Below are positions 1 to 64,000 of a DNA stretch of 64,000 nucleotides, piece by piece (positions within the stretch are counted from its first letter, which is position 1; each line of letters starts with the position of its first letter). The position numbers and the translations under genes were made by a program. This DNA is from a virus (taxonomy: Duplodnaviria; Caudoviricetes), in IMG/VR virus record IMGVR_UViG_3300025154_000056, positions 1-64,000 of that record. One strand, 5' to 3'. Below the pieces are notes generated by a model. It ran no database searches. It saw only the letters and a program-made list of their open reading frames with translations, and was not told where the DNA came from.

Positions 1-100
1 CGGCTACGGCGACGGCTACGGCTACGGCTACGGCTACGGCTACGGCTACGGCAACGGCGACGGCTACGGCTACGGCACAGTTACACTGAACCACAAATAG
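1..100 (+). CDS. 3' end of a Gly-Tyr/Gly-Asp repeat protein (partial)
   Basis: Frame from nt 2 reads GYGDGYGYGYGYGYGYGNGDGYGYGTVTLNHK* with TAG at 98-100; hexamer GGCTAC tandem repeat. Confidence 0.75.
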   Translation, partial: GYGDGYGYGYGYGYGYGNGDGYGYGTVTLNHK

Positions 101-111
101 GAGGCCGACAA

Positions 112-492
112 ATGGCAGGATACAACAAAGAACTGGACATTGAACACGCCGAATTCACCACCAAGGTAAGTGACAACATCACGGTAATTGCGGCGGTTCG
201 CCAATACTCAGGTGGCCCTATGAAGATCCAGTTTGGTCACATCCTGGGTACGTGGCGCAAGAACGGTTTGCCGAGATTGGAAGCGGCAGACCTCATGAAG
301 GTGGCCGATGACTGCATGGCAAAGGCATTGACTTTCGTCAACTCTCGCACGGAAGGCAAGCCCCAGTCCGTCGCCGAAACAAAGAAGGACATCGCGCCCA
401 CAGTGAATCGGAAGAAGGTCGCCAAGCCCACCAAGAAAATCACGCCGCAAGCACCGAAGAAGGGTGCACGGAAGACAGCAAGTGCCAACTGA
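112..492 (+). CDS. hypothetical early protein, possible PC4/YdbC-like N-terminal domain with Lys-rich tail
   Basis: GGAGG RBS; beta-rich N-terminus (VRQYSGGPMKIQF...LPRL) and basic low-complexity C-terminus; fold guess is weak. Confidence 0.55.
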   Translation: MAGYNKELDIEHAEFTTKVSDNITVIAAVRQYSGGPMKIQFGHILGTWRKNGLPRLEAADLMKVADDCMAKALTFVNSRTEGKPQSVAETKKDIAPTVNRKKVAKPTKKITPQAPKKGARKTASAN

Positions 493-733
493 CGTACCTA
501 CCCGACCGATTGCGGAGAAGGTAGCTGACATCCTTCGGGGTGCCGGTTATCTTCCCACGATCTGGGAAAAGGGAGGCTTCACCAGAGTCTACGTGGAACG
601 GCAGATGCCGAATTACCGTGACGCGTTAGGCTACATTACAATTAGCGTGAATGGCGCAATGTCATTCCGAGACATCTCTGAGTCGTATGCCGAGATTCGA
701 AACTTGGTCATCGACAAATACGCCCCTCCCTGA
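464..733 (+). CDS. hypothetical early protein
   Basis: ORF tiles between neighbours; IWEKGGFTRVYV motif typical of small phage proteins; start uncertain. Confidence 0.6.
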   Translation: MHGRQQVPTDVPTRPIAEKVADILRGAGYLPTIWEKGGFTRVYVERQMPNYRDALGYITISVNGAMSFRDISESYAEIRNLVIDKYAPP

Positions 734-796
734 TTGACACCGCATATATTAGACTTACCTTCATTGTGTCAACGCACAACAACGGAGGAACACACC
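734..796 (+). promoter_or_regulatory. early promoter/leader cassette 1
   Basis: TTGACA 734-739, 16 nt spacer, TACCTT; leader CACAACAACGGAGGAACACACC-ATG(797). Confidence 0.8.
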
Positions 797-1333
797 ATGA
801 GTTTGTTGAACGTAGAAGCAGCGTACAATTGGGACAACATCGTCAAGTTGGTCAAGGACGCCGACGTGTTCGAGTCTGAAGACGGCGATGTGGAGTACCA
901 ACGGATCTATCTCGGGAGCATCTTCACGGAGACGCCGAGCGGCAAAATGTACACCCCGTTTGCCAACAGCAACGTGGACGTGTGCCCGCAATGCAAGGGA
1001 GACGGGCATGTCAACAGGCTACGCCTACGCACCATGAAGAAGAGAGAAAGCCGATTCTTGAAGCACCGGGCTCTAGTGGTCAAGCGTGGTGGGTGGAGTA
1101 AGCTTTCCACTCGCCAACAGGCGTATATCAAGCGCACGTATCCCCTTCATTACAACACGCATCCAACATGCCCGCTTTGCCACGGTGTGGGTAGCCGAGA
1201 GGCGTACGAAGACGAGGTGTTCCACGAGCAGCTTGAAGAGGCTGCCGAGAAGCGTGGCTTGTTCGTCGAGTACGGAGACGGAGACATCTTCATCTGCCGT
1301 ACGGTTGATGAGACGGAAGAGGAGGTGCTGTGA
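797..1333 (+). CDS. hypothetical protein with two CxxCxGxG (DnaJ-type) zinc motifs
   Basis: CPQCKGDG and CPLCHGVG; ATG follows the leader cassette. Confidence 0.75.
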   Translation: MSLLNVEAAYNWDNIVKLVKDADVFESEDGDVEYQRIYLGSIFTETPSGKMYTPFANSNVDVCPQCKGDGHVNRLRLRTMKKRESRFLKHRALVVKRGGWSKLSTRQQAYIKRTYPLHYNTHPTCPLCHGVGSREAYEDEVFHEQLEEAAEKRGLFVEYGDGDIFICRTVDETEEEVL

Positions 1334-1839
1334 TGGATCAACGAGTCGCCAAAGAGTACCTGCGTCTTCGTGCTTTGGGCTTGGATGCTAGCGGGGCGTA
1401 TAGGGGTGCCAAGACCAACGTTGCCTTCGAAGAGGCTACCGTCATCGGTAAGGTTCGCCTACGTGTTGAGGTGGATGCTGACCCCAGTACAGCTTACTGG
1501 ACGAAGGAAGACTTCGAACTAGCCGATAAGGAAGGTACGTGGGGGATCATAACGGAATTCAGATGCCCGTTATGCGGCAACTGGGAGCACGCCTACTCAT
1601 GCTACGGATTCATCGGTGATAGTTGGGTAGACTCCATGTATGACGTAGACGCTCGCCGTGATGCGATAGATAAGCTGCTTGAATTCGAGCACAGAATCAT
1701 CCGAGAGCTATCCACGGAGCTAGCCCGCCGGGAGAACGCACTGGTACCTGATGACAGCTTGATCTACGGGCTGAAGGTGGCGATTCAGATCGCCAAGAGA
1801 TGCAGCACAGAGAAGCTACTTGACACTCCGTCAGAATAG
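1330..1839 (+). CDS. hypothetical early protein (CPLC zinc ribbon)
   Basis: GGAGG RBS, overlaps upstream stop. Confidence 0.7.
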   Translation: MMDQRVAKEYLRLRALGLDASGAYRGAKTNVAFEEATVIGKVRLRVEVDADPSTAYWTKEDFELADKEGTWGIITEFRCPLCGNWEHAYSCYGFIGDSWVDSMYDVDARRDAIDKLLEFEHRIIRELSTELARRENALVPDDSLIYGLKVAIQIAKRCSTEKLLDTPSE

Positions 1840-1875
1840 ACTTAGCTTCTATTCACACGAACGGAGGAACACACC
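1820..1875 (+). promoter_or_regulatory. early promoter/leader cassette 2
   Basis: TTGACA 1820-1825, 17 nt, TAGCTT; leader AACGGAGGAACACACC-ATG(1876). Confidence 0.8.
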
Positions 1876-2478
1876 ATGTATCAACACCGCATGCCGAAAA
1901 CCAGCAAATATCGCAAGCCCATCTACTTGCCCAACGCGACCAAGTTAGGGTACGCCAAGCACAGCGCCTCGGTCGGAGACGTGGTTTTCTTCGACGACTA
2001 CGCTGTCCCACAAGTAGGCCGGGTGTTTGGCTATGCCACCCAGACTGGGGGCGGCGCACCGGTCAAGCCGCGTACACAGCTAGTGTGCCTAGTGCTTGGT
2101 AGCAACATGTCCCTCTGTTATTGGCGCTTCGTTGGCGTCAACAAGGTGACGGAGTGTAGGTCGCCTGATGAGGACGGCGGTGCTTTCATCCGTTGGTTCT
2201 TCTCTGCTAAGATGACCAACGAGAAGCAGATCGCAGCTGCCGAACACTACGGCGCCTTGAGCGACAGAGCAATTGCCAAGTACCTGGACAAGCATGGTGA
2301 GTTGCGAGACGATTGGAAGCTGGTCGCCGACGTCAACCACCACAGGGTGATGGCGAAGAAGAACCATTGCCCGACATGTAATAGCCGAAACACATATTGC
2401 TACGACCCGAAGAACGGGTTTGCCGAGTGCCATGACTGCGGTAGATTCTACGATGACGAATACCGAGAGGAGAACTAG
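1876..2478 (+). CDS. hypothetical protein with C-terminal zinc ribbon
   Basis: CPTC...CHDC; follows leader cassette. Confidence 0.75.
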   Translation: MYQHRMPKTSKYRKPIYLPNATKLGYAKHSASVGDVVFFDDYAVPQVGRVFGYATQTGGGAPVKPRTQLVCLVLGSNMSLCYWRFVGVNKVTECRSPDEDGGAFIRWFFSAKMTNEKQIAAAEHYGALSDRAIAKYLDKHGELRDDWKLVADVNHHRVMAKKNHCPTCNSRNTYCYDPKNGFAECHDCGRFYDDEYREEN

Positions 2479-2479
2479 C

Positions 2480-2857
2480 ATGCCAAAGATACCAACCACA
2501 ACCAAGGAATTCGTCGGGTGGAAAATCACAGAGGAGACGCTTGCCAAGCACAATTTCCCGCTGCAACAACTGTACGCGTACTTGCGTCGGCCTAACAAGC
2601 CATTTAGAACCATCTATTGCTTGGCAGCAGCGTCCAGCAAAAACGGTGGCACCACATGGTTTAGGTTGTTCGTGGCAGAGGCCGACAACGACTTGGTCGA
2701 GGTCACCAAGGAATGCGCCAAGTTGTTCGGTATGGTTGAATTCAGCTACGGTCACTATGGGATTGCCGTAGGCGGGTGGGGCTCCCGTCGTTCCATGGTC
2801 ATTCAAGACAAGCTGCGCAATGCTTTGGGCGCCGACACTCCATTCGAAGACATGTGA
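2480..2857 (+). CDS. hypothetical early protein
   Basis: GAGGAG RBS before ATG 2480. Confidence 0.7.
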   Translation: MPKIPTTTKEFVGWKITEETLAKHNFPLQQLYAYLRRPNKPFRTIYCLAAASSKNGGTTWFRLFVAEADNDLVEVTKECAKLFGMVEFSYGHYGIAVGGWGSRRSMVIQDKLRNALGADTPFEDM

Positions 2858-2866
2858 AGTCTCCTC

Positions 2867-2925
2867 TTGACACTCTAGTCAATTAGACTTACCTTCATTC
2901 TACACAACGAATGGAGAACACACCG
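2867..2925 (+). promoter_or_regulatory. early promoter/leader cassette 3
   Basis: TTGACA 2867-2872, 17 nt, TACCTT; shares 18 nt ATTAGACTTACCTTCATT with cassette 1. Confidence 0.8.
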
Positions 2926-3255
2926 ATGCAAGACTTCCAATTCATTTCAGTTCACGTTGACCATGTTGGCCTGAAGATCATCGCGGCGGGACCGTGGGTC
3001 GGTCGGGATGGTAGCTGGGAGCGCCGAGTCGTGCTGCGCTTCTACGGCAACGAGTACGTCGTCCACACACAGAGCGCCGTAAACGGGTGTCACGATGGTT
3101 TTGATAGCGGGAACTACTTCTCGCTTCGCCACCATGACTCGCCGGAGAAGGCTGCGTTTGCTGCTCTGGACGCGTTCGCCGAGGCTGTGAAGAGCCTTGG
3201 AATCAGTCACATTGCTACGGTCACCAAGATCGCCAAGGAGCTGAACAATGGGTAG
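2926..3255 (+). CDS. hypothetical early protein
   Basis: GGAGAACACACCG-ATG leader. Confidence 0.7.
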   Translation: MQDFQFISVHVDHVGLKIIAAGPWVGRDGSWERRVVLRFYGNEYVVHTQSAVNGCHDGFDSGNYFSLRHHDSPEKAAFAALDAFAEAVKSLGISHIATVTKIAKELNNG

Positions 3256-3766
3256 CGTAACAGAGACGAGAATCTTTTATTACAACGCGGATCTGATCTG
3301 CGACAAGTGCGCCGAGCTAGTCAAGCAAGAGCTTCTGGAGGAGTACGGCGAGCAGTGGTGCGCCGAGGCTGAGGAGATAGGCGACAGCGAAGGTTGGCCT
3401 ATCGAGTTCTTCGGTGAGAATCTCACTGAATCACCTAACCATTGCGGTGGCCGTGAGACATGCCCGGAGCGTATTGAATGCTTGGACATATTCGACAGAC
3501 CATTCTACGTAGGCCAAGTGTTGCCTGGCGTACTTACGGCTGAGGGAGAAGCAGAATTGATTCGCCGTTACAAGAATGGCGTAATCAACGGTGAGGAATC
3601 GGACATCGAGTTAGGGCCATGCGAGGCGTGCAACACGCTTGCCGAACTGCAGGCTGATGCATACAACGTGAGCTTGCCGGAAGACTGTGTTGAGTGTGGC
3701 GGTTGTCACATGTATGGAGAGTGTCCTCTCGATGATGAGGACGCCGAAGAGAGCGAGGACGACTAA
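3248..3766 (+). CDS. acidic Cys-rich hypothetical protein
   Basis: AAGGAG RBS; CDKC, CEAC, CVEC motifs; acidic tail. Confidence 0.7.
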   Translation: MGSVTETRIFYYNADLICDKCAELVKQELLEEYGEQWCAEAEEIGDSEGWPIEFFGENLTESPNHCGGRETCPERIECLDIFDRPFYVGQVLPGVLTAEGEAELIRRYKNGVINGEESDIELGPCEACNTLAELQADAYNVSLPEDCVECGGCHMYGECPLDDEDAEESEDD

Positions 3767-4078
3767 ATGGCCAAGTACAATAAAGACGGCGAGCCTGTCT
3801 GGATTCGCTGCTACGACAACGATGGCAAGACTGCCGACAGGTACACGGTCGTGTTCACTCGCAAGCGTACTTGTGGGCAGTTTATGTTCCTCGGAATGAG
3901 TGAGTGGCCTACGCACCCACAAGGATTTGGACAGCACGACTACAGCGACGACCAGATCGATAGGCCAAAGTACGGCCACCTGGGTCGCAAAATCAAGTTC
4001 TCTGACTTGCCAAAAGAGTGCAGAGACTTGGTGATGCAGGACTACGCTTTGCTGTGGGGTAAACCGCCGAAGGACTAA
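3767..4078 (+). CDS. conserved phage hypothetical protein
   Basis: YDNDGKTADRYTVVF...HPQGFGQH...LGRKIKFSDLP pattern recognised from small phage proteins of unknown function. Confidence 0.75.
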   Translation: MAKYNKDGEPVWIRCYDNDGKTADRYTVVFTRKRTCGQFMFLGMSEWPTHPQGFGQHDYSDDQIDRPKYGHLGRKIKFSDLPKECRDLVMQDYALLWGKPPKD

Positions 4079-4081
4079 GCC

Positions 4082-4276
4082 ATGCGTTACCATCGAAGCC
4101 AGATCCAGATCGTGGCGGATAGGAAAGCAGAATTCAAGCTGCTTTCCATTCGCCTAAATGATGACTTGGGGGCATTGTATCAAGCGCAGCTACGGGTAAA
4201 ACAACTAGTTGCAATTGCCAAAGTCACGGCGCGGATGATTCGTTTCAGAGACACTGGCCGATTTCCAGGGTTCTAA
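4082..4276 (+). CDS. small hypothetical protein
   Basis: AAGGA RBS, tiles after upstream gene. Confidence 0.5.
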   Translation: MRYHRSQIQIVADRKAEFKLLSIRLNDDLGALYQAQLRVKQLVAIAKVTARMIRFRDTGRFPGF

Positions 4277-4314
4277 CAAGGGGGAGGGTAACATGCCGAA
4301 AGTTGATCTCAGTG

Positions 4315-4376
4315 TTGACAATAAAAACAGCGGTATTACATTCTAACACACAGCAACCAACACACCGGAGGATACA
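4315..4376 (+). promoter_or_regulatory. early promoter/leader cassette 4
   Basis: TTGACA 4315-4320, 16 nt, TACATT; CA-rich leader ending CACCGGAGGATACA-ATG(4377). Confidence 0.75.
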
Positions 4377-5090
4377 ATGCGTGCCAATGTGAAGAAGACG
4401 ATTCAAGCTTTCTGTAGGTCGGAACGCTACATCGGTGGGACTAACAAGGATGGCCGTCCCACCGTTTGGACCGACGGCGACACCATATTCAGTTACGCCA
4501 TGCCGATCGCAACCACCATCCGTGGTTGTGGTGCTGTGTTGCTGGTGAATTGGGATGATGCGCCGACGCAAACAACGAAGCAGCATTTGTCCGGTGTCAA
4601 TCAGGAGTTCCATAGGGCGCCGTCCGTGTGTCTCGATGACCTCAAGGACTACATGAACCATCAGGACGCCGAAGTGCGTCGCTGCATGCATTGTGAGTGC
4701 CGGTTCTTCGTGACTGGTCCTGACTCGGACACATGGCTCTGTGACCACTGCAACGTGCCGGGTGTCAGGGAGGCAAAGCGTGTTGGTGATGCAATCGACA
4801 TCAGGCACGCCGCATTGCCTCCGATTTGTGAACACTGTCGTCAGGATCTCAGCCCTAGCAGGGACTACAAGAAGGGCGTGCCGAAGTTCGAGATCCCAGG
4901 CACTGGTACGGTGTGCTACCATTGCAACAAGGCGCATGAAGAGCACGCCGATCCGGCGTACGGTCGGTCCTACTTCGCCATGCGTGTGCCGACGTTTGAC
5001 CTCGAAGGCGTTCGCGTCTTGGAGACCTTCGAGCCTGCCGAGGAAGAGGAGATGCTGGTGCTCTCGAAAGTCATTTCGGAATTCTCATGA
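4377..5090 (+). CDS. hypothetical protein with multiple CxxC motifs
   Basis: CMHC, CDHC, CEHC, CYHC. Confidence 0.75.
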   Translation: MRANVKKTIQAFCRSERYIGGTNKDGRPTVWTDGDTIFSYAMPIATTIRGCGAVLLVNWDDAPTQTTKQHLSGVNQEFHRAPSVCLDDLKDYMNHQDAEVRRCMHCECRFFVTGPDSDTWLCDHCNVPGVREAKRVGDAIDIRHAALPPICEHCRQDLSPSRDYKKGVPKFEIPGTGTVCYHCNKAHEEHADPAYGRSYFAMRVPTFDLEGVRVLETFEPAEEEEMLVLSKVISEFS

Positions 5091-5111
5091 GCCGGTTGTT
5101 TACTCTCTGAA

Positions 5112-5196
5112 TGTATCTCCGTTGTCTCTCCGTTGTGTTGTGTGCCGAGGCCAGGTGGCTGTGTAGGGGTGGTGCCCTGCATGGTCGCCTGGCCTC
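5112..5196 (+). other. structured intergenic element: antisense copy of early leader plus long hairpin
   Basis: 5112-5145 is the reverse complement of GCACACAACACAACGGAGAGACAACGGAGATACA; 5147-5196 forms a long stem (GAGGCCAGG/CCTGGCCTC plus inner pairing). Confidence 0.65.
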
Positions 5197-5212
5197 ACCT
5201 ATTTGTGAGGTG

Positions 5213-5279
5213 TTGACAATAGAAAAGGTGTGATTAGATTGACCTTACACAGCAGCACAACACACCACGGAGACGGCCA
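5213..5279 (+). promoter_or_regulatory. early promoter/leader cassette 5
   Basis: TTGACA 5213-5218, 16 nt, TAGATT; leader CACAACACACCACGGAGAC. Confidence 0.75.
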
Positions 5280-5696
5280 ATGAAAACCACCAAATACTTT
5301 GAGCGACGCACGTTTGACTTTGAGAAGGAGAAGTTTCAGGACGCCGGTAAGTACCAGTCTTGGAATGCGTGTCGGCGTTACGACATGTCCCGCACCACGA
5401 CCTTTGAGATCATCGGCCTGTATCACCTGAGCGTGGATGATTACGGGGAATCGAGCACACAGCGCGTGTTCTTCCTAGCTGCCGATTTGGCGTGGCTTGC
5501 TAAGGTCACAAATAGAGGCGCCGAAATGCGGAACAGTGACTTGGATCCAGCCCTTGAAGTTGCCGAACGAATCACAGGCTGGTATGCATTTGATAGTGGG
5601 CCGGGACAAGCGTTCTCTCGTGGTCCGTGGGCGCGCTATGTTGGCAAATCGAAGAAATGGGTTTGCGTCAGCCAATACGGAGGTCTCGATGTCTGA
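5280..5696 (+). CDS. hypothetical early protein
   Basis: follows leader cassette. Confidence 0.7.
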   Translation: MKTTKYFERRTFDFEKEKFQDAGKYQSWNACRRYDMSRTTTFEIIGLYHLSVDDYGESSTQRVFFLAADLAWLAKVTNRGAEMRNSDLDPALEVAERITGWYAFDSGPGQAFSRGPWARYVGKSKKWVCVSQYGGLDV

Positions 5697-6090
5697 CACT
5701 AGGAAGCATCTATTCGACACAGGGGACGCCGACTCTCTGACCTACGGTGGCGGTCGCGTGTTCGACAATGACGGCACCATTCAATGGGAGTTTTGGGACG
5801 AACCTACGGACGCCGACGGCTCGGAAATTGAGCCAGAAAACGCTACCTATACCGTGTATCGAGTTGACGTGCCGGATGATGTTTGCTGCTACCACGACTG
5901 GGCAAACTGGAGTGCCGTGTCTGCGTTCTCGGGATCGGACGTGTGGTTACTTGGTAGGTCCACAGACATGCGAGACCGTGTGAATTGCCTAGAATCTCTG
6001 ATCCTGTATTACAGCCCGGAGAATCTTGACCAGTACCCAATACAGCTTGCCTACAGTGAGATGCTGGAGCGATACCCAAGCCTTGTTTGA
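5689..6090 (+). CDS. acidic hypothetical early protein
   Basis: GGAGG RBS before ATG 5689, overlaps upstream stop. Confidence 0.7.
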   Translation: MSDTRKHLFDTGDADSLTYGGGRVFDNDGTIQWEFWDEPTDADGSEIEPENATYTVYRVDVPDDVCCYHDWANWSAVSAFSGSDVWLLGRSTDMRDRVNCLESLILYYSPENLDQYPIQLAYSEMLERYPSLV

Positions 6091-6154
6091 CATCGCCGAC
6101 TAGACAAGGCATGGTGCTTTGTCTAGGCCGCAAACACAACGAAGGAGAAAAGAA
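6087..6154 (+). promoter_or_regulatory. early promoter/leader cassette 6 (degenerate -10 within an inverted repeat)
   Basis: TTGACA 6087-6092, 17 nt, CATGGT flanked by TAGACAAGGC/GCTTTGTCTA; leader CACAACGAAGGAG. Confidence 0.55.
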
Positions 6155-6478
6155 ATGCCGAAGTCTGATTTCATCACGGTTCGTGGGCATGACACCTGCG
6201 GATACGCCGTCGACCAACAGATGCTGGACAGCAAGCTGATCGATCTGAAGTTCTATCGGCCGACTGGTAGTCGACGCATCGAGTTCAGTGCCGACACGGA
6301 CAGCAAGAGCGAGGAGGGAACCTTGTACCTGTCATGGCCCGCCGGACACGATACCGAAGCCGAGGTGATGGAGCGCGCGGGGGTGATGCTAGTGGCGCTC
6401 GCCAAGCACATGTGCGGCACCGAAGACCTCTGCATCGGTGGCCGTTCGGCAGAAGAGAACAAGACCGAAGCAGCTTGA
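6155..6478 (+). CDS. hypothetical early protein
   Basis: AAGGAG RBS. Confidence 0.7.
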   Translation: MPKSDFITVRGHDTCGYAVDQQMLDSKLIDLKFYRPTGSRRIEFSADTDSKSEEGTLYLSWPAGHDTEAEVMERAGVMLVALAKHMCGTEDLCIGGRSAEENKTEAA

Positions 6479-6521
6479 TCCCCGCACGGCCCCGCACCTA
6501 CGCGGTAGGCCAACCCTCCCC

Positions 6522-6582
6522 TTGACACAATTAGACTAGTGTTTACTGTATTGTTGCAGCACAACAACACGGAGAACACACC
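6522..6582 (+). promoter_or_regulatory. early promoter/leader cassette 7
   Basis: TTGACA 6522-6527, 16 nt, TACTGT; leader CACAACAACACGGAGAACACACC-ATG(6583). Confidence 0.8.
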
Positions 6583-6849
6583 ATGCACCCTGAACTCGCC
6601 AAGTCACTCATCCGACACCATTTGCGCATAGCCATCAGTTGTATTGCCGGGGAGGGACCGTTAGATGCCACCAAGAATATCGGCATTGCAATTGGCCTGA
6701 TGGCGAACGTTGCTGGTTCGAATAGGATCTACGGTCGCAGAATTGAGACTCTGAACAAGCTCACCTACGAGCAGTATAGGGCGATTCTCAAGGATGCGCG
6801 CAGATGGGACAAGGCTAGGAATGCCATCGAGCGCATCCAACAAAGCTAG
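6583..6849 (+). CDS. hypothetical early protein
   Basis: follows leader cassette. Confidence 0.7.
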   Translation: MHPELAKSLIRHHLRIAISCIAGEGPLDATKNIGIAIGLMANVAGSNRIYGRRIETLNKLTYEQYRAILKDARRWDKARNAIERIQQS

Positions 6850-6855
6850 CCGAAA

Positions 6856-6900
6856 GCTACGGTAGCACAATTGGTCAGTGCCCCCGGCTCATAACCGGGC
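6856..6900 (+). pseudogene. 5' half of a CAT-anticodon tRNA (Met/Ile2-like), truncated
   Basis: TA-GCAC-AATTGGTCA-GTGC D arm; CCCGG-CT-CAT-AA-CCGGG anticodon arm; no proper T arm or 3' acceptor strand follows. Confidence 0.6.
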
Positions 6901-6915
6901 GATTACTTCGCCACG

Positions 6916-7275
6916 ATGGCCGAAGCAACGGTTCAGTACCTCGATGATGATCCGAGATTTAGCAACGAACAGCGCACCAGCATCAAGTCGCCGTTTGTGA
7001 TGCTGGAAGGACCAGCACAGCCCAGCCCAGACAACCCGGACGGCTTCGTCTGCATGGTTCGTCGTATAGACAAAAGAACATGCTGTGCTTATTGTGGGGA
7101 TCGCCTTACCAATGGGGACCTTACGGTGTGTAGCAGGCATGCAACAGAGCCAGACCCGTGCCGAACTCGTGATGATGACTGGCGTAGGGAGCAAGCCATG
7201 CAGGCAGGCATGGCAGGGGGCTGCCAAGCGTACAACGAGGTCATGGGATATGACGAAGGAGGAGAACAACAATGA
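6916..7275 (+). CDS. hypothetical protein (CAYC motif)
   Basis: ORF tiles to next gene; start uncertain. Confidence 0.55.
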   Translation: MAEATVQYLDDDPRFSNEQRTSIKSPFVMLEGPAQPSPDNPDGFVCMVRRIDKRTCCAYCGDRLTNGDLTVCSRHATEPDPCRTRDDDWRREQAMQAGMAGGCQAYNEVMGYDEGGEQQ

Positions 7276-7529
7276 GCGCCTATGATTACGACGAAGACGA
7301 AGACGACTACGAAGACGAAGAAGATGCCGATGAGGACTACGAAGAAGATGGAAGTGATTTCAGGGACGATGATTTTTACGATCCTGGTGGCCGTTCAGCG
7401 TTGCGTGCCGGTGATCGGAAGCATCCTTGCCCGACGTGCAAGGAGCCCAATCGGCTAACGGCCGCCGATATCAGACACGGCTATCAGTGTGATGAATGCG
7501 CCGATCGCGCTGAGGGGTACGGATACTGA
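7272..7529 (+). CDS. small protein with acidic N-terminus and zinc ribbon
   Basis: 23 of first 37 residues are D/E; CPTC...CDEC; strong GGAGGAG RBS. Confidence 0.75.
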   Translation: MSAYDYDEDEDDYEDEEDADEDYEEDGSDFRDDDFYDPGGRSALRAGDRKHPCPTCKEPNRLTAADIRHGYQCDECADRAEGYGY

Positions 7530-7568
7530 AGCTTTGCCTATAACACACTCGCCGTGGTATGATTGATT

Positions 7569-7598
7569 GGTCGGGTAGCAATAGCTCCCGGCCTTTTT
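7569..7598 (+). terminator. intrinsic terminator, overlapping a TTGCCT-N18-TATGAT promoter (7534-7563)
   Basis: GGTCGGG...CCCGGCC stem followed by TTTTT. Confidence 0.65.
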
Positions 7599-7623
7599 CA
7601 CGTCTGCCAAACGGAGCGAAACC

Positions 7624-8889
7624 ATGAAGTTTCGACTGAGCAAGCCGAGCAAAATAGACAAGTCCAAAGCGGCCAACGAAAGCAAAGAACAACCTAGTAT
7701 TGTTCATGGCTCCACTGGCCTAATAAGCCCCGAGCGGCTCACCCAAGGGGCATCCAAGGGTGCCGTCAGACTCCCTAAGGGCGCACCTACCAAGAAGGAA
7801 AACAAGGCAGCCGGGGCAACTCTAAAGGGGAAGGAAAAGAGCATCCAAGCAGAGAGCACAACAGGTAAAGCAAAGAAGCTAGCCGGGGCACAGAAGGGGC
7901 AAACAATCAAAGGGAAGGCAACTCACAAGGGAGAGGACAAGACTACCAAGAACAACACGCCTATCGATGCTTCCAATACTACTAGAGCACGAGACAGTGT
8001 TGTTGCAGGAGAGGCTGCCAAATCACGTCGCCGACCATCGAAAAGTGGCAACACAACCAAAGAGGAGAAGACCAAAGAGGCGTGTGCCAGTGATACTAGT
8101 AACATCCCCGGTGTGTCTTCGAAGCAGTCAGTCAGTGTTGTAAAGAAGGTCGCCAAATCGACTCACCAGCCATCGAAGAATCAACCAGTCAGTGTGGCCG
8201 ACTCGTCGGTGAAAACAGCTCGCCAGCCAGCCGACCTGCCAATATCAGCCGACTCGCCGGAAGCCGATGCGCCGGGGGGTGCCGACTACCCCTACGAGAA
8301 TGCCGAGCCTGCCGACATCGTTCACATACCTGGTGGCCTACCTATGGTGGGTCTCAGCATCACCGTTTCTGAGTCTGAGAAGCTTTCCCTCCTCGCCAAC
8401 ACGCCGTTGCATGATCCAGAGCATGAAAGGCGGCAACTAGCGTTGATCCCGCGTTTACAGTGTTCTACGTGCAACATGGCCGGTGAATGCCCAGAGTATC
8501 AAGAGGAGTATGTTTGCGCGTTTGAACCTGCTTTCAATGCGTTTCCTGTGCGTGATGTGTTCGCCGTTGAAGAGGCAATGCGCGAAATCGCTCAGAAGAA
8601 TATGGCTCGATTTAGACGTGCCAGCTTCTCTGAAGATGTGGTCGGAGGAGGTCTTTTGGACCTTTCCGTGACTCGCCAAAGTCAGGTGGCTATGGCACAG
8701 CTAACACAGCTTAGAGAGTTGCAGAGATCAACACGCCAAGTAGGTGTACAGTTCGTTGGCTCGCCAGATTCTGTTGGAAGCCAAGGAAAAGGCATTTTGT
8801 CTAAGCTTTTCGGTGGTTTACAGGATTCGCCTGACACTATTGAAAGCGAGATAATAGACTCAATTCCTAGTCCCGATACGGATGAATAG
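7624..8889 (+). CDS. protein with long Lys/Ser-rich disordered N-terminus and Cys4/helical C-terminal domain (possible terminase small subunit)
   Basis: CSTCxxxxxCPxYxxxxxC followed by helical region ending GILSKLFGG; function inferred only. Confidence 0.6.
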   Translation: MKFRLSKPSKIDKSKAANESKEQPSIVHGSTGLISPERLTQGASKGAVRLPKGAPTKKENKAAGATLKGKEKSIQAESTTGKAKKLAGAQKGQTIKGKATHKGEDKTTKNNTPIDASNTTRARDSVVAGEAAKSRRRPSKSGNTTKEEKTKEACASDTSNIPGVSSKQSVSVVKKVAKSTHQPSKNQPVSVADSSVKTARQPADLPISADSPEADAPGGADYPYENAEPADIVHIPGGLPMVGLSITVSESEKLSLLANTPLHDPEHERRQLALIPRLQCSTCNMAGECPEYQEEYVCAFEPAFNAFPVRDVFAVEEAMREIAQKNMARFRRASFSEDVVGGGLLDLSVTRQSQVAMAQLTQLRELQRSTRQVGVQFVGSPDSVGSQGKGILSKLFGGLQDSPDTIESEIIDSIPSPDTDE

Positions 8890-9015
8890 CCGTCAAAAGT
8901 ACCCGTTGGCTCAACACGGCATTTCCGGACACTAACTCTATAAAACAAGGGGTCTGCGAATCACCCATATACGGATGATTTGCCTGCTTTCTCTGTTGTG
9001 CTTTGCAGCTACATC

Positions 9016-9077
9016 TTGACACATTAGAAGAACATGATTATGTTTGGTTCTCACGACACAACACACGGAGAACGAAG
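9016..9077 (+). promoter_or_regulatory. early promoter/leader cassette 8
   Basis: TTGACA 9016-9021, 17 nt, TATGTT; leader CACAACACACGGAGAAC. Confidence 0.75.
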
Positions 9078-9422
9078 ATGAGAACGCGGCAAGATGTGGT
9101 TGATGCAATGGTGGCCTGGAACGCGAAACACTATGAGTCTCTTGGTAGGGACTACACCACGCGCTACCCGCCGTCCGTCCCTGAATTGTACGATTGCTTG
9201 AACGTGCCCCACATTGGCAAAACAGTCGCCAAGGATGCGGATGGGATGTGGTACTGCGAGAACATTGGTGCCACGGTTCGCTTGTACGCCAGCAAGAGCC
9301 CGAACAATCCGAACAAGCTCCATCGCCTGTTCATTACTTGCCCTGCTTGCTTGCGGGATGTGGATGCCGGACACTTCCAACAACACAAGTGCAGTTTGCC
9401 AAAAACAACGAAAGAACAATGA
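9078..9422 (+). CDS. hypothetical zinc-finger protein
   Basis: CPAC...HFQQHKC. Confidence 0.7.
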   Translation: MRTRQDVVDAMVAWNAKHYESLGRDYTTRYPPSVPELYDCLNVPHIGKTVAKDADGMWYCENIGATVRLYASKSPNNPNKLHRLFITCPACLRDVDAGHFQQHKCSLPKTTKEQ

Positions 9423-9583
9423 CCATGAGTAATACGATCAAGCATGCCGACTACACAGAGAACCTTGGAAACGATCTTCCCACGATCAAGCGTGGGAGGC
9501 GCGTGAAAGAATCTCGCAAGCGTGACAGGGTTGCCAAGCTCAAGGAGCAACTCTCGTTCCTCACAACCCCCGCTTGGCGCTAG
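9419..9583 (+). CDS. small basic hypothetical protein
   Basis: ATGA overlap with upstream stop. Confidence 0.5.
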   Translation: MTMSNTIKHADYTENLGNDLPTIKRGRRVKESRKRDRVAKLKEQLSFLTTPAWR

Positions 9584-9589
9584 TTTCCT

Positions 9590-10500
9590 TCCCTTTGGCG
9601 CGTTCTGCGTCGCACAATCTCCCTTTCGTTTCACGAATCACACGCCGTATCGTTTCACCAGCCGATTGCGTTTGCGTTTCACCGGCCGTACGCCGTTGCG
9701 TATCGGGGGCCGGGTGCCGTTCGCGATGGCCTGCGAGCCGTGCGCCGGATCTCCTGCTCGGTGGCCTGCCCGCCGCGTGTCGGCCTGGGGACGGTGGCCG
9801 GTGTGGGCCTGCCCGATGGCCTGGTCCAGCTGCCTGCGGCATGGTGGCCGTGGCTCTGGCGCTGTGCGCCGGTAGGCGTGGCGCTAGGAGAATCATGCAC
9901 AATCGTGTGAATTTGACCTGGATTGTAGGCGATTGAAACGGATTGTATGGGTACAATGCGTCGAAAATTCGACTGACTATGCGTGACAATATGTCGAATA
10001 AGAGCATGACTATATGTGACAATGCGTCTGAAGTTCAACGCATTGGGTCAATTGAAACGGATTGAATCGCGCTATCCCAGCAAAGCAAAGCTCGTGCCAC
10101 CCATATCCGAACCTTTTTGCACGATGTGTAAAACGACTAGAGGTATATGCGCAATCGGTGCATAGCTCTAGAAATCGTTTTGGTGCCGCCCTAGGTCAAA
10201 GGGTAGCTTGGTAGGGTCCGACGCGTTTATGACATCTTCTATTCGTCGCAATGCGGTTGACGTGAATTGTCACTACGGCTGATTTTGGTGACGAAAATTG
10301 TCACCCACGAAAACACCTATAAAACAAGGTCAATTCGTGTTTTTGACCTTCCAGCGATGATTTATTCCAGAATTGAGGTGACGCTAATTGTCACTCGATG
10401 GGCGTAAAGCAACAATTAGACCAAAGATAATGCAGCACGCAAACCCTATAAAACAAGGTCTATTGCAACATTCGACACGGCATTATCTAGGTTGGTATTG
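9590..10500. repeat. non-coding region rich in short direct and inverted repeats
   Basis: CGTTTCAC x3 at 24-nt period, GGCCTG x5, ATTGAAACGGATTG x2, (G/T)TGACGnnAATTGTCAC x3, CTATAAAACAAGG x2. Confidence 0.75.
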
Positions 10501-10550
10501 CTTGTGCATTGTATGCGTGCGAACGAGCCACCCACACCGGAGACAAGAAA

Positions 10551-11219
10551 ATGACTATCACAATCCTCACTCACCTCTCAGCTCTTCTCGCGGTTCTCAG
10601 CGTGATCGTGTTCGCAATCGGCGAAGCCATGGGGCGCACGGACACGCGCAGCGAGAACACGGAACGCGTGTCCGTGACTCGTCGCGTTCCTTCTCCTCGC
10701 GAGTCTTACCTTCTCTCCCTCATGTTCTCCGCTGCTAAGACTCGCGATGCAATCGAGAATGCAGCTACAGAGCAAGCAACCATGCGCAACGCGGAAACGG
10801 TTGTTTTGAACCGCGCGGCAAAGCTGTCCAGTGCTCGGTTCTGCTTCGCTAGTCCTCGCATCGCGACCCCGGCGCAACGCGAAGTCAACGTGTGGGCGGA
10901 ACGCGACGCGATGCGCTCTGACGCAATCGAGCAAGGCTTGTCCAAGGTTGCAGCTACCATTGAAGCGAAACTTTCGGATCTGGACGCTGCGCGCAAGGCA
11001 TCGGACGCGATGGTCCAGTCTGCTAGGGCATATGCGGCCCTTGCTACTCGCGCCCCGATTGTCACGGCGGAATGGTCCGATGCTCTTACCGTCCTACCAG
11101 TGACGTCCAAGGCTAGCGGCTTTGCAGCGATGCAATGTGGCAACGTTGCCATGACACGTCGCGAGGTCGGACTTGACGCGAACGGACGGCGCGTTTACCA
11201 ATATCAGCTTGTCTATTGA
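10551..11219 (+). CDS. Ala-rich protein with N-terminal transmembrane helix
   Basis: leader CCCACACCGGAGAC; hydrophobic ILTHLSALLAVLSVIVFAI. Confidence 0.65.
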   Translation: MTITILTHLSALLAVLSVIVFAIGEAMGRTDTRSENTERVSVTRRVPSPRESYLLSLMFSAAKTRDAIENAATEQATMRNAETVVLNRAAKLSSARFCFASPRIATPAQREVNVWAERDAMRSDAIEQGLSKVAATIEAKLSDLDAARKASDAMVQSARAYAALATRAPIVTAEWSDALTVLPVTSKASGFAAMQCGNVAMTRREVGLDANGRRVYQYQLVY

Positions 11220-11270
11220 CACGGCGCAGTGGAGTGATTAGCTTAGCTCTTACCAACAACGAACCGGAGA
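11216..11270 (+). promoter_or_regulatory. early promoter/leader cassette 9
   Basis: TTGACA 11216-11221, 17 nt, TAGCTT; leader CCAACAACGAACCGGAGA. Confidence 0.75.
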
Positions 11271-11870
11271 ATGACCATGACCACCTCGAAAAAAGCTACC
11301 GCGACTGAAACTACGATCCCTACCTGCTACGTCTGCGCCACGGTTAGGAAACATGCGACGATGAATCCGAAAGGGCGATGCTTGGTTGGACCTTGCATCC
11401 CGCTTCCAGAAACGGAAGGCTCCTACTTCGCGGTCGATTCCGGTCTTGTGATCGATGGGGTCCCCTCCCCCCTCGTGTTCCCCTCCCTTGACGTCGCAGT
11501 CCAGAGCTTAATCAAATGGGACGGGGTGGCACTAGGGCTGGACGGCGCAGTCCTGGGTGGCTCCCTCCCAGAAGGTAAGGCGCCCAAGGGCAAGGCTACA
11601 CCCAAGGGCAAGGCGTCCACGCAACCCGCCCCTGACGTCAACCCTAGCAAGGGGTTTGACGCAACCCCCGTCCCGCAACCCGTGACCAGTGCAACCCCTG
11701 CTACCGCTACCGTCCAGGGGAAGGCTACCCGCAAGGGAGCGGTCAAGCGTGCGAGCAAGGCTACCCCCAAGGTGGACGCACCCAAGGGCGATGCACCCAA
11801 GATCAAGCTGACACCTGCGCAGCGTGAGGCGGCGGAAAAGCGAATGAACGCGCTCATTTCCCAGGCATGA
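11271..11870 (+). CDS. hypothetical protein with PKGKA low-complexity basic tail
   Basis: CYVC motif; repeats KAPKG/KATPKG. Confidence 0.7.
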   Translation: MTMTTSKKATATETTIPTCYVCATVRKHATMNPKGRCLVGPCIPLPETEGSYFAVDSGLVIDGVPSPLVFPSLDVAVQSLIKWDGVALGLDGAVLGGSLPEGKAPKGKATPKGKASTQPAPDVNPSKGFDATPVPQPVTSATPATATVQGKATRKGAVKRASKATPKVDAPKGDAPKIKLTPAQREAAEKRMNALISQA

Positions 11871-12000
11871 GCACATAATCAAGCGTTCATAATGCGTCGC
11901 ATCATATGATCATGGTGCGGCGCGTCATCGCGTTCAGCGTTCAATTCCAGATTATGAATAAGTATGGAGTACCCCCACCCAGGGGGTTAATTGGAAAGTC

Positions 12001-12160
12001 TGTATATGTGAGGCGGTGATCCCAGATTTTATTTGCCGAAAGATACGGGTCGCAGTAGCTGAGTACATAAATCTCTTTATCTATTATGTATGTGGTGCTA
12101 GTGATCCCAGATTTTATTTGCCAAGAAACACGCGTCTCACTAGCTGAGTACATAAACCTC
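12001..12160. repeat. imperfect direct repeat, 85-nt period
   Basis: GTGATCCCAGATTTTATTTGCC...TAGCTGAGTACATAAA at 12016 and 12101. Confidence 0.85.
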
Positions 12161-12293
12161 GAGGTCTATTCTTCGGGGAGTGCCGAGTAGTTGTATACAA
12201 GCAGGATGAATTCGTACAGCGTGGTGTTGCGTGGTGCTGGCGACGTGGCTATGCTGTCAGGAATTGACCGAAACACACGAAGGGAGAAGCGGC

Positions 12294-12740
12294 ATGACAA
12301 TCGAATACAAAAGCAACAAACCCACCACTGAGTTCTACGTGCAGGCATTCAAGATGGGGGAAGAGTTCGACGCACCAGAAGGCTACGCAGCGTGGCTGAC
12401 AAGTGTGCACAGAGTAGGGGAAACTGGGCTATGTCTCGTGGTCGTGTGGCGTAGAAAACCCGTCGACATGGATTACTCCCAAGTCGAGCGTAGTATAATG
12501 GCCTACCTCGCATCATCCCGTAAAGAAGCTCACAAAGAAGACACCCACACGAAGCTGGCTGCAAAGATCTTCAACGTAGCAGAGGCAGAAGTGACGTCAG
12601 AGCAGCGCCGCCAAGCAAAGATAATCGAACTTGGTGTGACCTATGGGATGGGCGAGGTCGCGCTGTCCAGACACCTCGGCATCACCTACGCACAGGCCCG
12701 TCAGCTCATTGACGCATATGTTTATGGACAGGAGGCGTGA
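12294..12740 (+). CDS. small protein carrying an isolated family-A DNA polymerase fingers (motif B) segment
   Basis: DTHTKLAAKIFNV...VTSEQRRQAKIIELGVTYGMGEVALSRHLGITYAQARQLIDAY matches the PolA O-helix region. Confidence 0.75.
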   Translation: MTIEYKSNKPTTEFYVQAFKMGEEFDAPEGYAAWLTSVHRVGETGLCLVVVWRRKPVDMDYSQVERSIMAYLASSRKEAHKEDTHTKLAAKIFNVAEAEVTSEQRRQAKIIELGVTYGMGEVALSRHLGITYAQARQLIDAYVYGQEA

Positions 12741-13156
12741 TGCTCAGAATTCCAATCCGCAGACCGTTGTCACTCCTTGGACTACTAGACGACATCCAAA
12801 AGACCGAGAAGTATTCGGTACTGCACTGTGAGTACCTGGAAGGCTCAAGAATAGTAGATAAGATGATCGACGTGATAGAGTCGGTGGAGCTTGAGACCGG
12901 TTCCAAGCCAGAGATGATTCTGCTGGGCAAGAGAATCATGCAGGAGCTACTTGGCTGTGCGGACAAGTATTGCTCTGAGAGATCCTACGCCAAGCTGGTA
13001 GAGCCAGGGTACGTGGAGTTCTTTGGGGTGCGCTGCTACCTTCATCCGTTTCTGGAGCCGTACGAGATACAACCCGTGCTGCCGTTTGACGTGGCAGTTT
13101 GGGCGGCGTTTGGGGAGGATGACGTACTGACGAGACTGAAAGAGAGGCTGAAGTAA
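12737..13156 (+). CDS. hypothetical protein
   Basis: GGAGG RBS, overlap with upstream stop. Confidence 0.65.
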   Translation: MMLRIPIRRPLSLLGLLDDIQKTEKYSVLHCEYLEGSRIVDKMIDVIESVELETGSKPEMILLGKRIMQELLGCADKYCSERSYAKLVEPGYVEFFGVRCYLHPFLEPYEIQPVLPFDVAVWAAFGEDDVLTRLKERLK

Positions 13157-13158
13157 CC

Positions 13159-13728
13159 ATGAAAATCACACTACGAGACTGGATCAGCGAGCAATTGGTG
13201 CATGACGAAATGCTTTGGAAGGGAGCCTACAATTTGCAGATGTTGTTTCTACGTGACCATGTCCAGTTTCTGATCGGTACTGGCTTGCCACTCAAGGAGG
13301 CAACCACTCTTGCTATGGTCATATCCACCCATCGATCCAAGTCGATTGACCTCCCCGTCGTGAGACTAGACCGCCCAGACATTGGTCTCTCGTTCGTGAT
13401 GAGAAACAATTTCTATGATTGGAAGTTGACGGTTCTCAGCACGCGACCGATCGAAGCGGACTTGGCTGGGTTGTTTTTCACCGAACCGCCTAGCGAACCT
13501 GAGTACACCGGAGACGGGCTGCATCCAGTGTATTTCGAGGGCTTCCCACGCGAACTCGTCCGAGGCTATTGGTCGCAGAATAAGTGCGAGTGGTCTGCCT
13601 CTATTGGTGGGGACCGTGCGTTCTGGACAACGTTGTATCTGTGCATGCGGTCACTCGGGGCCATCCCGGACAGGCGATACCATACGAGAGAGTCTCACAG
13701 GCTAGAGTTGCTGGTAGGAGACGACTAA
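13159..13728 (+). CDS. conserved phage hypothetical protein
   Basis: VISTHRSKSIDLPV...MRNNFYDWKLTV pattern. Confidence 0.7.
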   Translation: MKITLRDWISEQLVHDEMLWKGAYNLQMLFLRDHVQFLIGTGLPLKEATTLAMVISTHRSKSIDLPVVRLDRPDIGLSFVMRNNFYDWKLTVLSTRPIEADLAGLFFTEPPSEPEYTGDGLHPVYFEGFPRELVRGYWSQNKCEWSASIGGDRAFWTTLYLCMRSLGAIPDRRYHTRESHRLELLVGDD

Positions 13729-13729
13729 T

Positions 13730-13921
13730 ATGAAGTCCAGTAAAACCATTGAGGTGTACATACGAATGGAGATTGCTCTAAACGTACTGGCGAATGTGTA
13801 CAACCTGTTGGACGACCTAGGCAACGAAGCAAACCTTAGGGAGTTCAGCGAGGCACGTGCTAGTCTGGAACGCGTCTCCAACAGGCTTCGAACCGGTGCA
13901 GGAAACAAGGTGAGGAAATGA
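13730..13921 (+). CDS. small hypothetical protein
   Basis: tiles between neighbours, AGGAG RBS. Confidence 0.55.
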   Translation: MKSSKTIEVYIRMEIALNVLANVYNLLDDLGNEANLREFSEARASLERVSNRLRTGAGNKVRK

Positions 13922-14478
13922 GCACAAAGAACTGGGCAGCTGAAGGTAATTTCGTCGAAGGACTGCGTATGGTGGGTGCTTGCGATGAAGCTCGACGCTG
14001 GGTGGGGCAGAAGAGCTTGCGCCAGGCATGGAATAGTTGCAGCCCCGATGCTGGGGCTGATGAGTTCGTGTGGCTTGGCTGGCTCCTCTGCGAGATTGTC
14101 TGCGGAGAGAAGCCTTGGCGAGTTACTGTGGCTAAATTGGGTCTGGCTTACATGGGAAAGAAAAAGAGAACTGGTATTGAACTGCAGCTGAGGGAGGAGC
14201 TGGAAGTTGTTGTTGCTGGTCGTTGGCGTCCGGCCAAGGTGAAGCGGTTGATGTCGCTGGACGTGGGTTTGATGGATGACCACCTGGATACTGTGTTGTG
14301 CGCGCTATACGGTAGCGAAAGCGAATTGGAGGCGATGTTTCTGTTCGAGGTTCGGCGGCACATCAAAAAGTGCATCACCGTCGAGAAGCTGGAGAAGCTA
14401 TTCAACAAGAGGGTTCGAGAAGTAGACAGCTATTATTGCCAGCATAGCACCCACAGTACTATAGCCATAGGTTACTGA
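13918..14478 (+). CDS. hypothetical protein
   Basis: GAGG RBS, ATGA overlap. Confidence 0.65.
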   Translation: MSTKNWAAEGNFVEGLRMVGACDEARRWVGQKSLRQAWNSCSPDAGADEFVWLGWLLCEIVCGEKPWRVTVAKLGLAYMGKKKRTGIELQLREELEVVVAGRWRPAKVKRLMSLDVGLMDDHLDTVLCALYGSESELEAMFLFEVRRHIKKCITVEKLEKLFNKRVREVDSYYCQHSTHSTIAIGY

Positions 14479-14487
14479 GGAGGTAAT

Positions 14488-14730
14488 GTGAAAAAGAGAA
14501 CATTCGCTTGGAAGCGCGTCTTGCTAACCATCACTGCCCCAATATGGGTCGTACCGCTATTTGTTCTCTGTCTTATAGCCACCGTAGTCATCGGAATAGC
14601 TGAGGCGATAAAGACCACCTTCGAGTGGGTGTTCCCGAAGACCCCTGAGTATGAGCAATACCTATACGACAAGGGGTATGAAGAGCGGGAAGAGCAACGC
14701 AGAAAGGAAATGCAGGATGACAGTAGATGA
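14488..14730 (+). CDS. small membrane protein
   Basis: GAGGAGG RBS; hydrophobic LLTITAPIWVVPLFVLCLIATVVIGIA. Confidence 0.65.
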   Translation: MKKRTFAWKRVLLTITAPIWVVPLFVLCLIATVVIGIAEAIKTTFEWVFPKTPEYEQYLYDKGYEEREEQRRKEMQDDSR

Positions 14731-14977
14731 ATTCCAAAAGCTCTGTGAGCAGTACAAAAGAATGAGCAAAGCCACCCCCAAAGAGAAGCTCGCTGCCCTA
14801 AGTAGCGGGCTTGTTGTTTTTGTTGGCTACAATGGCAGCAAAGCTATTCTGGAGCACGGGTTCATCTACGTCGTCGCTGACGGGCCCATCACCATGCCAT
14901 CTACGGTGTTGTACGCACTAGCGAAGGCTGGCTGGTCCTGGGAACCAACGTACCAAGCTTGGAAACTGGAGGCATAG
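14717..14977 (+). CDS. hypothetical protein
   Basis: tiles between neighbours. Confidence 0.55.
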   Translation: MTVDEFQKLCEQYKRMSKATPKEKLAALSSGLVVFVGYNGSKAILEHGFIYVVADGPITMPSTVLYALAKAGWSWEPTYQAWKLEA

Positions 14978-14978
14978 G

Positions 14979-16010
14979 ATGAAAGACAAATACGGTATTG
15001 TCATCAACATGGTGCAGCACTTGCGTAACAAATATGACTCAACGTTGATTGAACGTGATAACGCGCTCGTGGAATTAGGTGGCTTGAAGACTGCCCTGCG
15101 GTATCTCAAAGAAGACTACGATGAAATGTGCCACAGCGTGTTGGAAGAGTGCGGCTACAACCCAGACGACCCAACTCTTGACGTGCGCCCGGACGAAGCT
15201 GCAACGAACCTCAAAAAGGAACGTGATGAAGCCCAGCGCAGTCTCGAAGTTTTAGCTGACAAGAATTGGCTGGAGCGGGTCAAAGCTGAGCACACCGAAT
15301 ACATCGAAGACATTCGCAGCAACCTAGGGGCTAGTCCAAGTGAGTCGGCGTTGGACGCCGCAATACGCGTGTACCGTGAACGGCGGGATTGCACTAAGCC
15401 ACTCCCCACCAGCATTAGCACCGAAGCGTTCTTCGAGGCAGCGGGCACGGCCCCTCCACAGGACGATGGACTCCCTATTTGTGCTGGAGATGTTTGGGAG
15501 CACTGCGTCTATGGTGAGTTGGTGATGCACAAACCCCACAGAACAGGGTGGGTGACACACTACTGTGCTAAAGCTGGTGGGTGCTGCTACATGCACGATG
15601 AGAATAGAGAACATGGAGATTGGACGTTCATACGGCGGGCAAATAAGCCACCTGTCGAGAAGCCAGACCCGGACAGGCTCATGCGAGAGGCAGTTGCCCA
15701 TGCGTGGGTCGTGGCCCTGACTACAGCCGAGGGTGTAGGAGGAGCCGTAGCACCCAAGACCGAGGGCGAGTTCGTGCGTGCGTTGGTGGCGCTTGTTCGC
15801 AACCGTGAGAATCGCGCCGTCAACACCGCTCTGGAAGAAGCGGCGAATAGAGTATGTAGACTAGTACACGTGTACATGAGCGGGGAAGTATGGTTAGGCT
15901 CGCTATCCGTCGAAACAAAGGACCACACACTATTTGGAGATAAGGCGTGGGGTGCAGCAGAAAGTGTTAGATCTATCCTACGCACCGCAGTACTGGAGAG
16001 CGAGAAATGA
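14979..16010 (+). CDS. hypothetical mosaic/coiled-coil protein
   Basis: GGAGG RBS; long ORF. Confidence 0.7.
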   Translation: MKDKYGIVINMVQHLRNKYDSTLIERDNALVELGGLKTALRYLKEDYDEMCHSVLEECGYNPDDPTLDVRPDEAATNLKKERDEAQRSLEVLADKNWLERVKAEHTEYIEDIRSNLGASPSESALDAAIRVYRERRDCTKPLPTSISTEAFFEAAGTAPPQDDGLPICAGDVWEHCVYGELVMHKPHRTGWVTHYCAKAGGCCYMHDENREHGDWTFIRRANKPPVEKPDPDRLMREAVAHAWVVALTTAEGVGGAVAPKTEGEFVRALVALVRNRENRAVNTALEEAANRVCRLVHVYMSGEVWLGSLSVETKDHTLFGDKAWGAAESVRSILRTAVLESEK

Positions 16011-16228
16011 GATCTCGGTATCCGTACCAACTTGACAATACAAAGGTAGAGATTGGGCAGCACTGGCAGTCATCCGACGCAACGTATGGTAAGTCATACA
16101 CCGTTGTTTGTAGAGCAGCAGAGCCAGCCCACGGTTGGGTCATGGAAGCAGACAATGGTGATCGTACCTACATGACTCCACTAGCATTAGAACTAGGTCT
16201 ATGGAAGAAGGTAGAGGCTACGCAATGA
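16007..16228 (+). CDS. small hypothetical protein
   Basis: ATGA overlap. Confidence 0.6.
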   Translation: MRSRYPYQLDNTKVEIGQHWQSSDATYGKSYTVVCRAAEPAHGWVMEADNGDRTYMTPLALELGLWKKVEATQ

Positions 16229-16479
16229 AGAAAAAGATGTTTACCGTGTTTTTTCTAGTTAGAGATAAGAAGCCTTACAGAACTACTACTATGGAAGTGC
16301 GACACGTCATGGCGCACGACGCCACTGAAGCTCATCAGGTTGCTAGCAATAGACGACCAATGACTGAAGACATCTTACTATTTAGCTATGCAGAGCAAGG
16401 TCGGTTGGCCCCAATGCTTGTTTTCAAAGAGTCGTGGGAGGACAATGACGCTCGTCTTGCACAGGTTGAAGATAAGTAG
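16225..16479 (+). CDS. small hypothetical protein
   Basis: GAGG RBS, ATGA overlap. Confidence 0.6.
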   Translation: MKKKMFTVFFLVRDKKPYRTTTMEVRHVMAHDATEAHQVASNRRPMTEDILLFSYAEQGRLAPMLVFKESWEDNDARLAQVEDK

Positions 16480-16750
16480 CAAAGAATACATAATAAGGTA
16501 TCGTAAGTGCAGCACCTGTGCTTACTGGGAGCCATTTTCCGACCGCAAGATTGGCACCTGCAGTCATCCGCTTGCATTCGTGCACGTAGGAGGCGACCGA
16601 GGCTTGTTCGTAGTAAAGCCTACTTTCTATTCAGGCGAGGTGTGCAGCCGCTGGGGGTACGAAAAGACATTTATGGTTGCTGATCCACTGAAGTGCAGGC
16701 ACGGTATAGACACAACGCTACGTTGCAGCCAATGTGAAGAGGAAGAATGA
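16388..16750 (+). CDS. Cys-rich hypothetical protein (start uncertain)
   Basis: CSTCAYW, CRHG, CSQC. Confidence 0.5.
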   Translation: MQSKVGWPQCLFSKSRGRTMTLVLHRLKISSKEYIIRYRKCSTCAYWEPFSDRKIGTCSHPLAFVHVGGDRGLFVVKPTFYSGEVCSRWGYEKTFMVADPLKCRHGIDTTLRCSQCEEEE

Positions 16751-16968
16751 TCGTAGTCATCGACATCAATTCGAATGTAGTTACTTACGCTCCTGAAAAG
16801 AAGTGTTCTAGTTGTGGCAAAACTAGCAACGAATCCAGCGACCTGTTACAAAGTAAGGGCTGGCTACGTCGATGGGACTACGGTTCCGGGAAGTTCGAGT
16901 GGCTTTGTAGTGACTGCAGTAATGGAGTTTACGCACCACAAATAGAAGAGAGGCTTTTGGTAGTATGA
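16747..16968 (+). CDS. small zinc-ribbon protein
   Basis: CSSC...CSDC. Confidence 0.6.
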   Translation: MIVVIDINSNVVTYAPEKKCSSCGKTSNESSDLLQSKGWLRRWDYGSGKFEWLCSDCSNGVYAPQIEERLLVV

Positions 16969-17426
16969 ACCGACTTCAAGCAGAGGTATTGACAGCAGCT
17001 GAGCATCTACGTGATGAGCTGTACAAGTCGTACGACGTGAAGGATGCTCGGTCCCTGGCGCGGATGATGACAGGTGCAAACGCCATGTCGCTAGCTCTGC
17101 TTGATCTCGTTGAGTCCCTGGACAATCTAGGTGACCAAGAGCACTTACCTGAAGTGGCTCAAGCTCCTTCTCTGGGTCTAACACCATTAGAACTTCGTAC
17201 TTTGCGCTCTTTAGAGAATAACAACGGAGTACTAAGCGTTACACATCTGTGCGACAAGCTGAATAGTAGTCATCACCACAAGAAAGTCAGTGAAGCTACG
17301 GTACTGGATACTGCTACCGCTCTAGAAAGCGATGAATTCGTAGCCATCAAAATGGCTCACGGTAAAAGAGATCTAGTGAACATCACGAAAAAAGGTAGTG
17401 ATATTGTAGGTAGACTGAGTAGGTAA
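16965..17426 (+). CDS. winged-helix (MarR-like) DNA-binding protein
   Basis: LTPLELRTLRSL...SVTHLCDKL...SEATVLDTATALE...VNITKKG. Confidence 0.6.
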   Translation: MNRLQAEVLTAAEHLRDELYKSYDVKDARSLARMMTGANAMSLALLDLVESLDNLGDQEHLPEVAQAPSLGLTPLELRTLRSLENNNGVLSVTHLCDKLNSSHHHKKVSEATVLDTATALESDEFVAIKMAHGKRDLVNITKKGSDIVGRLSR

Positions 17427-17603
17427 TAGAAGGAATATATTTGATGAAACGTCCTGGACCTCAACGTGTATGTAGCAAATGTGGTGGTATCCACGGGCTG
17501 GTTCTGCTGGGCGGCAAGTGGACCCACAAGTCATGCCACGAGAAGCAGTACAAACCAGATGTGAACCCTTGGGCAAAACGTAAGAAGCTCACAGGAGGTT
17601 GAC

Positions 17604-17954
17604 GTGAACTGGCGGATGAAGGACAGGCAGACAGGGCGCACTACTCGAATGATCCAAGCAGCTGTCAAAGCAGCTATCAACGGAAGTAAAGTACACATCA
17701 TAGTGCATAGTCTTAGAGAGGTAGACAGAATTAGACGTGTTCTACACGATATGCATGCTAGTGCGTTGGATATCTCTGTGTCTCCTCCAGCAGACCCCTG
17801 GTGGTCAGACGATGACACCCTCCGACCGCGTGGGGTACACCCAGATGCTAAGGTATTCATAGACCACCACGCTGTTAGAGAGCGATACAGCAACATACTA
17901 GACATGTACCACAGGTGGGACAGGTGGGACGTACCACCAGAGGAGGAGTCATGA
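17604..17954 (+). CDS. small degenerate P-loop-like protein
   Basis: RQTGRTT (Walker A-like) and VFIDH (Walker B-like). Confidence 0.55.
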   Translation: MNWRMKDRQTGRTTRMIQAAVKAAINGSKVHIIVHSLREVDRIRRVLHDMHASALDISVSPPADPWWSDDDTLRPRGVHPDAKVFIDHHAVRERYSNILDMYHRWDRWDVPPEEES

Positions 17955-18565
17955 AACGACTTCTATTGTTGTTCTGCGCATGTCTTGCATTGGCTGGGTG
18001 TCGTGCGTCCATGAAGGACTGCGGAGTGTACAGTGCGTCCAATATGGACACGCATCACTACCGTGGAAGTATTGAGGTTGATACCCGTACGCCCCTAGGC
18101 ATCCCAGTAGATACTGGCGGCGTAGAACATGACTTGAATAGAATCGACACTATGGTTCTAGAGGTCAAGCAGTGTTTGTCGAAGAACTTCCCTGATTTTT
18201 GGATCTCAAAGGAGGTCCGCAACAAGGCACTCTGCCATGCGCAGGATTTCTCAGCGTCGTATCAAGCGGCGTTCAGTTACGGTTGTTGGCAGGTGAAGAT
18301 TGACAACAACTGGGTCAAATCGTGCGACGGCGCGCAGCAGTTGCTCAGTGCAAAGTCTCCGACTCTACCTACCCAAACATGCGGTAGTAAAGTAGGTCTA
18401 TATGGCACTGAGGAGTGCCCATGTAGATACCGCGTGGCCCAGACAGGGAAGACAATCGTAGTGCCCCCAGACGCAAGGCTCTTCAAGGACGGTTTCGTTA
18501 GAATCATCACGGGTTGTCAGAACCCGTGGGCTCACCCACTACTCACAGAGTGTGTGCAGCCGTAA
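17951..18565 (+). CDS. Cys-rich lipoprotein
   Basis: GGAGGAG RBS; MKRLLLLFCACLALAGC lipobox. Confidence 0.75.
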   Translation: MKRLLLLFCACLALAGCRASMKDCGVYSASNMDTHHYRGSIEVDTRTPLGIPVDTGGVEHDLNRIDTMVLEVKQCLSKNFPDFWISKEVRNKALCHAQDFSASYQAAFSYGCWQVKIDNNWVKSCDGAQQLLSAKSPTLPTQTCGSKVGLYGTEECPCRYRVAQTGKTIVVPPDARLFKDGFVRIITGCQNPWAHPLLTECVQP

Positions 18566-18740
18566 TATCTGTGTTGTAATTGTACGTATGTCGTGGAGGT
18601 TTGAATGTCTATTTCAATTTGCAGGTGTGGTGCTGTTGATGACTCGATTCAAGGAGGGTGGTCGTGTCCCATCTGCAAGTTGAGAGTGTGTCAGAGCTGT
18701 TACATCAAGCATAACCAGCAAAAACATCAGGAGATATACT

Positions 18741-19169
18741 ATGGAGCAACACGCAGACAGGTCTCAGTGGGAAGTAGTGAAGACGTTCTCTGGGGAGAAC
18801 TCAATCACAGTGACTGTGAAGCGACTGGTCATCAAGGGGAAGTACACCCGATACAGCATCAGCATCGGAACGCACCAACAGAAGGGAGACTCCCAGTTCG
18901 TAGCTCCGTTCATTCAGGTACGCACTGAGGGTCTGATTGACGTACAGATTCAACGTGTTGGATTGACAGTCGGCAACCTCATCGCAGAGGCTGAGGAATG
19001 GATCAGGGAAGACGCAACGACGTGGGCAAAAGCGCTCCAAGACCAGATGTACGATCGCGACTCAGCTCGTGACGCCCGCACCAACGTGAAGCGCACCAGG
19101 CAGACTGGCAAGACTGCTCGCAACCGCGAGAAGAAATCCCTCAAGAAGACTGACCAACCTCAAGTATGA
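18741..19169 (+). CDS. hypothetical protein with basic tail
   Basis: AGGAG RBS. Confidence 0.7.
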   Translation: MEQHADRSQWEVVKTFSGENSITVTVKRLVIKGKYTRYSISIGTHQQKGDSQFVAPFIQVRTEGLIDVQIQRVGLTVGNLIAEAEEWIREDATTWAKALQDQMYDRDSARDARTNVKRTRQTGKTARNREKKSLKKTDQPQV

Positions 19170-19190
19170 GAGAAAGCCACCGAGGTCAAT

Positions 19191-19856
19191 ATGAAGATTG
19201 AAAATGTCGAGGTGTTTGGCTTCATGGCAGCACTGCGTGGCATGCGCAATCCAATGGAGTCGTGGTCGAAGACAGACACACGCCATGCCATTCTCGGTGA
19301 CGACCTTCCATGGAACTTCACCTTGGTCGAGTCCTCTGAACTTCCGATGATCGGGCCCAACGATATGCGCCTTGCTCTATCGCTTATCAAAGCAGGTGGA
19401 GCGCACCGCAAATTCCTTCGACAGATCATCGTATGGTGGGACATCACGATCCCACGTGCTGTCTGGCAAGAATTGGACACGTACAAAGTAGCAACTGTGC
19501 GTAACTCGTGCTCGACGATGCACAAACTCGGTTCACGTGACTTAGAGGCTTGTGACTTCGAAGGAGGCGAGATTGCACCTACTCAACTCGTGCTGATCAA
19601 CGAGCTGGGTGCGAAATATCGGTCTGAAAAGACACCAACCAACCTGCATGCGTTGAAGATGCAGCTGCCAGAGAGCTTTTTACAGAAGGCAACCTACACG
19701 TTCTCGTACGAGACAGCACTGCACATGTGGTTCGATCGTCATGACCATCGGATGCCAGAATGGAGCGGCCCGGAAGGTATCTGCGAGTGGATCAAGCGGC
19801 TACCATATATGCCCCAATTCATTGAGTGCATGTTGATTGAGAAAGCTCGTGGCTGA
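19191..19856 (+). CDS. ThyX-like (flavin-dependent thymidylate synthase fold) phage protein
   Basis: ALRGMRNPMESW...HRKFLRQI...WQELDTYKV...NSCSTMHKL; lacks canonical RHRxxS motif. Confidence 0.65.
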   Translation: MKIENVEVFGFMAALRGMRNPMESWSKTDTRHAILGDDLPWNFTLVESSELPMIGPNDMRLALSLIKAGGAHRKFLRQIIVWWDITIPRAVWQELDTYKVATVRNSCSTMHKLGSRDLEACDFEGGEIAPTQLVLINELGAKYRSEKTPTNLHALKMQLPESFLQKATYTFSYETALHMWFDRHDHRMPEWSGPEGICEWIKRLPYMPQFIECMLIEKARG

Positions 19857-20073
19857 CCGCTCATACAACTGTTTTCTAGCACTTTCGTGCAACACCCGTT
19901 TCCTGCCTAGCAAAACCCCCTAGAACGCATCCATCTTCTCGACCCGTCCGTTGGTCGTGCTGGGCCCAAAAACGCGCTCTACCCATCGCCAAAATTGAAG
20001 CTGACGTGGTTCGAGACCCGTTGGTTGTCACGAGTCACCAAACAGTACTCGAATTGCTAATGAAGAGAGTTGA

Positions 20074-20241
20074 AATGTCTCTCGCGTGGGCGCGTACGCG
20101 CAGTAGTTATCCATTACTAAATCCTCTGTGTGATTCTAACTAATCATTGTCTATTGAGTGAGTATAATCTCTCATTCATACACGTGATCTGTAGTTCCAC
20201 CCTTCGGGTGGAACCATAGACGCGCGCACGCACGAGACATT
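20074..20241. repeat. 22-nt imperfect inverted repeat flanking an AT-rich core and a 9-bp hairpin (ori-like)
   Basis: arms 20074-20095 and 20220-20241; GTTCCACCC-TTC-GGGTGGAAC at 20194-20214. Confidence 0.65.
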
Positions 20242-20512
20242 CTGCCCACACAACAGACAACGGTCAGTCAGGAGCACACAGACGATCCAGCAACGCATAA
20301 TTCACGTTTCTCGATCCAATAATCTCGTCTTTCATTCAACAAACGACAGCATTGGATCTGCGAAACGAGACATTGGAATTCAACAACATGCCCCAACCCC
20401 CAGTTCCGCTCACCCCCTTCCCCAACCAGCGAACAACCACGTTTACTATCAAGGCTTGACATGATAGTGTATTGATGTCTTTTGGCGGCATCTAACGAGT
20501 AAGCGAGGCACC

Positions 20513-20848
20513 ATGAGTGACCTAGACGAAAACATCAAAGTCAAAATGAAGCGTGAGTTGGATCGATTGACTGAAGCTGGCTACACGCCCACGCTGCTGG
20601 TCGTCGATGTACTCTCAATGAAGGAAGCATTGGCAGAATACACGTCAGCTGAAATCTCGAACGGCGGGACGTTTCCGTGGCCCATTGTTCCTCCACAAGA
20701 GTGGGCTAGAAGTCCTACTGATGAATTCTACTACTGGGGGGTTCAAATCAAGTTCGACCCATACAAAGACGGAATTGTAGAAGACTCAATTCGCGCCCTA
20801 CCAGACACACCTGCAGGGCTCATTGTTATGGAATCCGAGAACCCGTGA
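20513..20848 (+). CDS. hypothetical protein
   Basis: TTGACA at 20456, GAGG RBS. Confidence 0.65.
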   Translation: MSDLDENIKVKMKRELDRLTEAGYTPTLLVVDVLSMKEALAEYTSAEISNGGTFPWPIVPPQEWARSPTDEFYYWGVQIKFDPYKDGIVEDSIRALPDTPAGLIVMESENP

Positions 20849-20855
20849 GGTAGTC

Positions 20856-22196
20856 ATGGTAGTAGCTAATCTTGTATTTACGCAGAATGCTGTTGTCGGT
20901 ACTGCTGGAGAAGCATACATAGGAGTCGTCGGAAGTCCTGTGACTCTATCTAATCAAGATGACACGGATGTAACTACCTGGCACTACGAGATAATGAGTT
21001 CTCCTTACAACAGCTCAGTGGCTGCTGCTGTTCTGTCTGATGGGGCGGCTCCTACGGCTGCTTTCACCCCTGACGTGTCTGGCAGTTACAGAATTCTTGA
21101 GTATGTAAAAGACAGCAGCAACAACGTGTCGTCCCAGATTCGAGTACTTGGGGTGAAGAATTCCAGGGGCTGGATTGTTCCAGCCTTTGACGGTGTGGCT
21201 ATCGAACACAACTTCGGAGGGCAGATTCGTGGCTGGGTAGGTGATGACTCTGTGTGTCTAGTGGACCGTATTCTAGATGACATACTTTTAGGCATTAGCG
21301 ATGGGTTCAACTTCCCTCTGCGTGATTGGGCGTACGACTCACCGGGTTCTATCGCTACGTCAGTTTCTTTAGTATATGTAGTGTCTATTGGTACACCCAT
21401 ACGATTCTGCGTGCAGATAGGCACTACAGTCGCTTCTAATTTGGGGGGTGGTAGTGGCGTTTACGCTATTGTGGGGGTATCCAACGCTGTAGTGGAACCG
21501 TCAGGTCGTCTTTACGTAGAGTACGTAGATGATGGTGGCGGAGACTTTCACGCAAATATCTACAGTAGAGTTGGGTATGTAGGTCTAGTGGGGCACACAG
21601 AATCCTATTCTGTAGATGGAGTCAAGATTATTGTTGCTGACAACGACAGCGGGATATCCGGCGTCCTTGTAGTAGCTGTACCAGAGGCTGGTGGGGAGAT
21701 AGTAGAGTTCTTTAGGTGGGGTGTAGTCAGTGCAGTCAGTGCTGCAACCATCGTATGGGACGGTGCTGCAATAGACAACACTGTAGAGACCGCTGTTTGT
21801 GGAGACAAGGCTCGTGTAGGTCAATTGACTGCGTTCATATCTGGGGAGGTCGGGGACGACGCAAACACGCTTGCTACGGCAGGGCAGAAGCTTCACTACT
21901 CTGGACCTCCCGCTCGCGTTGTGCGGCAGCAGTTCTGTGCGAATGCGGTGTCTGGTAGTGGAGTCACAGCCACGTGGGCAGTCATAGATAGGCTTGGGTC
22001 GTGGTTTGGGGAGTACGGTAACGCATTTACACCTACTCTTATTGAGAATACAGACCGGGCCACTAGTGGGGCTGGTGATTCGGTTGTTGGACTCTGTAGA
22101 GTGGTCACGGATGACCAAGTCGACATCGTGACTGTGGCAGTGGCGGGTGGAACAGCTACGCAGACGTCAGCTAACTTGGTGTTGGTGTTGGAATGA
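20856..22196 (+). CDS. putative virion accessory protein with PKD/Ig-like N-terminal domain
   Basis: WHYEIMSSP...AAFTPDVSGSYRI PKD-like pattern; beta-rich V/G/S/T composition. Confidence 0.6.
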   Translation: MVVANLVFTQNAVVGTAGEAYIGVVGSPVTLSNQDDTDVTTWHYEIMSSPYNSSVAAAVLSDGAAPTAAFTPDVSGSYRILEYVKDSSNNVSSQIRVLGVKNSRGWIVPAFDGVAIEHNFGGQIRGWVGDDSVCLVDRILDDILLGISDGFNFPLRDWAYDSPGSIATSVSLVYVVSIGTPIRFCVQIGTTVASNLGGGSGVYAIVGVSNAVVEPSGRLYVEYVDDGGGDFHANIYSRVGYVGLVGHTESYSVDGVKIIVADNDSGISGVLVVAVPEAGGEIVEFFRWGVVSAVSAATIVWDGAAIDNTVETAVCGDKARVGQLTAFISGEVGDDANTLATAGQKLHYSGPPARVVRQQFCANAVSGSGVTATWAVIDRLGSWFGEYGNAFTPTLIENTDRATSGAGDSVVGLCRVVTDDQVDIVTVAVAGGTATQTSANLVLVLE

Positions 22197-22909
22197 TTCT
22201 GGTCAATGCTTCTACTAGTTCTTTATGGACACCAGCAGATCTAGGAGCTTTGGCGATAGCTGACTGGTGGTCGGAGAACACTGACGTAGGCATCACTCCT
22301 AGCCTAATAAGTACCTTCTATGATTGTACTGGCAGCGGCAGGGTGGCGCACAGAACAGAGCCGTCCTATCGGGCAAGCTTGGCGGTGTCTGCGTCAATGA
22401 ACGGTAAGCTTGTAGCCGTAACACCAGCTGATTATGGAACCTACTACATAAGCGGCCCATCTTTTTTCAATACAAGTTCTGCAAGGTTCATGTATTTCAT
22501 TGTTGGGCGGCAGCTGACCACTAGTACGTACCAAGCTCTGTGGACTGTTAGTGGTGCCTCCCCTATGAGTATTACCGATTCGGCCGGGCAGGCAGGAGTT
22601 CAGATCGCTGGATATCAATCTGTAGGGGCCGCGACTAGCCCTAGCGGGGTTTTTGCTAGGGTATGGGAGTTTGATGGGGCTGTAGGTCGAATGTGGTCTC
22701 CAGCTGGACAAGCAGGGGTAAACTTCGTTGCGCAGAACTCATTTGTTGGGAATAGTGTCAATCCGTCACACTTATTTGGAGGAAACTACAATACGATGTG
22801 TTTTAGAGGTAATGAATTTGGTCGAGGGATCTTAGTCGATACAGTAGACTCTGCACTGCGGGCTAAGTGGTTTGCTTGGTGCGCAGACTACTACGGCGTG
22901 ACTACGTAA
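22193..22909 (+). CDS. putative LamG/concanavalin-like virion protein
   Basis: WTPADLG...W start and YYG end typical of phage LamG-like domains. Confidence 0.55.
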   Translation: MILVNASTSSLWTPADLGALAIADWWSENTDVGITPSLISTFYDCTGSGRVAHRTEPSYRASLAVSASMNGKLVAVTPADYGTYYISGPSFFNTSSARFMYFIVGRQLTTSTYQALWTVSGASPMSITDSAGQAGVQIAGYQSVGAATSPSGVFARVWEFDGAVGRMWSPAGQAGVNFVAQNSFVGNSVNPSHLFGGNYNTMCFRGNEFGRGILVDTVDSALRAKWFAWCADYYGVTT

Positions 22910-22967
22910 TCAGCACACTCTATTCCATAACTGGACAGTATAATTTTTCTGTGCCACCCTTCAGCAC

Positions 22968-23213
22968 ATGGGAAAAGCACGCTCACGCCACTTGGTGGAA
23001 GACGAAGAAGTCGCGTTCGAAATCAAAAATGCTAAATGTGTTGACCAAACACCTGAGGCAATCAAAGTCCTGTTCAAGCTGGAGGATGGCTCCACGGTGA
23101 CAAATTGGATACCTCAGTCCCAGGTTACTGATGACAGCGAGGTGTATTCCAAGGGACACAGCGGGACTCTACGAATCACACAATACATCGCAGAATTGAG
23201 AGGTTGGTTATGA
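22968..23213 (+). CDS. small conserved phage protein
   Basis: TPEAIKV...WIPQSQV pattern. Confidence 0.6.
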   Translation: MGKARSRHLVEDEEVAFEIKNAKCVDQTPEAIKVLFKLEDGSTVTNWIPQSQVTDDSEVYSKGHSGTLRITQYIAELRGWL

Positions 23214-24241
23214 TTATCTTTGCAGACATGACGTCGGATGCTCGACCAGAGACACAGATTTGGAAGTCGAAGCTAGCAGGCGTGAGGACTGTATATACAC
23301 ACGCGAACTGCCCAGACGGCTACGCCTCAGCCGTCATAGTTGTTGCGGCGTACAAGTGCAAAGGGTTGCGGGCCACGCAGGAAGTACCTGATGTCGTGTT
23401 TGTAGACTACAAAGAAATCAACGATATTGAGCCACACCCAGGGGCCATGTTCGTTGATATGTGCCCGCGCAACCAGCTGGAGAAATGGGCTGAAGTTGAC
23501 CCCATCATATTGGATCATCACGAGACAAGTCTGAAAGGGCTTCTGGCAGCGAATGCCAGCCTCAAAGAATCCCGATCACCATTCTTGTTTGACTCCGTGC
23601 GAGGAGAGGAATCCAAGGAGGTGTGCGGGGCAATACTGGCATTAGAGCATGTGTTTTGCTATTTGGTCCCCAGGTCTGACTCCTACAAGACCGGCATGGA
23701 CTACGAGGGGTGGGGCAGGTTGGCGTCCCTGTCCAATGTCCGGGACAACTGGCTTACCGGAGACCCGCAGTGGGAGTACGCCCTGCAACTGGCTGAGGGA
23801 TTCAGGCTGTACGGGCACAACGTACTGCAATGGGTATATGATGGCACATTTGCGTACTCTGAATTGTTGCACACCGGCAAGTACTTGTACGAAAGAAAGA
23901 CACGTGTATATGGCGAGATACTGGCTGGCGGCATCCAAAAGAGCGTCAAGGGGGCTAGCGTAGTTTTCGCCCAGACATACGACGCCAGTGACTTCTCTGA
24001 GTGGTGCCGCAGAGAACACGGCGTAGATATCACGTTTTCCATTGGGTACAGCCTTTCCCTCGATGAGGCTAGGGTGAGTCTAAGGACAAATGATCTCTAT
24101 CCAATTGCTGCGAAATTCTGCGAAATGCATGGTGGGGGAGGACATCCACCCGCTGCTGGGTGCAACATAAAGCTCGAAGGTAGGTCATTGCTTGAACTTG
24201 TCGAGCAATTGTCTCAAGAGCTTGTGCCGTATTGTAGTTGA
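23204..24241 (+). CDS. DHH/DHHA1 family phosphoesterase
   Basis: HANCPDG, FVD, LDHH, VSLR, GGGGHPPAAG motifs. Confidence 0.85.
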   Translation: MVMIIFADMTSDARPETQIWKSKLAGVRTVYTHANCPDGYASAVIVVAAYKCKGLRATQEVPDVVFVDYKEINDIEPHPGAMFVDMCPRNQLEKWAEVDPIILDHHETSLKGLLAANASLKESRSPFLFDSVRGEESKEVCGAILALEHVFCYLVPRSDSYKTGMDYEGWGRLASLSNVRDNWLTGDPQWEYALQLAEGFRLYGHNVLQWVYDGTFAYSELLHTGKYLYERKTRVYGEILAGGIQKSVKGASVVFAQTYDASDFSEWCRREHGVDITFSIGYSLSLDEARVSLRTNDLYPIAAKFCEMHGGGGHPPAAGCNIKLEGRSLLELVEQLSQELVPYCS

Positions 24242-24459
24242 CCTTTACCCACAGTAGGTTATGCTGAGTTGGATAAACCACCCGTAAGGAGGGGACACTA
24301 TGAGCATTGAAAAACAAGCTCTTCATTCCTTCTGCGAGAGGATTCTAGCCAACCCGATGTCCGATCCTAGTGAACTTTGCTGGGCTCGGGCTAGGCTCGA
24401 AGAACTTCACGCAGAGAGCGTGTCGCGAGCAGCATAGCCACGGACCAAAGTCCTGGCGT

Positions 24460-24852
24460 ATGACCAAACGAAAATCTGAATTGTGGTCTGAGGTGGATGA
24501 GATCATAGGGCGCGGCGAGCACCCTGTGGTCTCTATCCCCGCTGGTACAGAGATACTAACCCCCAAGCGACGACCCGGTAGGCCCAGGGTCAACCCACCA
24601 GAAAACCCATTCTTCAATTGGGAGATGCAGACTCCCTCTGGGTTTCCTATGCGTTGTCGCAACCCAGGCTGTAACCGTAGGCTCAAGCGTCGGGATCGTG
24701 CCATCACGTGTAGTGACAGGTGCAAGACTGAGCTGTGCGCGTACTGCACTACAATGCTTTCTATTATCAACGGCGAGGTAGACCCTAAAGATCTGCCTCC
24801 GCACTACAGGTCAAATAGGCTCGGAGGCGGCAAAAAGAATGGCAAGAAATAG
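24460..24852 (+). CDS. zinc-binding hypothetical protein
   Basis: CRNPGC...CSDRC; AT-hook-like RRPGRPR. Confidence 0.6.
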   Translation: MTKRKSELWSEVDEIIGRGEHPVVSIPAGTEILTPKRRPGRPRVNPPENPFFNWEMQTPSGFPMRCRNPGCNRRLKRRDRAITCSDRCKTELCAYCTTMLSIINGEVDPKDLPPHYRSNRLGGGKKNGKK

Positions 24853-25045
24853 GTCACATTTCATGCGATGGCTTGGAAAACAGGTGAAGCGGTCTTCTCT
24901 TGCTCGTGCTATTGTTAGCAGCGGACATGCATACCCAAGTATCTCGTCAATAGAGAGTATGGATGTCAAAGCAATATACGGGCTACAAAAAGAGGATCGA
25001 AGGCATCTGATGGGCTTGTGGGAGGCTAAGCATGAAGCTAGGTGA
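24839..25045 (+). CDS. small hypothetical protein
   Basis: GGAGG RBS, tiles. Confidence 0.55.
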   Translation: MARNRSHFMRWLGKQVKRSSLARAIVSSGHAYPSISSIESMDVKAIYGLQKEDRRHLMGLWEAKHEAR

Positions 25046-25238
25046 CGCAGTCGCAGCCCTTACCAAGTCACTTGGTATCGAGCAGTGTGACCAGTGCAAG
25101 CAACGTCAGGCTGTCCTCAACGAGCTGGGTGAAAAGCTCAAGAAGCTATTAGGAGGCACTGATGAGACAAGCAACGATGTTGGATCTGTTGGATCTAGCA
25201 GAGGACGCGCAGAACACTCACCGGACGAACCAAGGTGA
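25032..25238 (+). CDS. small conserved phage protein
   Basis: LGDAVAALTKSLGIEQCDQCKQRQAVLN pattern. Confidence 0.6.
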   Translation: MKLGDAVAALTKSLGIEQCDQCKQRQAVLNELGEKLKKLLGGTDETSNDVGSVGSSRGRAEHSPDEPR

Positions 25239-25446
25239 GGAGTTGAATGTAGAGCAGTCAGTCGCGACTATGGCTGAGGTTATGCATATTCCAGCAGGTG
25301 AATTGACGGAGACACAGCTTGCGTTCGTTGAAGCACAGAGAAAGCATCAACGAGAGGGCGGTAGCCCTGGGGGCGGCATGTTCTCCAACGGTCGGAAGTT
25401 CAGGCTCGATACTACCGGTAGAGAACCCAAATTCAAAATTGGTTGA
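25162..25446 (+). CDS. hypothetical protein
   Basis: AGGAGG RBS. Confidence 0.6.
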   Translation: MRQATMLDLLDLAEDAQNTHRTNQGEELNVEQSVATMAEVMHIPAGELTETQLAFVEAQRKHQREGGSPGGGMFSNGRKFRLDTTGREPKFKIG

Positions 25447-25506
25447 ATATGCTGGTGATTCGGGTGTAAACTGCTCCAATCCATGTATATGGGAAGGAGT
25501 ATTTGA

Positions 25507-25668
25507 ATGGCACAACCCAGAAATCGTCCCAAGGCTGCAAAGCCTAAGGGAGCAACTGTTCGAGCTGGTGGGACTGCGCGTAGCGGTGGGACCATCCGCA
25601 GAGGCGGAACCATCCGTAGGGGTGGGACGGCTACTGCTGGTGGCGGTGGTGGTTCTGGCGGCGGCTGA
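25507..25668 (+). CDS. 53-aa basic repeat peptide ending in GGGGGSGGG (absent from ORF track)
   Basis: AAGGAG RBS; MAQPRNRPKAAKPKGATVRAGGTARSGGTIRRGGTIRRGGTATAGGGGGSGGG*. Confidence 0.75.
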   Translation: MAQPRNRPKAAKPKGATVRAGGTARSGGTIRRGGTIRRGGTATAGGGGGSGGG

Positions 25669-25686
25669 AAACAACGGTCACAAATT

Positions 25687-25721
25687 CGAGCCCCTCTACT
25701 GAAACATGTAGAGGGGTTTCG
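25687..25721 (+). terminator. stem-loop between peptide gene and QueC-like gene
   Basis: CCCCTCTAC/GTAGAGGGG perfect 9-bp stem followed by TTTC. Confidence 0.6.
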
Positions 25722-25737
25722 TGCATTTGGAGGTTCA

Positions 25738-26481
25738 ATGTCAGCACTTGTATTCTTTAGTGGAGGTTTGGACAGCACCGTACTGGCTTGGGACATAGCA
25801 ACGTCTCCAGAGAGGTACGGCATATACAAAGAGAATCTTTGTGGTTCTGATAGGCTGATAATGTTGGCGTACGTCACTGCAGACCCAGCTGTTGTGCTCC
25901 GCAGGCTACACCCTGCTTTAGCTGCTATCAGGAAGGCATCAGGAGTCAATGTTGACTTGGTGCTGGCAGAGATCCCGAGAGAGTGGCGTAGTTTCAAAAA
26001 TGTCAATTCAGGGCATGTGTTTTCTAGTTTGAACCCACTAGCGTCGCAGATGTCTGAAGATCTGCTACAAATGCCATTCACCCCAGGCGTCCACTCCTGG
26101 CTAATTAGCTACGCTATCAATCTACTGCACCAAAACAAGTCGTCTAATCACCTAGGGCCACAAGCATTCTTTGGCTTTCAGTGGGAGTCAGAAGTGTGGC
26201 ACAAGTTCGACTCTGGGGAGTTGGTACACAACGACACGTCACTCGAATACATAGACTCACTAAACTCCTTGTCCGAGTTGTCTGGCTCCCCTGTGTTGTT
26301 CCAGGCCCCGTTTTTGGAGAACAGAATGAACAAGGAGATGATTGTCAGGCACGGTAAGAGGCTAGGCGTACCATTCGAGCACACTAGCTCTTGTTTGCGT
26401 GGGTGGATGAAGAATTGTGGTAGATGTAATCAGTGCATGCTTCGGTATGCAGCTTTGAGGAGCTTGGAAGATGTACGCTGA
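25738..26481 (+). CDS. divergent QueC-family PP-loop ATPase
   Basis: SGGLDS PP-loop; C-terminal SC...CGRCNQC zinc site; lacks YGQRH, VPxRN and YPDC. Confidence 0.8.
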   Translation: MSALVFFSGGLDSTVLAWDIATSPERYGIYKENLCGSDRLIMLAYVTADPAVVLRRLHPALAAIRKASGVNVDLVLAEIPREWRSFKNVNSGHVFSSLNPLASQMSEDLLQMPFTPGVHSWLISYAINLLHQNKSSNHLGPQAFFGFQWESEVWHKFDSGELVHNDTSLEYIDSLNSLSELSGSPVLFQAPFLENRMNKEMIVRHGKRLGVPFEHTSSCLRGWMKNCGRCNQCMLRYAALRSLEDVR

Positions 26482-27148
26482 AGAAGCACTTGTTCTATTG
26501 TCTGGTGGGTTGGATTCAGCTACCTGTTTAGCTTGGGCTGTTACTCACTACACCAAAGTCAAGACTATCACTTTCTTCTACGGTCAACGGCACAGCGTCG
26601 AGCTGACTGCGGCTGAGAAGGTCAGCAAGGCGTTTGGTGTTGACAATACGGTTGTTGCAATTCCCCCAAACTGCTTTCAGGACACTGTTTTGACAGGGCA
26701 GGGGCAAGAAAAAGCAGTTGCTGGGCAGGTAAACCCAGACGGGCTACCGAAGACCTTCGTCCCAGCCCGCAACCTAGTCTTCCTGGCTCTTGCGGCTGGT
26801 TTGGCTTACCGGAAGGAAGGAGCAGCCTCGGACCTCGTCATAGGGGCAAATGATGTCGACTACAGTGGGTACCCCGACTGCAGGCCCGAGAGTATCCTGG
26901 CAGCACAGATCGCGATACGATGCAGCCTCGGTGTTCCTGGGCTGTCTGTGCAGGCTCCGCTACTCGGGCTATCGAAGTCAGAAATAGTGCTGCTACTTAT
27001 TGACACAACACCCAATTGGAGTTCGGTACTACAAATGACAGTATCTTGCTACAATGGTGTGCGGCACGGATGCGGGGAGTGTGATTCCTGCAAAATAAGA
27101 GAAAATGCATTTCGAGTGCTGCACATGGAAGACCCGGCGAAAGGTTGA
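26471..27148 (+). CDS. queC: 7-cyano-7-deazaguanine synthase
   Basis: SGGLDS, YGQRH, FVPARN, YSGYPDCR, SCY...CGECDSC. Confidence 0.93.
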   Translation: MYAEEALVLLSGGLDSATCLAWAVTHYTKVKTITFFYGQRHSVELTAAEKVSKAFGVDNTVVAIPPNCFQDTVLTGQGQEKAVAGQVNPDGLPKTFVPARNLVFLALAAGLAYRKEGAASDLVIGANDVDYSGYPDCRPESILAAQIAIRCSLGVPGLSVQAPLLGLSKSEIVLLLIDTTPNWSSVLQMTVSCYNGVRHGCGECDSCKIRENAFRVLHMEDPAKG

Positions 27149-27633
27149 CAATGCTGTTCAATAGAGAAGCCACAACTATACCAGAAATTCACCAAGAGCT
27201 ACCTGATAGCGAGTTGCTGAAGGCACTCAGTAGTCCGTTTAGGAAGCGGGTCAACGAGGTCAGTGCAGACTTGGTGCATTTTGACGTACCTGAATTCACT
27301 TGTTTGTGCCCAATGACCAGGCAACCAGACTTCGCGGTGATCCAAGTGTGGTATATACCCAAAGAGTACATCGTAGAGTCTAAGTCTCTGAAGCTATACA
27401 TGCACTCCTTTAGGAACGTAGGGGCGTTTCATGAGATGGCGGTGCGCGTCATTCGGGAGGATCTCACTGATCTCCTAAAGCCCAGATGGATTATGGTGAC
27501 CGGAGAGTTCAACCGAAGGGGTGGTATTGCCTCGTCTGTGTCGAGTACCCACGCTGAAGGCACGTTCAATTCGTCTGAGCAGCTGACTATCAATCAGTTT
27601 TCAGATATTGGTAAGCTTCGATTCAGGGTGTAG
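27145..27633 (+). CDS. queF: NADPH-dependent preQ0 reductase (unimodular)
   Basis: PEFTCLCP..QPDFA, ESKSLKLY QueF motif, FHE, RGGI. Confidence 0.92.
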   Translation: MTMLFNREATTIPEIHQELPDSELLKALSSPFRKRVNEVSADLVHFDVPEFTCLCPMTRQPDFAVIQVWYIPKEYIVESKSLKLYMHSFRNVGAFHEMAVRVIREDLTDLLKPRWIMVTGEFNRRGGIASSVSSTHAEGTFNSSEQLTINQFSDIGKLRFRV

Positions 27634-27635
27634 CC

Positions 27636-30383
27636 ATGGATGACGAGATCATCGTCTCTGAGGGTAATGTACATAGTGGACCGAACTTCTGCCCGATGGA
27701 TACGGAGAGTATCGCGGACAAGATCGTTATCTTTGCAGAGGCGCTAAGTGATGTGGGGCTATATTCGTACCAAGTAGTTTATGCCCGTAGAATCATCACT
27801 AGTCTGCTGGAACACGATGGTCACGTCATCACGGCACTATGGAGTAGGCAAAGTGGCAAGTGCCATGCGAAGGGCACACCTATCATGATGGCTGACGGGT
27901 CAATACAACCCGTTGAATCCATCAAGGTGGGTGATAAGCTGATGGGTGATGACTCGACCCCAAGGACAGTCCTTTCCTTGGCTCGTGGCAGAGAGAAGAT
28001 GGTTCGCGTACAGCCCATCGGGGATTACGCAGACGCATATGTTGTAAATCAATCACACATATTATCTGTGAAGCGTAGGCACCTTAGCAGTTCTTACGAC
28101 AAGCCACGTAAGCGTACATGGGAAGTAGAGGACGTGTGTGTTGCTGATCTGCTCGGTAAGAAAGCCTTGGATAGCAAGGTCATGGGGTACAAGGTACCTT
28201 TGGAGTTCGATAGGCACGAGGTCGACCTAGAGCCTTACTGGTTGGGTCTATGGCTGGGTGATGTCGGTCAAAGAGACACACGCATCACTACGGCAGACCA
28301 AGAGGTAGTCGACTATCTGGAGGAATATGCGGAGTCTGTAGGGTGTAGGCTGTCTGAGTACGCGGAGGCAGAGGACAATAACTCGTCTACATTTGCTATA
28401 GTGTCCTCAGATCACGGAAACCCGTTGCGTACTGCTCTGCACAAATACAACCTATTGTTGAATAAGCACATTCCTACTGAATACAAGTGCAACGATAGGG
28501 ACACTCGGTTGCAGCTGCTCGCTGGCATCATTGACTCTGATGGCAGCCACGCCGCTAGTGCTGGCAAAGAGAACGTCATGGAGGTGACGTTCAAAAACAA
28601 GCGGTTGTCCGAAGACACTATGTGGCTTTTGAGGTCTCTAGGCTTCCGAGCATCTATGAAACCAAAGCCAGTAAATGGCACCACTTATTGGCGTGTCTGC
28701 GCTTACGGTGATTTTTCTGTAGTGCCCACCAGGCTTGACAGGAAACAATACAGTAAGTCTGTATTGAGAGAAGACCCTTTGCGCTACGGGTTTACTCTGG
28801 AAGAGTTACCAACCAGTAACTACTATGGATTTACACTAGACGGAAATAAGCGATACTTGCTGGCAGACTTCACCGTCACCCACAATACGGAGTGCATTGC
28901 AGACATTGTGTTAGCACTAGCAGTTCTATTACCAATTCTGGCTGATGCATTCCCAGACGACTATAGGTTTCATTCTTTTCGAAAAGGTTTCCGGGCTGGT
29001 ATCTACGCACCGAAGAAGGAGCAGGCAGAGATTTCTTTTGCTAGGATGAGGCAGCGTGCGGAGAGCACACATGGGGCAGCAGTTATGGCTGACCCAGAGA
29101 TCAACGTGTACTTGGTCGTTAGTAGAGGGGACACGCTTACGTTCTCCAATGGCTCTCGCATCATGGCCCGAACGGCCAGTGAGCAGTCATCTGTGGAGGG
29201 CGAGACGCATGACTTGCTGATTTGTGAGGAGAGCCAGAAGCTACTGCGCTCCAAGGTCGACAAGGAGCTGCGTCCAATGCTGGCTGCTACCAACGGTACG
29301 GAGGTGCACATTGGTACTGCGTGGTATTCGCGAGGTGGCTTCCACAACACCATCACGGACAATGTAGAAATCTACAAAAACGGCGGCCCTCGTAACCATT
29401 TTGAGTTTAGTTATGAATTAGTAATACGTGAGAAGCAAGCTGCGTACGATGCTACCGGCAATACATTCCACCTCAATTACGCGAAGTTCGTAAAGAGCAC
29501 TCTGAAGAAGCTCGGTGGGAACAAAGACAACGAAGAGTTCAAGATGAATTTCCGTTGTCTGTGGCAGGAGACTAGAGGCATTGCCCTCATGCCATCTGTC
29601 ATCAAGCGTGCGGCACTGTGGCACCAAGAGGTGGCCCCTCAAAGGTTCGGATTCCACGTGGCTGGGCTGGATGTTGGTAAGGTCACTGACTCGTCCGTGC
29701 TCACCATTGCGGATGTCGATATCGAAAATCCAATGGACATATCTGTCCACATGCCCGGCGCTAACAAGGACAAGACTGTAGCGTATATGAAGACGTTTAT
29801 TGGGTGGCTGGAGATGCTTGGATCTTTCGAAGGGGATACAGGGCAATACAATCAGCTAGTGGAATTTCTCATGTACTTCAATGTACACATACTAGCAATT
29901 GATGCTTCATCTATGGGCGACCCAGTTGCGGAGCACATTCAGACCCTAGTGGGGGATGACATAATGGTCATTCCGTATAAGTTCCACACCTCCTCAAAAA
30001 GCTATTTGTACAAGTACTATTTGCAGGAGTGGAATGCAGGCAGAATCAAGTATGCGGCGGGCCCAGAGACGCGAGAGACTTTCGAGTATACCCAATTCAT
30101 CGCCCAGCACACCGATCTGGACAAAGAAGAGAAAAACGGGTATGTTACTTGCAGGGCTCCAGAAGGCCAGCATGACGACTTTCCTGACTCCGGTGCGCTC
30201 GCTTGTTGGTGCGAGAAATACATCGACCAGCAAAAGATGCCAGAACTGGAGGTATCTACTGTCCAAAACTTCGGCACACTGAAGCAGCAACGACACGAGC
30301 CCGTCACAGGCAGCGTTGAAGTGAGTATGGTGAATTCATTCACCTCAGTGAGCAGAAGTGATAGATATAGATGTCGGAGCTAA
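27636..30383 (+). CDS. terL: terminase large subunit (intein-containing)
   Basis: RQSGK|T Walker A, LLICEE Walker B, GLDVG nuclease motif, HDDFPDS. Confidence 0.9.
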   Translation: MDDEIIVSEGNVHSGPNFCPMDTESIADKIVIFAEALSDVGLYSYQVVYARRIITSLLEHDGHVITALWSRQSGKCHAKGTPIMMADGSIQPVESIKVGDKLMGDDSTPRTVLSLARGREKMVRVQPIGDYADAYVVNQSHILSVKRRHLSSSYDKPRKRTWEVEDVCVADLLGKKALDSKVMGYKVPLEFDRHEVDLEPYWLGLWLGDVGQRDTRITTADQEVVDYLEEYAESVGCRLSEYAEAEDNNSSTFAIVSSDHGNPLRTALHKYNLLLNKHIPTEYKCNDRDTRLQLLAGIIDSDGSHAASAGKENVMEVTFKNKRLSEDTMWLLRSLGFRASMKPKPVNGTTYWRVCAYGDFSVVPTRLDRKQYSKSVLREDPLRYGFTLEELPTSNYYGFTLDGNKRYLLADFTVTHNTECIADIVLALAVLLPILADAFPDDYRFHSFRKGFRAGIYAPKKEQAEISFARMRQRAESTHGAAVMADPEINVYLVVSRGDTLTFSNGSRIMARTASEQSSVEGETHDLLICEESQKLLRSKVDKELRPMLAATNGTEVHIGTAWYSRGGFHNTITDNVEIYKNGGPRNHFEFSYELVIREKQAAYDATGNTFHLNYAKFVKSTLKKLGGNKDNEEFKMNFRCLWQETRGIALMPSVIKRAALWHQEVAPQRFGFHVAGLDVGKVTDSSVLTIADVDIENPMDISVHMPGANKDKTVAYMKTFIGWLEMLGSFEGDTGQYNQLVEFLMYFNVHILAIDASSMGDPVAEHIQTLVGDDIMVIPYKFHTSSKSYLYKYYLQEWNAGRIKYAAGPETRETFEYTQFIAQHTDLDKEEKNGYVTCRAPEGQHDDFPDSGALACWCEKYIDQQKMPELEVSTVQNFGTLKQQRHEPVTGSVEVSMVNSFTSVSRSDRYRCRS
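27861..28886 (+). mobile_element. intein with LAGLIDADG homing endonuclease domain (342 aa)
   Basis: starts CHAKGTPIMMADG, ends YYGFTLDGNKRYLLADFTVTHN followed by Thr; LGLWLGD and LAGIIDSDG motifs. Confidence 0.92.
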
Positions 30384-30862
30384 TAAGCATCACTGGAGGT
30401 AGCCCAGACTACCATCGAGCCATCAGAGCAAGTCTCCGATGGCTTCCATCGTGGTATGTACGGGCATCTGGGGTTGTTTCCGTAGAGGTCAATGCCAGTG
30501 AGGTCGTGCGTAAAGAGACTGCTATCTATTCGCACACATCCAAGGCAATCACACTGTCCCCCAATTTAGGCGTCCACACCCTACGACAGGCTTTGGCGCA
30601 CGAGTTGGCTCACGGTGTGGATGACCAATCCGACACTCGTAATCATCCTCACTACTTCTCTGCTTCTGATGTGTGGCTCAAGCTGCATGCACAGCAGTCT
30701 TCGTTTGATTTGGAGAAGCAGAGAAATCAACCAGTTGAATACTTCGCAGCTCAGCTGGCAAAACACGTAACAATGGGATCTGATCGATTCAGGGCTAGGT
30801 ACCCTGAAGAGTACGTGTTCTTTTCTACCTGGGTAGTACCAGTGGCTAAGACACTACGGTAG
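30371..30862 (+). CDS. zincin-type metallopeptidase
   Basis: LAHELAHGVD (HExxH) and downstream EYFA. Confidence 0.7.
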   Translation: MSELISITGGSPDYHRAIRASLRWLPSWYVRASGVVSVEVNASEVVRKETAIYSHTSKAITLSPNLGVHTLRQALAHELAHGVDDQSDTRNHPHYFSASDVWLKLHAQQSSFDLEKQRNQPVEYFAAQLAKHVTMGSDRFRARYPEEYVFFSTWVVPVAKTLR

Positions 30863-30874
30863 GAGCAAAAGAAG

Positions 30875-31297
30875 ATGTTGAAAGAAAAAGACTTCCGGTT
30901 TCCTCTCACTACGGCGGGTATCAAGCGGCACGTAGCGAATGCAGGTAAGGCTTGGCACTCCCAGGCTGTGGCTGCGACGTCAGGCCCCGACCAGATGACC
31001 TGTGGCTTTGCAGGGCACGCTGGCAGAATGCTTATGGTTCGCGTTCTTTTCGATGCTACTCCAGGTGTCGGGGAGTCCATGACGATCGACGTCCTGGTTG
31101 GTGGTGTGTCTATTCTCCATGGCGGTGTTCCGATCGCCCTCGACCTGACCAACATCGTCGGAAAAGAATGGTTGGAGTTGGCTCTCGACAGCAGCCTCAC
31201 CAATGTTGACCTTGGGGACGTGCTCACGGTCAATCGCACCTACGTGGCAGGCGCAGGGGCACTGGCAAACAACGTCATCGAAGCCTACTGGGCGTAA
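30875..31297 (+). CDS. putative virion structural protein
   Basis: AGGAG RBS; beta-rich; position in late region. Confidence 0.6.
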   Translation: MLKEKDFRFPLTTAGIKRHVANAGKAWHSQAVAATSGPDQMTCGFAGHAGRMLMVRVLFDATPGVGESMTIDVLVGGVSILHGGVPIALDLTNIVGKEWLELALDSSLTNVDLGDVLTVNRTYVAGAGALANNVIEAYWA

Positions 31298-31306
31298 GGG
31301 GCAATC

Positions 31307-31522
31307 ATGTCGAATCCCGGTGCAAGAGGTGGTTGGAGTCCTGCGGGTCCGTCCATCCCCAATGACATGGGTCACCCTGGTATGCAGCTGGACCCGCAAG
31401 AGGCTCTGGCTGCTGGCGTGCGCATGGCTCGGAAGAACAGGCAAGAGACTCAGCTTGGTGAGGACATGCGAAATTACCGACGCTCGTATTTGCAGCGGGC
31501 TAGGGTCGGAGGTAAGAAGTAG
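31307..31522 (+). CDS. small hypothetical protein
   Basis: tiles between neighbours. Confidence 0.6.
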   Translation: MSNPGARGGWSPAGPSIPNDMGHPGMQLDPQEALAAGVRMARKNRQETQLGEDMRNYRRSYLQRARVGGKK

Positions 31523-31524
31523 CC

Positions 31525-32517
31525 ATGGCTGGTCGAGGTGGAGGAGGTCGAGCCCCTGGTGGCGGTCGGCGCGTAATGAAGGTGCGCGCTACGAAGGTCT
31601 CTGTCGGGGTACAGAAGCCCAAGGCTGCGGCATCTGCGGCTAAGGCTAGGCCCAGTCGTGCCGCAGCAGCGGCTAAGGCTGCACCTACCAAGACCGCAGC
31701 TGTAAAGGGGCTGTCTATCGGTAAGAAGGGCCCGACAAAGTCTGTAGCCCCCAAGACAGCAGCAGTAGCCCCCAAGCAGCGGTCTGTGGCGCCTAAAGCG
31801 CCCAAAGCCGTAGCACCCAAGGCAGCGAAGAGTAACGTCTTCTCGGCCGCTCCTGCACGTCCTGGAGGGGGGAAAGCGGTCCGTCCCGCAGCTCCCACAG
31901 CGAAACAACGGGCTTCAGTAAAGAAAGAAGTCAATTCTGCAGTCAAGGCCAATAAGAAGGTCGAGACTGGTGTGCAGAAGCAGAAGCGGGCCCAACAAGA
32001 CCAATGGATGCAGAAGCAGAAGGGGCTAGCTGCTGACGCTAGCAAGCGTAGGACGGCTACTGAAAAGCAAAACAAAGCTGATCAAAAGTCGTCTCAGAAG
32101 GCAAAGACCCAGCAGCAAAAGCAAGACTCTAAATCCATCAAGTCTGTTGTGAAGTCCGTCCAGAAGAACGAGCGCAAATCTGCTGTGACAGAAGCTGCAA
32201 ATAGGCGGTCTGCAGTCAAAACAGTAAAGGCAGCAGCGAAGACTGCTGATGCTCGTAAGAAGAAGGCTGCTTCTCAGGTGCAAAAGCAGCACAACAAAAA
32301 GGTATCCGAGGCGCGGCGCAAGTTGGCTGAATCTGGGATTCGGCAGCATGTAGCAGCTGATCGGGCTCGTAGGACGAAGGACACAGCTGTTCGCGCAGCT
32401 GGATTGGTGACACGAGCGGCAAAGGCTACTATCGGAGGCGGTAAGAGCTTGGAGACGTCGCTGCGACACGGGCATGGGCAGGGTAAATCCCTAACGTCTA
32501 TTTTCAACCGGAGATAG
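31525..32517 (+). CDS. histone-H1-like Lys/Ala/Arg-rich basic protein
   Basis: VAPK/AAK repeats, very few acidic or aromatic residues; N-terminus MAGRGGGGR. Confidence 0.75.
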   Translation: MAGRGGGGRAPGGGRRVMKVRATKVSVGVQKPKAAASAAKARPSRAAAAAKAAPTKTAAVKGLSIGKKGPTKSVAPKTAAVAPKQRSVAPKAPKAVAPKAAKSNVFSAAPARPGGGKAVRPAAPTAKQRASVKKEVNSAVKANKKVETGVQKQKRAQQDQWMQKQKGLAADASKRRTATEKQNKADQKSSQKAKTQQQKQDSKSIKSVVKSVQKNERKSAVTEAANRRSAVKTVKAAAKTADARKKKAASQVQKQHNKKVSEARRKLAESGIRQHVAADRARRTKDTAVRAAGLVTRAAKATIGGGKSLETSLRHGHGQGKSLTSIFNRR

Positions 32518-32713
32518 CGTGTACCATATTCGATACTACGAAAAACGCATCCACCCAGACGCCCTCAAGGGTGCTTTGGGTTTCTTTGTATTTGTTCTAA
32601 ACTGGATCAGGTGGAAGTTGGAAGTCCTGGTTCAGAGTCTCATGCTCAGGTACTTAGTCAAGGTAGGCGGCATTCCCAGAGACAAAGAGATTCAATTGAG
32701 GAGGATGTTCTCA

Positions 32714-33049
32714 ATGGATGTTCAGGCAGAGAAGCTCGACATGGCTCGTACTTCTCCGAATAACTCAATCATCCAAGAAGACTTCCCTACCATTGAGCGT
32801 ACTGATCATTCTGAAGGCCGCTTTGGAAATGCACTGACGTCTGTGGACGATGAATCTGAAAAAGAAACAACAGTCAATAGACCAGGCTCAATTCAAGATA
32901 TGATTTCTCGGTATTCTGCCCCAAAAAGAGTTAGAGGCTATGCTAGTAGGCACGAATACTTCGTGCATGACGTAACGGACGACAACGGAGAGGAGGGCGG
33001 TTTTAGAGGGATTGTCTCAGTAGGAAGAGGAGGCAAATATGGTGGATGA
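32714..33049 (+). CDS. hypothetical protein
   Basis: GAGGAGG RBS before ATG 32714. Confidence 0.6.
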   Translation: MDVQAEKLDMARTSPNNSIIQEDFPTIERTDHSEGRFGNALTSVDDESEKETTVNRPGSIQDMISRYSAPKRVRGYASRHEYFVHDVTDDNGEEGGFRGIVSVGRGGKYGG

Positions 33050-33749
33050 TGGTCTACATGAGGATTCCTCAGGTAATCATAAGGACCGATTTCCGTGCTT
33101 GATGCACGCTAAAGATATCCAAGATCTCAAATCCCGCACAACCCGTTTAGAGAGCGGGATGTTGGAAGTATTAGCGGAGTCGTCTGCTAGCAGGAATGCT
33201 GCTGAGGGTGCAAAGGTAGAGGCAAAAGCAACAAAGGAAATAGCCACTAAGGTATTCAACTCAATAGGTGAATTCCGAGGTGACTTTCGAGAGTACCAAA
33301 AGCAGCAGAGGCAATCCTGTAGTACCATCCATGATGGTGTGTCTGAGAGGCTAAAGTCTCTTGAAGCCAAAGACCCAGACGACATTGGGTCTGGTATCCG
33401 TTATGTCGACGAGCCAGAGCTATTAGCGGCAAAGTATGACGTCAAGTCCAAGGCTTTGGATGAATTGAAGGAGCGTCTTTCTGGTATGGAGGGCGTAGTC
33501 AGGTCCCTGGAAGACGACCGAGAAGATGCTAAGGCGGCAGCAATTCAAGCAAAAGAAGATGCTAGATCGGCAGAAGAGCAGGCTAGAGCAGATAGACGAG
33601 CAGCGGCTGAGGCTCGGAATGCTGCTGATGCTCTGATGCTGACCACGCAGTCGCAACTCAAGACTGCTAGGTACGGTATGTGGGGAGCTATTGCCACGGC
33701 GATTATCGTCGGGGTATTCGGTGTGGTTCAGGCTTTGTACGGAGGCTGA
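33039..33749 (+). CDS. coiled-coil protein with C-terminal transmembrane helix (possible lysis/holin-like)
   Basis: heptad-rich body; WGAIATAIIVGVFGVVQAL. Confidence 0.6.
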   Translation: MVDDGLHEDSSGNHKDRFPCLMHAKDIQDLKSRTTRLESGMLEVLAESSASRNAAEGAKVEAKATKEIATKVFNSIGEFRGDFREYQKQQRQSCSTIHDGVSERLKSLEAKDPDDIGSGIRYVDEPELLAAKYDVKSKALDELKERLSGMEGVVRSLEDDREDAKAAAIQAKEDARSAEEQARADRRAAAEARNAADALMLTTQSQLKTARYGMWGAIATAIIVGVFGVVQALYGG

Positions 33750-33750
33750 T

Positions 33751-34962
33751 ATGAGTAACGCGTATAGCAACAAGACTTCTGAGTCGGTACGATCGGTTTT
33801 GCAATCTGTGATGCACGCTGCTGGCGTGACTACATTGGATTTGTCCAATTCACCGTCCTTCAAATTGGTTCTTGAGAGTAGGGACGGGCAAAGTCTGTCG
33901 TACTCCCTTACTCCCTATGGTGCTGGGCAGTCGATGTCTGGGCTTGTCCGTGGAGCATATCTGGCTGTCCCTGGCTCTGGTGGTGCCGCAGATCTGGATG
34001 GCGCTTACGGAACCGGTGTCATGGTCGGCAATACTTTGGACATCACAGTACCTGCCACACCTGAGGGGCTGGATCCGGTACCCGCTGATGCCATCATCTA
34101 CGCAGTCAAGACCACGGCTGGCGGCAAACCAAAGTCTTTGAATGCTGTTCGGTTGTCGGCCACGCAGATTCGTGTGTACTCCGATGGTACCGGGTACAGC
34201 GGGCCCAATGAAGTTGATACAGTACCCGCGACTCTGGTGGCTGGTACCAGAGACATCACGACCAACGTCGCGCCTGCTACGACCGACCTACTGTTCGTGG
34301 AGCAGGTGACTGCTGGTGGCGGGGCTGCACAGCATTATGCAGCATTTCGAAAAGACGCCACGGATATTACTATTCAGGCGTATAGCGCTGCTGGCGCTTT
34401 GGTTGCGACGAATACCGCTACTGTTCGGGCACACAAGTTCCCGGTCGGAGCTGCTGCTGCTGCTACTGCTACCGGTACTCTGGTTGCTGGTGTGGCTACG
34501 ATTGCGCTCACCAATGCAGCTGGCGATATTCTCTTGGTCAAGCAGGAGACCGCTGGTGGCACGGCGGCGAATCACTTCTCCGTAGTTCGCGTTGACAACA
34601 ACTCAGTGAAGGTCTACGCACACACGGTTGCAGGGGCTCTGCAAGCACTCAACACCTCGGCAGTGCGCGTGTACAACATGGGCGCAGTCAAGGCAGCAGC
34701 GAGTACCTTGGTGGCTGGTACCATGGACATCCTTCTGACAGTGGCTGCTGCTGATCGGCTTTCCGTGAAAGAGATCACGGCGGGAGGCGACCCGGCTACT
34801 AGTTTCGTTGTATTCCGAAAGGATGCGGACGAAGTCACTGTCGTTGCTTTGGATGCGACTCCTGCGAAGGTGGCAACGAATACGTCTGTCGTCCAGGTAT
34901 ATAACCACGGTCAGTCCGGGGCTGAGACGTCGACCATTCGTTGGGCTGTCGTTCGACCGTAG
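33751..34962 (+). CDS. virion protein with four beta-rich internal repeats
   Basis: TLVAG...TAGG...NTxxV repeated at about 75-80 aa. Confidence 0.7.
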   Translation: MSNAYSNKTSESVRSVLQSVMHAAGVTTLDLSNSPSFKLVLESRDGQSLSYSLTPYGAGQSMSGLVRGAYLAVPGSGGAADLDGAYGTGVMVGNTLDITVPATPEGLDPVPADAIIYAVKTTAGGKPKSLNAVRLSATQIRVYSDGTGYSGPNEVDTVPATLVAGTRDITTNVAPATTDLLFVEQVTAGGGAAQHYAAFRKDATDITIQAYSAAGALVATNTATVRAHKFPVGAAAAATATGTLVAGVATIALTNAAGDILLVKQETAGGTAANHFSVVRVDNNSVKVYAHTVAGALQALNTSAVRVYNMGAVKAAASTLVAGTMDILLTVAAADRLSVKEITAGGDPATSFVVFRKDADEVTVVALDATPAKVATNTSVVQVYNHGQSGAETSTIRWAVVRP

Positions 34963-35007
34963 GCGGCGCAGTACAGTCCAGTCCAAAGGCACTGAGCAGA
35001 GGTAATT

Positions 35008-35793
35008 ATGGGATTTTCATTTGACGTAACTAGGACAGTTCCTGCGGCAGCTGTGGAAGCACAGCCAGTAGACAACAACGACCCTATCGTACAGAAGCTT
35101 CCTGGGCTGGACGCAGAAGATATTGACTCTTTGCTTATGTCGGCTGTAGGGGCTGACATGACTTACGAGTTGGGAGTCTGGGACACCACAGCAGCAGTAG
35201 ACACTTGGATTGTGGTAGACACTGGTACTCTATTGAATGGGGTACCTTATGAGGTGGCGTTCCAGTACTTCTCAAAAGAAGGAACTCAAATATACTGCAG
35301 GGCTACGGTAGCGCCAGCAGCGGACGTGTCTCTACGCATCAAAGAAGTGACTGGCAGCGGTACTTCTGCTGGCCCGCTGCCTTTGGGTGCGGCTACTGAG
35401 ACAAAACAAGATGCCCAAATAGTACTTGAAACAGCTATCAGTAGTAAGCTCCCTGCCACCCTAGGCGCCAAAGCCGGCGCGGCCTCCCTCTCGGTGGTCC
35501 CCGCGACGGACTCGGGGCTGGCGACTTCGGGGAAACAAGACACGCTGCAAACCGCGATCAACCTGATCAAGCCCGGCTTGAGCGGCCCCGTGGTCGACTA
35601 CTCGGGGGGCGACGTCACCTACGCGGGAGGCGTGCAGCTCTTCGTCGCAGTCGCCGGAACGCTGAAGTACGACGACGCGAATGGCAACGCGGCGCAAGTG
35701 CTGAGCGACATTCCGGCAGGCGTCACGACTCCGTGGCTCGTGACTAAGGTGTACAAGGTCGGCACGTCGGCTGTCCTGGTGGCGGTGTCCTGA
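35008..35793 (+). CDS. putative virion accessory protein
   Basis: GAGG RBS; ATxxKQD motif twice. Confidence 0.65.
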   Translation: MGFSFDVTRTVPAAAVEAQPVDNNDPIVQKLPGLDAEDIDSLLMSAVGADMTYELGVWDTTAAVDTWIVVDTGTLLNGVPYEVAFQYFSKEGTQIYCRATVAPAADVSLRIKEVTGSGTSAGPLPLGAATETKQDAQIVLETAISSKLPATLGAKAGAASLSVVPATDSGLATSGKQDTLQTAINLIKPGLSGPVVDYSGGDVTYAGGVQLFVAVAGTLKYDDANGNAAQVLSDIPAGVTTPWLVTKVYKVGTSAVLVAVS

Positions 35794-37514
35794 TGGCGTC
35801 GCGCTCTGCTCGTGGTCGTGGACGCGTGTTCGGCGCCGCCCCCGTCTGGCCCACCACGCTACCCAGCGCGTCGATGGGTCCGTTTTCAAACACCGCCTAT
35901 ATCACCGGGGATACGCAGCCCGCGTTCGACGACGAGGAAACGTTCGTGCTGCTATTCGAAATGCCCGCAGCGGTTAGCGCTGGCGCGTACGAGTTTTTGT
36001 GGTGTTGTGAGAACGCGGACTTGACCAAGGGCTTTTCGATTATAGCGTATGGCGACGCAGGTTCTGCGTTGATCGCTGTTCGGCCCGGGGGCTTTTACTT
36101 CAAGCCGCTCACGTGGCGCATTGGGCTAAATTGTCTAGTGCTCACCAGGAAGGCAGCGGGCGAGATACGATACTCGCTCAACGGCGCCGCCGCCGCGCAA
36201 TGGGTAGCGAGCGCGGCGGCGTCGACTGTCGACGTGACGTGCGTGCAGCAGATCGGCGCGCTCAACGGCGCATACGCGACAGAAGACTGGCGTATGCTGG
36301 AGGTCGCTCACATCGGCGTTGAAACGTCGGACGCGGACATGGCGCTATGGTCCAACGTCGTCAACGAGGACGATCGCTACCACCTGTCATCCGCTGTCCG
36401 AGAGCACGCCTCGCTCGTGTCCAATTGGTCGGCTGATCGGGATTGGGACGGAGGAGCCTCTACCGTATCAGGGCTAGGGTCTGCCCCCACTACGTGGACC
36501 CTTACAGATACAATTGTGCGCAATACGATCGAGTCCGAATGGCTGCTGACCGAAAGGCAAGCGTGGTGGCACGACTCGCACACATACGAAGACGAAACGA
36601 CGCACAACCGGCGGAACATCTTCGCCCGCGCTCGGATCATCACTGATGCAACGCGGATCGTCGTCGACGCCTACAACACGATCTTCACAGCGTTTCCGGC
36701 GTACGCCGGGGTCGGAGTCTACGTGGGAGGCGCGTACGATGATCAGGCGCTGGCAAACAAGGTCAACGCGAGCACCGCAAAGGACCTAGCGTTTGCGGCG
36801 GGTAGTAAGACGCTGGACTTCGTCGACGGTTTACAAACCAACCCGCCTGGGACAGTGCTCGGAACATACACTACACGCGTGCGAATTCCCAAAAGCGCGT
36901 CCTATTCGGTCGTGCTTGCGTCTCCGCCAGCCGATAGGCTGGTGGTCTATGGCGACTCGATCGCCAGCGGCGGCACCGCGACAATCGGCGTGCGCGACGC
37001 GTGGCCGTTGCTCGTGCGTGGCGACTATTCGGGCGGAGTATTGGTGGAGTCTTGGGGTTACCGGTCTTTGTACGACGACGCGAACACCGCTGGACTTCGC
37101 GCCGCGTTCGTTGCGCAACTTGTGGCGCTTTGCGATGGCACTTCGTCAAACACGCTATGGCTGGCGATTGGGACCAACGACTACGGCCTAAGCAAGTGGA
37201 CGGCAGCAGCCTTCGGCGTGGCGTATGCTGCGCTACTGGACGACTTGCACACCGCGCTACCGGCGTTGACGATCTATTGCCAGACGCCGCTCACGCGTGG
37301 CACAGAGACCGCTAACGGTAGCGGGTCGACGTTGCCAGAGTATCGCGCGGAGATCGCGACGGCGGTGTCTACGCGTGGGGCGTATTGCACGCTGGTGGAC
37401 GGGACGACGCTCACGACGTACCCAGGCACAGACTATGACGCTGACACCATCCACCTGACAACAGCGGGACACGCGTCCTACAAGGCAGCCGTAAAGGCGG
37501 TATTGGGATACTAG
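35793..37514 (+). CDS. LamG-like plus SGNH/GDSL hydrolase virion protein
   Basis: VVYGDSI, AIGTND, DTIHL catalytic blocks; N-terminal beta-sandwich. Confidence 0.8.
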   Translation: MASRSARGRGRVFGAAPVWPTTLPSASMGPFSNTAYITGDTQPAFDDEETFVLLFEMPAAVSAGAYEFLWCCENADLTKGFSIIAYGDAGSALIAVRPGGFYFKPLTWRIGLNCLVLTRKAAGEIRYSLNGAAAAQWVASAAASTVDVTCVQQIGALNGAYATEDWRMLEVAHIGVETSDADMALWSNVVNEDDRYHLSSAVREHASLVSNWSADRDWDGGASTVSGLGSAPTTWTLTDTIVRNTIESEWLLTERQAWWHDSHTYEDETTHNRRNIFARARIITDATRIVVDAYNTIFTAFPAYAGVGVYVGGAYDDQALANKVNASTAKDLAFAAGSKTLDFVDGLQTNPPGTVLGTYTTRVRIPKSASYSVVLASPPADRLVVYGDSIASGGTATIGVRDAWPLLVRGDYSGGVLVESWGYRSLYDDANTAGLRAAFVAQLVALCDGTSSNTLWLAIGTNDYGLSKWTAAAFGVAYAALLDDLHTALPALTIYCQTPLTRGTETANGSGSTLPEYRAEIATAVSTRGAYCTLVDGTTLTTYPGTDYDADTIHLTTAGHASYKAAVKAVLGY

Positions 37515-37688
37515 ATGACCACCAAGCCCCCGGCCGACGATCGATCGTCAAGGAGATAGCCAAGTGACCGACGTACTATCCACAATCCAATCCGCAGCAG
37601 TCTACGCTGTAATCGTGGTCGCCACCGTCGAGGCCGCTGTCTGTTGACCTCTCGCTCACTGCTTCTGTAACTAAAGGAATGATTTGTA

Positions 37689-39908
37689 ATGCCTCTAGCT
37701 TTTTTCAACACTGGTACAAGCGCTGGCGGGGCCATTCCTTTTCAGCGGGTAGTAGAACCGCAACAGCTGGGGATGTTTCTGAACCTGGAACAGGCAGAGC
37801 TACTCAGGATTCAGCGATACAATGAAGGCTGGAGGTTTTACTTCGGGAAGCATTGGCTGTTTACCAGGAGTGATGGTGAACCTCTAGTCACGGTCAATTA
37901 CTTCAGGAAGATTATCGATAAGTCGGTGAGCTTCCTGGTGGGTAAAAGCTTCACAGTCCAGGTACCCGAGGCGGTGGAACAAGTCACGAAGCCGTTCATC
38001 GACGAAGTGTGGAAATACAATAAGCGAGATATGTTCGCTTATGACTCGGCTACCATGGGTGCGGTGACCGGCGACGTGTTTGTGCTCATCACTTCAGAGC
38101 AGCCTTCGATCATGCAGCGTAGAATCAACCCGTACTCAAAGGGTCGTATTCGTATAAACCTACTTGGCAGCGAGCAAGTATTCCCGTCTTGGGATCCAGT
38201 GGATATGGACACCATGACGTCTGCGCGTATAGAGACAATCTATTATGCAGAACGTGGTGTTGATAACCCTGCAGTAGACGGCAGACAAATTGTGACTCGT
38301 AGATTCACACAGACGATCACAGCTGACCGAATCATCAAGCAGTACCATGGTCAGATGCCCGTCATAGAGGCGAATAGACTTGGCGAGATTCCAGTAGTTC
38401 ACATCAAGAACATGCCCATACCTAGGGAGTACTATGGTCTTCCTGATGGGCTCGATGTTGTTGATCTCCAACGTGAGTACAATGAGAAGAGCACTGACAT
38501 ATCAGACTCTATCAATTATCATAGTAGCCCCGTGACTGTGGTGTTTGGCGCGAAGGCAAAGCAACTACAACGTGGTGCAAAGCAGGTGTGGTCGGGGCTC
38601 CCGACTGACGCCAGGGTTGAGACACTCAAGCTCGAAGGCGACATGACTGCTGCTGTGAACTACCTCGATCGGGTGAAGAAGAGTATCCACGAGGTCAGCG
38701 ACATCCCCGAAGGCACTCTTGGTACAATGCAGCCCATCTCCAACACGTCGGGCGTTGCACTGCACACGCAGTACCAGCCTCTCATTGAGAAGACTGCGCG
38801 CAAGCGAACGATGTACAAGGACGGCTTCGAACAAATCAACTACTTCATCCTCCGTATTGGCATGTCTCTTGGTCAGCTTTATGTTCCGTTTGATTTGTGT
38901 AAGTCGTGCGGTGGCAGGATTGTTGAGGTCATCAATCCTAATAAGACGCAACCTATGTGGAACGTAGAGACTGAGTCTTACGACCAGGTCCCTGTGCGGG
39001 AAAAGAAGTGCTATCACATTGATAAGCAGACGCTTGAATTCAACGAGCCAGACGACATGCGGATCAAGTTCTGGCGCAACTACGGATTCGGGCGTGAGCT
39101 GCGAGAGATGCGGTTCAAGGACATCAAGGTGGAGATGCAGCGAGAGGGCTCCTTCTGGGACTACACCAAGCTCCTAGACGCCCTGAAGTCTGACTTTGCA
39201 CGCAGGTGGGTGCAGCAGAACCCTCATCTGTTCCCGGAGCCTGTGGATGTCCTTCCTGACGGTAGGGTGGTGGGTCTACCTCGCCCGCCCCAGCAGCCTC
39301 AGGTCGACGCCATGGGCAATGATATGCCACTACCTGATCAGACCATGGGGCCTGACGGCAACCCAGCAGCACCTAGCCAGGTTCCGTACCCTGAGTGGAT
39401 GCAGCAGGATATCATCCCTGAAGAAGAGATTGATATACCTGAAGAGCCTGAGCATGTACTAGTGGTGAATACACTGGTTCACCCAGAGTCTGGTCAGATA
39501 GTTGGTGAGGAATTGACAGAGAAGTTCATTGTCCCTACTGGGTGCAGGAACCCTCAATACCTCAACCCGTTTGAGACTGACGTCTCTTTCCAAGATGTGT
39601 TGCCCAAGGATAGGGCAATGGAAGCTCAGCTATTCGCACAGTACCAAGAGAATGGTTGGACTGATGCGTATTGGGCCCAAGAGCAAATCCCTGAGATTGC
39701 AGAGTCTGTGGCGGAGATTCGAAAGCGAATGAAGTCCGCAGCAAATGCACCTGGCATGCAGCCCGGTGTTGCCCCAGGGCAGGTTGCTAACCAGCCTCAG
39801 CCTATGTCCAACCCCTTTGAGACTCAACTATCACCTACGGCCACCCCCGCAGCGTCGGTACCCGGGCTGAGAGGTAATCCGACGCTACTGACTCAGCAGC
39901 CCATGTGA
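37689..39908 (+). CDS. portal protein (SPP1 Gp6-like) with large insertion
   Basis: NYFRKIID, NRLGEIPVVHIKN, QREYNEKSTD, NTSGVALH motifs; position before scaffold and capsid. Confidence 0.88.
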   Translation: MPLAFFNTGTSAGGAIPFQRVVEPQQLGMFLNLEQAELLRIQRYNEGWRFYFGKHWLFTRSDGEPLVTVNYFRKIIDKSVSFLVGKSFTVQVPEAVEQVTKPFIDEVWKYNKRDMFAYDSATMGAVTGDVFVLITSEQPSIMQRRINPYSKGRIRINLLGSEQVFPSWDPVDMDTMTSARIETIYYAERGVDNPAVDGRQIVTRRFTQTITADRIIKQYHGQMPVIEANRLGEIPVVHIKNMPIPREYYGLPDGLDVVDLQREYNEKSTDISDSINYHSSPVTVVFGAKAKQLQRGAKQVWSGLPTDARVETLKLEGDMTAAVNYLDRVKKSIHEVSDIPEGTLGTMQPISNTSGVALHTQYQPLIEKTARKRTMYKDGFEQINYFILRIGMSLGQLYVPFDLCKSCGGRIVEVINPNKTQPMWNVETESYDQVPVREKKCYHIDKQTLEFNEPDDMRIKFWRNYGFGRELREMRFKDIKVEMQREGSFWDYTKLLDALKSDFARRWVQQNPHLFPEPVDVLPDGRVVGLPRPPQQPQVDAMGNDMPLPDQTMGPDGNPAAPSQVPYPEWMQQDIIPEEEIDIPEEPEHVLVVNTLVHPESGQIVGEELTEKFIVPTGCRNPQYLNPFETDVSFQDVLPKDRAMEAQLFAQYQENGWTDAYWAQEQIPEIAESVAEIRKRMKSAANAPGMQPGVAPGQVANQPQPMSNPFETQLSPTATPAASVPGLRGNPTLLTQQPM

Positions 39909-40282
39909 GGTGTGTTATGCGAGTGCCCAATGGATTTGAACCGTCTGAATTCTCAAAGATGATTCTGGCTGACACAGAGAGTGCACTTGCGGAGAAGCGA
40001 GAGCGGACCTCGTCTGGAGGGGATAGGGCAGTAGGCAGGAACGAGCAGTACATGGCTGAGGCTGAGGGCCAGGTGGCCCCGTTCCTACTCAAGAGTATTG
40101 AGAGGGACGCGCAGCGGCGCAATTACTACATTGTACCTGGCGGGGCCCGTATCTGGACTGATAAAGACGAACTTGAATTCGAAGACGGGAAGGTTGAATT
40201 TGAAGATTACTCATATGATGCCCCTGATGAGCACGAAGCTTTGGGACACGACAAGGTACCGTCGGTAGGGCCCAGACAATGA
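39905..40282 (+). CDS. hypothetical protein
   Basis: tiles after portal. Confidence 0.6.
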   Translation: MRCVMRVPNGFEPSEFSKMILADTESALAEKRERTSSGGDRAVGRNEQYMAEAEGQVAPFLLKSIERDAQRRNYYIVPGGARIWTDKDELEFEDGKVEFEDYSYDAPDEHEALGHDKVPSVGPRQ

Positions 40283-40527
40283 GTGATGTAACCCGAAGCA
40301 GGCGCAAGCGAGTCAAGCGGCTCTTGACTGAGTCTGGCGTCCCAGAAAGAGCCCACAAGGCATTCCTTGATAGGGACAGTAAGGAGCATGGCATGAAGGG
40401 TAAGAAGACCAAGAAGAAGCACGGCATGACAGGAGCGGTGAAGCCCTCAGGTGTACCAGCTGGTGGAGGTGACCAGGTACATGGCAAAGGAAAAAAGAAG
40501 ACGATGAAAAAGAAGGGGAAGTGCTAA
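40279..40527 (+). CDS. small highly basic protein
   Basis: Lys/Arg-rich, HGMKGKKTKKKHGM. Confidence 0.6.
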   Translation: MSDVTRSRRKRVKRLLTESGVPERAHKAFLDRDSKEHGMKGKKTKKKHGMTGAVKPSGVPAGGGDQVHGKGKKKTMKKKGKC

Positions 40528-40545
40528 TACAGAAAGAGCAGTCCA

Positions 40546-40716
40546 ATGACAGGTACACTCGACCCGCATATGGAAGAGATTGATATCGGCCCCAAAAGCC
40601 CGCTCAAACGTAGAGAAACACCGATGACTCACGCGGACTATGAGATGGAAGAGATGGAGCGGGAATTTGAAGCTGAACCTGGGTTTACTTGGCAAGAACG
40701 GCAAGATGGGGTATAA
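40546..40716 (+). CDS. 56-aa acidic protein (absent from ORF track)
   Basis: MTGTLDPHMEEIDIGP...QERQDGV* fills the gap. Confidence 0.5.
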   Translation: MTGTLDPHMEEIDIGPKSPLKRRETPMTHADYEMEEMEREFEAEPGFTWQERQDGV

Positions 40717-40722
40717 CGGTAG

Positions 40723-41061
40723 GTGGATATGGATGTACTATCTTCAAGCGTTATACCTGGAGAGGTAATTGAAGTCTCTCCTGGTGAATTTGTGGAAGTC
40801 ACTACGTACGACGGCGATCCGATTCATTTCGAAGGTGGGTCAAAAGCTCCAGCCAATTACTCACCTGAACTACCTTCAGATCCAAAGACCATCAAATACC
40901 CTGGCAGCTATTCTGGCAGGGTAGTGAACGTAAAGGGACGCGAGAACGGTACAGTCGTGTCGGGTTTCAAGTGTCCGGTTTGTCCGTTCTGCGCAAAGAG
41001 CGCTACTGGGTTTCGACGCCACATGCGGGCGAAACACGGCTCACGGTTTTTTGAATACTGA
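40723..41061 (+). CDS. protein with C-terminal C2H2 zinc finger
   Basis: FKCPVCPFCAKSATGFRRHMRAKH. Confidence 0.7.
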   Translation: MDMDVLSSSVIPGEVIEVSPGEFVEVTTYDGDPIHFEGGSKAPANYSPELPSDPKTIKYPGSYSGRVVNVKGRENGTVVSGFKCPVCPFCAKSATGFRRHMRAKHGSRFFEY

Positions 41062-41073
41062 AGGAGCAATTGA

Positions 41074-41361
41074 ATGAATACGAGCAAGGCCGGAAGCGGC
41101 AACTACCAGAACCTGGGTGTGGGCAACTCGTCCTCACACTCCCTGAGTGCCACCATCAAGGGCAAGTACCCGACCCCTCCGGGCGGGCACACCAGCCAGG
41201 GCGAGACTCCTGGTGCTGGGTCCATCTACTCGGCTCAACTCAATGAGCGTCCGAACATCTCCAACACGCGTAATCGCGGCCCGGAGCGTTCTCCCTCTAT
41301 CGCAGGGGCGAAGTCGATGCCCATCGTGACCGCGAGTCAGCGGAACACCGGCAAGATCTAG
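41074..41361 (+). CDS. small hypothetical head-region protein
   Basis: AAGGAG RBS. Confidence 0.65.
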   Translation: MNTSKAGSGNYQNLGVGNSSSHSLSATIKGKYPTPPGGHTSQGETPGAGSIYSAQLNERPNISNTRNRGPERSPSIAGAKSMPIVTASQRNTGKI

Positions 41362-41399
41362 CTCTCCTATCTTTGGACTCATATCTCTAGGAGACTAAT

Positions 41400-42731
41400 A
41401 TGACAATCTCAAATACCAATTCTGAAGGTACTGGCGGCGTTCCCGCTGGTGCAGACGCAGCGCAAGTCAAATCCAACGACGCGAAACCCGAAGAGTCAAT
41501 TACTTCCATGATGGAGAAAGTCCGTCAGGAAGAAAAGAAAAAGCTCTACTCTCAGATTGAGCGAGAGAAGCAGTCGAATCACGACTTGCGTACTCGCACA
41601 GCGGCTTTGGAGCAGGAACTGCAGGAGCAGAAGCTCGCGAAGCTGCCCCCAGACGAGGCATACAAAGAGCGTCTCGCTCAATTGGAAGCACAGAATAGGC
41701 GCCTCACTGACGAGGCGAATACCGCACGTATCCAGGCAGAGCAGCGCGCTCGGGCTGCCCAGGTTCTGGCGTACAGAGAGCGGGCCATTCGTGGTGCTAG
41801 AGATAACGGGCGTGGAATTGTGTTGGAGATGGTTGTAGGAAGTAGCGAAGAGGAGATTGATCGAGCAATCGAACTCTCTGCTGCTGAGTACAGACGTATC
41901 GAAGACAGAATTCGGGAACAGCTCGCGGCAGAGATGGCTCAGAGGCACCAGCAGCAATTCGTTCCCACGCAATATGCTCCTCAGCCTCCGCAGAATCCTG
42001 CGTATGTACCACAACAGCAATTCCAACCAGGGGCGGGGATGCCACAAGTTGTCAATCCTGCTCCTGTGACCGAGCAAGGACCGCCCACCGCACCTGACAT
42101 CTCAGCTCTTACGAATGAGCACGCTATCAGGTCCGGTATCTATGGTGGCGAAACAAGAGCCCATCTATTGGCGCAAATCCAGCGGATGGGTAACCCGCAG
42201 TCTACCACTGTGGGGAACTTCCCTCGTTCGTGGTCTCCAGCGCAACAGGTGCAGCAGCCCATGCCCTACATGCAGCAGCAACAGCTCCCTGGTGGAGCGG
42301 TGCAGCCTCATGGGAACCCGATTGCGGCTCCGCAGCACCCTCGCATGGTTCAGCAACCGATGCAGCCCTGGCCCGCTCAGGCCCCGCAGCATCCGTCGTA
42401 TCCGCAGCAGCCTCAACAGTACCCCCAACAGGTGCCGCAGCCTCAATATCCGCAGTACCCACAGTACCCGCAGCAGATGCCCCCGCAGCAGCCCCAGCAG
42501 CCCGCTGGTGCCCCTATGGTGGATCCCGCGCGTATGGCGGCTCAAGAGGCTATCAACCGCACCTTGCAGGGAAACAACCCGGTGATGGGGGATAATCCTG
42601 GGGCGGCGCAAGCCCTCCAAGAGGCTCATCAGTATGGGCAGTACCATGGGGTGACACCGAATACGGCGCACGCACAGAGGTTTGCTGCGAGTCCTCCGAT
42701 TCCGGTAGGGCCACCAGGATCACAACAGTAG
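41400..42731 (+). CDS. capsid scaffolding protein
   Basis: EKVRQEEKKKLY coiled coil, P/Q-rich tail; directly upstream of capsid gene. Confidence 0.75.
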   Translation: MTISNTNSEGTGGVPAGADAAQVKSNDAKPEESITSMMEKVRQEEKKKLYSQIEREKQSNHDLRTRTAALEQELQEQKLAKLPPDEAYKERLAQLEAQNRRLTDEANTARIQAEQRARAAQVLAYRERAIRGARDNGRGIVLEMVVGSSEEEIDRAIELSAAEYRRIEDRIREQLAAEMAQRHQQQFVPTQYAPQPPQNPAYVPQQQFQPGAGMPQVVNPAPVTEQGPPTAPDISALTNEHAIRSGIYGGETRAHLLAQIQRMGNPQSTTVGNFPRSWSPAQQVQQPMPYMQQQQLPGGAVQPHGNPIAAPQHPRMVQQPMQPWPAQAPQHPSYPQQPQQYPQQVPQPQYPQYPQYPQQMPPQQPQQPAGAPMVDPARMAAQEAINRTLQGNNPVMGDNPGAAQALQEAHQYGQYHGVTPNTAHAQRFAASPPIPVGPPGSQQ

Positions 42732-42788
42732 GAGTTCCCTGCAGGTGTATTTAGGCTTCAGTATTTGAACCTGTAAGGAGTCAGAGAT

Positions 42789-43778
42789 ATGGGATCCGTT
42801 CTAAATAGCGCAGTCCAGACCGGTGCTGGGTTTTCGCAGCAAGTCAACTCCGTGCGAGACGTCTTCTCGGCGGAGATTTGGTATTCAGCACTTCCTATTC
42901 TGAAGTTTGACCAATTCAGTACGAAGAAGACTGAGCTTGGTGTTCAACCGGGCAGGACGATTCAGCTGCCCAAGTTCGGCAACATCAAGCGTGGTGGTCG
43001 GCTCACTGAGGGTGTTCGTCTTCAGACGCGCGGCATGTCGATGTCGCAACAGTCCCTGACGGTGTGGGAGAACGGTAACGCCATCGGGTTTACCGAGTAC
43101 CTGCTCCAGACTGCGTTCTTCGACCAGCTCGCGGCGGCTTCGCTGCTTCTGGGTCGGGACATGGCAGTCGTGCTTGATCTGCAGCTTCGTGCTGCGATCA
43201 TGCTCGCAACGAATACCGTCTTCGCAAATGGCAAGGCGTCTAGGGATCTGCTTGTGGCGGCGGATGTCATGGACACCCGTTCGATCAAGGATGCAGTTGA
43301 GATCCTCGAAACGACCAACAGCCCCAAGTGGGCTGGGGATCACTACATCTGCTTCCTGCACCCCCACCAGGGTCGAGGACTGCGAGATGACAACGACTGG
43401 ATCAATGCGTCGTTGTACGCTGGCTCCCAGCAGATCTACACTGGAGAAATCGGTCGATACGAAGACGTCCGATTCATCGTCACTACGGTGATGCCCAATG
43501 GCGCGAATAACGCTGTTGATACAAGCACTGGTGACTTCGTGGATCCTGGCTACGATGCGAATCTTCGCGTCGGTGCTGGCGTTCCTGCGAACCAAGTCAA
43601 CGTCTACCAGTCGGTCATGTTCGGTGAGTACGCGTACGGCCATGCTACGTCGCTGCCCGTCGAGCTGCGCGACAACGGTACAGAGGACTACGGTCGCGAG
43701 CACGGGCTTGCGTGGTACTCCATCTGGGGAGAGGGTCTCCTGGAGACAGACAACTCGGTCGTCATTGAGACGGCGTAG
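42789..43778 (+). CDS. major capsid protein (N4-gp56 family)
   Basis: PILKFDQFSTKKTELGVQPG, HPHQGRGLRD, GEIGRYEDVRFI, DYGREHGLAWY. Confidence 0.9.
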   Translation: MGSVLNSAVQTGAGFSQQVNSVRDVFSAEIWYSALPILKFDQFSTKKTELGVQPGRTIQLPKFGNIKRGGRLTEGVRLQTRGMSMSQQSLTVWENGNAIGFTEYLLQTAFFDQLAAASLLLGRDMAVVLDLQLRAAIMLATNTVFANGKASRDLLVAADVMDTRSIKDAVEILETTNSPKWAGDHYICFLHPHQGRGLRDDNDWINASLYAGSQQIYTGEIGRYEDVRFIVTTVMPNGANNAVDTSTGDFVDPGYDANLRVGAGVPANQVNVYQSVMFGEYAYGHATSLPVELRDNGTEDYGREHGLAWYSIWGEGLLETDNSVVIETA

Positions 43779-43806
43779 TAGCAAGCGGCAATAGGAGATA
43801 TCTGTA

Positions 43807-44142
43807 ATGGCAAATCAGACTAAGTCGGGCATCGACCACATTGGCCTCAATGCCAGCAACATTCGCTACGTCGCAGCTACTGTGAACGCGGCTGGTATTG
43901 CGGCTGGTGAGACTTTCACGATCACGCTTCCTGAGGACCTGGACGTCAACTACGTCCCTATCATGCTGTCGCATTGGCGCGGCGCTGGTGGTGTGTGGTC
44001 CCCCATCGCTGCTGGTTCCATCGTTGTCACCAGCTATACCCCCGCTACTCGGACCCTCCTCCTCACCGCTGCAGGTGCTGGGTGCAACGCTGCTGACGAA
44101 CTCATCATGCTGTTCGCTGCTACGGAAGCTGTGATCTCGTAG
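43807..44142 (+). CDS. putative capsid decoration protein
   Basis: small beta-rich ORF after capsid gene. Confidence 0.55.
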   Translation: MANQTKSGIDHIGLNASNIRYVAATVNAAGIAAGETFTITLPEDLDVNYVPIMLSHWRGAGGVWSPIAAGSIVVTSYTPATRTLLLTAAGAGCNAADELIMLFAATEAVIS

Positions 44143-44170
44143 ACGTGGGCAGAATTGAAGGAGCGATATT

Positions 44171-44533
44171 ATGTCGAAGCAACCTCAAAACGTCCCCGGA
44201 CGTGTTTCAGTGTCCGCTGAACCGATGGAAGAAGTAGTGGAAAACAAGGGCGCATTCCAGTCAGAGACTGCTCGTAAGGCTGCGGAAGCCGCTGACCTAT
44301 CAGAGAGAACTGACGTCAGCGAACCGAAGTCCGCACTCGTTGGCGCAAACGACACCCCCATAGCCATCGATGTGCAGAAGGTGGACGGCAATCGAGAGGT
44401 TGTTGTTCGTCCTCTGAAGACGGTCTCTCGCCTGTGGTTCGGCCGCGAGCAGTACAGTCTCGTTGCTGGAAAGAAGGCGAAGGTTCCTCTGCGTGTGGCA
44501 AACATCCTTCGTCAGAAGGGTATTGTCGCGTAG
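44171..44533 (+). CDS. hypothetical head-region protein
   Basis: AAGGAG RBS. Confidence 0.65.
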   Translation: MSKQPQNVPGRVSVSAEPMEEVVENKGAFQSETARKAAEAADLSERTDVSEPKSALVGANDTPIAIDVQKVDGNREVVVRPLKTVSRLWFGREQYSLVAGKKAKVPLRVANILRQKGIVA

Positions 44534-44557
44534 TCTCTGGGAGGCACCAGACTGGAT

Positions 44558-44598
44558 GGGCCATTCTCGGGGGACACTCTGAGATGGCCCTTCTGTTT
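44558..44598 (+). terminator. stem-loop terminator after capsid operon
   Basis: GGGCCAT.CTCGG/CTGAGATGGCCC followed by TTCTGTTT. Confidence 0.55.
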
Positions 44599-44619
44599 AT
44601 CGGCTCGCAGGAGAATTAG

Positions 44620-46044
44620 ATGAGTTCGATTATTGACAGCTTGAGAGAACGAATCAAGGATGAGCAATACGCACAACGTGCGTTCGGACTCGCAATCTCC
44701 GATGAGAACGTTCAACGTGCCCTCGCAGAGATCACTAACAATCACTTGATTGTTACAATTTCTAGCGGCTCAGGGGCGAAAGCTAGAGGCATCGACTTCG
44801 ACCTATCGGACGCGAGATACGACACTATTGGTAAGCTGTACCAGGCTGTGTCGCGCATGGAGGGGTACCAGGCGAACCTGGACGAAGACGCCTCCATGTC
44901 CCACCCATCAATTGACTTGGAGCACTTCGGCCCCATGGACATTGCTGGCGTAGGGCTAGATATGAAACACCACGTCTTCTCCGATGCTGAGTTGGAGAGG
45001 TACCTTGGGTTTGCGGTCAAGCGTCACAACCCAGGGCTGACCATGGATACCTTACCCGATGGTGAGATAATCTTAGTCATCTATTTGGCATCAGCGGATA
45101 TATGCAGGATCCAAGCCCACGACGCAACCAAACGTAAGGGAATGGATTCGGAGATATTCTACCTGCTTGAGATGGCGAACAATTTCGACAGGGCGTACCA
45201 GAAGGATGCGAAGCGCCTCAGTCGAGCCATCGTCTCTCCGAAGGAGTCTCCTCGCAACGACATGCGAGAGGGTGACGTAGTACTAGGTAGTCTGATGCGT
45301 AGGAGCATGCGTACCGGGCTCATCTCTCCTATGTCGCAGAACCTGCCCCCTAGTCCAGCAGAGTTGTTTGACCCCAATGATGAGGACGTGGAAGACACGT
45401 TCGTTCGAGTTAGGTGGATGCGCAATAGAGACCTGGACTATTACAGCTTTGAGCTTTGGATGGACTCTAGGCCAGATGTTGCGCGTACTCGGGAAGCGCT
45501 GCTGGCGGCTGAGCAAACATACTCAGCGCATGGGGACGCGCAGATGCTGAGGCAGTCCACGAGCAAGCTGGTGTACAGGTCTATGGGGCCCAACACCCGT
45601 GGGTCTGCTCAATTCACACCTACTGCATTCATTGGTGGCAACGGCAGCCAGGTAACAAACTACGTTGTTGATAGTCTGGAGCCCGACACTACGTACTATT
45701 TTAGGGCGTACATATTCGACCTGAACGATGAGTCTGTGGCTTCGAACGTAGCGGAGTTCAGGACTAAGTCACTGCGTACTCGATTCACTGAGACTGGTAC
45801 CGTAGTTCCTGTGCACGGCGTGGCTACTGATTTGGTATTAGTCAACTTCGATTCGACCTTCGGGCCAATTACTGCTAGCCACCAATTGAAGATGGGAGAA
45901 AAGACTCTTGCCTTTACGGTTATTACTCCCACGCAGGCTCAAATTACTGTACCTTCTTTTTTGAACAAGGGTCTGAAAGACCTTGTCGTCATATCGCCCA
46001 ACAGCTTGATCAACATCCGTCGTAACATTTTCGAGGTGAGGTAA
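44620..46044 (+). CDS. head-tail adaptor/neck protein with FN3 and IPT-like domains
   Basis: FSDAELERYL adaptor-like segment; LEPDTTYYFRAY FN3 signature. Confidence 0.65.
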   Translation: MSSIIDSLRERIKDEQYAQRAFGLAISDENVQRALAEITNNHLIVTISSGSGAKARGIDFDLSDARYDTIGKLYQAVSRMEGYQANLDEDASMSHPSIDLEHFGPMDIAGVGLDMKHHVFSDAELERYLGFAVKRHNPGLTMDTLPDGEIILVIYLASADICRIQAHDATKRKGMDSEIFYLLEMANNFDRAYQKDAKRLSRAIVSPKESPRNDMREGDVVLGSLMRRSMRTGLISPMSQNLPPSPAELFDPNDEDVEDTFVRVRWMRNRDLDYYSFELWMDSRPDVARTREALLAAEQTYSAHGDAQMLRQSTSKLVYRSMGPNTRGSAQFTPTAFIGGNGSQVTNYVVDSLEPDTTYYFRAYIFDLNDESVASNVAEFRTKSLRTRFTETGTVVPVHGVATDLVLVNFDSTFGPITASHQLKMGEKTLAFTVITPTQAQITVPSFLNKGLKDLVVISPNSLINIRRNIFEVR

Positions 46045-46487
46045 TGGGCTTCATCCTGAAGTGGACTGAGCGGGCGAAACAGACCATTCGCAAAGTCACG
46101 CAGATACCCGATCGTTACGACGATGCTGCGGAGGCGTACGCTAAGGCGTTGGCTGAGGAGACCGTAAAGCAAGTCCGAGAGCGCATACTGTCTGGGTCGA
46201 TTACTCCGGGTCTCAAAGCGTCAACGTTACAATCCAAGAGGAGTAAGGGGCAAGACCCTCGCGTTCTGGTCATGACTAGAGCGTATGTAGATGGTATGGA
46301 AGCTGTACCCGCATCTGGGAAGCACTCATGGGGAGTTCGAGCAGACCCAGACAAATTCAGAATGCTTGAATATGGTACCCCGAAAATGCCCCCTCGTCCC
46401 CACATGATTAGTGTGGCTCAAGTAAAGAGGAGGGATGTACGACTCAAGGCTAAGTTCTTCAAAGACATGCTAGGGTTTGGTGAATAG
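46044..46487 (+). CDS. HK97 gp10-like neck/tail completion protein
   Basis: LEYGTPKMPPRP motif. Confidence 0.75.
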   Translation: MGFILKWTERAKQTIRKVTQIPDRYDDAAEAYAKALAEETVKQVRERILSGSITPGLKASTLQSKRSKGQDPRVLVMTRAYVDGMEAVPASGKHSWGVRADPDKFRMLEYGTPKMPPRPHMISVAQVKRRDVRLKAKFFKDMLGFGE

Positions 46488-46489
46488 AG

Positions 46490-47401
46490 ATGCTCTTTCT
46501 AGAGCTAGACCTAGCAATCTTCGAGCGTCTCACAGGGGCTCCGCTAGATGATAAGGGGCGCCCGAAGATGGGCCCAGATAATCTCCCTGTCAATCGGTGC
46601 ATCCCTGGGCCACCGAAGATGAACGGGGAACTACAGCCTTCATGGGGAATAAGAATACCCCAATTGAAGGCACCATTCGATACGTACCACGGTCTGACCT
46701 CAAACGACCCAATGGCGTATCGCATGTTCGAGAAGGGCTTCAGCCCTAGCTCGTTCAGACAAGTACCGGTGTTCGACGAGAACATCGAGAATCGTAAGTG
46801 GTCGGACGTGTGGCCCTGCGTGACATTTAGTCTGCAGGACTTCTACCATCAAACTGCAACATCATCGTACGGTAGCTACGGCTCCGAGTTTGACCCTAAG
46901 TCTGACCCAGCAGAGATCAGGAACAGCAGTGGTGAGGTTGTAGCCAGCGGCAGACAGAACAAATTGATTTCTCCCCACCCGGAGTCGTGGGACGTTACAT
47001 ACGCTATTCGGGTGTTCTCAAAGAGCAAGATTGAATTGGAGCTGATTACTTCGCAACTACTTACCAAGATGTTCCCAGGTCGAAGCGCTATTGAGGTGGG
47101 ATTCATGAACGGCACCAAGCACTGGTGCGACATGTTCTGGATCTGGTCACAGAACCTCGACCTTCGAGGGGAGAACGTGAAGAAGAGTCTGGACCCATCT
47201 GAGCAGGCACATTATTCAAGGGCATTCTTTTACAAGATCGAATCGTATATGGACAACACTGGCGACAAGTTTGGGTACGGAGAGCAGTATTCCAAACCTG
47301 TTATTTTGGGACGCATAATGGAATTGGCTAAGCTCCGTGATGGGAACCTAGTCGATGGAATCGAATACGATATCGAAGACGCAGAACAACCAGCTACCTA
47401 G
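46490..47401 (+). CDS. putative tail terminator/completion protein
   Basis: position just before sheath; WPCVTF...DVTYAIRVFS. Confidence 0.55.
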   Translation: MLFLELDLAIFERLTGAPLDDKGRPKMGPDNLPVNRCIPGPPKMNGELQPSWGIRIPQLKAPFDTYHGLTSNDPMAYRMFEKGFSPSSFRQVPVFDENIENRKWSDVWPCVTFSLQDFYHQTATSSYGSYGSEFDPKSDPAEIRNSSGEVVASGRQNKLISPHPESWDVTYAIRVFSKSKIELELITSQLLTKMFPGRSAIEVGFMNGTKHWCDMFWIWSQNLDLRGENVKKSLDPSEQAHYSRAFFYKIESYMDNTGDKFGYGEQYSKPVILGRIMELAKLRDGNLVDGIEYDIEDAEQPAT

Positions 47402-47424
47402 GTTGCTACAGGAGAAAAAGGGCA

Positions 47425-49902
47425 ATGGTCGAATACAAGAGTCCCAACTTTCGTTGGACGGAGAAAAAGGTTGGAGCGAGCCCGGTGATCTTCACTGGGG
47501 CTCAATCTGATGCTGTTTGCGGCTTCAGCGGCTACGCGTATCGTGGACCGACTGAGCCGTATGCTGTTGCTAGCATGGGGGAATTCGAGGAAGTCTATGG
47601 CGGGCGACCCGATAATTTCACGTACCCAGGTAGTTGCTACCTCTTCGATAGCGTCGAAGGGTTCTTCAAGCAGGTTGGCTCTGGCGTCGTGTATGTGCAG
47701 CGTTTCGTTGGCGCTGGCGCAGCTGCGGCACAGAGAGTCCTGGGTGTAAGCGGTGGCCCGGCTACCGTTGGTAGCATCACCAGTGACCCCGCGTCGTTCC
47801 CAGTGGCACTGGCGCCTGGGGACACGTTCATCGGTAACGTGGATAGCGACGCTATGGGCCCTGCGACGCTGACCATCGCTGCTACTCCTGCAGAGTACGT
47901 CGGTCCTGGGGTACCTGGAGCTACGTACGCAGCTTGCGTCGCTACCAATGAGGTGGTTATTGCCATCGCTGGATATGCAAATCAAACTATTCAATGCACG
48001 GGTGCTGAGAACACCCAAGCGCTGTGGCACGATCTGCTCAACGCCAATTTGATTGGAGCATACGTCATCAACGATGGTGGCGAATCCAAGATCGTCACTG
48101 ACCAGAAGGGCTCTGGAGCGGCTGGCTCCATTGTGTCTGGAGACGTAGACGTCCTGGCAGCTTTGGGCTGGGTAGCAGCTGCACCCCTCGTGAACGCTGG
48201 CCCCAACAACGTTGCTGACGTGCTCGCTGTAGGTGCCCTGGAATGGGCAGGAGAATGGGGTGGAGCGCTTGCTGGTCTCGGTGGTGGTACCTCCATCGCC
48301 ATCAATGCAGACGACTCCATTACCTGGACTTCTTTGGCGACAGGCGTCGCTGCGAACGTGCAATTCACTGGTGGCACTGGTCTTGCGAAGATTGCTGGTC
48401 TCGCCATCGGTACCTACTCTGGTGCTGCCAGCTCCACTATTGGAGCTGTTCAACTGGACGCATCGAGTGTGGGCACTTGGGGCGACGACATGCGCACCTC
48501 TGTGAGCCACAACGACATCACAGGTCCCCTGGTTTCTGGGGCGCTCGCTGCGGGGGCACAGACTCGCATCCCCGTTGCTAGCATCAACAAGATCTCTATT
48601 GGTGATCAGATCTCTATCACCAAGGGTGTCGACGTGCAGCGCGGTGTGGTCAAGTACTTGGAGCGCACCACTCCCCCAGCCATTGTGCTGGAGAGTGCCA
48701 TCACGGTTCCTGGCGGTGGTTACGCTGGCACCGAGACAGTGAAAATCGAGACATGGAATTTGTCTATCTACGACAGCAACATGAGTCTCGTCACTACGTA
48801 TGCAAACATCCGTATGTCTGCGCTTGCTGGCGCCAACTACGTGGTGAACAAGATCAACTCCGTCCCGCTTACGTGGGTCGAGGCGACGGTTCTTGGCACC
48901 CTCCCGGCGATTCCGGCTGACCAGCGACCGTTGGCTGATGCCAGCCCTGTGAGCCTCGCAGGGGGCAACGACGGAGCGGCAGTGGCCCAGGCTGATGTCC
49001 AGGGTAGCAGCAGTGCAAAGACTGGGCTCTACGCATGGCTGAAGGTCGACGAGTTGGACATCGCAGCCATCCCAGGTCTCTCTGAGATGGGGCTCTCCAA
49101 CGCGGCAGTGTCTCAAATCATCTCTGATGCAGAGGCGATTGCTGAGGCAGTGGGTGAGTGGCAGTGGATTTGGGACCTCAAGGATGGGCTGCTCCCGAAC
49201 CTCTCTGCTGGTCAAATCGTTGATTGGAAATCGGTCACAATGGGCATCGACTCGTCGCACTCGATGTGTTGGTTCCCGTGGTTGGTCAAGGCAGTCAACG
49301 GTATTGAAGTGAATGTTCCCAATTCTGGGTACGTCCTCGGCACTATCTCTCGTACGTGGCGCAGCCGTTCGTTCGGCAAAGCTCCTGCGGGCACTGTCGA
49401 CGGCAAGATCGAGGGGATCATCAGGCGGGCGTACGACCTGGATCAAGACTCGTACAACTACCTGTACCCGAATGGCATCAACGGTATTATGTCATTCAAG
49501 AACATCGGGGTCGTGGGGTGGGGCAACAACACCGCTGACGCTCTTGGTGTATTTGCTGCACTCAATGAGCGCTTTGTGTTCAACCGTGCAAAGCGGGCAG
49601 TTCGTGAAATCATTCGTGCGTATTCGTTCGAGTACAACGACGATGACACTCGAAGCATGCTCAAGATGCTGGTCGATGACCTCATGGCAGAGTGGCAGGG
49701 TAAGAAGATCCTCGCTGGGCAAGGCATGGCGGAAGGCTGGTACTTCCTCTGCGATAGGAACCTCAACACTGCCTCGGTGATCAAGGCGCGTAAGATCAGA
49801 TTCACGCTTGGCCTTGCTGCGAATCAAGCGGCTGAATTTGTCGAGGGCACCATCGAGCAAGACTTGCGGGCACTCTCGTCTGAGATGACGGCAACTGTCT
49901 GA
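47425..49902 (+). CDS. tail sheath protein
   Basis: GYAYRGP, AIPG, KAPAG, LYPNGINGI, FEYND motifs. Confidence 0.92.
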   Translation: MVEYKSPNFRWTEKKVGASPVIFTGAQSDAVCGFSGYAYRGPTEPYAVASMGEFEEVYGGRPDNFTYPGSCYLFDSVEGFFKQVGSGVVYVQRFVGAGAAAAQRVLGVSGGPATVGSITSDPASFPVALAPGDTFIGNVDSDAMGPATLTIAATPAEYVGPGVPGATYAACVATNEVVIAIAGYANQTIQCTGAENTQALWHDLLNANLIGAYVINDGGESKIVTDQKGSGAAGSIVSGDVDVLAALGWVAAAPLVNAGPNNVADVLAVGALEWAGEWGGALAGLGGGTSIAINADDSITWTSLATGVAANVQFTGGTGLAKIAGLAIGTYSGAASSTIGAVQLDASSVGTWGDDMRTSVSHNDITGPLVSGALAAGAQTRIPVASINKISIGDQISITKGVDVQRGVVKYLERTTPPAIVLESAITVPGGGYAGTETVKIETWNLSIYDSNMSLVTTYANIRMSALAGANYVVNKINSVPLTWVEATVLGTLPAIPADQRPLADASPVSLAGGNDGAAVAQADVQGSSSAKTGLYAWLKVDELDIAAIPGLSEMGLSNAAVSQIISDAEAIAEAVGEWQWIWDLKDGLLPNLSAGQIVDWKSVTMGIDSSHSMCWFPWLVKAVNGIEVNVPNSGYVLGTISRTWRSRSFGKAPAGTVDGKIEGIIRRAYDLDQDSYNYLYPNGINGIMSFKNIGVVGWGNNTADALGVFAALNERFVFNRAKRAVREIIRAYSFEYNDDDTRSMLKMLVDDLMAEWQGKKILAGQGMAEGWYFLCDRNLNTASVIKARKIRFTLGLAANQAAEFVEGTIEQDLRALSSEMTATV

Positions 49903-49917
49903 TAGAAGGAGTTCACT

Positions 49918-50406
49918 ATGGCTCGCATTACGTACGAAGATCCTATCAAGGTGTTCCGATACCGAGTCCTGGTTCCTGGCTGGGACCAAGGTGCTGGGTT
50001 CAGTGAGTGCCTCGGCTTGAACGTGGAGAACGATGTCGTTGAGTACCGCGAGGGCGGCATGCTGGACACTCCGCAGAAGTCTCCAGGGCTGCAGAAGTTC
50101 GGTGACATTACGCTGCGGCGTGGGCAATTCTTCTCTGGGAAATCACGGGACTCGGAGTTCATCATTTGGTGCCAGAGTGTCAACCGAGTGACCCTCGGCT
50201 TGGGCGGTACTGATCTTGTTCTTCGAAAGGAGCTGGTCATTCGTCAATACAACAACAGGAATGAGGCTGTTGTTGATTGGTACATCAAAGAGGCGTGGCC
50301 CCGTACCTACAAGCCCATGTCGGATATGAACGGCAACTCGTCTGAGAACAGCATCGAAGAGCTTGTGCTCACTCACGAAGGCTTCACTCAGACACGATTC
50401 ATGTAA
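49918..50406 (+). CDS. tail tube protein (T4 gp19-like)
   Basis: GFSECLGL..E.DVVEYREGG, KSPG..KFGDITLRRG, AWP, IEELVLTHEG. Confidence 0.92.
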   Translation: MARITYEDPIKVFRYRVLVPGWDQGAGFSECLGLNVENDVVEYREGGMLDTPQKSPGLQKFGDITLRRGQFFSGKSRDSEFIIWCQSVNRVTLGLGGTDLVLRKELVIRQYNNRNEAVVDWYIKEAWPRTYKPMSDMNGNSSENSIEELVLTHEGFTQTRFM

Positions 50407-50438
50407 GACACAATTTGCGTCGACTAGGAGAAAGATAA

Positions 50439-51239
50439 ATGGCGTCCGTTATTCAGCTACCCTGCGCGATCAAAGACACTTCGGGTAATTGGACCCGAGA
50501 AGTAGAGCTGGACGAAATCACAGGCATTGAAGAAGACATTCTGGCTGACACTCGTATGGCGGCGGATGGCAGTGGGCTACCCGCGAAATCTGGGTCTGCC
50601 CGGATTACGGAGATTCTATCCCGCTGCACTATCCGCATTGGCAATTCTGTGAGGCCCGAGGGAATGGACCGATTCACCTCCCCGAAGTTCTTCGAGGAGT
50701 GCTGGTGGAATGCATACCTAGCTGACCGGTCCTACTCTGTTGTGCAATTGAGAAGGCTCTCATTAGGAGATGACTTCTCTTTCACGGAGAATTGCCCCGC
50801 GTGCAAACAGGAGATTCCAAACATCAGTGTGGATTTGTCTACGTTGACTATCACCGAGGCAGACCAGGAGGCGGCTCGAAAGGCTGTGCACCCCCTGGAG
50901 CTGCCCTCCGGTAACACGTTCTCCTGGAGGATGTTCACGGGCAGGGATGAAGACAAGATTCACAGCATTCAGCGCAACCATCAGGAAGATATGAGGACAG
51001 CTCTATTGTTCTTGAGGTGCGTGCAGCTGAACGATCTGACTAGCCCTGTTGAGATTCAAGAGACTATTCGACGTATGGGTATTCGTGATCGCACGACCAT
51101 TCGTAACGCTATGTCGAAGGTCGAGGGCGGCATTGAGCAGGACCACAAGATCACGTGTCCTCACGCCATGTGCCACACGCAGTTCACGCTGCGGCTCGAC
51201 CCAGGCAAACCGTCTTTTTTCTTCCCATCGGAAATCTGA
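50439..51239 (+). CDS. tail assembly chaperone / baseplate hub assembly protein
   Basis: TGIEEDIL, CPAC and CPHAMC zinc motifs; between tube and tape measure. Confidence 0.75.
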   Translation: MASVIQLPCAIKDTSGNWTREVELDEITGIEEDILADTRMAADGSGLPAKSGSARITEILSRCTIRIGNSVRPEGMDRFTSPKFFEECWWNAYLADRSYSVVQLRRLSLGDDFSFTENCPACKQEIPNISVDLSTLTITEADQEAARKAVHPLELPSGNTFSWRMFTGRDEDKIHSIQRNHQEDMRTALLFLRCVQLNDLTSPVEIQETIRRMGIRDRTTIRNAMSKVEGGIEQDHKITCPHAMCHTQFTLRLDPGKPSFFFPSEI

Positions 51240-51463
51240 TTACACTGGAGTCGGACCTTTTAGCGCACTTGGATATATGGAACCAACCTATGGAAGTGAC
51301 ACGGAGGCTACCATACGGTCGTAGGCGCAGGGCGCTTAGATGGAAGACCAAGATCCAGGAATACAAACGAAGTAAGATGCGCAACAAGGACGACTCACCT
51401 ATCCAGCTAACGGGCGACGACATCAGATTCATTTGGGGCGACCCGTCTAAGTACAAGTTCTAG
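51215..51463 (+). CDS. -1 frameshift extension of tail assembly chaperone
   Basis: slippery T TTT TTC at 51215-51221; open -1 frame to 51463 without own RBS/start. Confidence 0.7.
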   Translation, partial: FFLPIGNLITLESDLLAHLDIWNQPMEVTRRLPYGRRRRALRWKTKIQEYKRSKMRNKDDSPIQLTGDDIRFIWGDPSKYKF

Positions 51464-51472
51464 GAGACAGCC

Positions 51473-54259
51473 ATGGACTCACTCGACCTTCCCATCATCT
51501 TCTCTGTGACTGGACCTGGGCAGGCCCAGCTTCGAGCCATAGGGCAGGGGCTGAACATGATGGCTGCACAGGCTGGCATGGTCGGGTCAGCCACTGGCAA
51601 GTCTTCGCAAGTGATGGGTTTGTTTTCGGACAAAACCCATTCCTCTGAGCTTCGTATGCTCCAAATGGCGCGTGCTGCGTTGTCCTTTCAGTACGCGTTC
51701 CAAGGTATGGCAAACGTAGGGACCGGGCTCATGGACATTGGTGTTGGCATCATGGAGGGCTTCCAGAACGCAGCCACACTGATGCTCGAAGAAATGGGTG
51801 AAGTGGAATTGTCCATCACCCGTATCGCGGCTTTGTCTAACACCTCTCAGAAGGAAGCCCGAGTCACAGCTGAGAAGGTGTTGGATATTGCATTCCAGCT
51901 TCCTGGCACCATGAGGGACCTCACGAACCTCACTGCGAACTTGGCAGAAGCTGGTCTCAATGCGACTACTGTTATTGGCACGTATGCAAGTCTCTCCCAA
52001 AAAGGGGCAGTCAATAAGGAGTCCTTGAAACTTGCTGAGGGGCTTACCAGTGAGGCAGAGAAGCAAGTGACCTTGGCCTCCTCCGTGGTCGACTTGGCTG
52101 CGGCTATGGGCGAGACCGGGTCTCGATTCAGTATGTTCCAATATCTATTCTCTGATTACCTAAAGACAGGTCTGTCACAGAAGATTCGAGGACGTCTGAC
52201 ATTCGAGGCACGCGACGCCATCAGCAAGGAAGCAAAGAAAGGCGGCGGGTGGGATCCGAAGGCAGCAGTCGAGGGCTTCCTCAAGTATATGGGTACCAAG
52301 GGTTTGTTTGGCTCAGGTCTCATCGCAGCCCGTACATGGGAAGGTATCAAGGAGAAGTTTGCGGACCTCCCTCGATACTTTGCAAAGCTGATAGGTGGCA
52401 TGCCCGGTACTGGAGGCATGTTCGATCAGTTGGTCAGTTCTCTGTATGAGATTCAGCAGCTTCTATTTCAGACGTTCGACGACCCGAAGTTTGCTAAGTC
52501 AATTCAAGGAGCCATCATTCCTGCGTTCAGGATAATGGTGGGAATCACGAAGCAACTGGCTGCAGCCTTAGGTGGTCTGTTCCAATTCATTGCTGAGTTC
52601 CCGATCCTAACAAAGCTTGCTGTCGCTCTTACTGGCGTCGCAGGAGTTGTGCTTACGTTCGTCGGAGCTGTCATAGCTTTGGTGGGGTCACTCGGAGCGT
52701 TCGCTGCTCTGATCATGCTTCTGTCTGATGTTATCCTCCCGGCCCTAGCCATAGCAATAGGAACTGTTGTAATAGGGTTTCAAGTCCTAGTCCCCATACT
52801 TGCTGTAGCCACTGCTGCTGGCGCCGCTTTCTACGCTGTGTGGACCTCCGACTTTGGGGGAATCAGAACCACAATACAGAACCTGTTTGTTCTTGGTTCT
52901 GCTCTCATGGAGGTAATTGAGAATCTTGATAAGTTTGGTGATGGCTGGTCAGCCATTGAGGAAGACACCTTCAAGGATCTAGAAGACCAAGGTTTGCTAA
53001 ACACATTCAGCAATATGGTCCAGTGGATTGCGCGAGCCCATGAGGCGTACAAGACGTTCATGGGCACGTTCACCATGGGGTGGTCCAAAGCTGGAGGACT
53101 CGGGGAGCGATTCTCCAACGTGTGGGTCAGGCTCAGTGAAGCCATGCTTCGTGTAGGCACTGCTGTGCAGCAAGTACTTGTGGCTTTGAACCTAATCCCG
53201 GAGACGGGATCTGACTCAATGGACAACGCTGCTGAAGCAGGGCACGGGTTCGCTAATGCTCTACTCCGCATCCTGGATTTGGTCGCAAAGGTTTCTGAGG
53301 GATTTGCTGACTGGGTCGACGCTACTACAGGTGACGTGCCCAGGATGATGACCCAAATGAATCAGTTCTACTCATCGGTACTGATGATAAAGAACGCATT
53401 CGATATGCTAGTCGACTCTGCATTGATGTTCGGAGGCATGCTATTGATGGGGCTGGGCCCGGTCTTGGGAATGCTTGTGGCAATTACTGCAACAACTACC
53501 AGGTGGCTGTCTTTGATGGCTGCATTTGCTACAGGTGACTTCAAAGGCATTGGCAAGATCCTGGCAGGACCATCTATGGTGGACGACATGAAGCTAGGTA
53601 TGGACATAGCTGGTGCGTTCAGCGGCATGGGCATGAAGGCTCTAGGGTACGGGATGACAGAGCTGCCCAAAGATGCAATGGAATTCAGAGACGCGCAATT
53701 GGCTATGGGCACTGGGCAGAATGCTGTTAGAGGGCGGGCAGACGACCTGGCTAACGACCCATTCTCTGTGGATAACATTGTTAGGCAGAACCGAAAGACA
53801 GGGTGGCTGCCTCAGTTCGACAAAAAGAACAAGGTTGTATACGAGGGAGACATGTACTCGTCTGCTGAGGGTAGCGTAGCTAATGCAGACATAGAGATGA
53901 TGCGACAGTTGGGCCTGGCTCCGACAGCTGACGAAGTACCATCGTCTGCGAAGTACGATATGGAGACTGGCGGTCAGATGAGTGCTGATGCTATTGAGAA
54001 TGCTGTGCGCAACGGCATGACTGACAGTCTCATGAGCTTCGAGCAAAACAGGCAGTCCGTATATGTAACGTCCCCAGGTGCCGGTCAGCCAGTTGGCAGA
54101 TCGATTACTAAAAGGGCTATTGAAGTCGTGCTGGAGTTGGACGGTAGACAGCTATTGAAGAAGATCATCGATATCGCTGAGAACGAAGACGAGCGCGCTG
54201 ACTACGCGGGTTATTTCTCAGGTGCAGGTATTCTGAATAAGCTGGCTGGAGGAGCATAA
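51473..54259 (+). CDS. tape measure protein
   Basis: 928 aa Ala/Gly/Leu-rich helical protein with central hydrophobic segments; canonical position. Confidence 0.88.
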   Translation: MDSLDLPIIFSVTGPGQAQLRAIGQGLNMMAAQAGMVGSATGKSSQVMGLFSDKTHSSELRMLQMARAALSFQYAFQGMANVGTGLMDIGVGIMEGFQNAATLMLEEMGEVELSITRIAALSNTSQKEARVTAEKVLDIAFQLPGTMRDLTNLTANLAEAGLNATTVIGTYASLSQKGAVNKESLKLAEGLTSEAEKQVTLASSVVDLAAAMGETGSRFSMFQYLFSDYLKTGLSQKIRGRLTFEARDAISKEAKKGGGWDPKAAVEGFLKYMGTKGLFGSGLIAARTWEGIKEKFADLPRYFAKLIGGMPGTGGMFDQLVSSLYEIQQLLFQTFDDPKFAKSIQGAIIPAFRIMVGITKQLAAALGGLFQFIAEFPILTKLAVALTGVAGVVLTFVGAVIALVGSLGAFAALIMLLSDVILPALAIAIGTVVIGFQVLVPILAVATAAGAAFYAVWTSDFGGIRTTIQNLFVLGSALMEVIENLDKFGDGWSAIEEDTFKDLEDQGLLNTFSNMVQWIARAHEAYKTFMGTFTMGWSKAGGLGERFSNVWVRLSEAMLRVGTAVQQVLVALNLIPETGSDSMDNAAEAGHGFANALLRILDLVAKVSEGFADWVDATTGDVPRMMTQMNQFYSSVLMIKNAFDMLVDSALMFGGMLLMGLGPVLGMLVAITATTTRWLSLMAAFATGDFKGIGKILAGPSMVDDMKLGMDIAGAFSGMGMKALGYGMTELPKDAMEFRDAQLAMGTGQNAVRGRADDLANDPFSVDNIVRQNRKTGWLPQFDKKNKVVYEGDMYSSAEGSVANADIEMMRQLGLAPTADEVPSSAKYDMETGGQMSADAIENAVRNGMTDSLMSFEQNRQSVYVTSPGAGQPVGRSITKRAIEVVLELDGRQLLKKIIDIAENEDERADYAGYFSGAGILNKLAGGA

Positions 54260-54261
54260 AG

Positions 54262-54897
54262 ATGACCGTTGTTTATGCAGGTAAGCTAGGTAATACCGGC
54301 ACGCTGTCAGACCAGTACAAGGCAAGCGGTGTCTCATTCGGCCATACCAGTACTCCTGTGAAGGGTCGTATTGACGTACCTGACTACATTGGTGTCGGTA
54401 TGCCCGGCTGGTACGCATTCATGTTCAATCCAGCAGAGGTAACAGAAAAGAAAGAAGTCAACTACGGAGAGACACCGGTACCAGGTGCGTCCCATCCTGT
54501 ACACCAGTTTGGCAGCGGTGGGGCCAGAGTCATTTCATTTGACTTGTTTCTAGACGGAGACAGGGGAAAGTTCGCAGCTAAGAATAAGACGCAGAGTGTA
54601 TTCACCATCGAGGAGATGGACAAGTACACTAGCGTCAAACCTGACGTCTTGTACTGGCAGTCACTGATGCTACCCATGGAATACGGTAGAGACCAGTTTG
54701 CTAAAGTAAAACCCCCTCACGTCATATTCAACTTTGGGAATCTGTACAAGAATGTGGTGTGCTTGGTGAAGCGAGCAGATCCTAGGTGGACGCATTTCAA
54801 CCTACGAATGGTTCCTATTAGAGCCACTCTATCTGTTCAACTGGACGAAGACATCGACCAAAGCATTACTGGGCCTGAGTTCTACAGGGCAGGGTAA
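54262..54897 (+). CDS. baseplate tube-initiator (CIS tube-like) protein
   Basis: FMFNPAEV, QFGSGGARVISFDLFLD, PPHVIFNFG, PIRATLSV. Confidence 0.8.
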   Translation: MTVVYAGKLGNTGTLSDQYKASGVSFGHTSTPVKGRIDVPDYIGVGMPGWYAFMFNPAEVTEKKEVNYGETPVPGASHPVHQFGSGGARVISFDLFLDGDRGKFAAKNKTQSVFTIEEMDKYTSVKPDVLYWQSLMLPMEYGRDQFAKVKPPHVIFNFGNLYKNVVCLVKRADPRWTHFNLRMVPIRATLSVQLDEDIDQSITGPEFYRAG

Positions 54898-54901
54898 GAG
54901 C

Positions 54902-55222
54902 ATGATCTTCAAAGGCAGTAGGTGGGAGTCGGTAGACATGATCCTGGTGATTGACCCAGCCACCAGGCAACCACTCACTCACGTCTACCCGGATCTGCGT
55001 CAGCGAGTCGTGGCGGGTGACAGTGAGGATAGGTTCATCACACCCCAGGGTTTCGAGGCCCAGTGGCCTCAAATGGGTATTCGGTATTTATCTGATGCGA
55101 AGTCGTGGTGGGCCATAGCTGACCTATCAGATGTTGTAGACCCATTCACTGAGATCAGCACGGAGACAGAGCTGCGTGTACCCAGCCAGCACAGGTTTTA
55201 CTTCGAGCTTGTGAGTAAGTGA
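54902..55222 (+). CDS. LysM/tail X-like baseplate protein
   Basis: WWAIADLS...DPF...LRVP. Confidence 0.7.
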   Translation: MIFKGSRWESVDMILVIDPATRQPLTHVYPDLRQRVVAGDSEDRFITPQGFEAQWPQMGIRYLSDAKSWWAIADLSDVVDPFTEISTETELRVPSQHRFYFELVSK

Positions 55223-56595
55223 TGGGACGCCCTATCAGAGTATACAATGATGTCTATCAGCCCAGGCTATTCCTGGATGCTGGTAGCGACAAAGTGGATA
55301 AGGACCTAGCTGCGGCCCTAGAGTCTGCTGTGTATCAATTTGAGTACCTGGAAGGTGATAGCAAAATAGCTGAGGCTAAATTCAGTATCGAGAATAAAGC
55401 CATGAGGTTCTTGGAGGGTGAGTTCGCGGACAAGTTGTCGCAGGCTGGGCTTGTGTTCAACTTCCGGTTCGGCTACCCAGGTAGACTCACTCCTATTCGA
55501 CGAGCTGTATTGACTAAAGCAAAACCTTCTTTCCCACAACAGGGCATGCCCACACTTGAGCTAGTGGCTTACGACCCCAGAGTCACCATGCAGTTGGCTA
55601 CTCCTAAGACGTGGGGCAAGGTGTCCTCAAGTGAGGTAGCAGTCAAGCTAGCAGAGGAGTGGGGCCTTCTTACGGAGGTTGAGGATTCTGGGGATAGGGG
55701 GGAAGACTCAAAGGTACAGCCCGCGAGTCTTTCTGACATAGAGTACCTGCGTAAGCTGGCTGTGGGTATCGGGTTCGAGTGCTATGTAGAAGACGGTGTT
55801 TTGCATTTTCATTCACCTAGACTAGATGCTGTACCTAGTTTTGATTTTGACTACTTCTCTGATGCCAGATCTACAGTGCTGACATTCGACCCACAGGTGA
55901 AGATGGGCCCACCCTCTACTAACATAGCGAGTGCTAAACCAAAAGATGGCACCGCTAATGAAGCTGCGGCGGTTAGGAGGGAGATTAGACTTCACGCTGT
56001 GCACGTGGAGCGAGGGGCTATTTACGGTGGGGCGGCTGAGGCTAGGAAATCAGAACGTATGAATTCTGATCCAACTGTGGATGAGAATACCGCTAAGAAA
56101 AAGGCGGCGGCTGTTCGTCTGAAGCTAGACATGAAGGCCATTGAGGCCAGTGCGACTGTGATTGGGGAACCTGGGCTTAGGGCGTACACTACGATCAACA
56201 TCTTTGGTGTAGGTACGTACTCTGGTAGGTGGTATGTCAAAGAAGTGCGCCATGTGATCAAAGCAAAAGGAAATGACATATACGTGTGTCATCTGTCACT
56301 CACGCGCACCAACCTATTGGCTGTGAAGAAGCAAAAAGAAGACGAGAAAAAGAAGAAGGATGCTGAGGCTGAGGCCAGGGCTAAGGGTGAGGCTGTGAAT
56401 TTAGTCAAGGTGAATACACCTACTGGTAGTGTGTACGTCAACAGACCAGGCGTGTCGTCTATGTCGGTTGGTACGGCCACACCTGTTACAGCCACGAACT
56501 ACAGCACAGGTGATCCTGGCGTACCACCAGGCACTGTATCGACTGTGATACCGATCATGTCCAGCGAGTACACCGTACCAAAGTCAGGGTTGTGA
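55219..56595 (+). CDS. baseplate hub (late control D / gp27-like)
   Basis: SDIEYLRKLA..IGFECYVEDGVLHF; GVGTYSGRWYVKEVRH. Confidence 0.85.
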   Translation: MMGRPIRVYNDVYQPRLFLDAGSDKVDKDLAAALESAVYQFEYLEGDSKIAEAKFSIENKAMRFLEGEFADKLSQAGLVFNFRFGYPGRLTPIRRAVLTKAKPSFPQQGMPTLELVAYDPRVTMQLATPKTWGKVSSSEVAVKLAEEWGLLTEVEDSGDRGEDSKVQPASLSDIEYLRKLAVGIGFECYVEDGVLHFHSPRLDAVPSFDFDYFSDARSTVLTFDPQVKMGPPSTNIASAKPKDGTANEAAAVRREIRLHAVHVERGAIYGGAAEARKSERMNSDPTVDENTAKKKAAAVRLKLDMKAIEASATVIGEPGLRAYTTINIFGVGTYSGRWYVKEVRHVIKAKGNDIYVCHLSLTRTNLLAVKKQKEDEKKKKDAEAEARAKGEAVNLVKVNTPTGSVYVNRPGVSSMSVGTATPVTATNYSTGDPGVPPGTVSTVIPIMSSEYTVPKSGL

Positions 56596-57185
56596 TGCCT
56601 TACTACGGCAAATACAAAGCGTTCGTTAGAGACAATGACGACCCAACTAGTAGGGGTCGTCTTCGTCTTTATTGCCCCCAGGTGATGGGAATGTCCGACA
56701 ACCCAGATCAGTGGCTACCGTGGGCTGAGCCCATGTTCCCTTGGATGGGCGGACTATCTACAATTGATTTTGGTGTACCACCGACACCAAATCAAACAGA
56801 TAGTAAACGAGACGAGTATGTCGTGTGGGTAGAGTTCGAGGCGGGTGATCCAGCCTACCCTCTATGGGTAGGTGTGACTCCTATTGCTCCGACCACAGCG
56901 GCTGAGACCACTCAGATGAAACCTGAGGATGCAGTAGGTAGGCACGGCGGTACGCTAATCGATGACCCACCAACTGGTGCTTTGGTAGGCCCACTGAACG
57001 AGCCAGCCCCTCTGGTTCCAGAAAGAGAGACTCGAATTCTTGCGAAGAAGGGGCGTGATATCATCATCGGGTCAAAGGGCGGTGGGTATCTCCTGCTAGG
57101 GCCCAGCGGAGCACATCTAGTAGGTGTCTTCGTAACTGTGAACGGCAAGATAATTGAGGCTGACCCCTCCCAACCAGTGGGATAG
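56592..57185 (+). CDS. baseplate spike, gpV/gp5 OB-fold
   Basis: YYGKYKAFVRDNDDP..RGRLR, VWVEFEAGDPAYPLW. Confidence 0.85.
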   Translation: MMPYYGKYKAFVRDNDDPTSRGRLRLYCPQVMGMSDNPDQWLPWAEPMFPWMGGLSTIDFGVPPTPNQTDSKRDEYVVWVEFEAGDPAYPLWVGVTPIAPTTAAETTQMKPEDAVGRHGGTLIDDPPTGALVGPLNEPAPLVPERETRILAKKGRDIIIGSKGGGYLLLGPSGAHLVGVFVTVNGKIIEADPSQPVG

Positions 57186-57187
57186 AC

Positions 57188-58984
57188 ATGGCGCGAAACA
57201 TCTGCATGGGTCCGTGTGATCTTAGCGTCTCTACATATAAGAGCTTTACGTTTCCTGTTCCAGGATTCCCTCCAGGTTACGGAGTGAAGGCACCAGCGTC
57301 GATGTCGTTTGAGGCTGACTGTGAAGGCTGTAGCCTCAGTGCGAACTTCCTCCTAATGATTCAGCCTCTAATGCTGAGCCTGGGCCTGCCCCTGTGTTTG
57401 CTTACCTGCCTCCTCGCTATGGTAGGCGTGGCACAGAAGCTAGTGGGTCAGGATGGGGCGCACGCTGTACTCAACGCTGACCCGACGCTGAAGATCACCC
57501 TGGACCCGAGTCTGCAGATACCTTTCTTCAATTTCGAGGCCATTGCTAAGGACTATACAGACGACCCGTCCTTGATCAAGCGCATCGTCAAGGTCCTGGT
57601 AGATTGTGCATGTCTATTTGACCTGCTTCTTCCATTCAAGTGGATCTGCATGATCAAAGCGTTGGTTATGGTGGTAATTGCTCTAGTCAATTGTGTCATC
57701 AGCTTACTCAACCACCTGATTACGCTGGAGCTGCGACTGTCTTTGATGCTGTCTGACCCAGACATTAGCATCCAAAAGTCTGCAGTGTGTTTGGCAGGAT
57801 TCATTCAAGTAGAGACTTCCAATTTGGCAGTCAAGCTGGACGTCATCACGCAGCTATTCAAGCTAGTGGACTTGGTGTTCAAGATTCTGACTCCCTTAGG
57901 CGTCCCTACACCCCCGGGTCTGGCTGACGTGCAGATAGCAATAGATGCCATCGTCAATATGATTGGTAACAACCCAGTCACCGCCACACTACTGACTGCG
58001 TTGCAGCAACTCAAAGGCGCATTAGAGGTTCTCTATTGTGCCTTGAATGCTATGTCGTTTGGGCTATGCCCAATGGAGTTGGATTGTAGTGCTTGTGGTG
58101 CGGCTAACACCTCTGGCTTCCAAGCGTCGTGGGATGGGGCATTCCCTGTGGCGTTTGCGGACGGAGAGTTCTTCGAGGCTGAGGTAGATGGAGCCCCTGT
58201 AGGTACCGTTACCATCCTAGGGCAGAGGGCTACAGCAATCGGTGCTGGTGCGACGTACGTCATCCCGCCCACCTCAGTGACCGTGGGTCTGCAGCCAGCA
58301 GGCAATACATTTGAGGTTGATTCGGTAGTGGGCTGGTCCGTGGGTGATGCTGTTGTGGTGAAGGACGGCGTCTATGTCCTGCGCACCACCATTGCATCTA
58401 CCTCCCTGTTGCCTGATACCATCGAGCTGAATGCGGTTACTACGCAAGCGCTGTCCAATGGGGCACAGTTTATCAAACCAGCCAGGCTATACATCGACAT
58501 CAGCACTCCTAGCGGAACCAATACGTACAGCACTACGTTTGACGTTGAGAGTAATCAGGTCGAGTTCATCAACGCAATCAACAGCAACCTAATTGGTGCT
58601 GTGGCTCAGGCAGAGGGGGCAGAGATTCGCATTTCTACAGAAGGGTACGGCTCTGCCTACGCTGGGCTAGTGCATGGTACGGCTAACCCTGTACCGTCTA
58701 GTGCTAATGCTACCATGGCTATTGGATACTTCGGGGCAGGAGACTTCACGCTGATAAACCCAGGCCCCAATACTGTAGCAGATCTGAACTCTGTGCTGTC
58801 GTCAGAAATAAAGGCGTTGTTTGACGCAGCTTTCCCAGGGTCTACTGTTACAGATAACACTAGCAGCATTGTGTGGGCCTCGGATTCGACTGGGTCAGGA
58901 TCCTGTGTCCGTATGGTGACTGGCTCTACTGGTACAAATAAGATTGGTTTTGATTGGGCCTCACATTGTGGCACCCAATGCTAA
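57188..58984 (+). CDS. baseplate-region protein: hydrophobic Cys-rich N-terminus plus domain shared with the sheath insertion
   Basis: long hydrophobic helices; C-terminal segments align by eye with sheath residues encoded at about 47770-48430. Confidence 0.7.
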   Translation: MARNICMGPCDLSVSTYKSFTFPVPGFPPGYGVKAPASMSFEADCEGCSLSANFLLMIQPLMLSLGLPLCLLTCLLAMVGVAQKLVGQDGAHAVLNADPTLKITLDPSLQIPFFNFEAIAKDYTDDPSLIKRIVKVLVDCACLFDLLLPFKWICMIKALVMVVIALVNCVISLLNHLITLELRLSLMLSDPDISIQKSAVCLAGFIQVETSNLAVKLDVITQLFKLVDLVFKILTPLGVPTPPGLADVQIAIDAIVNMIGNNPVTATLLTALQQLKGALEVLYCALNAMSFGLCPMELDCSACGAANTSGFQASWDGAFPVAFADGEFFEAEVDGAPVGTVTILGQRATAIGAGATYVIPPTSVTVGLQPAGNTFEVDSVVGWSVGDAVVVKDGVYVLRTTIASTSLLPDTIELNAVTTQALSNGAQFIKPARLYIDISTPSGTNTYSTTFDVESNQVEFINAINSNLIGAVAQAEGAEIRISTEGYGSAYAGLVHGTANPVPSSANATMAIGYFGAGDFTLINPGPNTVADLNSVLSSEIKALFDAAFPGSTVTDNTSSIVWASDSTGSGSCVRMVTGSTGTNKIGFDWASHCGTQC

Positions 58985-58993
58985 GGAGGCGGA

Positions 58994-59419
58994 ATGGCTA
59001 CTTCAATGTTTGGTCGTGGCCCAGCGTACCCGTTCCGAAAGGATCTAACTGGAGCCCGAGCTTTGGTGGTGAGTGAAGAGGAGAATGTACTCTCTTGTAT
59101 TCGTCACATCATCAAGACTCCCATGTACTCTCGTCCGTTCACTGCAAAGAACGGGGTGCTATTTGGTACTAGAATCCAGAGAGCCTTGTTCGAGCCAGAA
59201 GAGACAGCAGAATCTATTGCTGTGTATGACGTGACTAACGCTCTTGCTGTATGGGAGCCCAGGATCATCGTCACCAGCGTGACCGCTGGGTGGGCCAACT
59301 CTGGCATCAAGAACAGGCGTGCTTTGGTAGTCACAGTCTTTTTTGTATTCAGAAAGACAAATAGACCTGACAATCTTGTGGTCCCTTTCTATCAGGGATC
59401 CGGTAGGGAGGCTGCGTAA
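58994..59419 (+). CDS. baseplate wedge protein (gpW/gp25 family)
   Basis: GPAYPF, FGTRIQRALFEP, WEPRI. Confidence 0.88.
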   Translation: MATSMFGRGPAYPFRKDLTGARALVVSEEENVLSCIRHIIKTPMYSRPFTAKNGVLFGTRIQRALFEPEETAESIAVYDVTNALAVWEPRIIVTSVTAGWANSGIKNRRALVVTVFFVFRKTNRPDNLVVPFYQGSGREAA

Positions 59420-61581
59420 TGGCTGCTGGCGATTCCAATTCACCTGTCTTCGACTTCACTACTGCAGACTACCCATCCTGCTACGCAGACCTGGAGAGGT
59501 TTGCTATATCCAGGTTCCCTACTGAGCTGTGGACTGACTTCAACGCATCGAACACTGGGACGTACCACCTAGAATTGATGTCGTATGTATTCGACCTCGG
59601 TACTTATCAACGAAACGCTAGCGTATTGGAATCTGTACCCATCCTCATTCGGAGGGAGCAGAACTTCCGTAATGCGACCAAGACGTTCGACTTCAAGATG
59701 TCTAGTGCTGCACCTGCAGTTACTAAATTGATGTTCTACAATCTGCCCGCAGGCCATGTGTTCACCTCTCACACCCACATCCAAGTTGCAGATAGCAACG
59801 GGTACGTATTCCAACCTACTGAAGAGAAGTACGTGGACACGGACCTACTTGTTGTCGACCCGACGTACGGTAGGTACTATGAGGTGACAGCTGAGCAAGG
59901 AGCTGAGTACTTCCAATCTGCTACAGGTAACGGCTCCGCTAAGCAGGAGATCCAGCTGACTCAGTTGTGGGTAATAGACGGGAGCATTTTGGTTACCGTA
60001 AACGGAACCACCTACACTGAGGTCACCAACATCATCGAAGCAGGGCCCACCCAGCCTGTGTACATCTGGGAATCAGACGACCAAGGAAATACCACCATCA
60101 TCTTTGGGGATGGGACTAACGGTAGCGTTCCTAATATCGGTGCTGATATTCAGATACGGTACAAAGTCGGTGGAGGTATCGAGACCAACGTACCCACTGG
60201 CGCGATAACCAGTATCTATGGTTCCAGCTACCCTACGGTTTACCCGCTTCCTACCGCATTGCAGGATGCCTCTGTTCGTAATTCTGAGGCTGCGGTTGAC
60301 GGTGGCCCAAGGCAAACATTGGCGCAAGCTAAGGCCATACTACCTGGCAGCATTAGAGCTAATCACAGGTGCGTCAATTTGTTGGACTACCCTCCGGTAG
60401 CGAAGGAGCTGGTACCTAATATACTGCATTGTATTGCACTTGACGGTAAGGCAATCGGCGGTACCGTCCCGGTACTGTTGTTCGTTGTCCCGCAAGGTGG
60501 TGGCGCCGTTACGTCTGCGCTGCGCAACGTGATTGTGAACGCGCTATCCCCGTACAAGATGAGTAGTAAGCGCGTGTACGTTCGAGATGGGTACTATGTC
60601 TATCTAGACATCGTTGTGGACGCGTACTGCAAGGACTCTGCTCTGGCTGCTGAGGTCAAGAGCCGCGTGTCCTCGGTACTGGCTAGCGCATATAGTCTAT
60701 CTTCTATGGCGTTTGGCAGTCTACTGGATCTGCAGGCTGCATACGACAGACTGTCCCCCAGCTTGGTGGCTGGTCTGCGACGTGTGTACTTTGAGAAGTT
60801 TTCAATTGTACCAACAGCTGGTACCCACATCAACACAACAAATACTGGTGATGGTACGATCGGTAATATCGTGATCGATGAAGAGGAAGTTCTTCGGCGC
60901 GAGTGGCTGGTTCGAATAGGGCCCACGCCCACGCAATACACAGTACTTGAAAGACAGATTGGTAATATCTCTTATCTCACTGATTCAACGGTCACCGACG
61001 AGGCGGCAAGCTATGACTCAAATGAACTGGCCGGGTGGGCGTTTCATCCCGTTCCTGAAATCCAACCTGATACTCGCATTATCACCGACAATACAGCGAC
61101 GTCTTTTACGACTGTTGGTGGGAACTTCGTTCTGGCTACTCCAGGCGACCCGTACGTTGTCGAACGTACCGCTGGTACGGGGAAAGCCATACTCTCTACT
61201 TCGACAGCTGTCGCAGTGGTTGGTGCAAGTACGATCACAGTTGATTCTACAGTTGGTTGGGTTGCTGGGGATCGAGTCATACTGACGTCCGGTTCATACA
61301 CGCTGACCACCACTGTGCAGTCTATTGGGGCCGGTACTGTCGTTCTCAATGCTGTAGTTACGGAGCTGTGCCCTGTTGGAACCACCCTTCACTACATGTG
61401 GCAGGACTCAAATGCAACTGTGTCTTTTGCTGTGGCTCCTGGACCTACGGCGTTTGCCACCAACGATGAGTTGTACGTAGACACGTTCAGGAAATCGGCA
61501 GACATCCAAGTCAGAGGAGAGCAATTCATCCGGTACAGTGTCAGCAACATCGTGGTCAACACAATCGGTGGGGTGAAGTAA
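59419..61581 (+). CDS. baseplate J/gp47-like wedge protein
   Basis: WTDFNASNTG..HLEL, IIFGDGTNGSVP, YKVGGG, RCVNLLDY. Confidence 0.88.
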   Translation: MAAGDSNSPVFDFTTADYPSCYADLERFAISRFPTELWTDFNASNTGTYHLELMSYVFDLGTYQRNASVLESVPILIRREQNFRNATKTFDFKMSSAAPAVTKLMFYNLPAGHVFTSHTHIQVADSNGYVFQPTEEKYVDTDLLVVDPTYGRYYEVTAEQGAEYFQSATGNGSAKQEIQLTQLWVIDGSILVTVNGTTYTEVTNIIEAGPTQPVYIWESDDQGNTTIIFGDGTNGSVPNIGADIQIRYKVGGGIETNVPTGAITSIYGSSYPTVYPLPTALQDASVRNSEAAVDGGPRQTLAQAKAILPGSIRANHRCVNLLDYPPVAKELVPNILHCIALDGKAIGGTVPVLLFVVPQGGGAVTSALRNVIVNALSPYKMSSKRVYVRDGYYVYLDIVVDAYCKDSALAAEVKSRVSSVLASAYSLSSMAFGSLLDLQAAYDRLSPSLVAGLRRVYFEKFSIVPTAGTHINTTNTGDGTIGNIVIDEEEVLRREWLVRIGPTPTQYTVLERQIGNISYLTDSTVTDEAASYDSNELAGWAFHPVPEIQPDTRIITDNTATSFTTVGGNFVLATPGDPYVVERTAGTGKAILSTSTAVAVVGASTITVDSTVGWVAGDRVILTSGSYTLTTTVQSIGAGTVVLNAVVTELCPVGTTLHYMWQDSNATVSFAVAPGPTAFATNDELYVDTFRKSADIQVRGEQFIRYSVSNIVVNTIGGVK

Positions 61582-64000
61582 TGGCTGGCGGCTATGGTGG
61601 CGGTGGGTGGGGAGTGCTCCCTTGGGGCGCTCCTATAGTCCTCACGTTCAATTTGACTGGTGCTTCTGCGGGTACTGTGACCCAAGTAGACTTGACGTTC
61701 GATGCTATGGTCATGCCAGACCTCACTGCGCTGAGCCCTGGTTCTTACGCCATAAATAAGAGCATCGTAGTTCTAGGTGTAGTGTTCGTTGGGCCTAATG
61801 TAGTGAGGCTGTACACGTCTCCTATGACGAGTGGTGTGGAGTACACAGCCACGGTATCTATGACTGTCCAGAGCCTGTTGGGTGGTGCTCTGATCATCAA
61901 TGAGTCCAACTTTATTGCACCAGCCACCACGGCTGCGTACACGGTCAGTGACCTGGCGGGCTCATCTCTGTGTCAGGGCAATTCAACCAGACTCAATTGG
62001 ACAAACCCATCTGGCGCAACATGGAACAAGATCGTCCGCAGGGTCAGGGCATGGCCCTTTGATTTGACGGACGACCACGTTGTTGTTTACAGCGGCTTGC
62101 CCATAGAGGAGTTTATTGATACAGGTGTAATGCATCCAGTGACTCATCTAGCTGCTGACGCCACAGTTGGGGCCACAGCGATCACCGTTGTGGACGATTC
62201 GGACATCGCTCCAGGTATGCTACTGAAGCTGGAACAGTTCACAGAGCTGAGGCAGACCGAGATAGTGACTGTGGGCTCGCTAGGTGGTGGGGGCGTGGTA
62301 AACCTCACGACTGCTCTTCAGCACAGCTGGGTCACCGGAGATAGGGCTGCACAGAAGTCCCTGCTCACCGACACTACGTACTACTATTACCTAGTATTGG
62401 TTTCGGACTTGCCCCCACCAGTCTCTGATGACACGTACTACATCACGGAGGATACCCGGACGTACGCTTTGAGTATTGCCACGTTTGATTCGTTGCAGTG
62501 GCTCAGGGATCACGCCCCAGGTAACTACCTAGACGATGACGCGCTGCCAACCGAAGAGGGTGGTGGGGATGGCTTCCTAGGAGATTGGCTGGAGATCTAC
62601 GCGTGTTGGTTGAACCTCATTCGTGGAGAGAATCTCGCCCTGCTCACTATGGCGGACGACAATAACGCGCCCTATCATATGCTTGAACCCAAGTCGTTGT
62701 CCTTAGGTCACGTTCCTGAGGGCGATAGCTATGACTTCGACATTATGAGGCGCTCTATTCTAGCGCTGACTTATGTGTATCAGCGTCGAGGCACATGCCC
62801 AGGTTCCATTGTAGCTTTGCGCATGCTTACGAAGTGGGACTCGTCTTGCCTCAGTCTTGGGTACAGCGAATGCCACACAGGGCCCTCTACCCTGCAGACT
62901 TGGGACGATATATCTGAAGTGGAATACGGCACAGGCCCGCAGTCGGGCCCTAACATCGCACAGAGTACTCCAGATAACACGTTTCAAGACACGACCAAGA
63001 CATGGGATGATTCGCTGTGGTTGAACGGCGAGCTGTACTCAAACCTAGGCTTTATTTCCTGCGTCGATGATAACGTAAACAACGTTGTTCAATTGAGGGA
63101 TAGACCGCAGGAAGCTACCACCACTACTGTGCTGGCTATTGGTAACAATGTGGTGCAGGTGAGCGACCTATCCATATTCCAGGTTGGTATGTTCATTCAG
63201 CTGACTCTAGCGGATGGTTCGGCTGCAGAGGTGCATCAAATCAATTCTATTGTCCTACCGGACCAGCTACTGTTCGAAGAGAATGCAACGGTCGGTATGC
63301 CCATAGGATCTGTGGTGTCTGTGGCAATCAGTAACCACGAATATGAGCGACTCCTTCCTGGTGTCGGGGCGGGCAACGTTATTTCCAACGTAGCTTGGGA
63401 CTTCGTACCTAATCAATGGGTTGGGTTCCAGGTCATGGACATGAACGACGTCGAGCACTCTGTCGTGTCGAATGACGAGACCTCTATTACAGTGGACGGC
63501 GCAGCTCTACCGATCGGTGCTACTACGGTGTCTATGGCGTACGACTTCAATGGAGCCACTTGGGTAGCTCGTGATCCCATCATCCGGTACAGACTTAGCA
63601 CTGGGGGCTCGTCTACTCTGTTTGATCCCATGATGGATTACACCCTACGAGGAACTAAATACGATCCGTTCGATTATCTGTACGTGGGCCCAGGTATCAA
63701 TCTGCTAGGTTCTTGGGGCCCTGCAGATGTTGGGTTCTACGTCGAAGGTGACATCCCTGAGCACATTGGCAGGGCGCAAAGCGCAGTAGGTAATGTATTC
63801 ACACTAGACCCCAGCAGGCCCGCACCAGCTGTAAATGAATACGTTGGGATGTTCCTGAACCCGAACCAAAACCAAGACAACCTATTCGAGGTAGTGGCGA
63901 ATGATGCTACAACCGTAACAGTTGCTGGTGATTGCAGCCCACTGGTAGTAGCTGGGCAGTACTACTTCATTCTCAAGGTGCGGGACGCGCGTAGGTACCA
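61581..64000 (+). CDS. baseplate wedge / tail protein I-like protein with Ig/FN3-like N-terminus (partial; absent from ORF track)
   Basis: ATG overlaps upstream TAA; MAGGYGGGGWGVLPWG...; later segment RRSILALTYVYQRRGT resembles gpI-type motif; appears to run off the window end. Confidence 0.75.
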   Translation, partial: MAGGYGGGGWGVLPWGAPIVLTFNLTGASAGTVTQVDLTFDAMVMPDLTALSPGSYAINKSIVVLGVVFVGPNVVRLYTSPMTSGVEYTATVSMTVQSLLGGALIINESNFIAPATTAAYTVSDLAGSSLCQGNSTRLNWTNPSGATWNKIVRRVRAWPFDLTDDHVVVYSGLPIEEFIDTGVMHPVTHLAADATVGATAITVVDDSDIAPGMLLKLEQFTELRQTEIVTVGSLGGGGVVNLTTALQHSWVTGDRAAQKSLLTDTTYYYYLVLVSDLPPPVSDDTYYITEDTRTYALSIATFDSLQWLRDHAPGNYLDDDALPTEEGGGDGFLGDWLEIYACWLNLIRGENLALLTMADDNNAPYHMLEPKSLSLGHVPEGDSYDFDIMRRSILALTYVYQRRGTCPGSIVALRMLTKWDSSCLSLGYSECHTGPSTLQTWDDISEVEYGTGPQSGPNIAQSTPDNTFQDTTKTWDDSLWLNGELYSNLGFISCVDDNVNNVVQLRDRPQEATTTTVLAIGNNVVQVSDLSIFQVGMFIQLTLADGSAAEVHQINSIVLPDQLLFEENATVGMPIGSVVSVAISNHEYERLLPGVGAGNVISNVAWDFVPNQWVGFQVMDMNDVEHSVVSNDETSITVDGAALPIGATTVSMAYDFNGATWVARDPIIRYRLSTGGSSTLFDPMMDYTLRGTKYDPFDYLYVGPGINLLGSWGPADVGFYVEGDIPEHIGRAQSAVGNVFTLDPSRPAPAVNEYVGMFLNPNQNQDNLFEVVANDATTVTVAGDCSPLVVAGQYYFILKVRDARRY

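Follow-up and report, generated by a model that had tools for sequence, protein, structure and literature searches.

Genes 4377 and 5280, which lie in the early region of an uncultured phage, are separated by a gap that contains a GU-rich tract, a long perfect hairpin and the promoter of the downstream gene (Table 1). The locus was analysed within a window comprising the first 64 kb of the source contig, a linear IMG/VR phage contig of 104,340 bp that was obtained from groundwater and is approximately 82% complete. All genes of the contig are located on the + strand. The tract, referred to as the anti-leader, consists on the + strand of 1 A, 8 C, 9 G and 16 T and features a tandem repeat at 5116-5137, TCTCCGTTGTC/TCTCCGTTGTG, which corresponds to TCTCCGTTGT(C/G). 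Its sequence and coordinates are exactly those given in an earlier note on this DNA. The spacer that precedes the tract would hold the pairing arm, which begins at 5121, clear of the footprint of a ribosome terminating at the end of gene 4377. A single unpaired C separates the anti-leader from the hairpin.

Table 1 Features of the region between promoter P4315 and the end of gene 5280. Positions refer to the 64-kb window.
Feature	Position	Strand	Details
Promoter P4315	4315-4342	+	-35 TTGACA, 16-nt spacer, -10 TACATT; consensus match only
CA-rich leader of gene 4377	4349-4376	+	SD GGAGG at 4367-4371; alternative pairing with the anti-leader in an mRNA ending after the hairpin
Gene 4377	4377-5090	+	237-aa protein; stop codon 5088-5090
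Spacer between gene 4377 stop codon and anti-leader	5091-5111	+	21 nt
Anti-leader tract	5112-5145	+	Tandem UCUCCGUUGU x2 (5116-5126 and 5127-5137), both containing an anti-SD CUCC; GU run
5' arm of predicted outer helix	5121-5145	+	25 bp (23 Watson-Crick and 2 G.U) with 5252-5281
Perfect hairpin	5147-5196	+	22 bp, 6-nt loop, -44.2 kcal/mol (folding)
Promoter P5213	5213-5240	+	-35 TTGACA, 16-nt spacer, -10 TAGATT; 10/12 consensus match; expected TSS ~5247
3' arm of predicted outer helix	5252-5281	+	Gene 5280 leader; SD GGAG at 5269-5272; first two AUG bases at 5280-5281
Gene 5280	5280-5696	+	138-aa ORFan protein; proposed regulated gene; ATG at 5280, SD at 5269-5272

The 237-aa protein is composed of an N-terminal portion of ~80 residues, which belongs to a family of functionally uncharacterised phage proteins of ~100 aa, and a C-terminal part that features four CxxC pairs and has no relatives. 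Searches of Pfam, PHROGs and the ESM Atlas yielded nothing usable on the function of either flanking protein. P4315 and P5213 are near-identical paralogues of a single class, and both carry GTGTTGACAAT.

At least 11 sigma70-type early cassettes featuring a CA-rich/GGAG leader are present on the contig. Nine sigma70-type cassettes map within the first 12 kb (734, 1820, 2867, 4315, 5213, 6087, 6522, 9016 and 11216) and share the same layout, in which TTGACA, a 16-17-nt spacer and TAnnnT are followed by a C/A-rich leader with GGAG and by ATG. Two further cassettes consisting of a promoter and a CA-rich leader are found outside the window, at the far end of the contig (103472-103530 and 103960-104014). 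The early region therefore spans the contig ends, which reflects either circular permutation or a missing piece. The TTGACA of 6087 may not belong to a promoter, because a 12-bp hairpin (6100-6126) occupies the position expected for its -10; the leader at 6155 may be reached solely via read-through.

Early leaders are 67% A+C and contain one to six ACA triplets each, with a mean of 3.8 vs 0.9 over all gene starts. ACA motifs located upstream of the Shine-Dalgarno (SD) sequence are known translation enhancers (PMC3879156), and this role alone is sufficient to account for the resemblance among leaders. The antisense RNA to which leader conservation had previously been attributed is not needed as an explanation.

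The anti-leader is the reverse complement of the leader common to the early cassettes. When reversed and complemented, it aligns over 12-24 nt with the leader core, i.e., a CA run and GGAGA, in all in-window cassettes (9/9), and the best alignments are those with 9016, 5213, 6522 and 4315. The match to the leader consensus described in the earlier note is borne out, and the tract carries its leader-complementary unit twice in tandem. The similarity is confined to the leader core and reaches neither promoter nor coding sequence.

The hypothesis that the tract marks a minus-strand gene or the remnant of an inverted cassette was rejected, as there is no promoter, neither GGAG is followed by a start and the similarity ends with the leader core. 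Neither TTGACA nor a promoter-like site is present on the minus strand near the tract, in agreement with the earlier note. Similarly, neither minus-strand GGAG is followed by the start of an ORF at a distance of 4-12 nt, even if ATT, ATC, ATA and CTG are allowed as start codons, so that the view that no credible minus-strand gene exists here is upheld. A 40-aa ORF on the + strand (5111-5233) was discarded as well, since it has no SD and traverses both the hairpin and the promoter. A search of positions 1-13000 against Rfam (cmscan, E<=1) returned a chance ALIL match at 9109-9228 as the sole hit, and neither C4 nor any other family was detected.

The hairpin at 5147-5196 exceeds all other perfect hairpins of the 104-kb contig in both length and stability. 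It contains five G.U pairs and no mismatch, and the minus-strand RNA of the same DNA folds at only -25.1 kcal/mol. The presence of G.U pairs in the absence of mismatches, together with the difference in stability between the two strands, suggests selection on the + strand RNA, and points to a structure maintained as + strand RNA rather than as a DNA palindrome or as part of a minus-strand transcript. No U tract follows the hairpin, as the tail reads ACCUAUUUGUG and contains no U run within 0-2 nt. The terminator scan makes no call at 5147-5196, which does not qualify as an intrinsic (Rho-independent) terminator. The canonical terminators of this phage, such as the hairpins at 25688 and 68818, carry canonical U tracts.

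The complementarity between the tract and the early leaders was evaluated genome-wide by a duplexfold scan, in which every 40-nt + strand segment of the 104,340-bp contig (~20,800 segments) was compared with the nine leaders. The tract ranks first, with a mean of -29.1 kcal/mol vs a genome value of -12.2 +/- 3.0, and the next locus scores -25.4. The best values obtained in 13 dinucleotide-preserving shuffles of the whole genome range from -23.9 to -27.3, and none of them (0/13) reaches -29.1. The match exceeds chance, at a rough genome-wide p of ~0.01. When the seed (5095-5146) was shuffled and the hairpin was kept, the mean cofold gain was -18.1 +/- 2.0, as compared with -24.9 for the real sequence (z -3.5; 0/100 shuffles reach the real value), and hence about two thirds of the pairing energy is attributable to GU-versus-CA composition.

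Duplex energy alone is no proof of function, because the 5280 leader has chance partners of equal or greater strength in coding sequence, at 4511-4545 (-38.5 kcal/mol, which exceeds the value of the anti-leader itself) and at ~58321 (-43). The former lies in a + strand stretch of gene 4377 (4511-4550) made of GU-rich codons for TIRGCGAVLLV, within the conserved N-terminal domain, and pairs with the 5280 leader. The minus strand of the same stretch is leader-like and is located behind TTGACAC at 4600, with no fitting -10 or start codon. This complementarity is probably due to chance and illustrates how readily an anti-leader can be mimicked by coding sequence that is rich in GU.

When 5108-5146 was compared with 144 crudely called gene starts from the whole contig, the strongest duplex was that with the adjacent ribosome binding site (RBS) of gene 5280 (-32.3 kcal/mol); the 9078 RBS ranks fourth, and that of the tract's own gene, 4377, ranks fifth. 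Of the nine leaders, that of 5213 is also the preferred partner of the right-hand repeat unit taken by itself. Folding of the 5088-5300 region (z -4.7) revealed that a helix formed by the anti-leader and the 5280 leader extends the hairpin. The outer helix bulges on the leader side only and contributes 22.2 kcal/mol in the read-through RNA. It encloses ~105 nt, with both the separate 22-bp hairpin and an entire sigma70 promoter, as P5213 sits wholly between the two predicted arms. According to partition function calculations, the 5280 SD is unpaired with a probability of 0.53 in RNA 5247-5340, the expected P5213 transcript, a value that drops to 0.002-0.003 in read-through RNAs starting at 5088, 4900 or 4349. 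Shuffling of the upstream 150 nt gave a median probability of 0.26, and none of 40 shuffles was as low as the real value of 0.0004. The evidence for the complementarity, for the fold, for where the promoter lies and for the missing U tract is all in silico.

The adjacent gene is the best partner of the tract and its promoter lies between the two arms, and both features favour action in cis. The pairing with the 5280 leader, which had been mentioned only in passing in the earlier note, is consequently the alternative that we prefer, and 5280 is the best of the 144 predicted partners. The locus most likely represents a case of promoter-dependent RBS occlusion by fold-back, a known mechanism displayed here with an unusual anatomy. 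We tentatively propose that the tract is a cis-acting anti-Shine-Dalgarno element, which would fold back onto the 5280 RBS and occlude it in RNA reading through from P4315. RNA polymerase starting at P4315 would transcribe gene 4377, the anti-leader and the 22-bp hairpin, and would move on into the 5280 cassette, continuing past the hairpin because of the missing U tract. Judging from the sequence, such read-through is plausible. In the resulting RNA, 5121-5145 would pair with 5252-5281, and both the SD and the AUG of gene 5280 would be buried in a 25-bp helix stacked on the hairpin, leaving the gene untranslated. RNA started at P5213 would lack the anti-leader and display an open ACA-rich leader, and gene 5280 would be translated solely from its own promoter. 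What we infer from these predictions is the read-through, the transcription start site, the consequence for translation and whatever advantage the phage may gain.

Some features do not fit easily with fold-back in cis. P4315 and P5213 belong to the same class, and the temporal rationale of the phage T4 cases described below is therefore missing. The effect is robust at one cassette of eleven only, and just a weak trend is seen at 734, 1820 and 2867. Moreover, the 5280 leader is matched as well or better by the chance coding partners at 4511-4545 and ~58321, and the 22-bp hairpin might act as a terminator or as a cleavage site in the host, in which case no read-through RNA would be left. At 5197-5213, a small inverted repeat, CACCT-N7-AGGTG, directly adjoins the -35 of P5213 and extends into it, whereas P4315 has no such repeat. 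As a putative operator, it could subject P5213 to separate control, which would provide the cis gating of gene 5280 with the rationale that it lacks.

Among the remaining eight in-window cassettes, no leader has a best upstream partner that stands out, and a comparable element is found only before 5213. Pyrimidine runs containing CUCC are present at 726-732 (CCCTCCC), 2861-2866 (CTCCTC) and 6513-6521 (CCCTCCCC), where they abut the -35 of 734, 2867 and 6522, respectively, and CTCCGT is found at 1826-1831, in the spacer of cassette 1820. The SDs of 734, 1820 and 2867 are predicted to be 12-56 times less accessible in read-through RNA than in RNA from their own promoters. Comparison with shuffled upstream sequence revealed a trend only (7, 3 and 2 of 40 shuffles, respectively). 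Cis gating as a general rule of the cassettes is not supported, since the other ten cassettes combined by Fisher's method gave p ~0.1 (calculated by hand from the numbers of shuffles). Another extended stretch without coding sequence (126 nt, 8890-9015) precedes promoter 9016 and contains TTCTCTGTTGTG, a weaker relative of the anti-leader unit in which CUCU replaces CUCC. TTCTCTGTTGTG pairs only weakly, and without significance, with the 9078 leader (-15.2).

Promoter-dependent occlusion of the RBS has been described for the e, soc, 49, I-TevI and segB genes of phage T4, and for mobE of phage Aeh1 (PMC3014915, PMC2988022). For the first four of these T4 genes, the RBS is buried in long early transcripts, while transcripts that start at internal promoters and lack the 5' half of the structure are translated (PMC3014915; PMC2988022). 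Similarly, the SD and the AUG of gene 5280 are predicted to be sequestered in a helix, the 5' half of which precedes the gene's own promoter. In silico, the long RNA has the SD and the first two bases of the start codon paired, and the own promoter is found downstream of the 5' arm. The two systems differ in several respects. The T4 structures are compact local hairpins, whereas the helix described here has 25 bp and is built around a 22-bp hairpin and a promoter (~105 nt). The T4 promoters belong to different temporal classes (early/middle vs late); P4315, in contrast, is near-identical to P5213, and a difference in timing or origin between the promoters, which is typical of the class, is not observed. 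Finally, the 5' arm is a copy of the leader common to a whole early gene set.

For the mobile element IS10/Tn10, in which the fold-back logic is likewise established, Davis, Simons and Kleckner (1985, Cell 43:379, as cited in PMC13181058) reportedly described fold-back inhibition of transposase translation on transcripts originating from outside promoters. As in IS10, the 5280 RBS would pair with sequence found only in read-through RNA, and the gene would be insulated from fortuitous upstream transcription. IS10, however, is a mobile element, and is not known to have a hairpin between the arms or a shared leader family. The c4 antisense RNA of phages P1 and P7 (Rfam C4) is processed from the transcript of its target and blocks a downstream RBS; it is a folded 77-nt RNA with antisense segments exposed in loops. 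Like c4, the anti-leader is an antisense element co-transcribed upstream of the RBS that it would occlude, and action may occur either in cis or in trans. In contrast to c4, the tract is linear, is located beside a hairpin and matches Rfam neither in sequence nor in structure.

The pairing may also be incidental. According to this hypothesis, which we regard as somewhat unlikely, the tract would be a functionless by-product, i.e., an inverted partial duplication of a leader or GU-rich DNA generated by slippage, and the adjoining hairpin would have a job of its own as a 3'-end stabiliser, a terminator or an RNase III site. The limitation of the similarity to a low-complexity leader core of 17-24 nt is in line with such an origin, as are the large share of composition in the pairing energy (~two thirds), the finding that GU-rich coding stretches pair with leaders almost equally well, the tandem 11-nt repeat, which resembles a recent duplication, and the lack, among the sequences searched, of relatives that could show purifying selection. 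Yet the tract is a genome-wide extreme reached by none of the 13 shuffles, and occupies one of the few long stretches without coding sequence in an early region that is tightly packed. In addition, no hairpin of the genome is stronger than the one that it directly adjoins, and among its targets the adjacent gene ranks first. It is highly improbable that the locus acts as a DNA site, with the direct repeats and the inverse motif in the leaders serving as operators for a phage repressor of early promoters. The two identical 10-mers are one helical turn (11 bp) apart, and the inverse 9-mer recurs in the leaders, but the leader motif varies both in sequence and in position relative to the promoter, and the exact 9-mer is also found at ordinary RBSs (17221 and 32982). 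Moreover, the adjoining hairpin is a strand-specific RNA, and no candidate binding protein was identified.

Other hypotheses assign to the tract a role as RNA on other messages or on its own. The earlier note had proposed that RNA transcribed from P4315 shuts off a whole regulon in trans. The complementarity carried on this RNA is real and is the strongest in the genome, and no canonical terminator is interposed; the regulon-wide shut-off, in contrast, finds no specific support and is unlikely. In such a scheme, a hairpin-protected 3' fragment of the 4377 mRNA (~5091-5200) would outlive the early mRNAs, and its GU/CUCC seed would pair with the ACA-rich GGAG leaders of many of them and shut down their translation. 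Cofold complementarity to the nine leaders ranges from -20 to -35 kcal/mol and beats 92-100% of shuffled seeds for 7/9 leaders. In the isolated 3' fragment (5091-5210), the seed is predicted to be ~60% unpaired, and it lies immediately 5' of a very stable hairpin. A precedent is the GcvB sRNA, the G/U-rich seed of which silences C/A-rich (ACA) translation enhancers in many mRNAs (PMC3879156). Both RNAs display a G/U-rich single strand directed against the ACA-rich leaders of a whole gene set, and the seed described here is accessible and complementary to several targets beyond composition. However, GcvB is free-standing and Hfq-dependent, with its own promoter and a U-tailed terminator, whereas the tract is preceded by no promoter-like site and followed by neither a U-tailed terminator nor an Hfq-type 3' end. 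Being carried by one of at least 11 early mRNAs, it would be sub-stoichiometric to its targets at the outset, and it would face intramolecular competitors, either the 5280 leader or its own leader. Its target preference is for the neighbour and not for the consensus, and it has no match in Rfam. A free-standing sRNA candidate with an anti-leader was read from the sequence outside the window, at 68684-68856 of the contig, between a TTGACA/TACACT promoter and a canonical terminator. As a second anti-leader-like RNA with signals of its own, it would be in favour of action in trans, but its duplex energy, averaged over the nine early leaders (-23.0), is within the range of whole-genome shuffles, and it therefore lends little independent support to a function of 5112-5145. 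Its tail, CGCTATTTGAG, resembles that found after the 5147-5196 hairpin, CACCTATTTGTGAG. The anti-leader might also close its own mRNA by pairing with the 5' leader and SD of gene 4377, a decidedly improbable scenario in which translation of 4377 would be limited to the time before the 3' end is made and an RNase III substrate may be created. In RNA 4349-5210, 4353-4370 is predicted to pair with 5128-5145 over ~18 bp (pair probabilities of 0.95-1.0), and the unpaired probability of the 4377 SD falls from 0.25 to 0.004 (15 kcal/mol), which requires the RNA to end after the hairpin. At its left end, the tract is a mirror of the GGAG(G)AUACA spacer unique to the 4377 leader, the RBS of which is the fifth-ranked partner among the 144. 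A similar arrangement is known in the icaR mRNA of Staphylococcus aureus, in which an anti-SD motif in the 3'-UTR pairs with the SD of the same mRNA (PMC3868564). In both cases a pyrimidine-rich 3'-UTR anti-SD is complementary to the mRNA's own 5' leader, initiation is predicted to be blocked and the duplex is a possible RNase III substrate; in silico, the motif in the 3'-UTR of gene 4377 pairs with the gene's own SD only if the RNA ends after the hairpin. In contrast to the cellular icaR gene, the phage 3'-UTR prefers the leader of the downstream gene whenever this is present. Closure would require pairing across ~750 nt of translated RNA and presupposes a putative 3' end after the hairpin, and in read-through RNA the 5280 leader wins fully, leaving 0 bp to the own leader.

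Occlusion of the 5280 RBS in cis, action in trans and closure of the 4377 mRNA are not mutually exclusive. They might be combined in a three-way RNA switch derived from the shared leader, although we consider this very unlikely. Gene 5280 would be silenced in cis in read-through RNA, the 4377 message would be closed once the RNA is cut or ends at the hairpin, and the early ACA/GGAG leaders would then be titrated in trans by the 3' fragment and by the 68.7-kb RNA. By analogy, and with the same low probability, such a switch would be an RNA counterpart of the shut-off exerted by RegB. This T4 endoribonuclease shuts off early mRNAs via the shared GGAG Shine-Dalgarno sequence (PMC3014915). RegB is a functional analogue of a leader-based early shut-off, but it is a protein nuclease and not an RNA, and no homology is involved.

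To our knowledge, the cases of RBS protection by fold-back described so far are those of late genes of T4, of homing endonucleases and of IS elements. If gene 5280 is indeed controlled by fold-back in cis, this type of protection would also operate between same-class early cassettes of an unrelated, uncultured phage, and the dose of gene 5280 would have to track its own promoter only. If the tract instead acts in trans, the phage would use an RNA copied from its leader to silence the early gene set, a strategy of which we know no experimental description. With a length of ~300 nt, the locus is a compact test case that is easily synthesised and suited to a compensatory-mutation design without the phage host.

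Megablast and tblastn searches against phage records identified no relatives. Scans of viral and metagenome contigs with peptide patterns of both flanking proteins were also negative, neither the tract nor the hairpin was recovered in exact-pattern scans, and word-index searches with the flanking proteins retrieved only the proteins themselves. Both proteins are accordingly classed as ORFans. A full HMMER scan detected distant homologues of ~100 aa, restricted to the N-terminal domain of the 237-aa protein. In three viral loci encoding such homologues, the next gene follows directly, and no comparable element is found. Scanning viral contigs with the leader pattern gave 37 single matches, which is about the number expected by chance, and no relative among them. 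In relatives of the portal protein (35-39% identity), promoters and leaders are different, and no convincing anti-leader is found upstream. The sequencing runs comprise DNA contigs, one set of which probably derives from the source sample. DNA contigs from a second sample cover parts of both flanking genes only, with no differences, and the tract falls outside their coverage.

The promoter-plus-leader pattern matched, in metagenomes, one unrelated high-GC bacterial contig, Ga0075021_10053338 (L054 767-812), in which TAGACTTAGGTTC, 22 nt and ACGGAGGAACATATG are followed by a gene encoding a secreted protein. The match may be due to chance or be a clue to the promoter and RBS style of the host. 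Elsewhere in the window, a 915-aa ORF (27636-30383) features Hint and LAGLIDADG homing-endonuclease domains, and represents an intein, apparently located within the large terminase.
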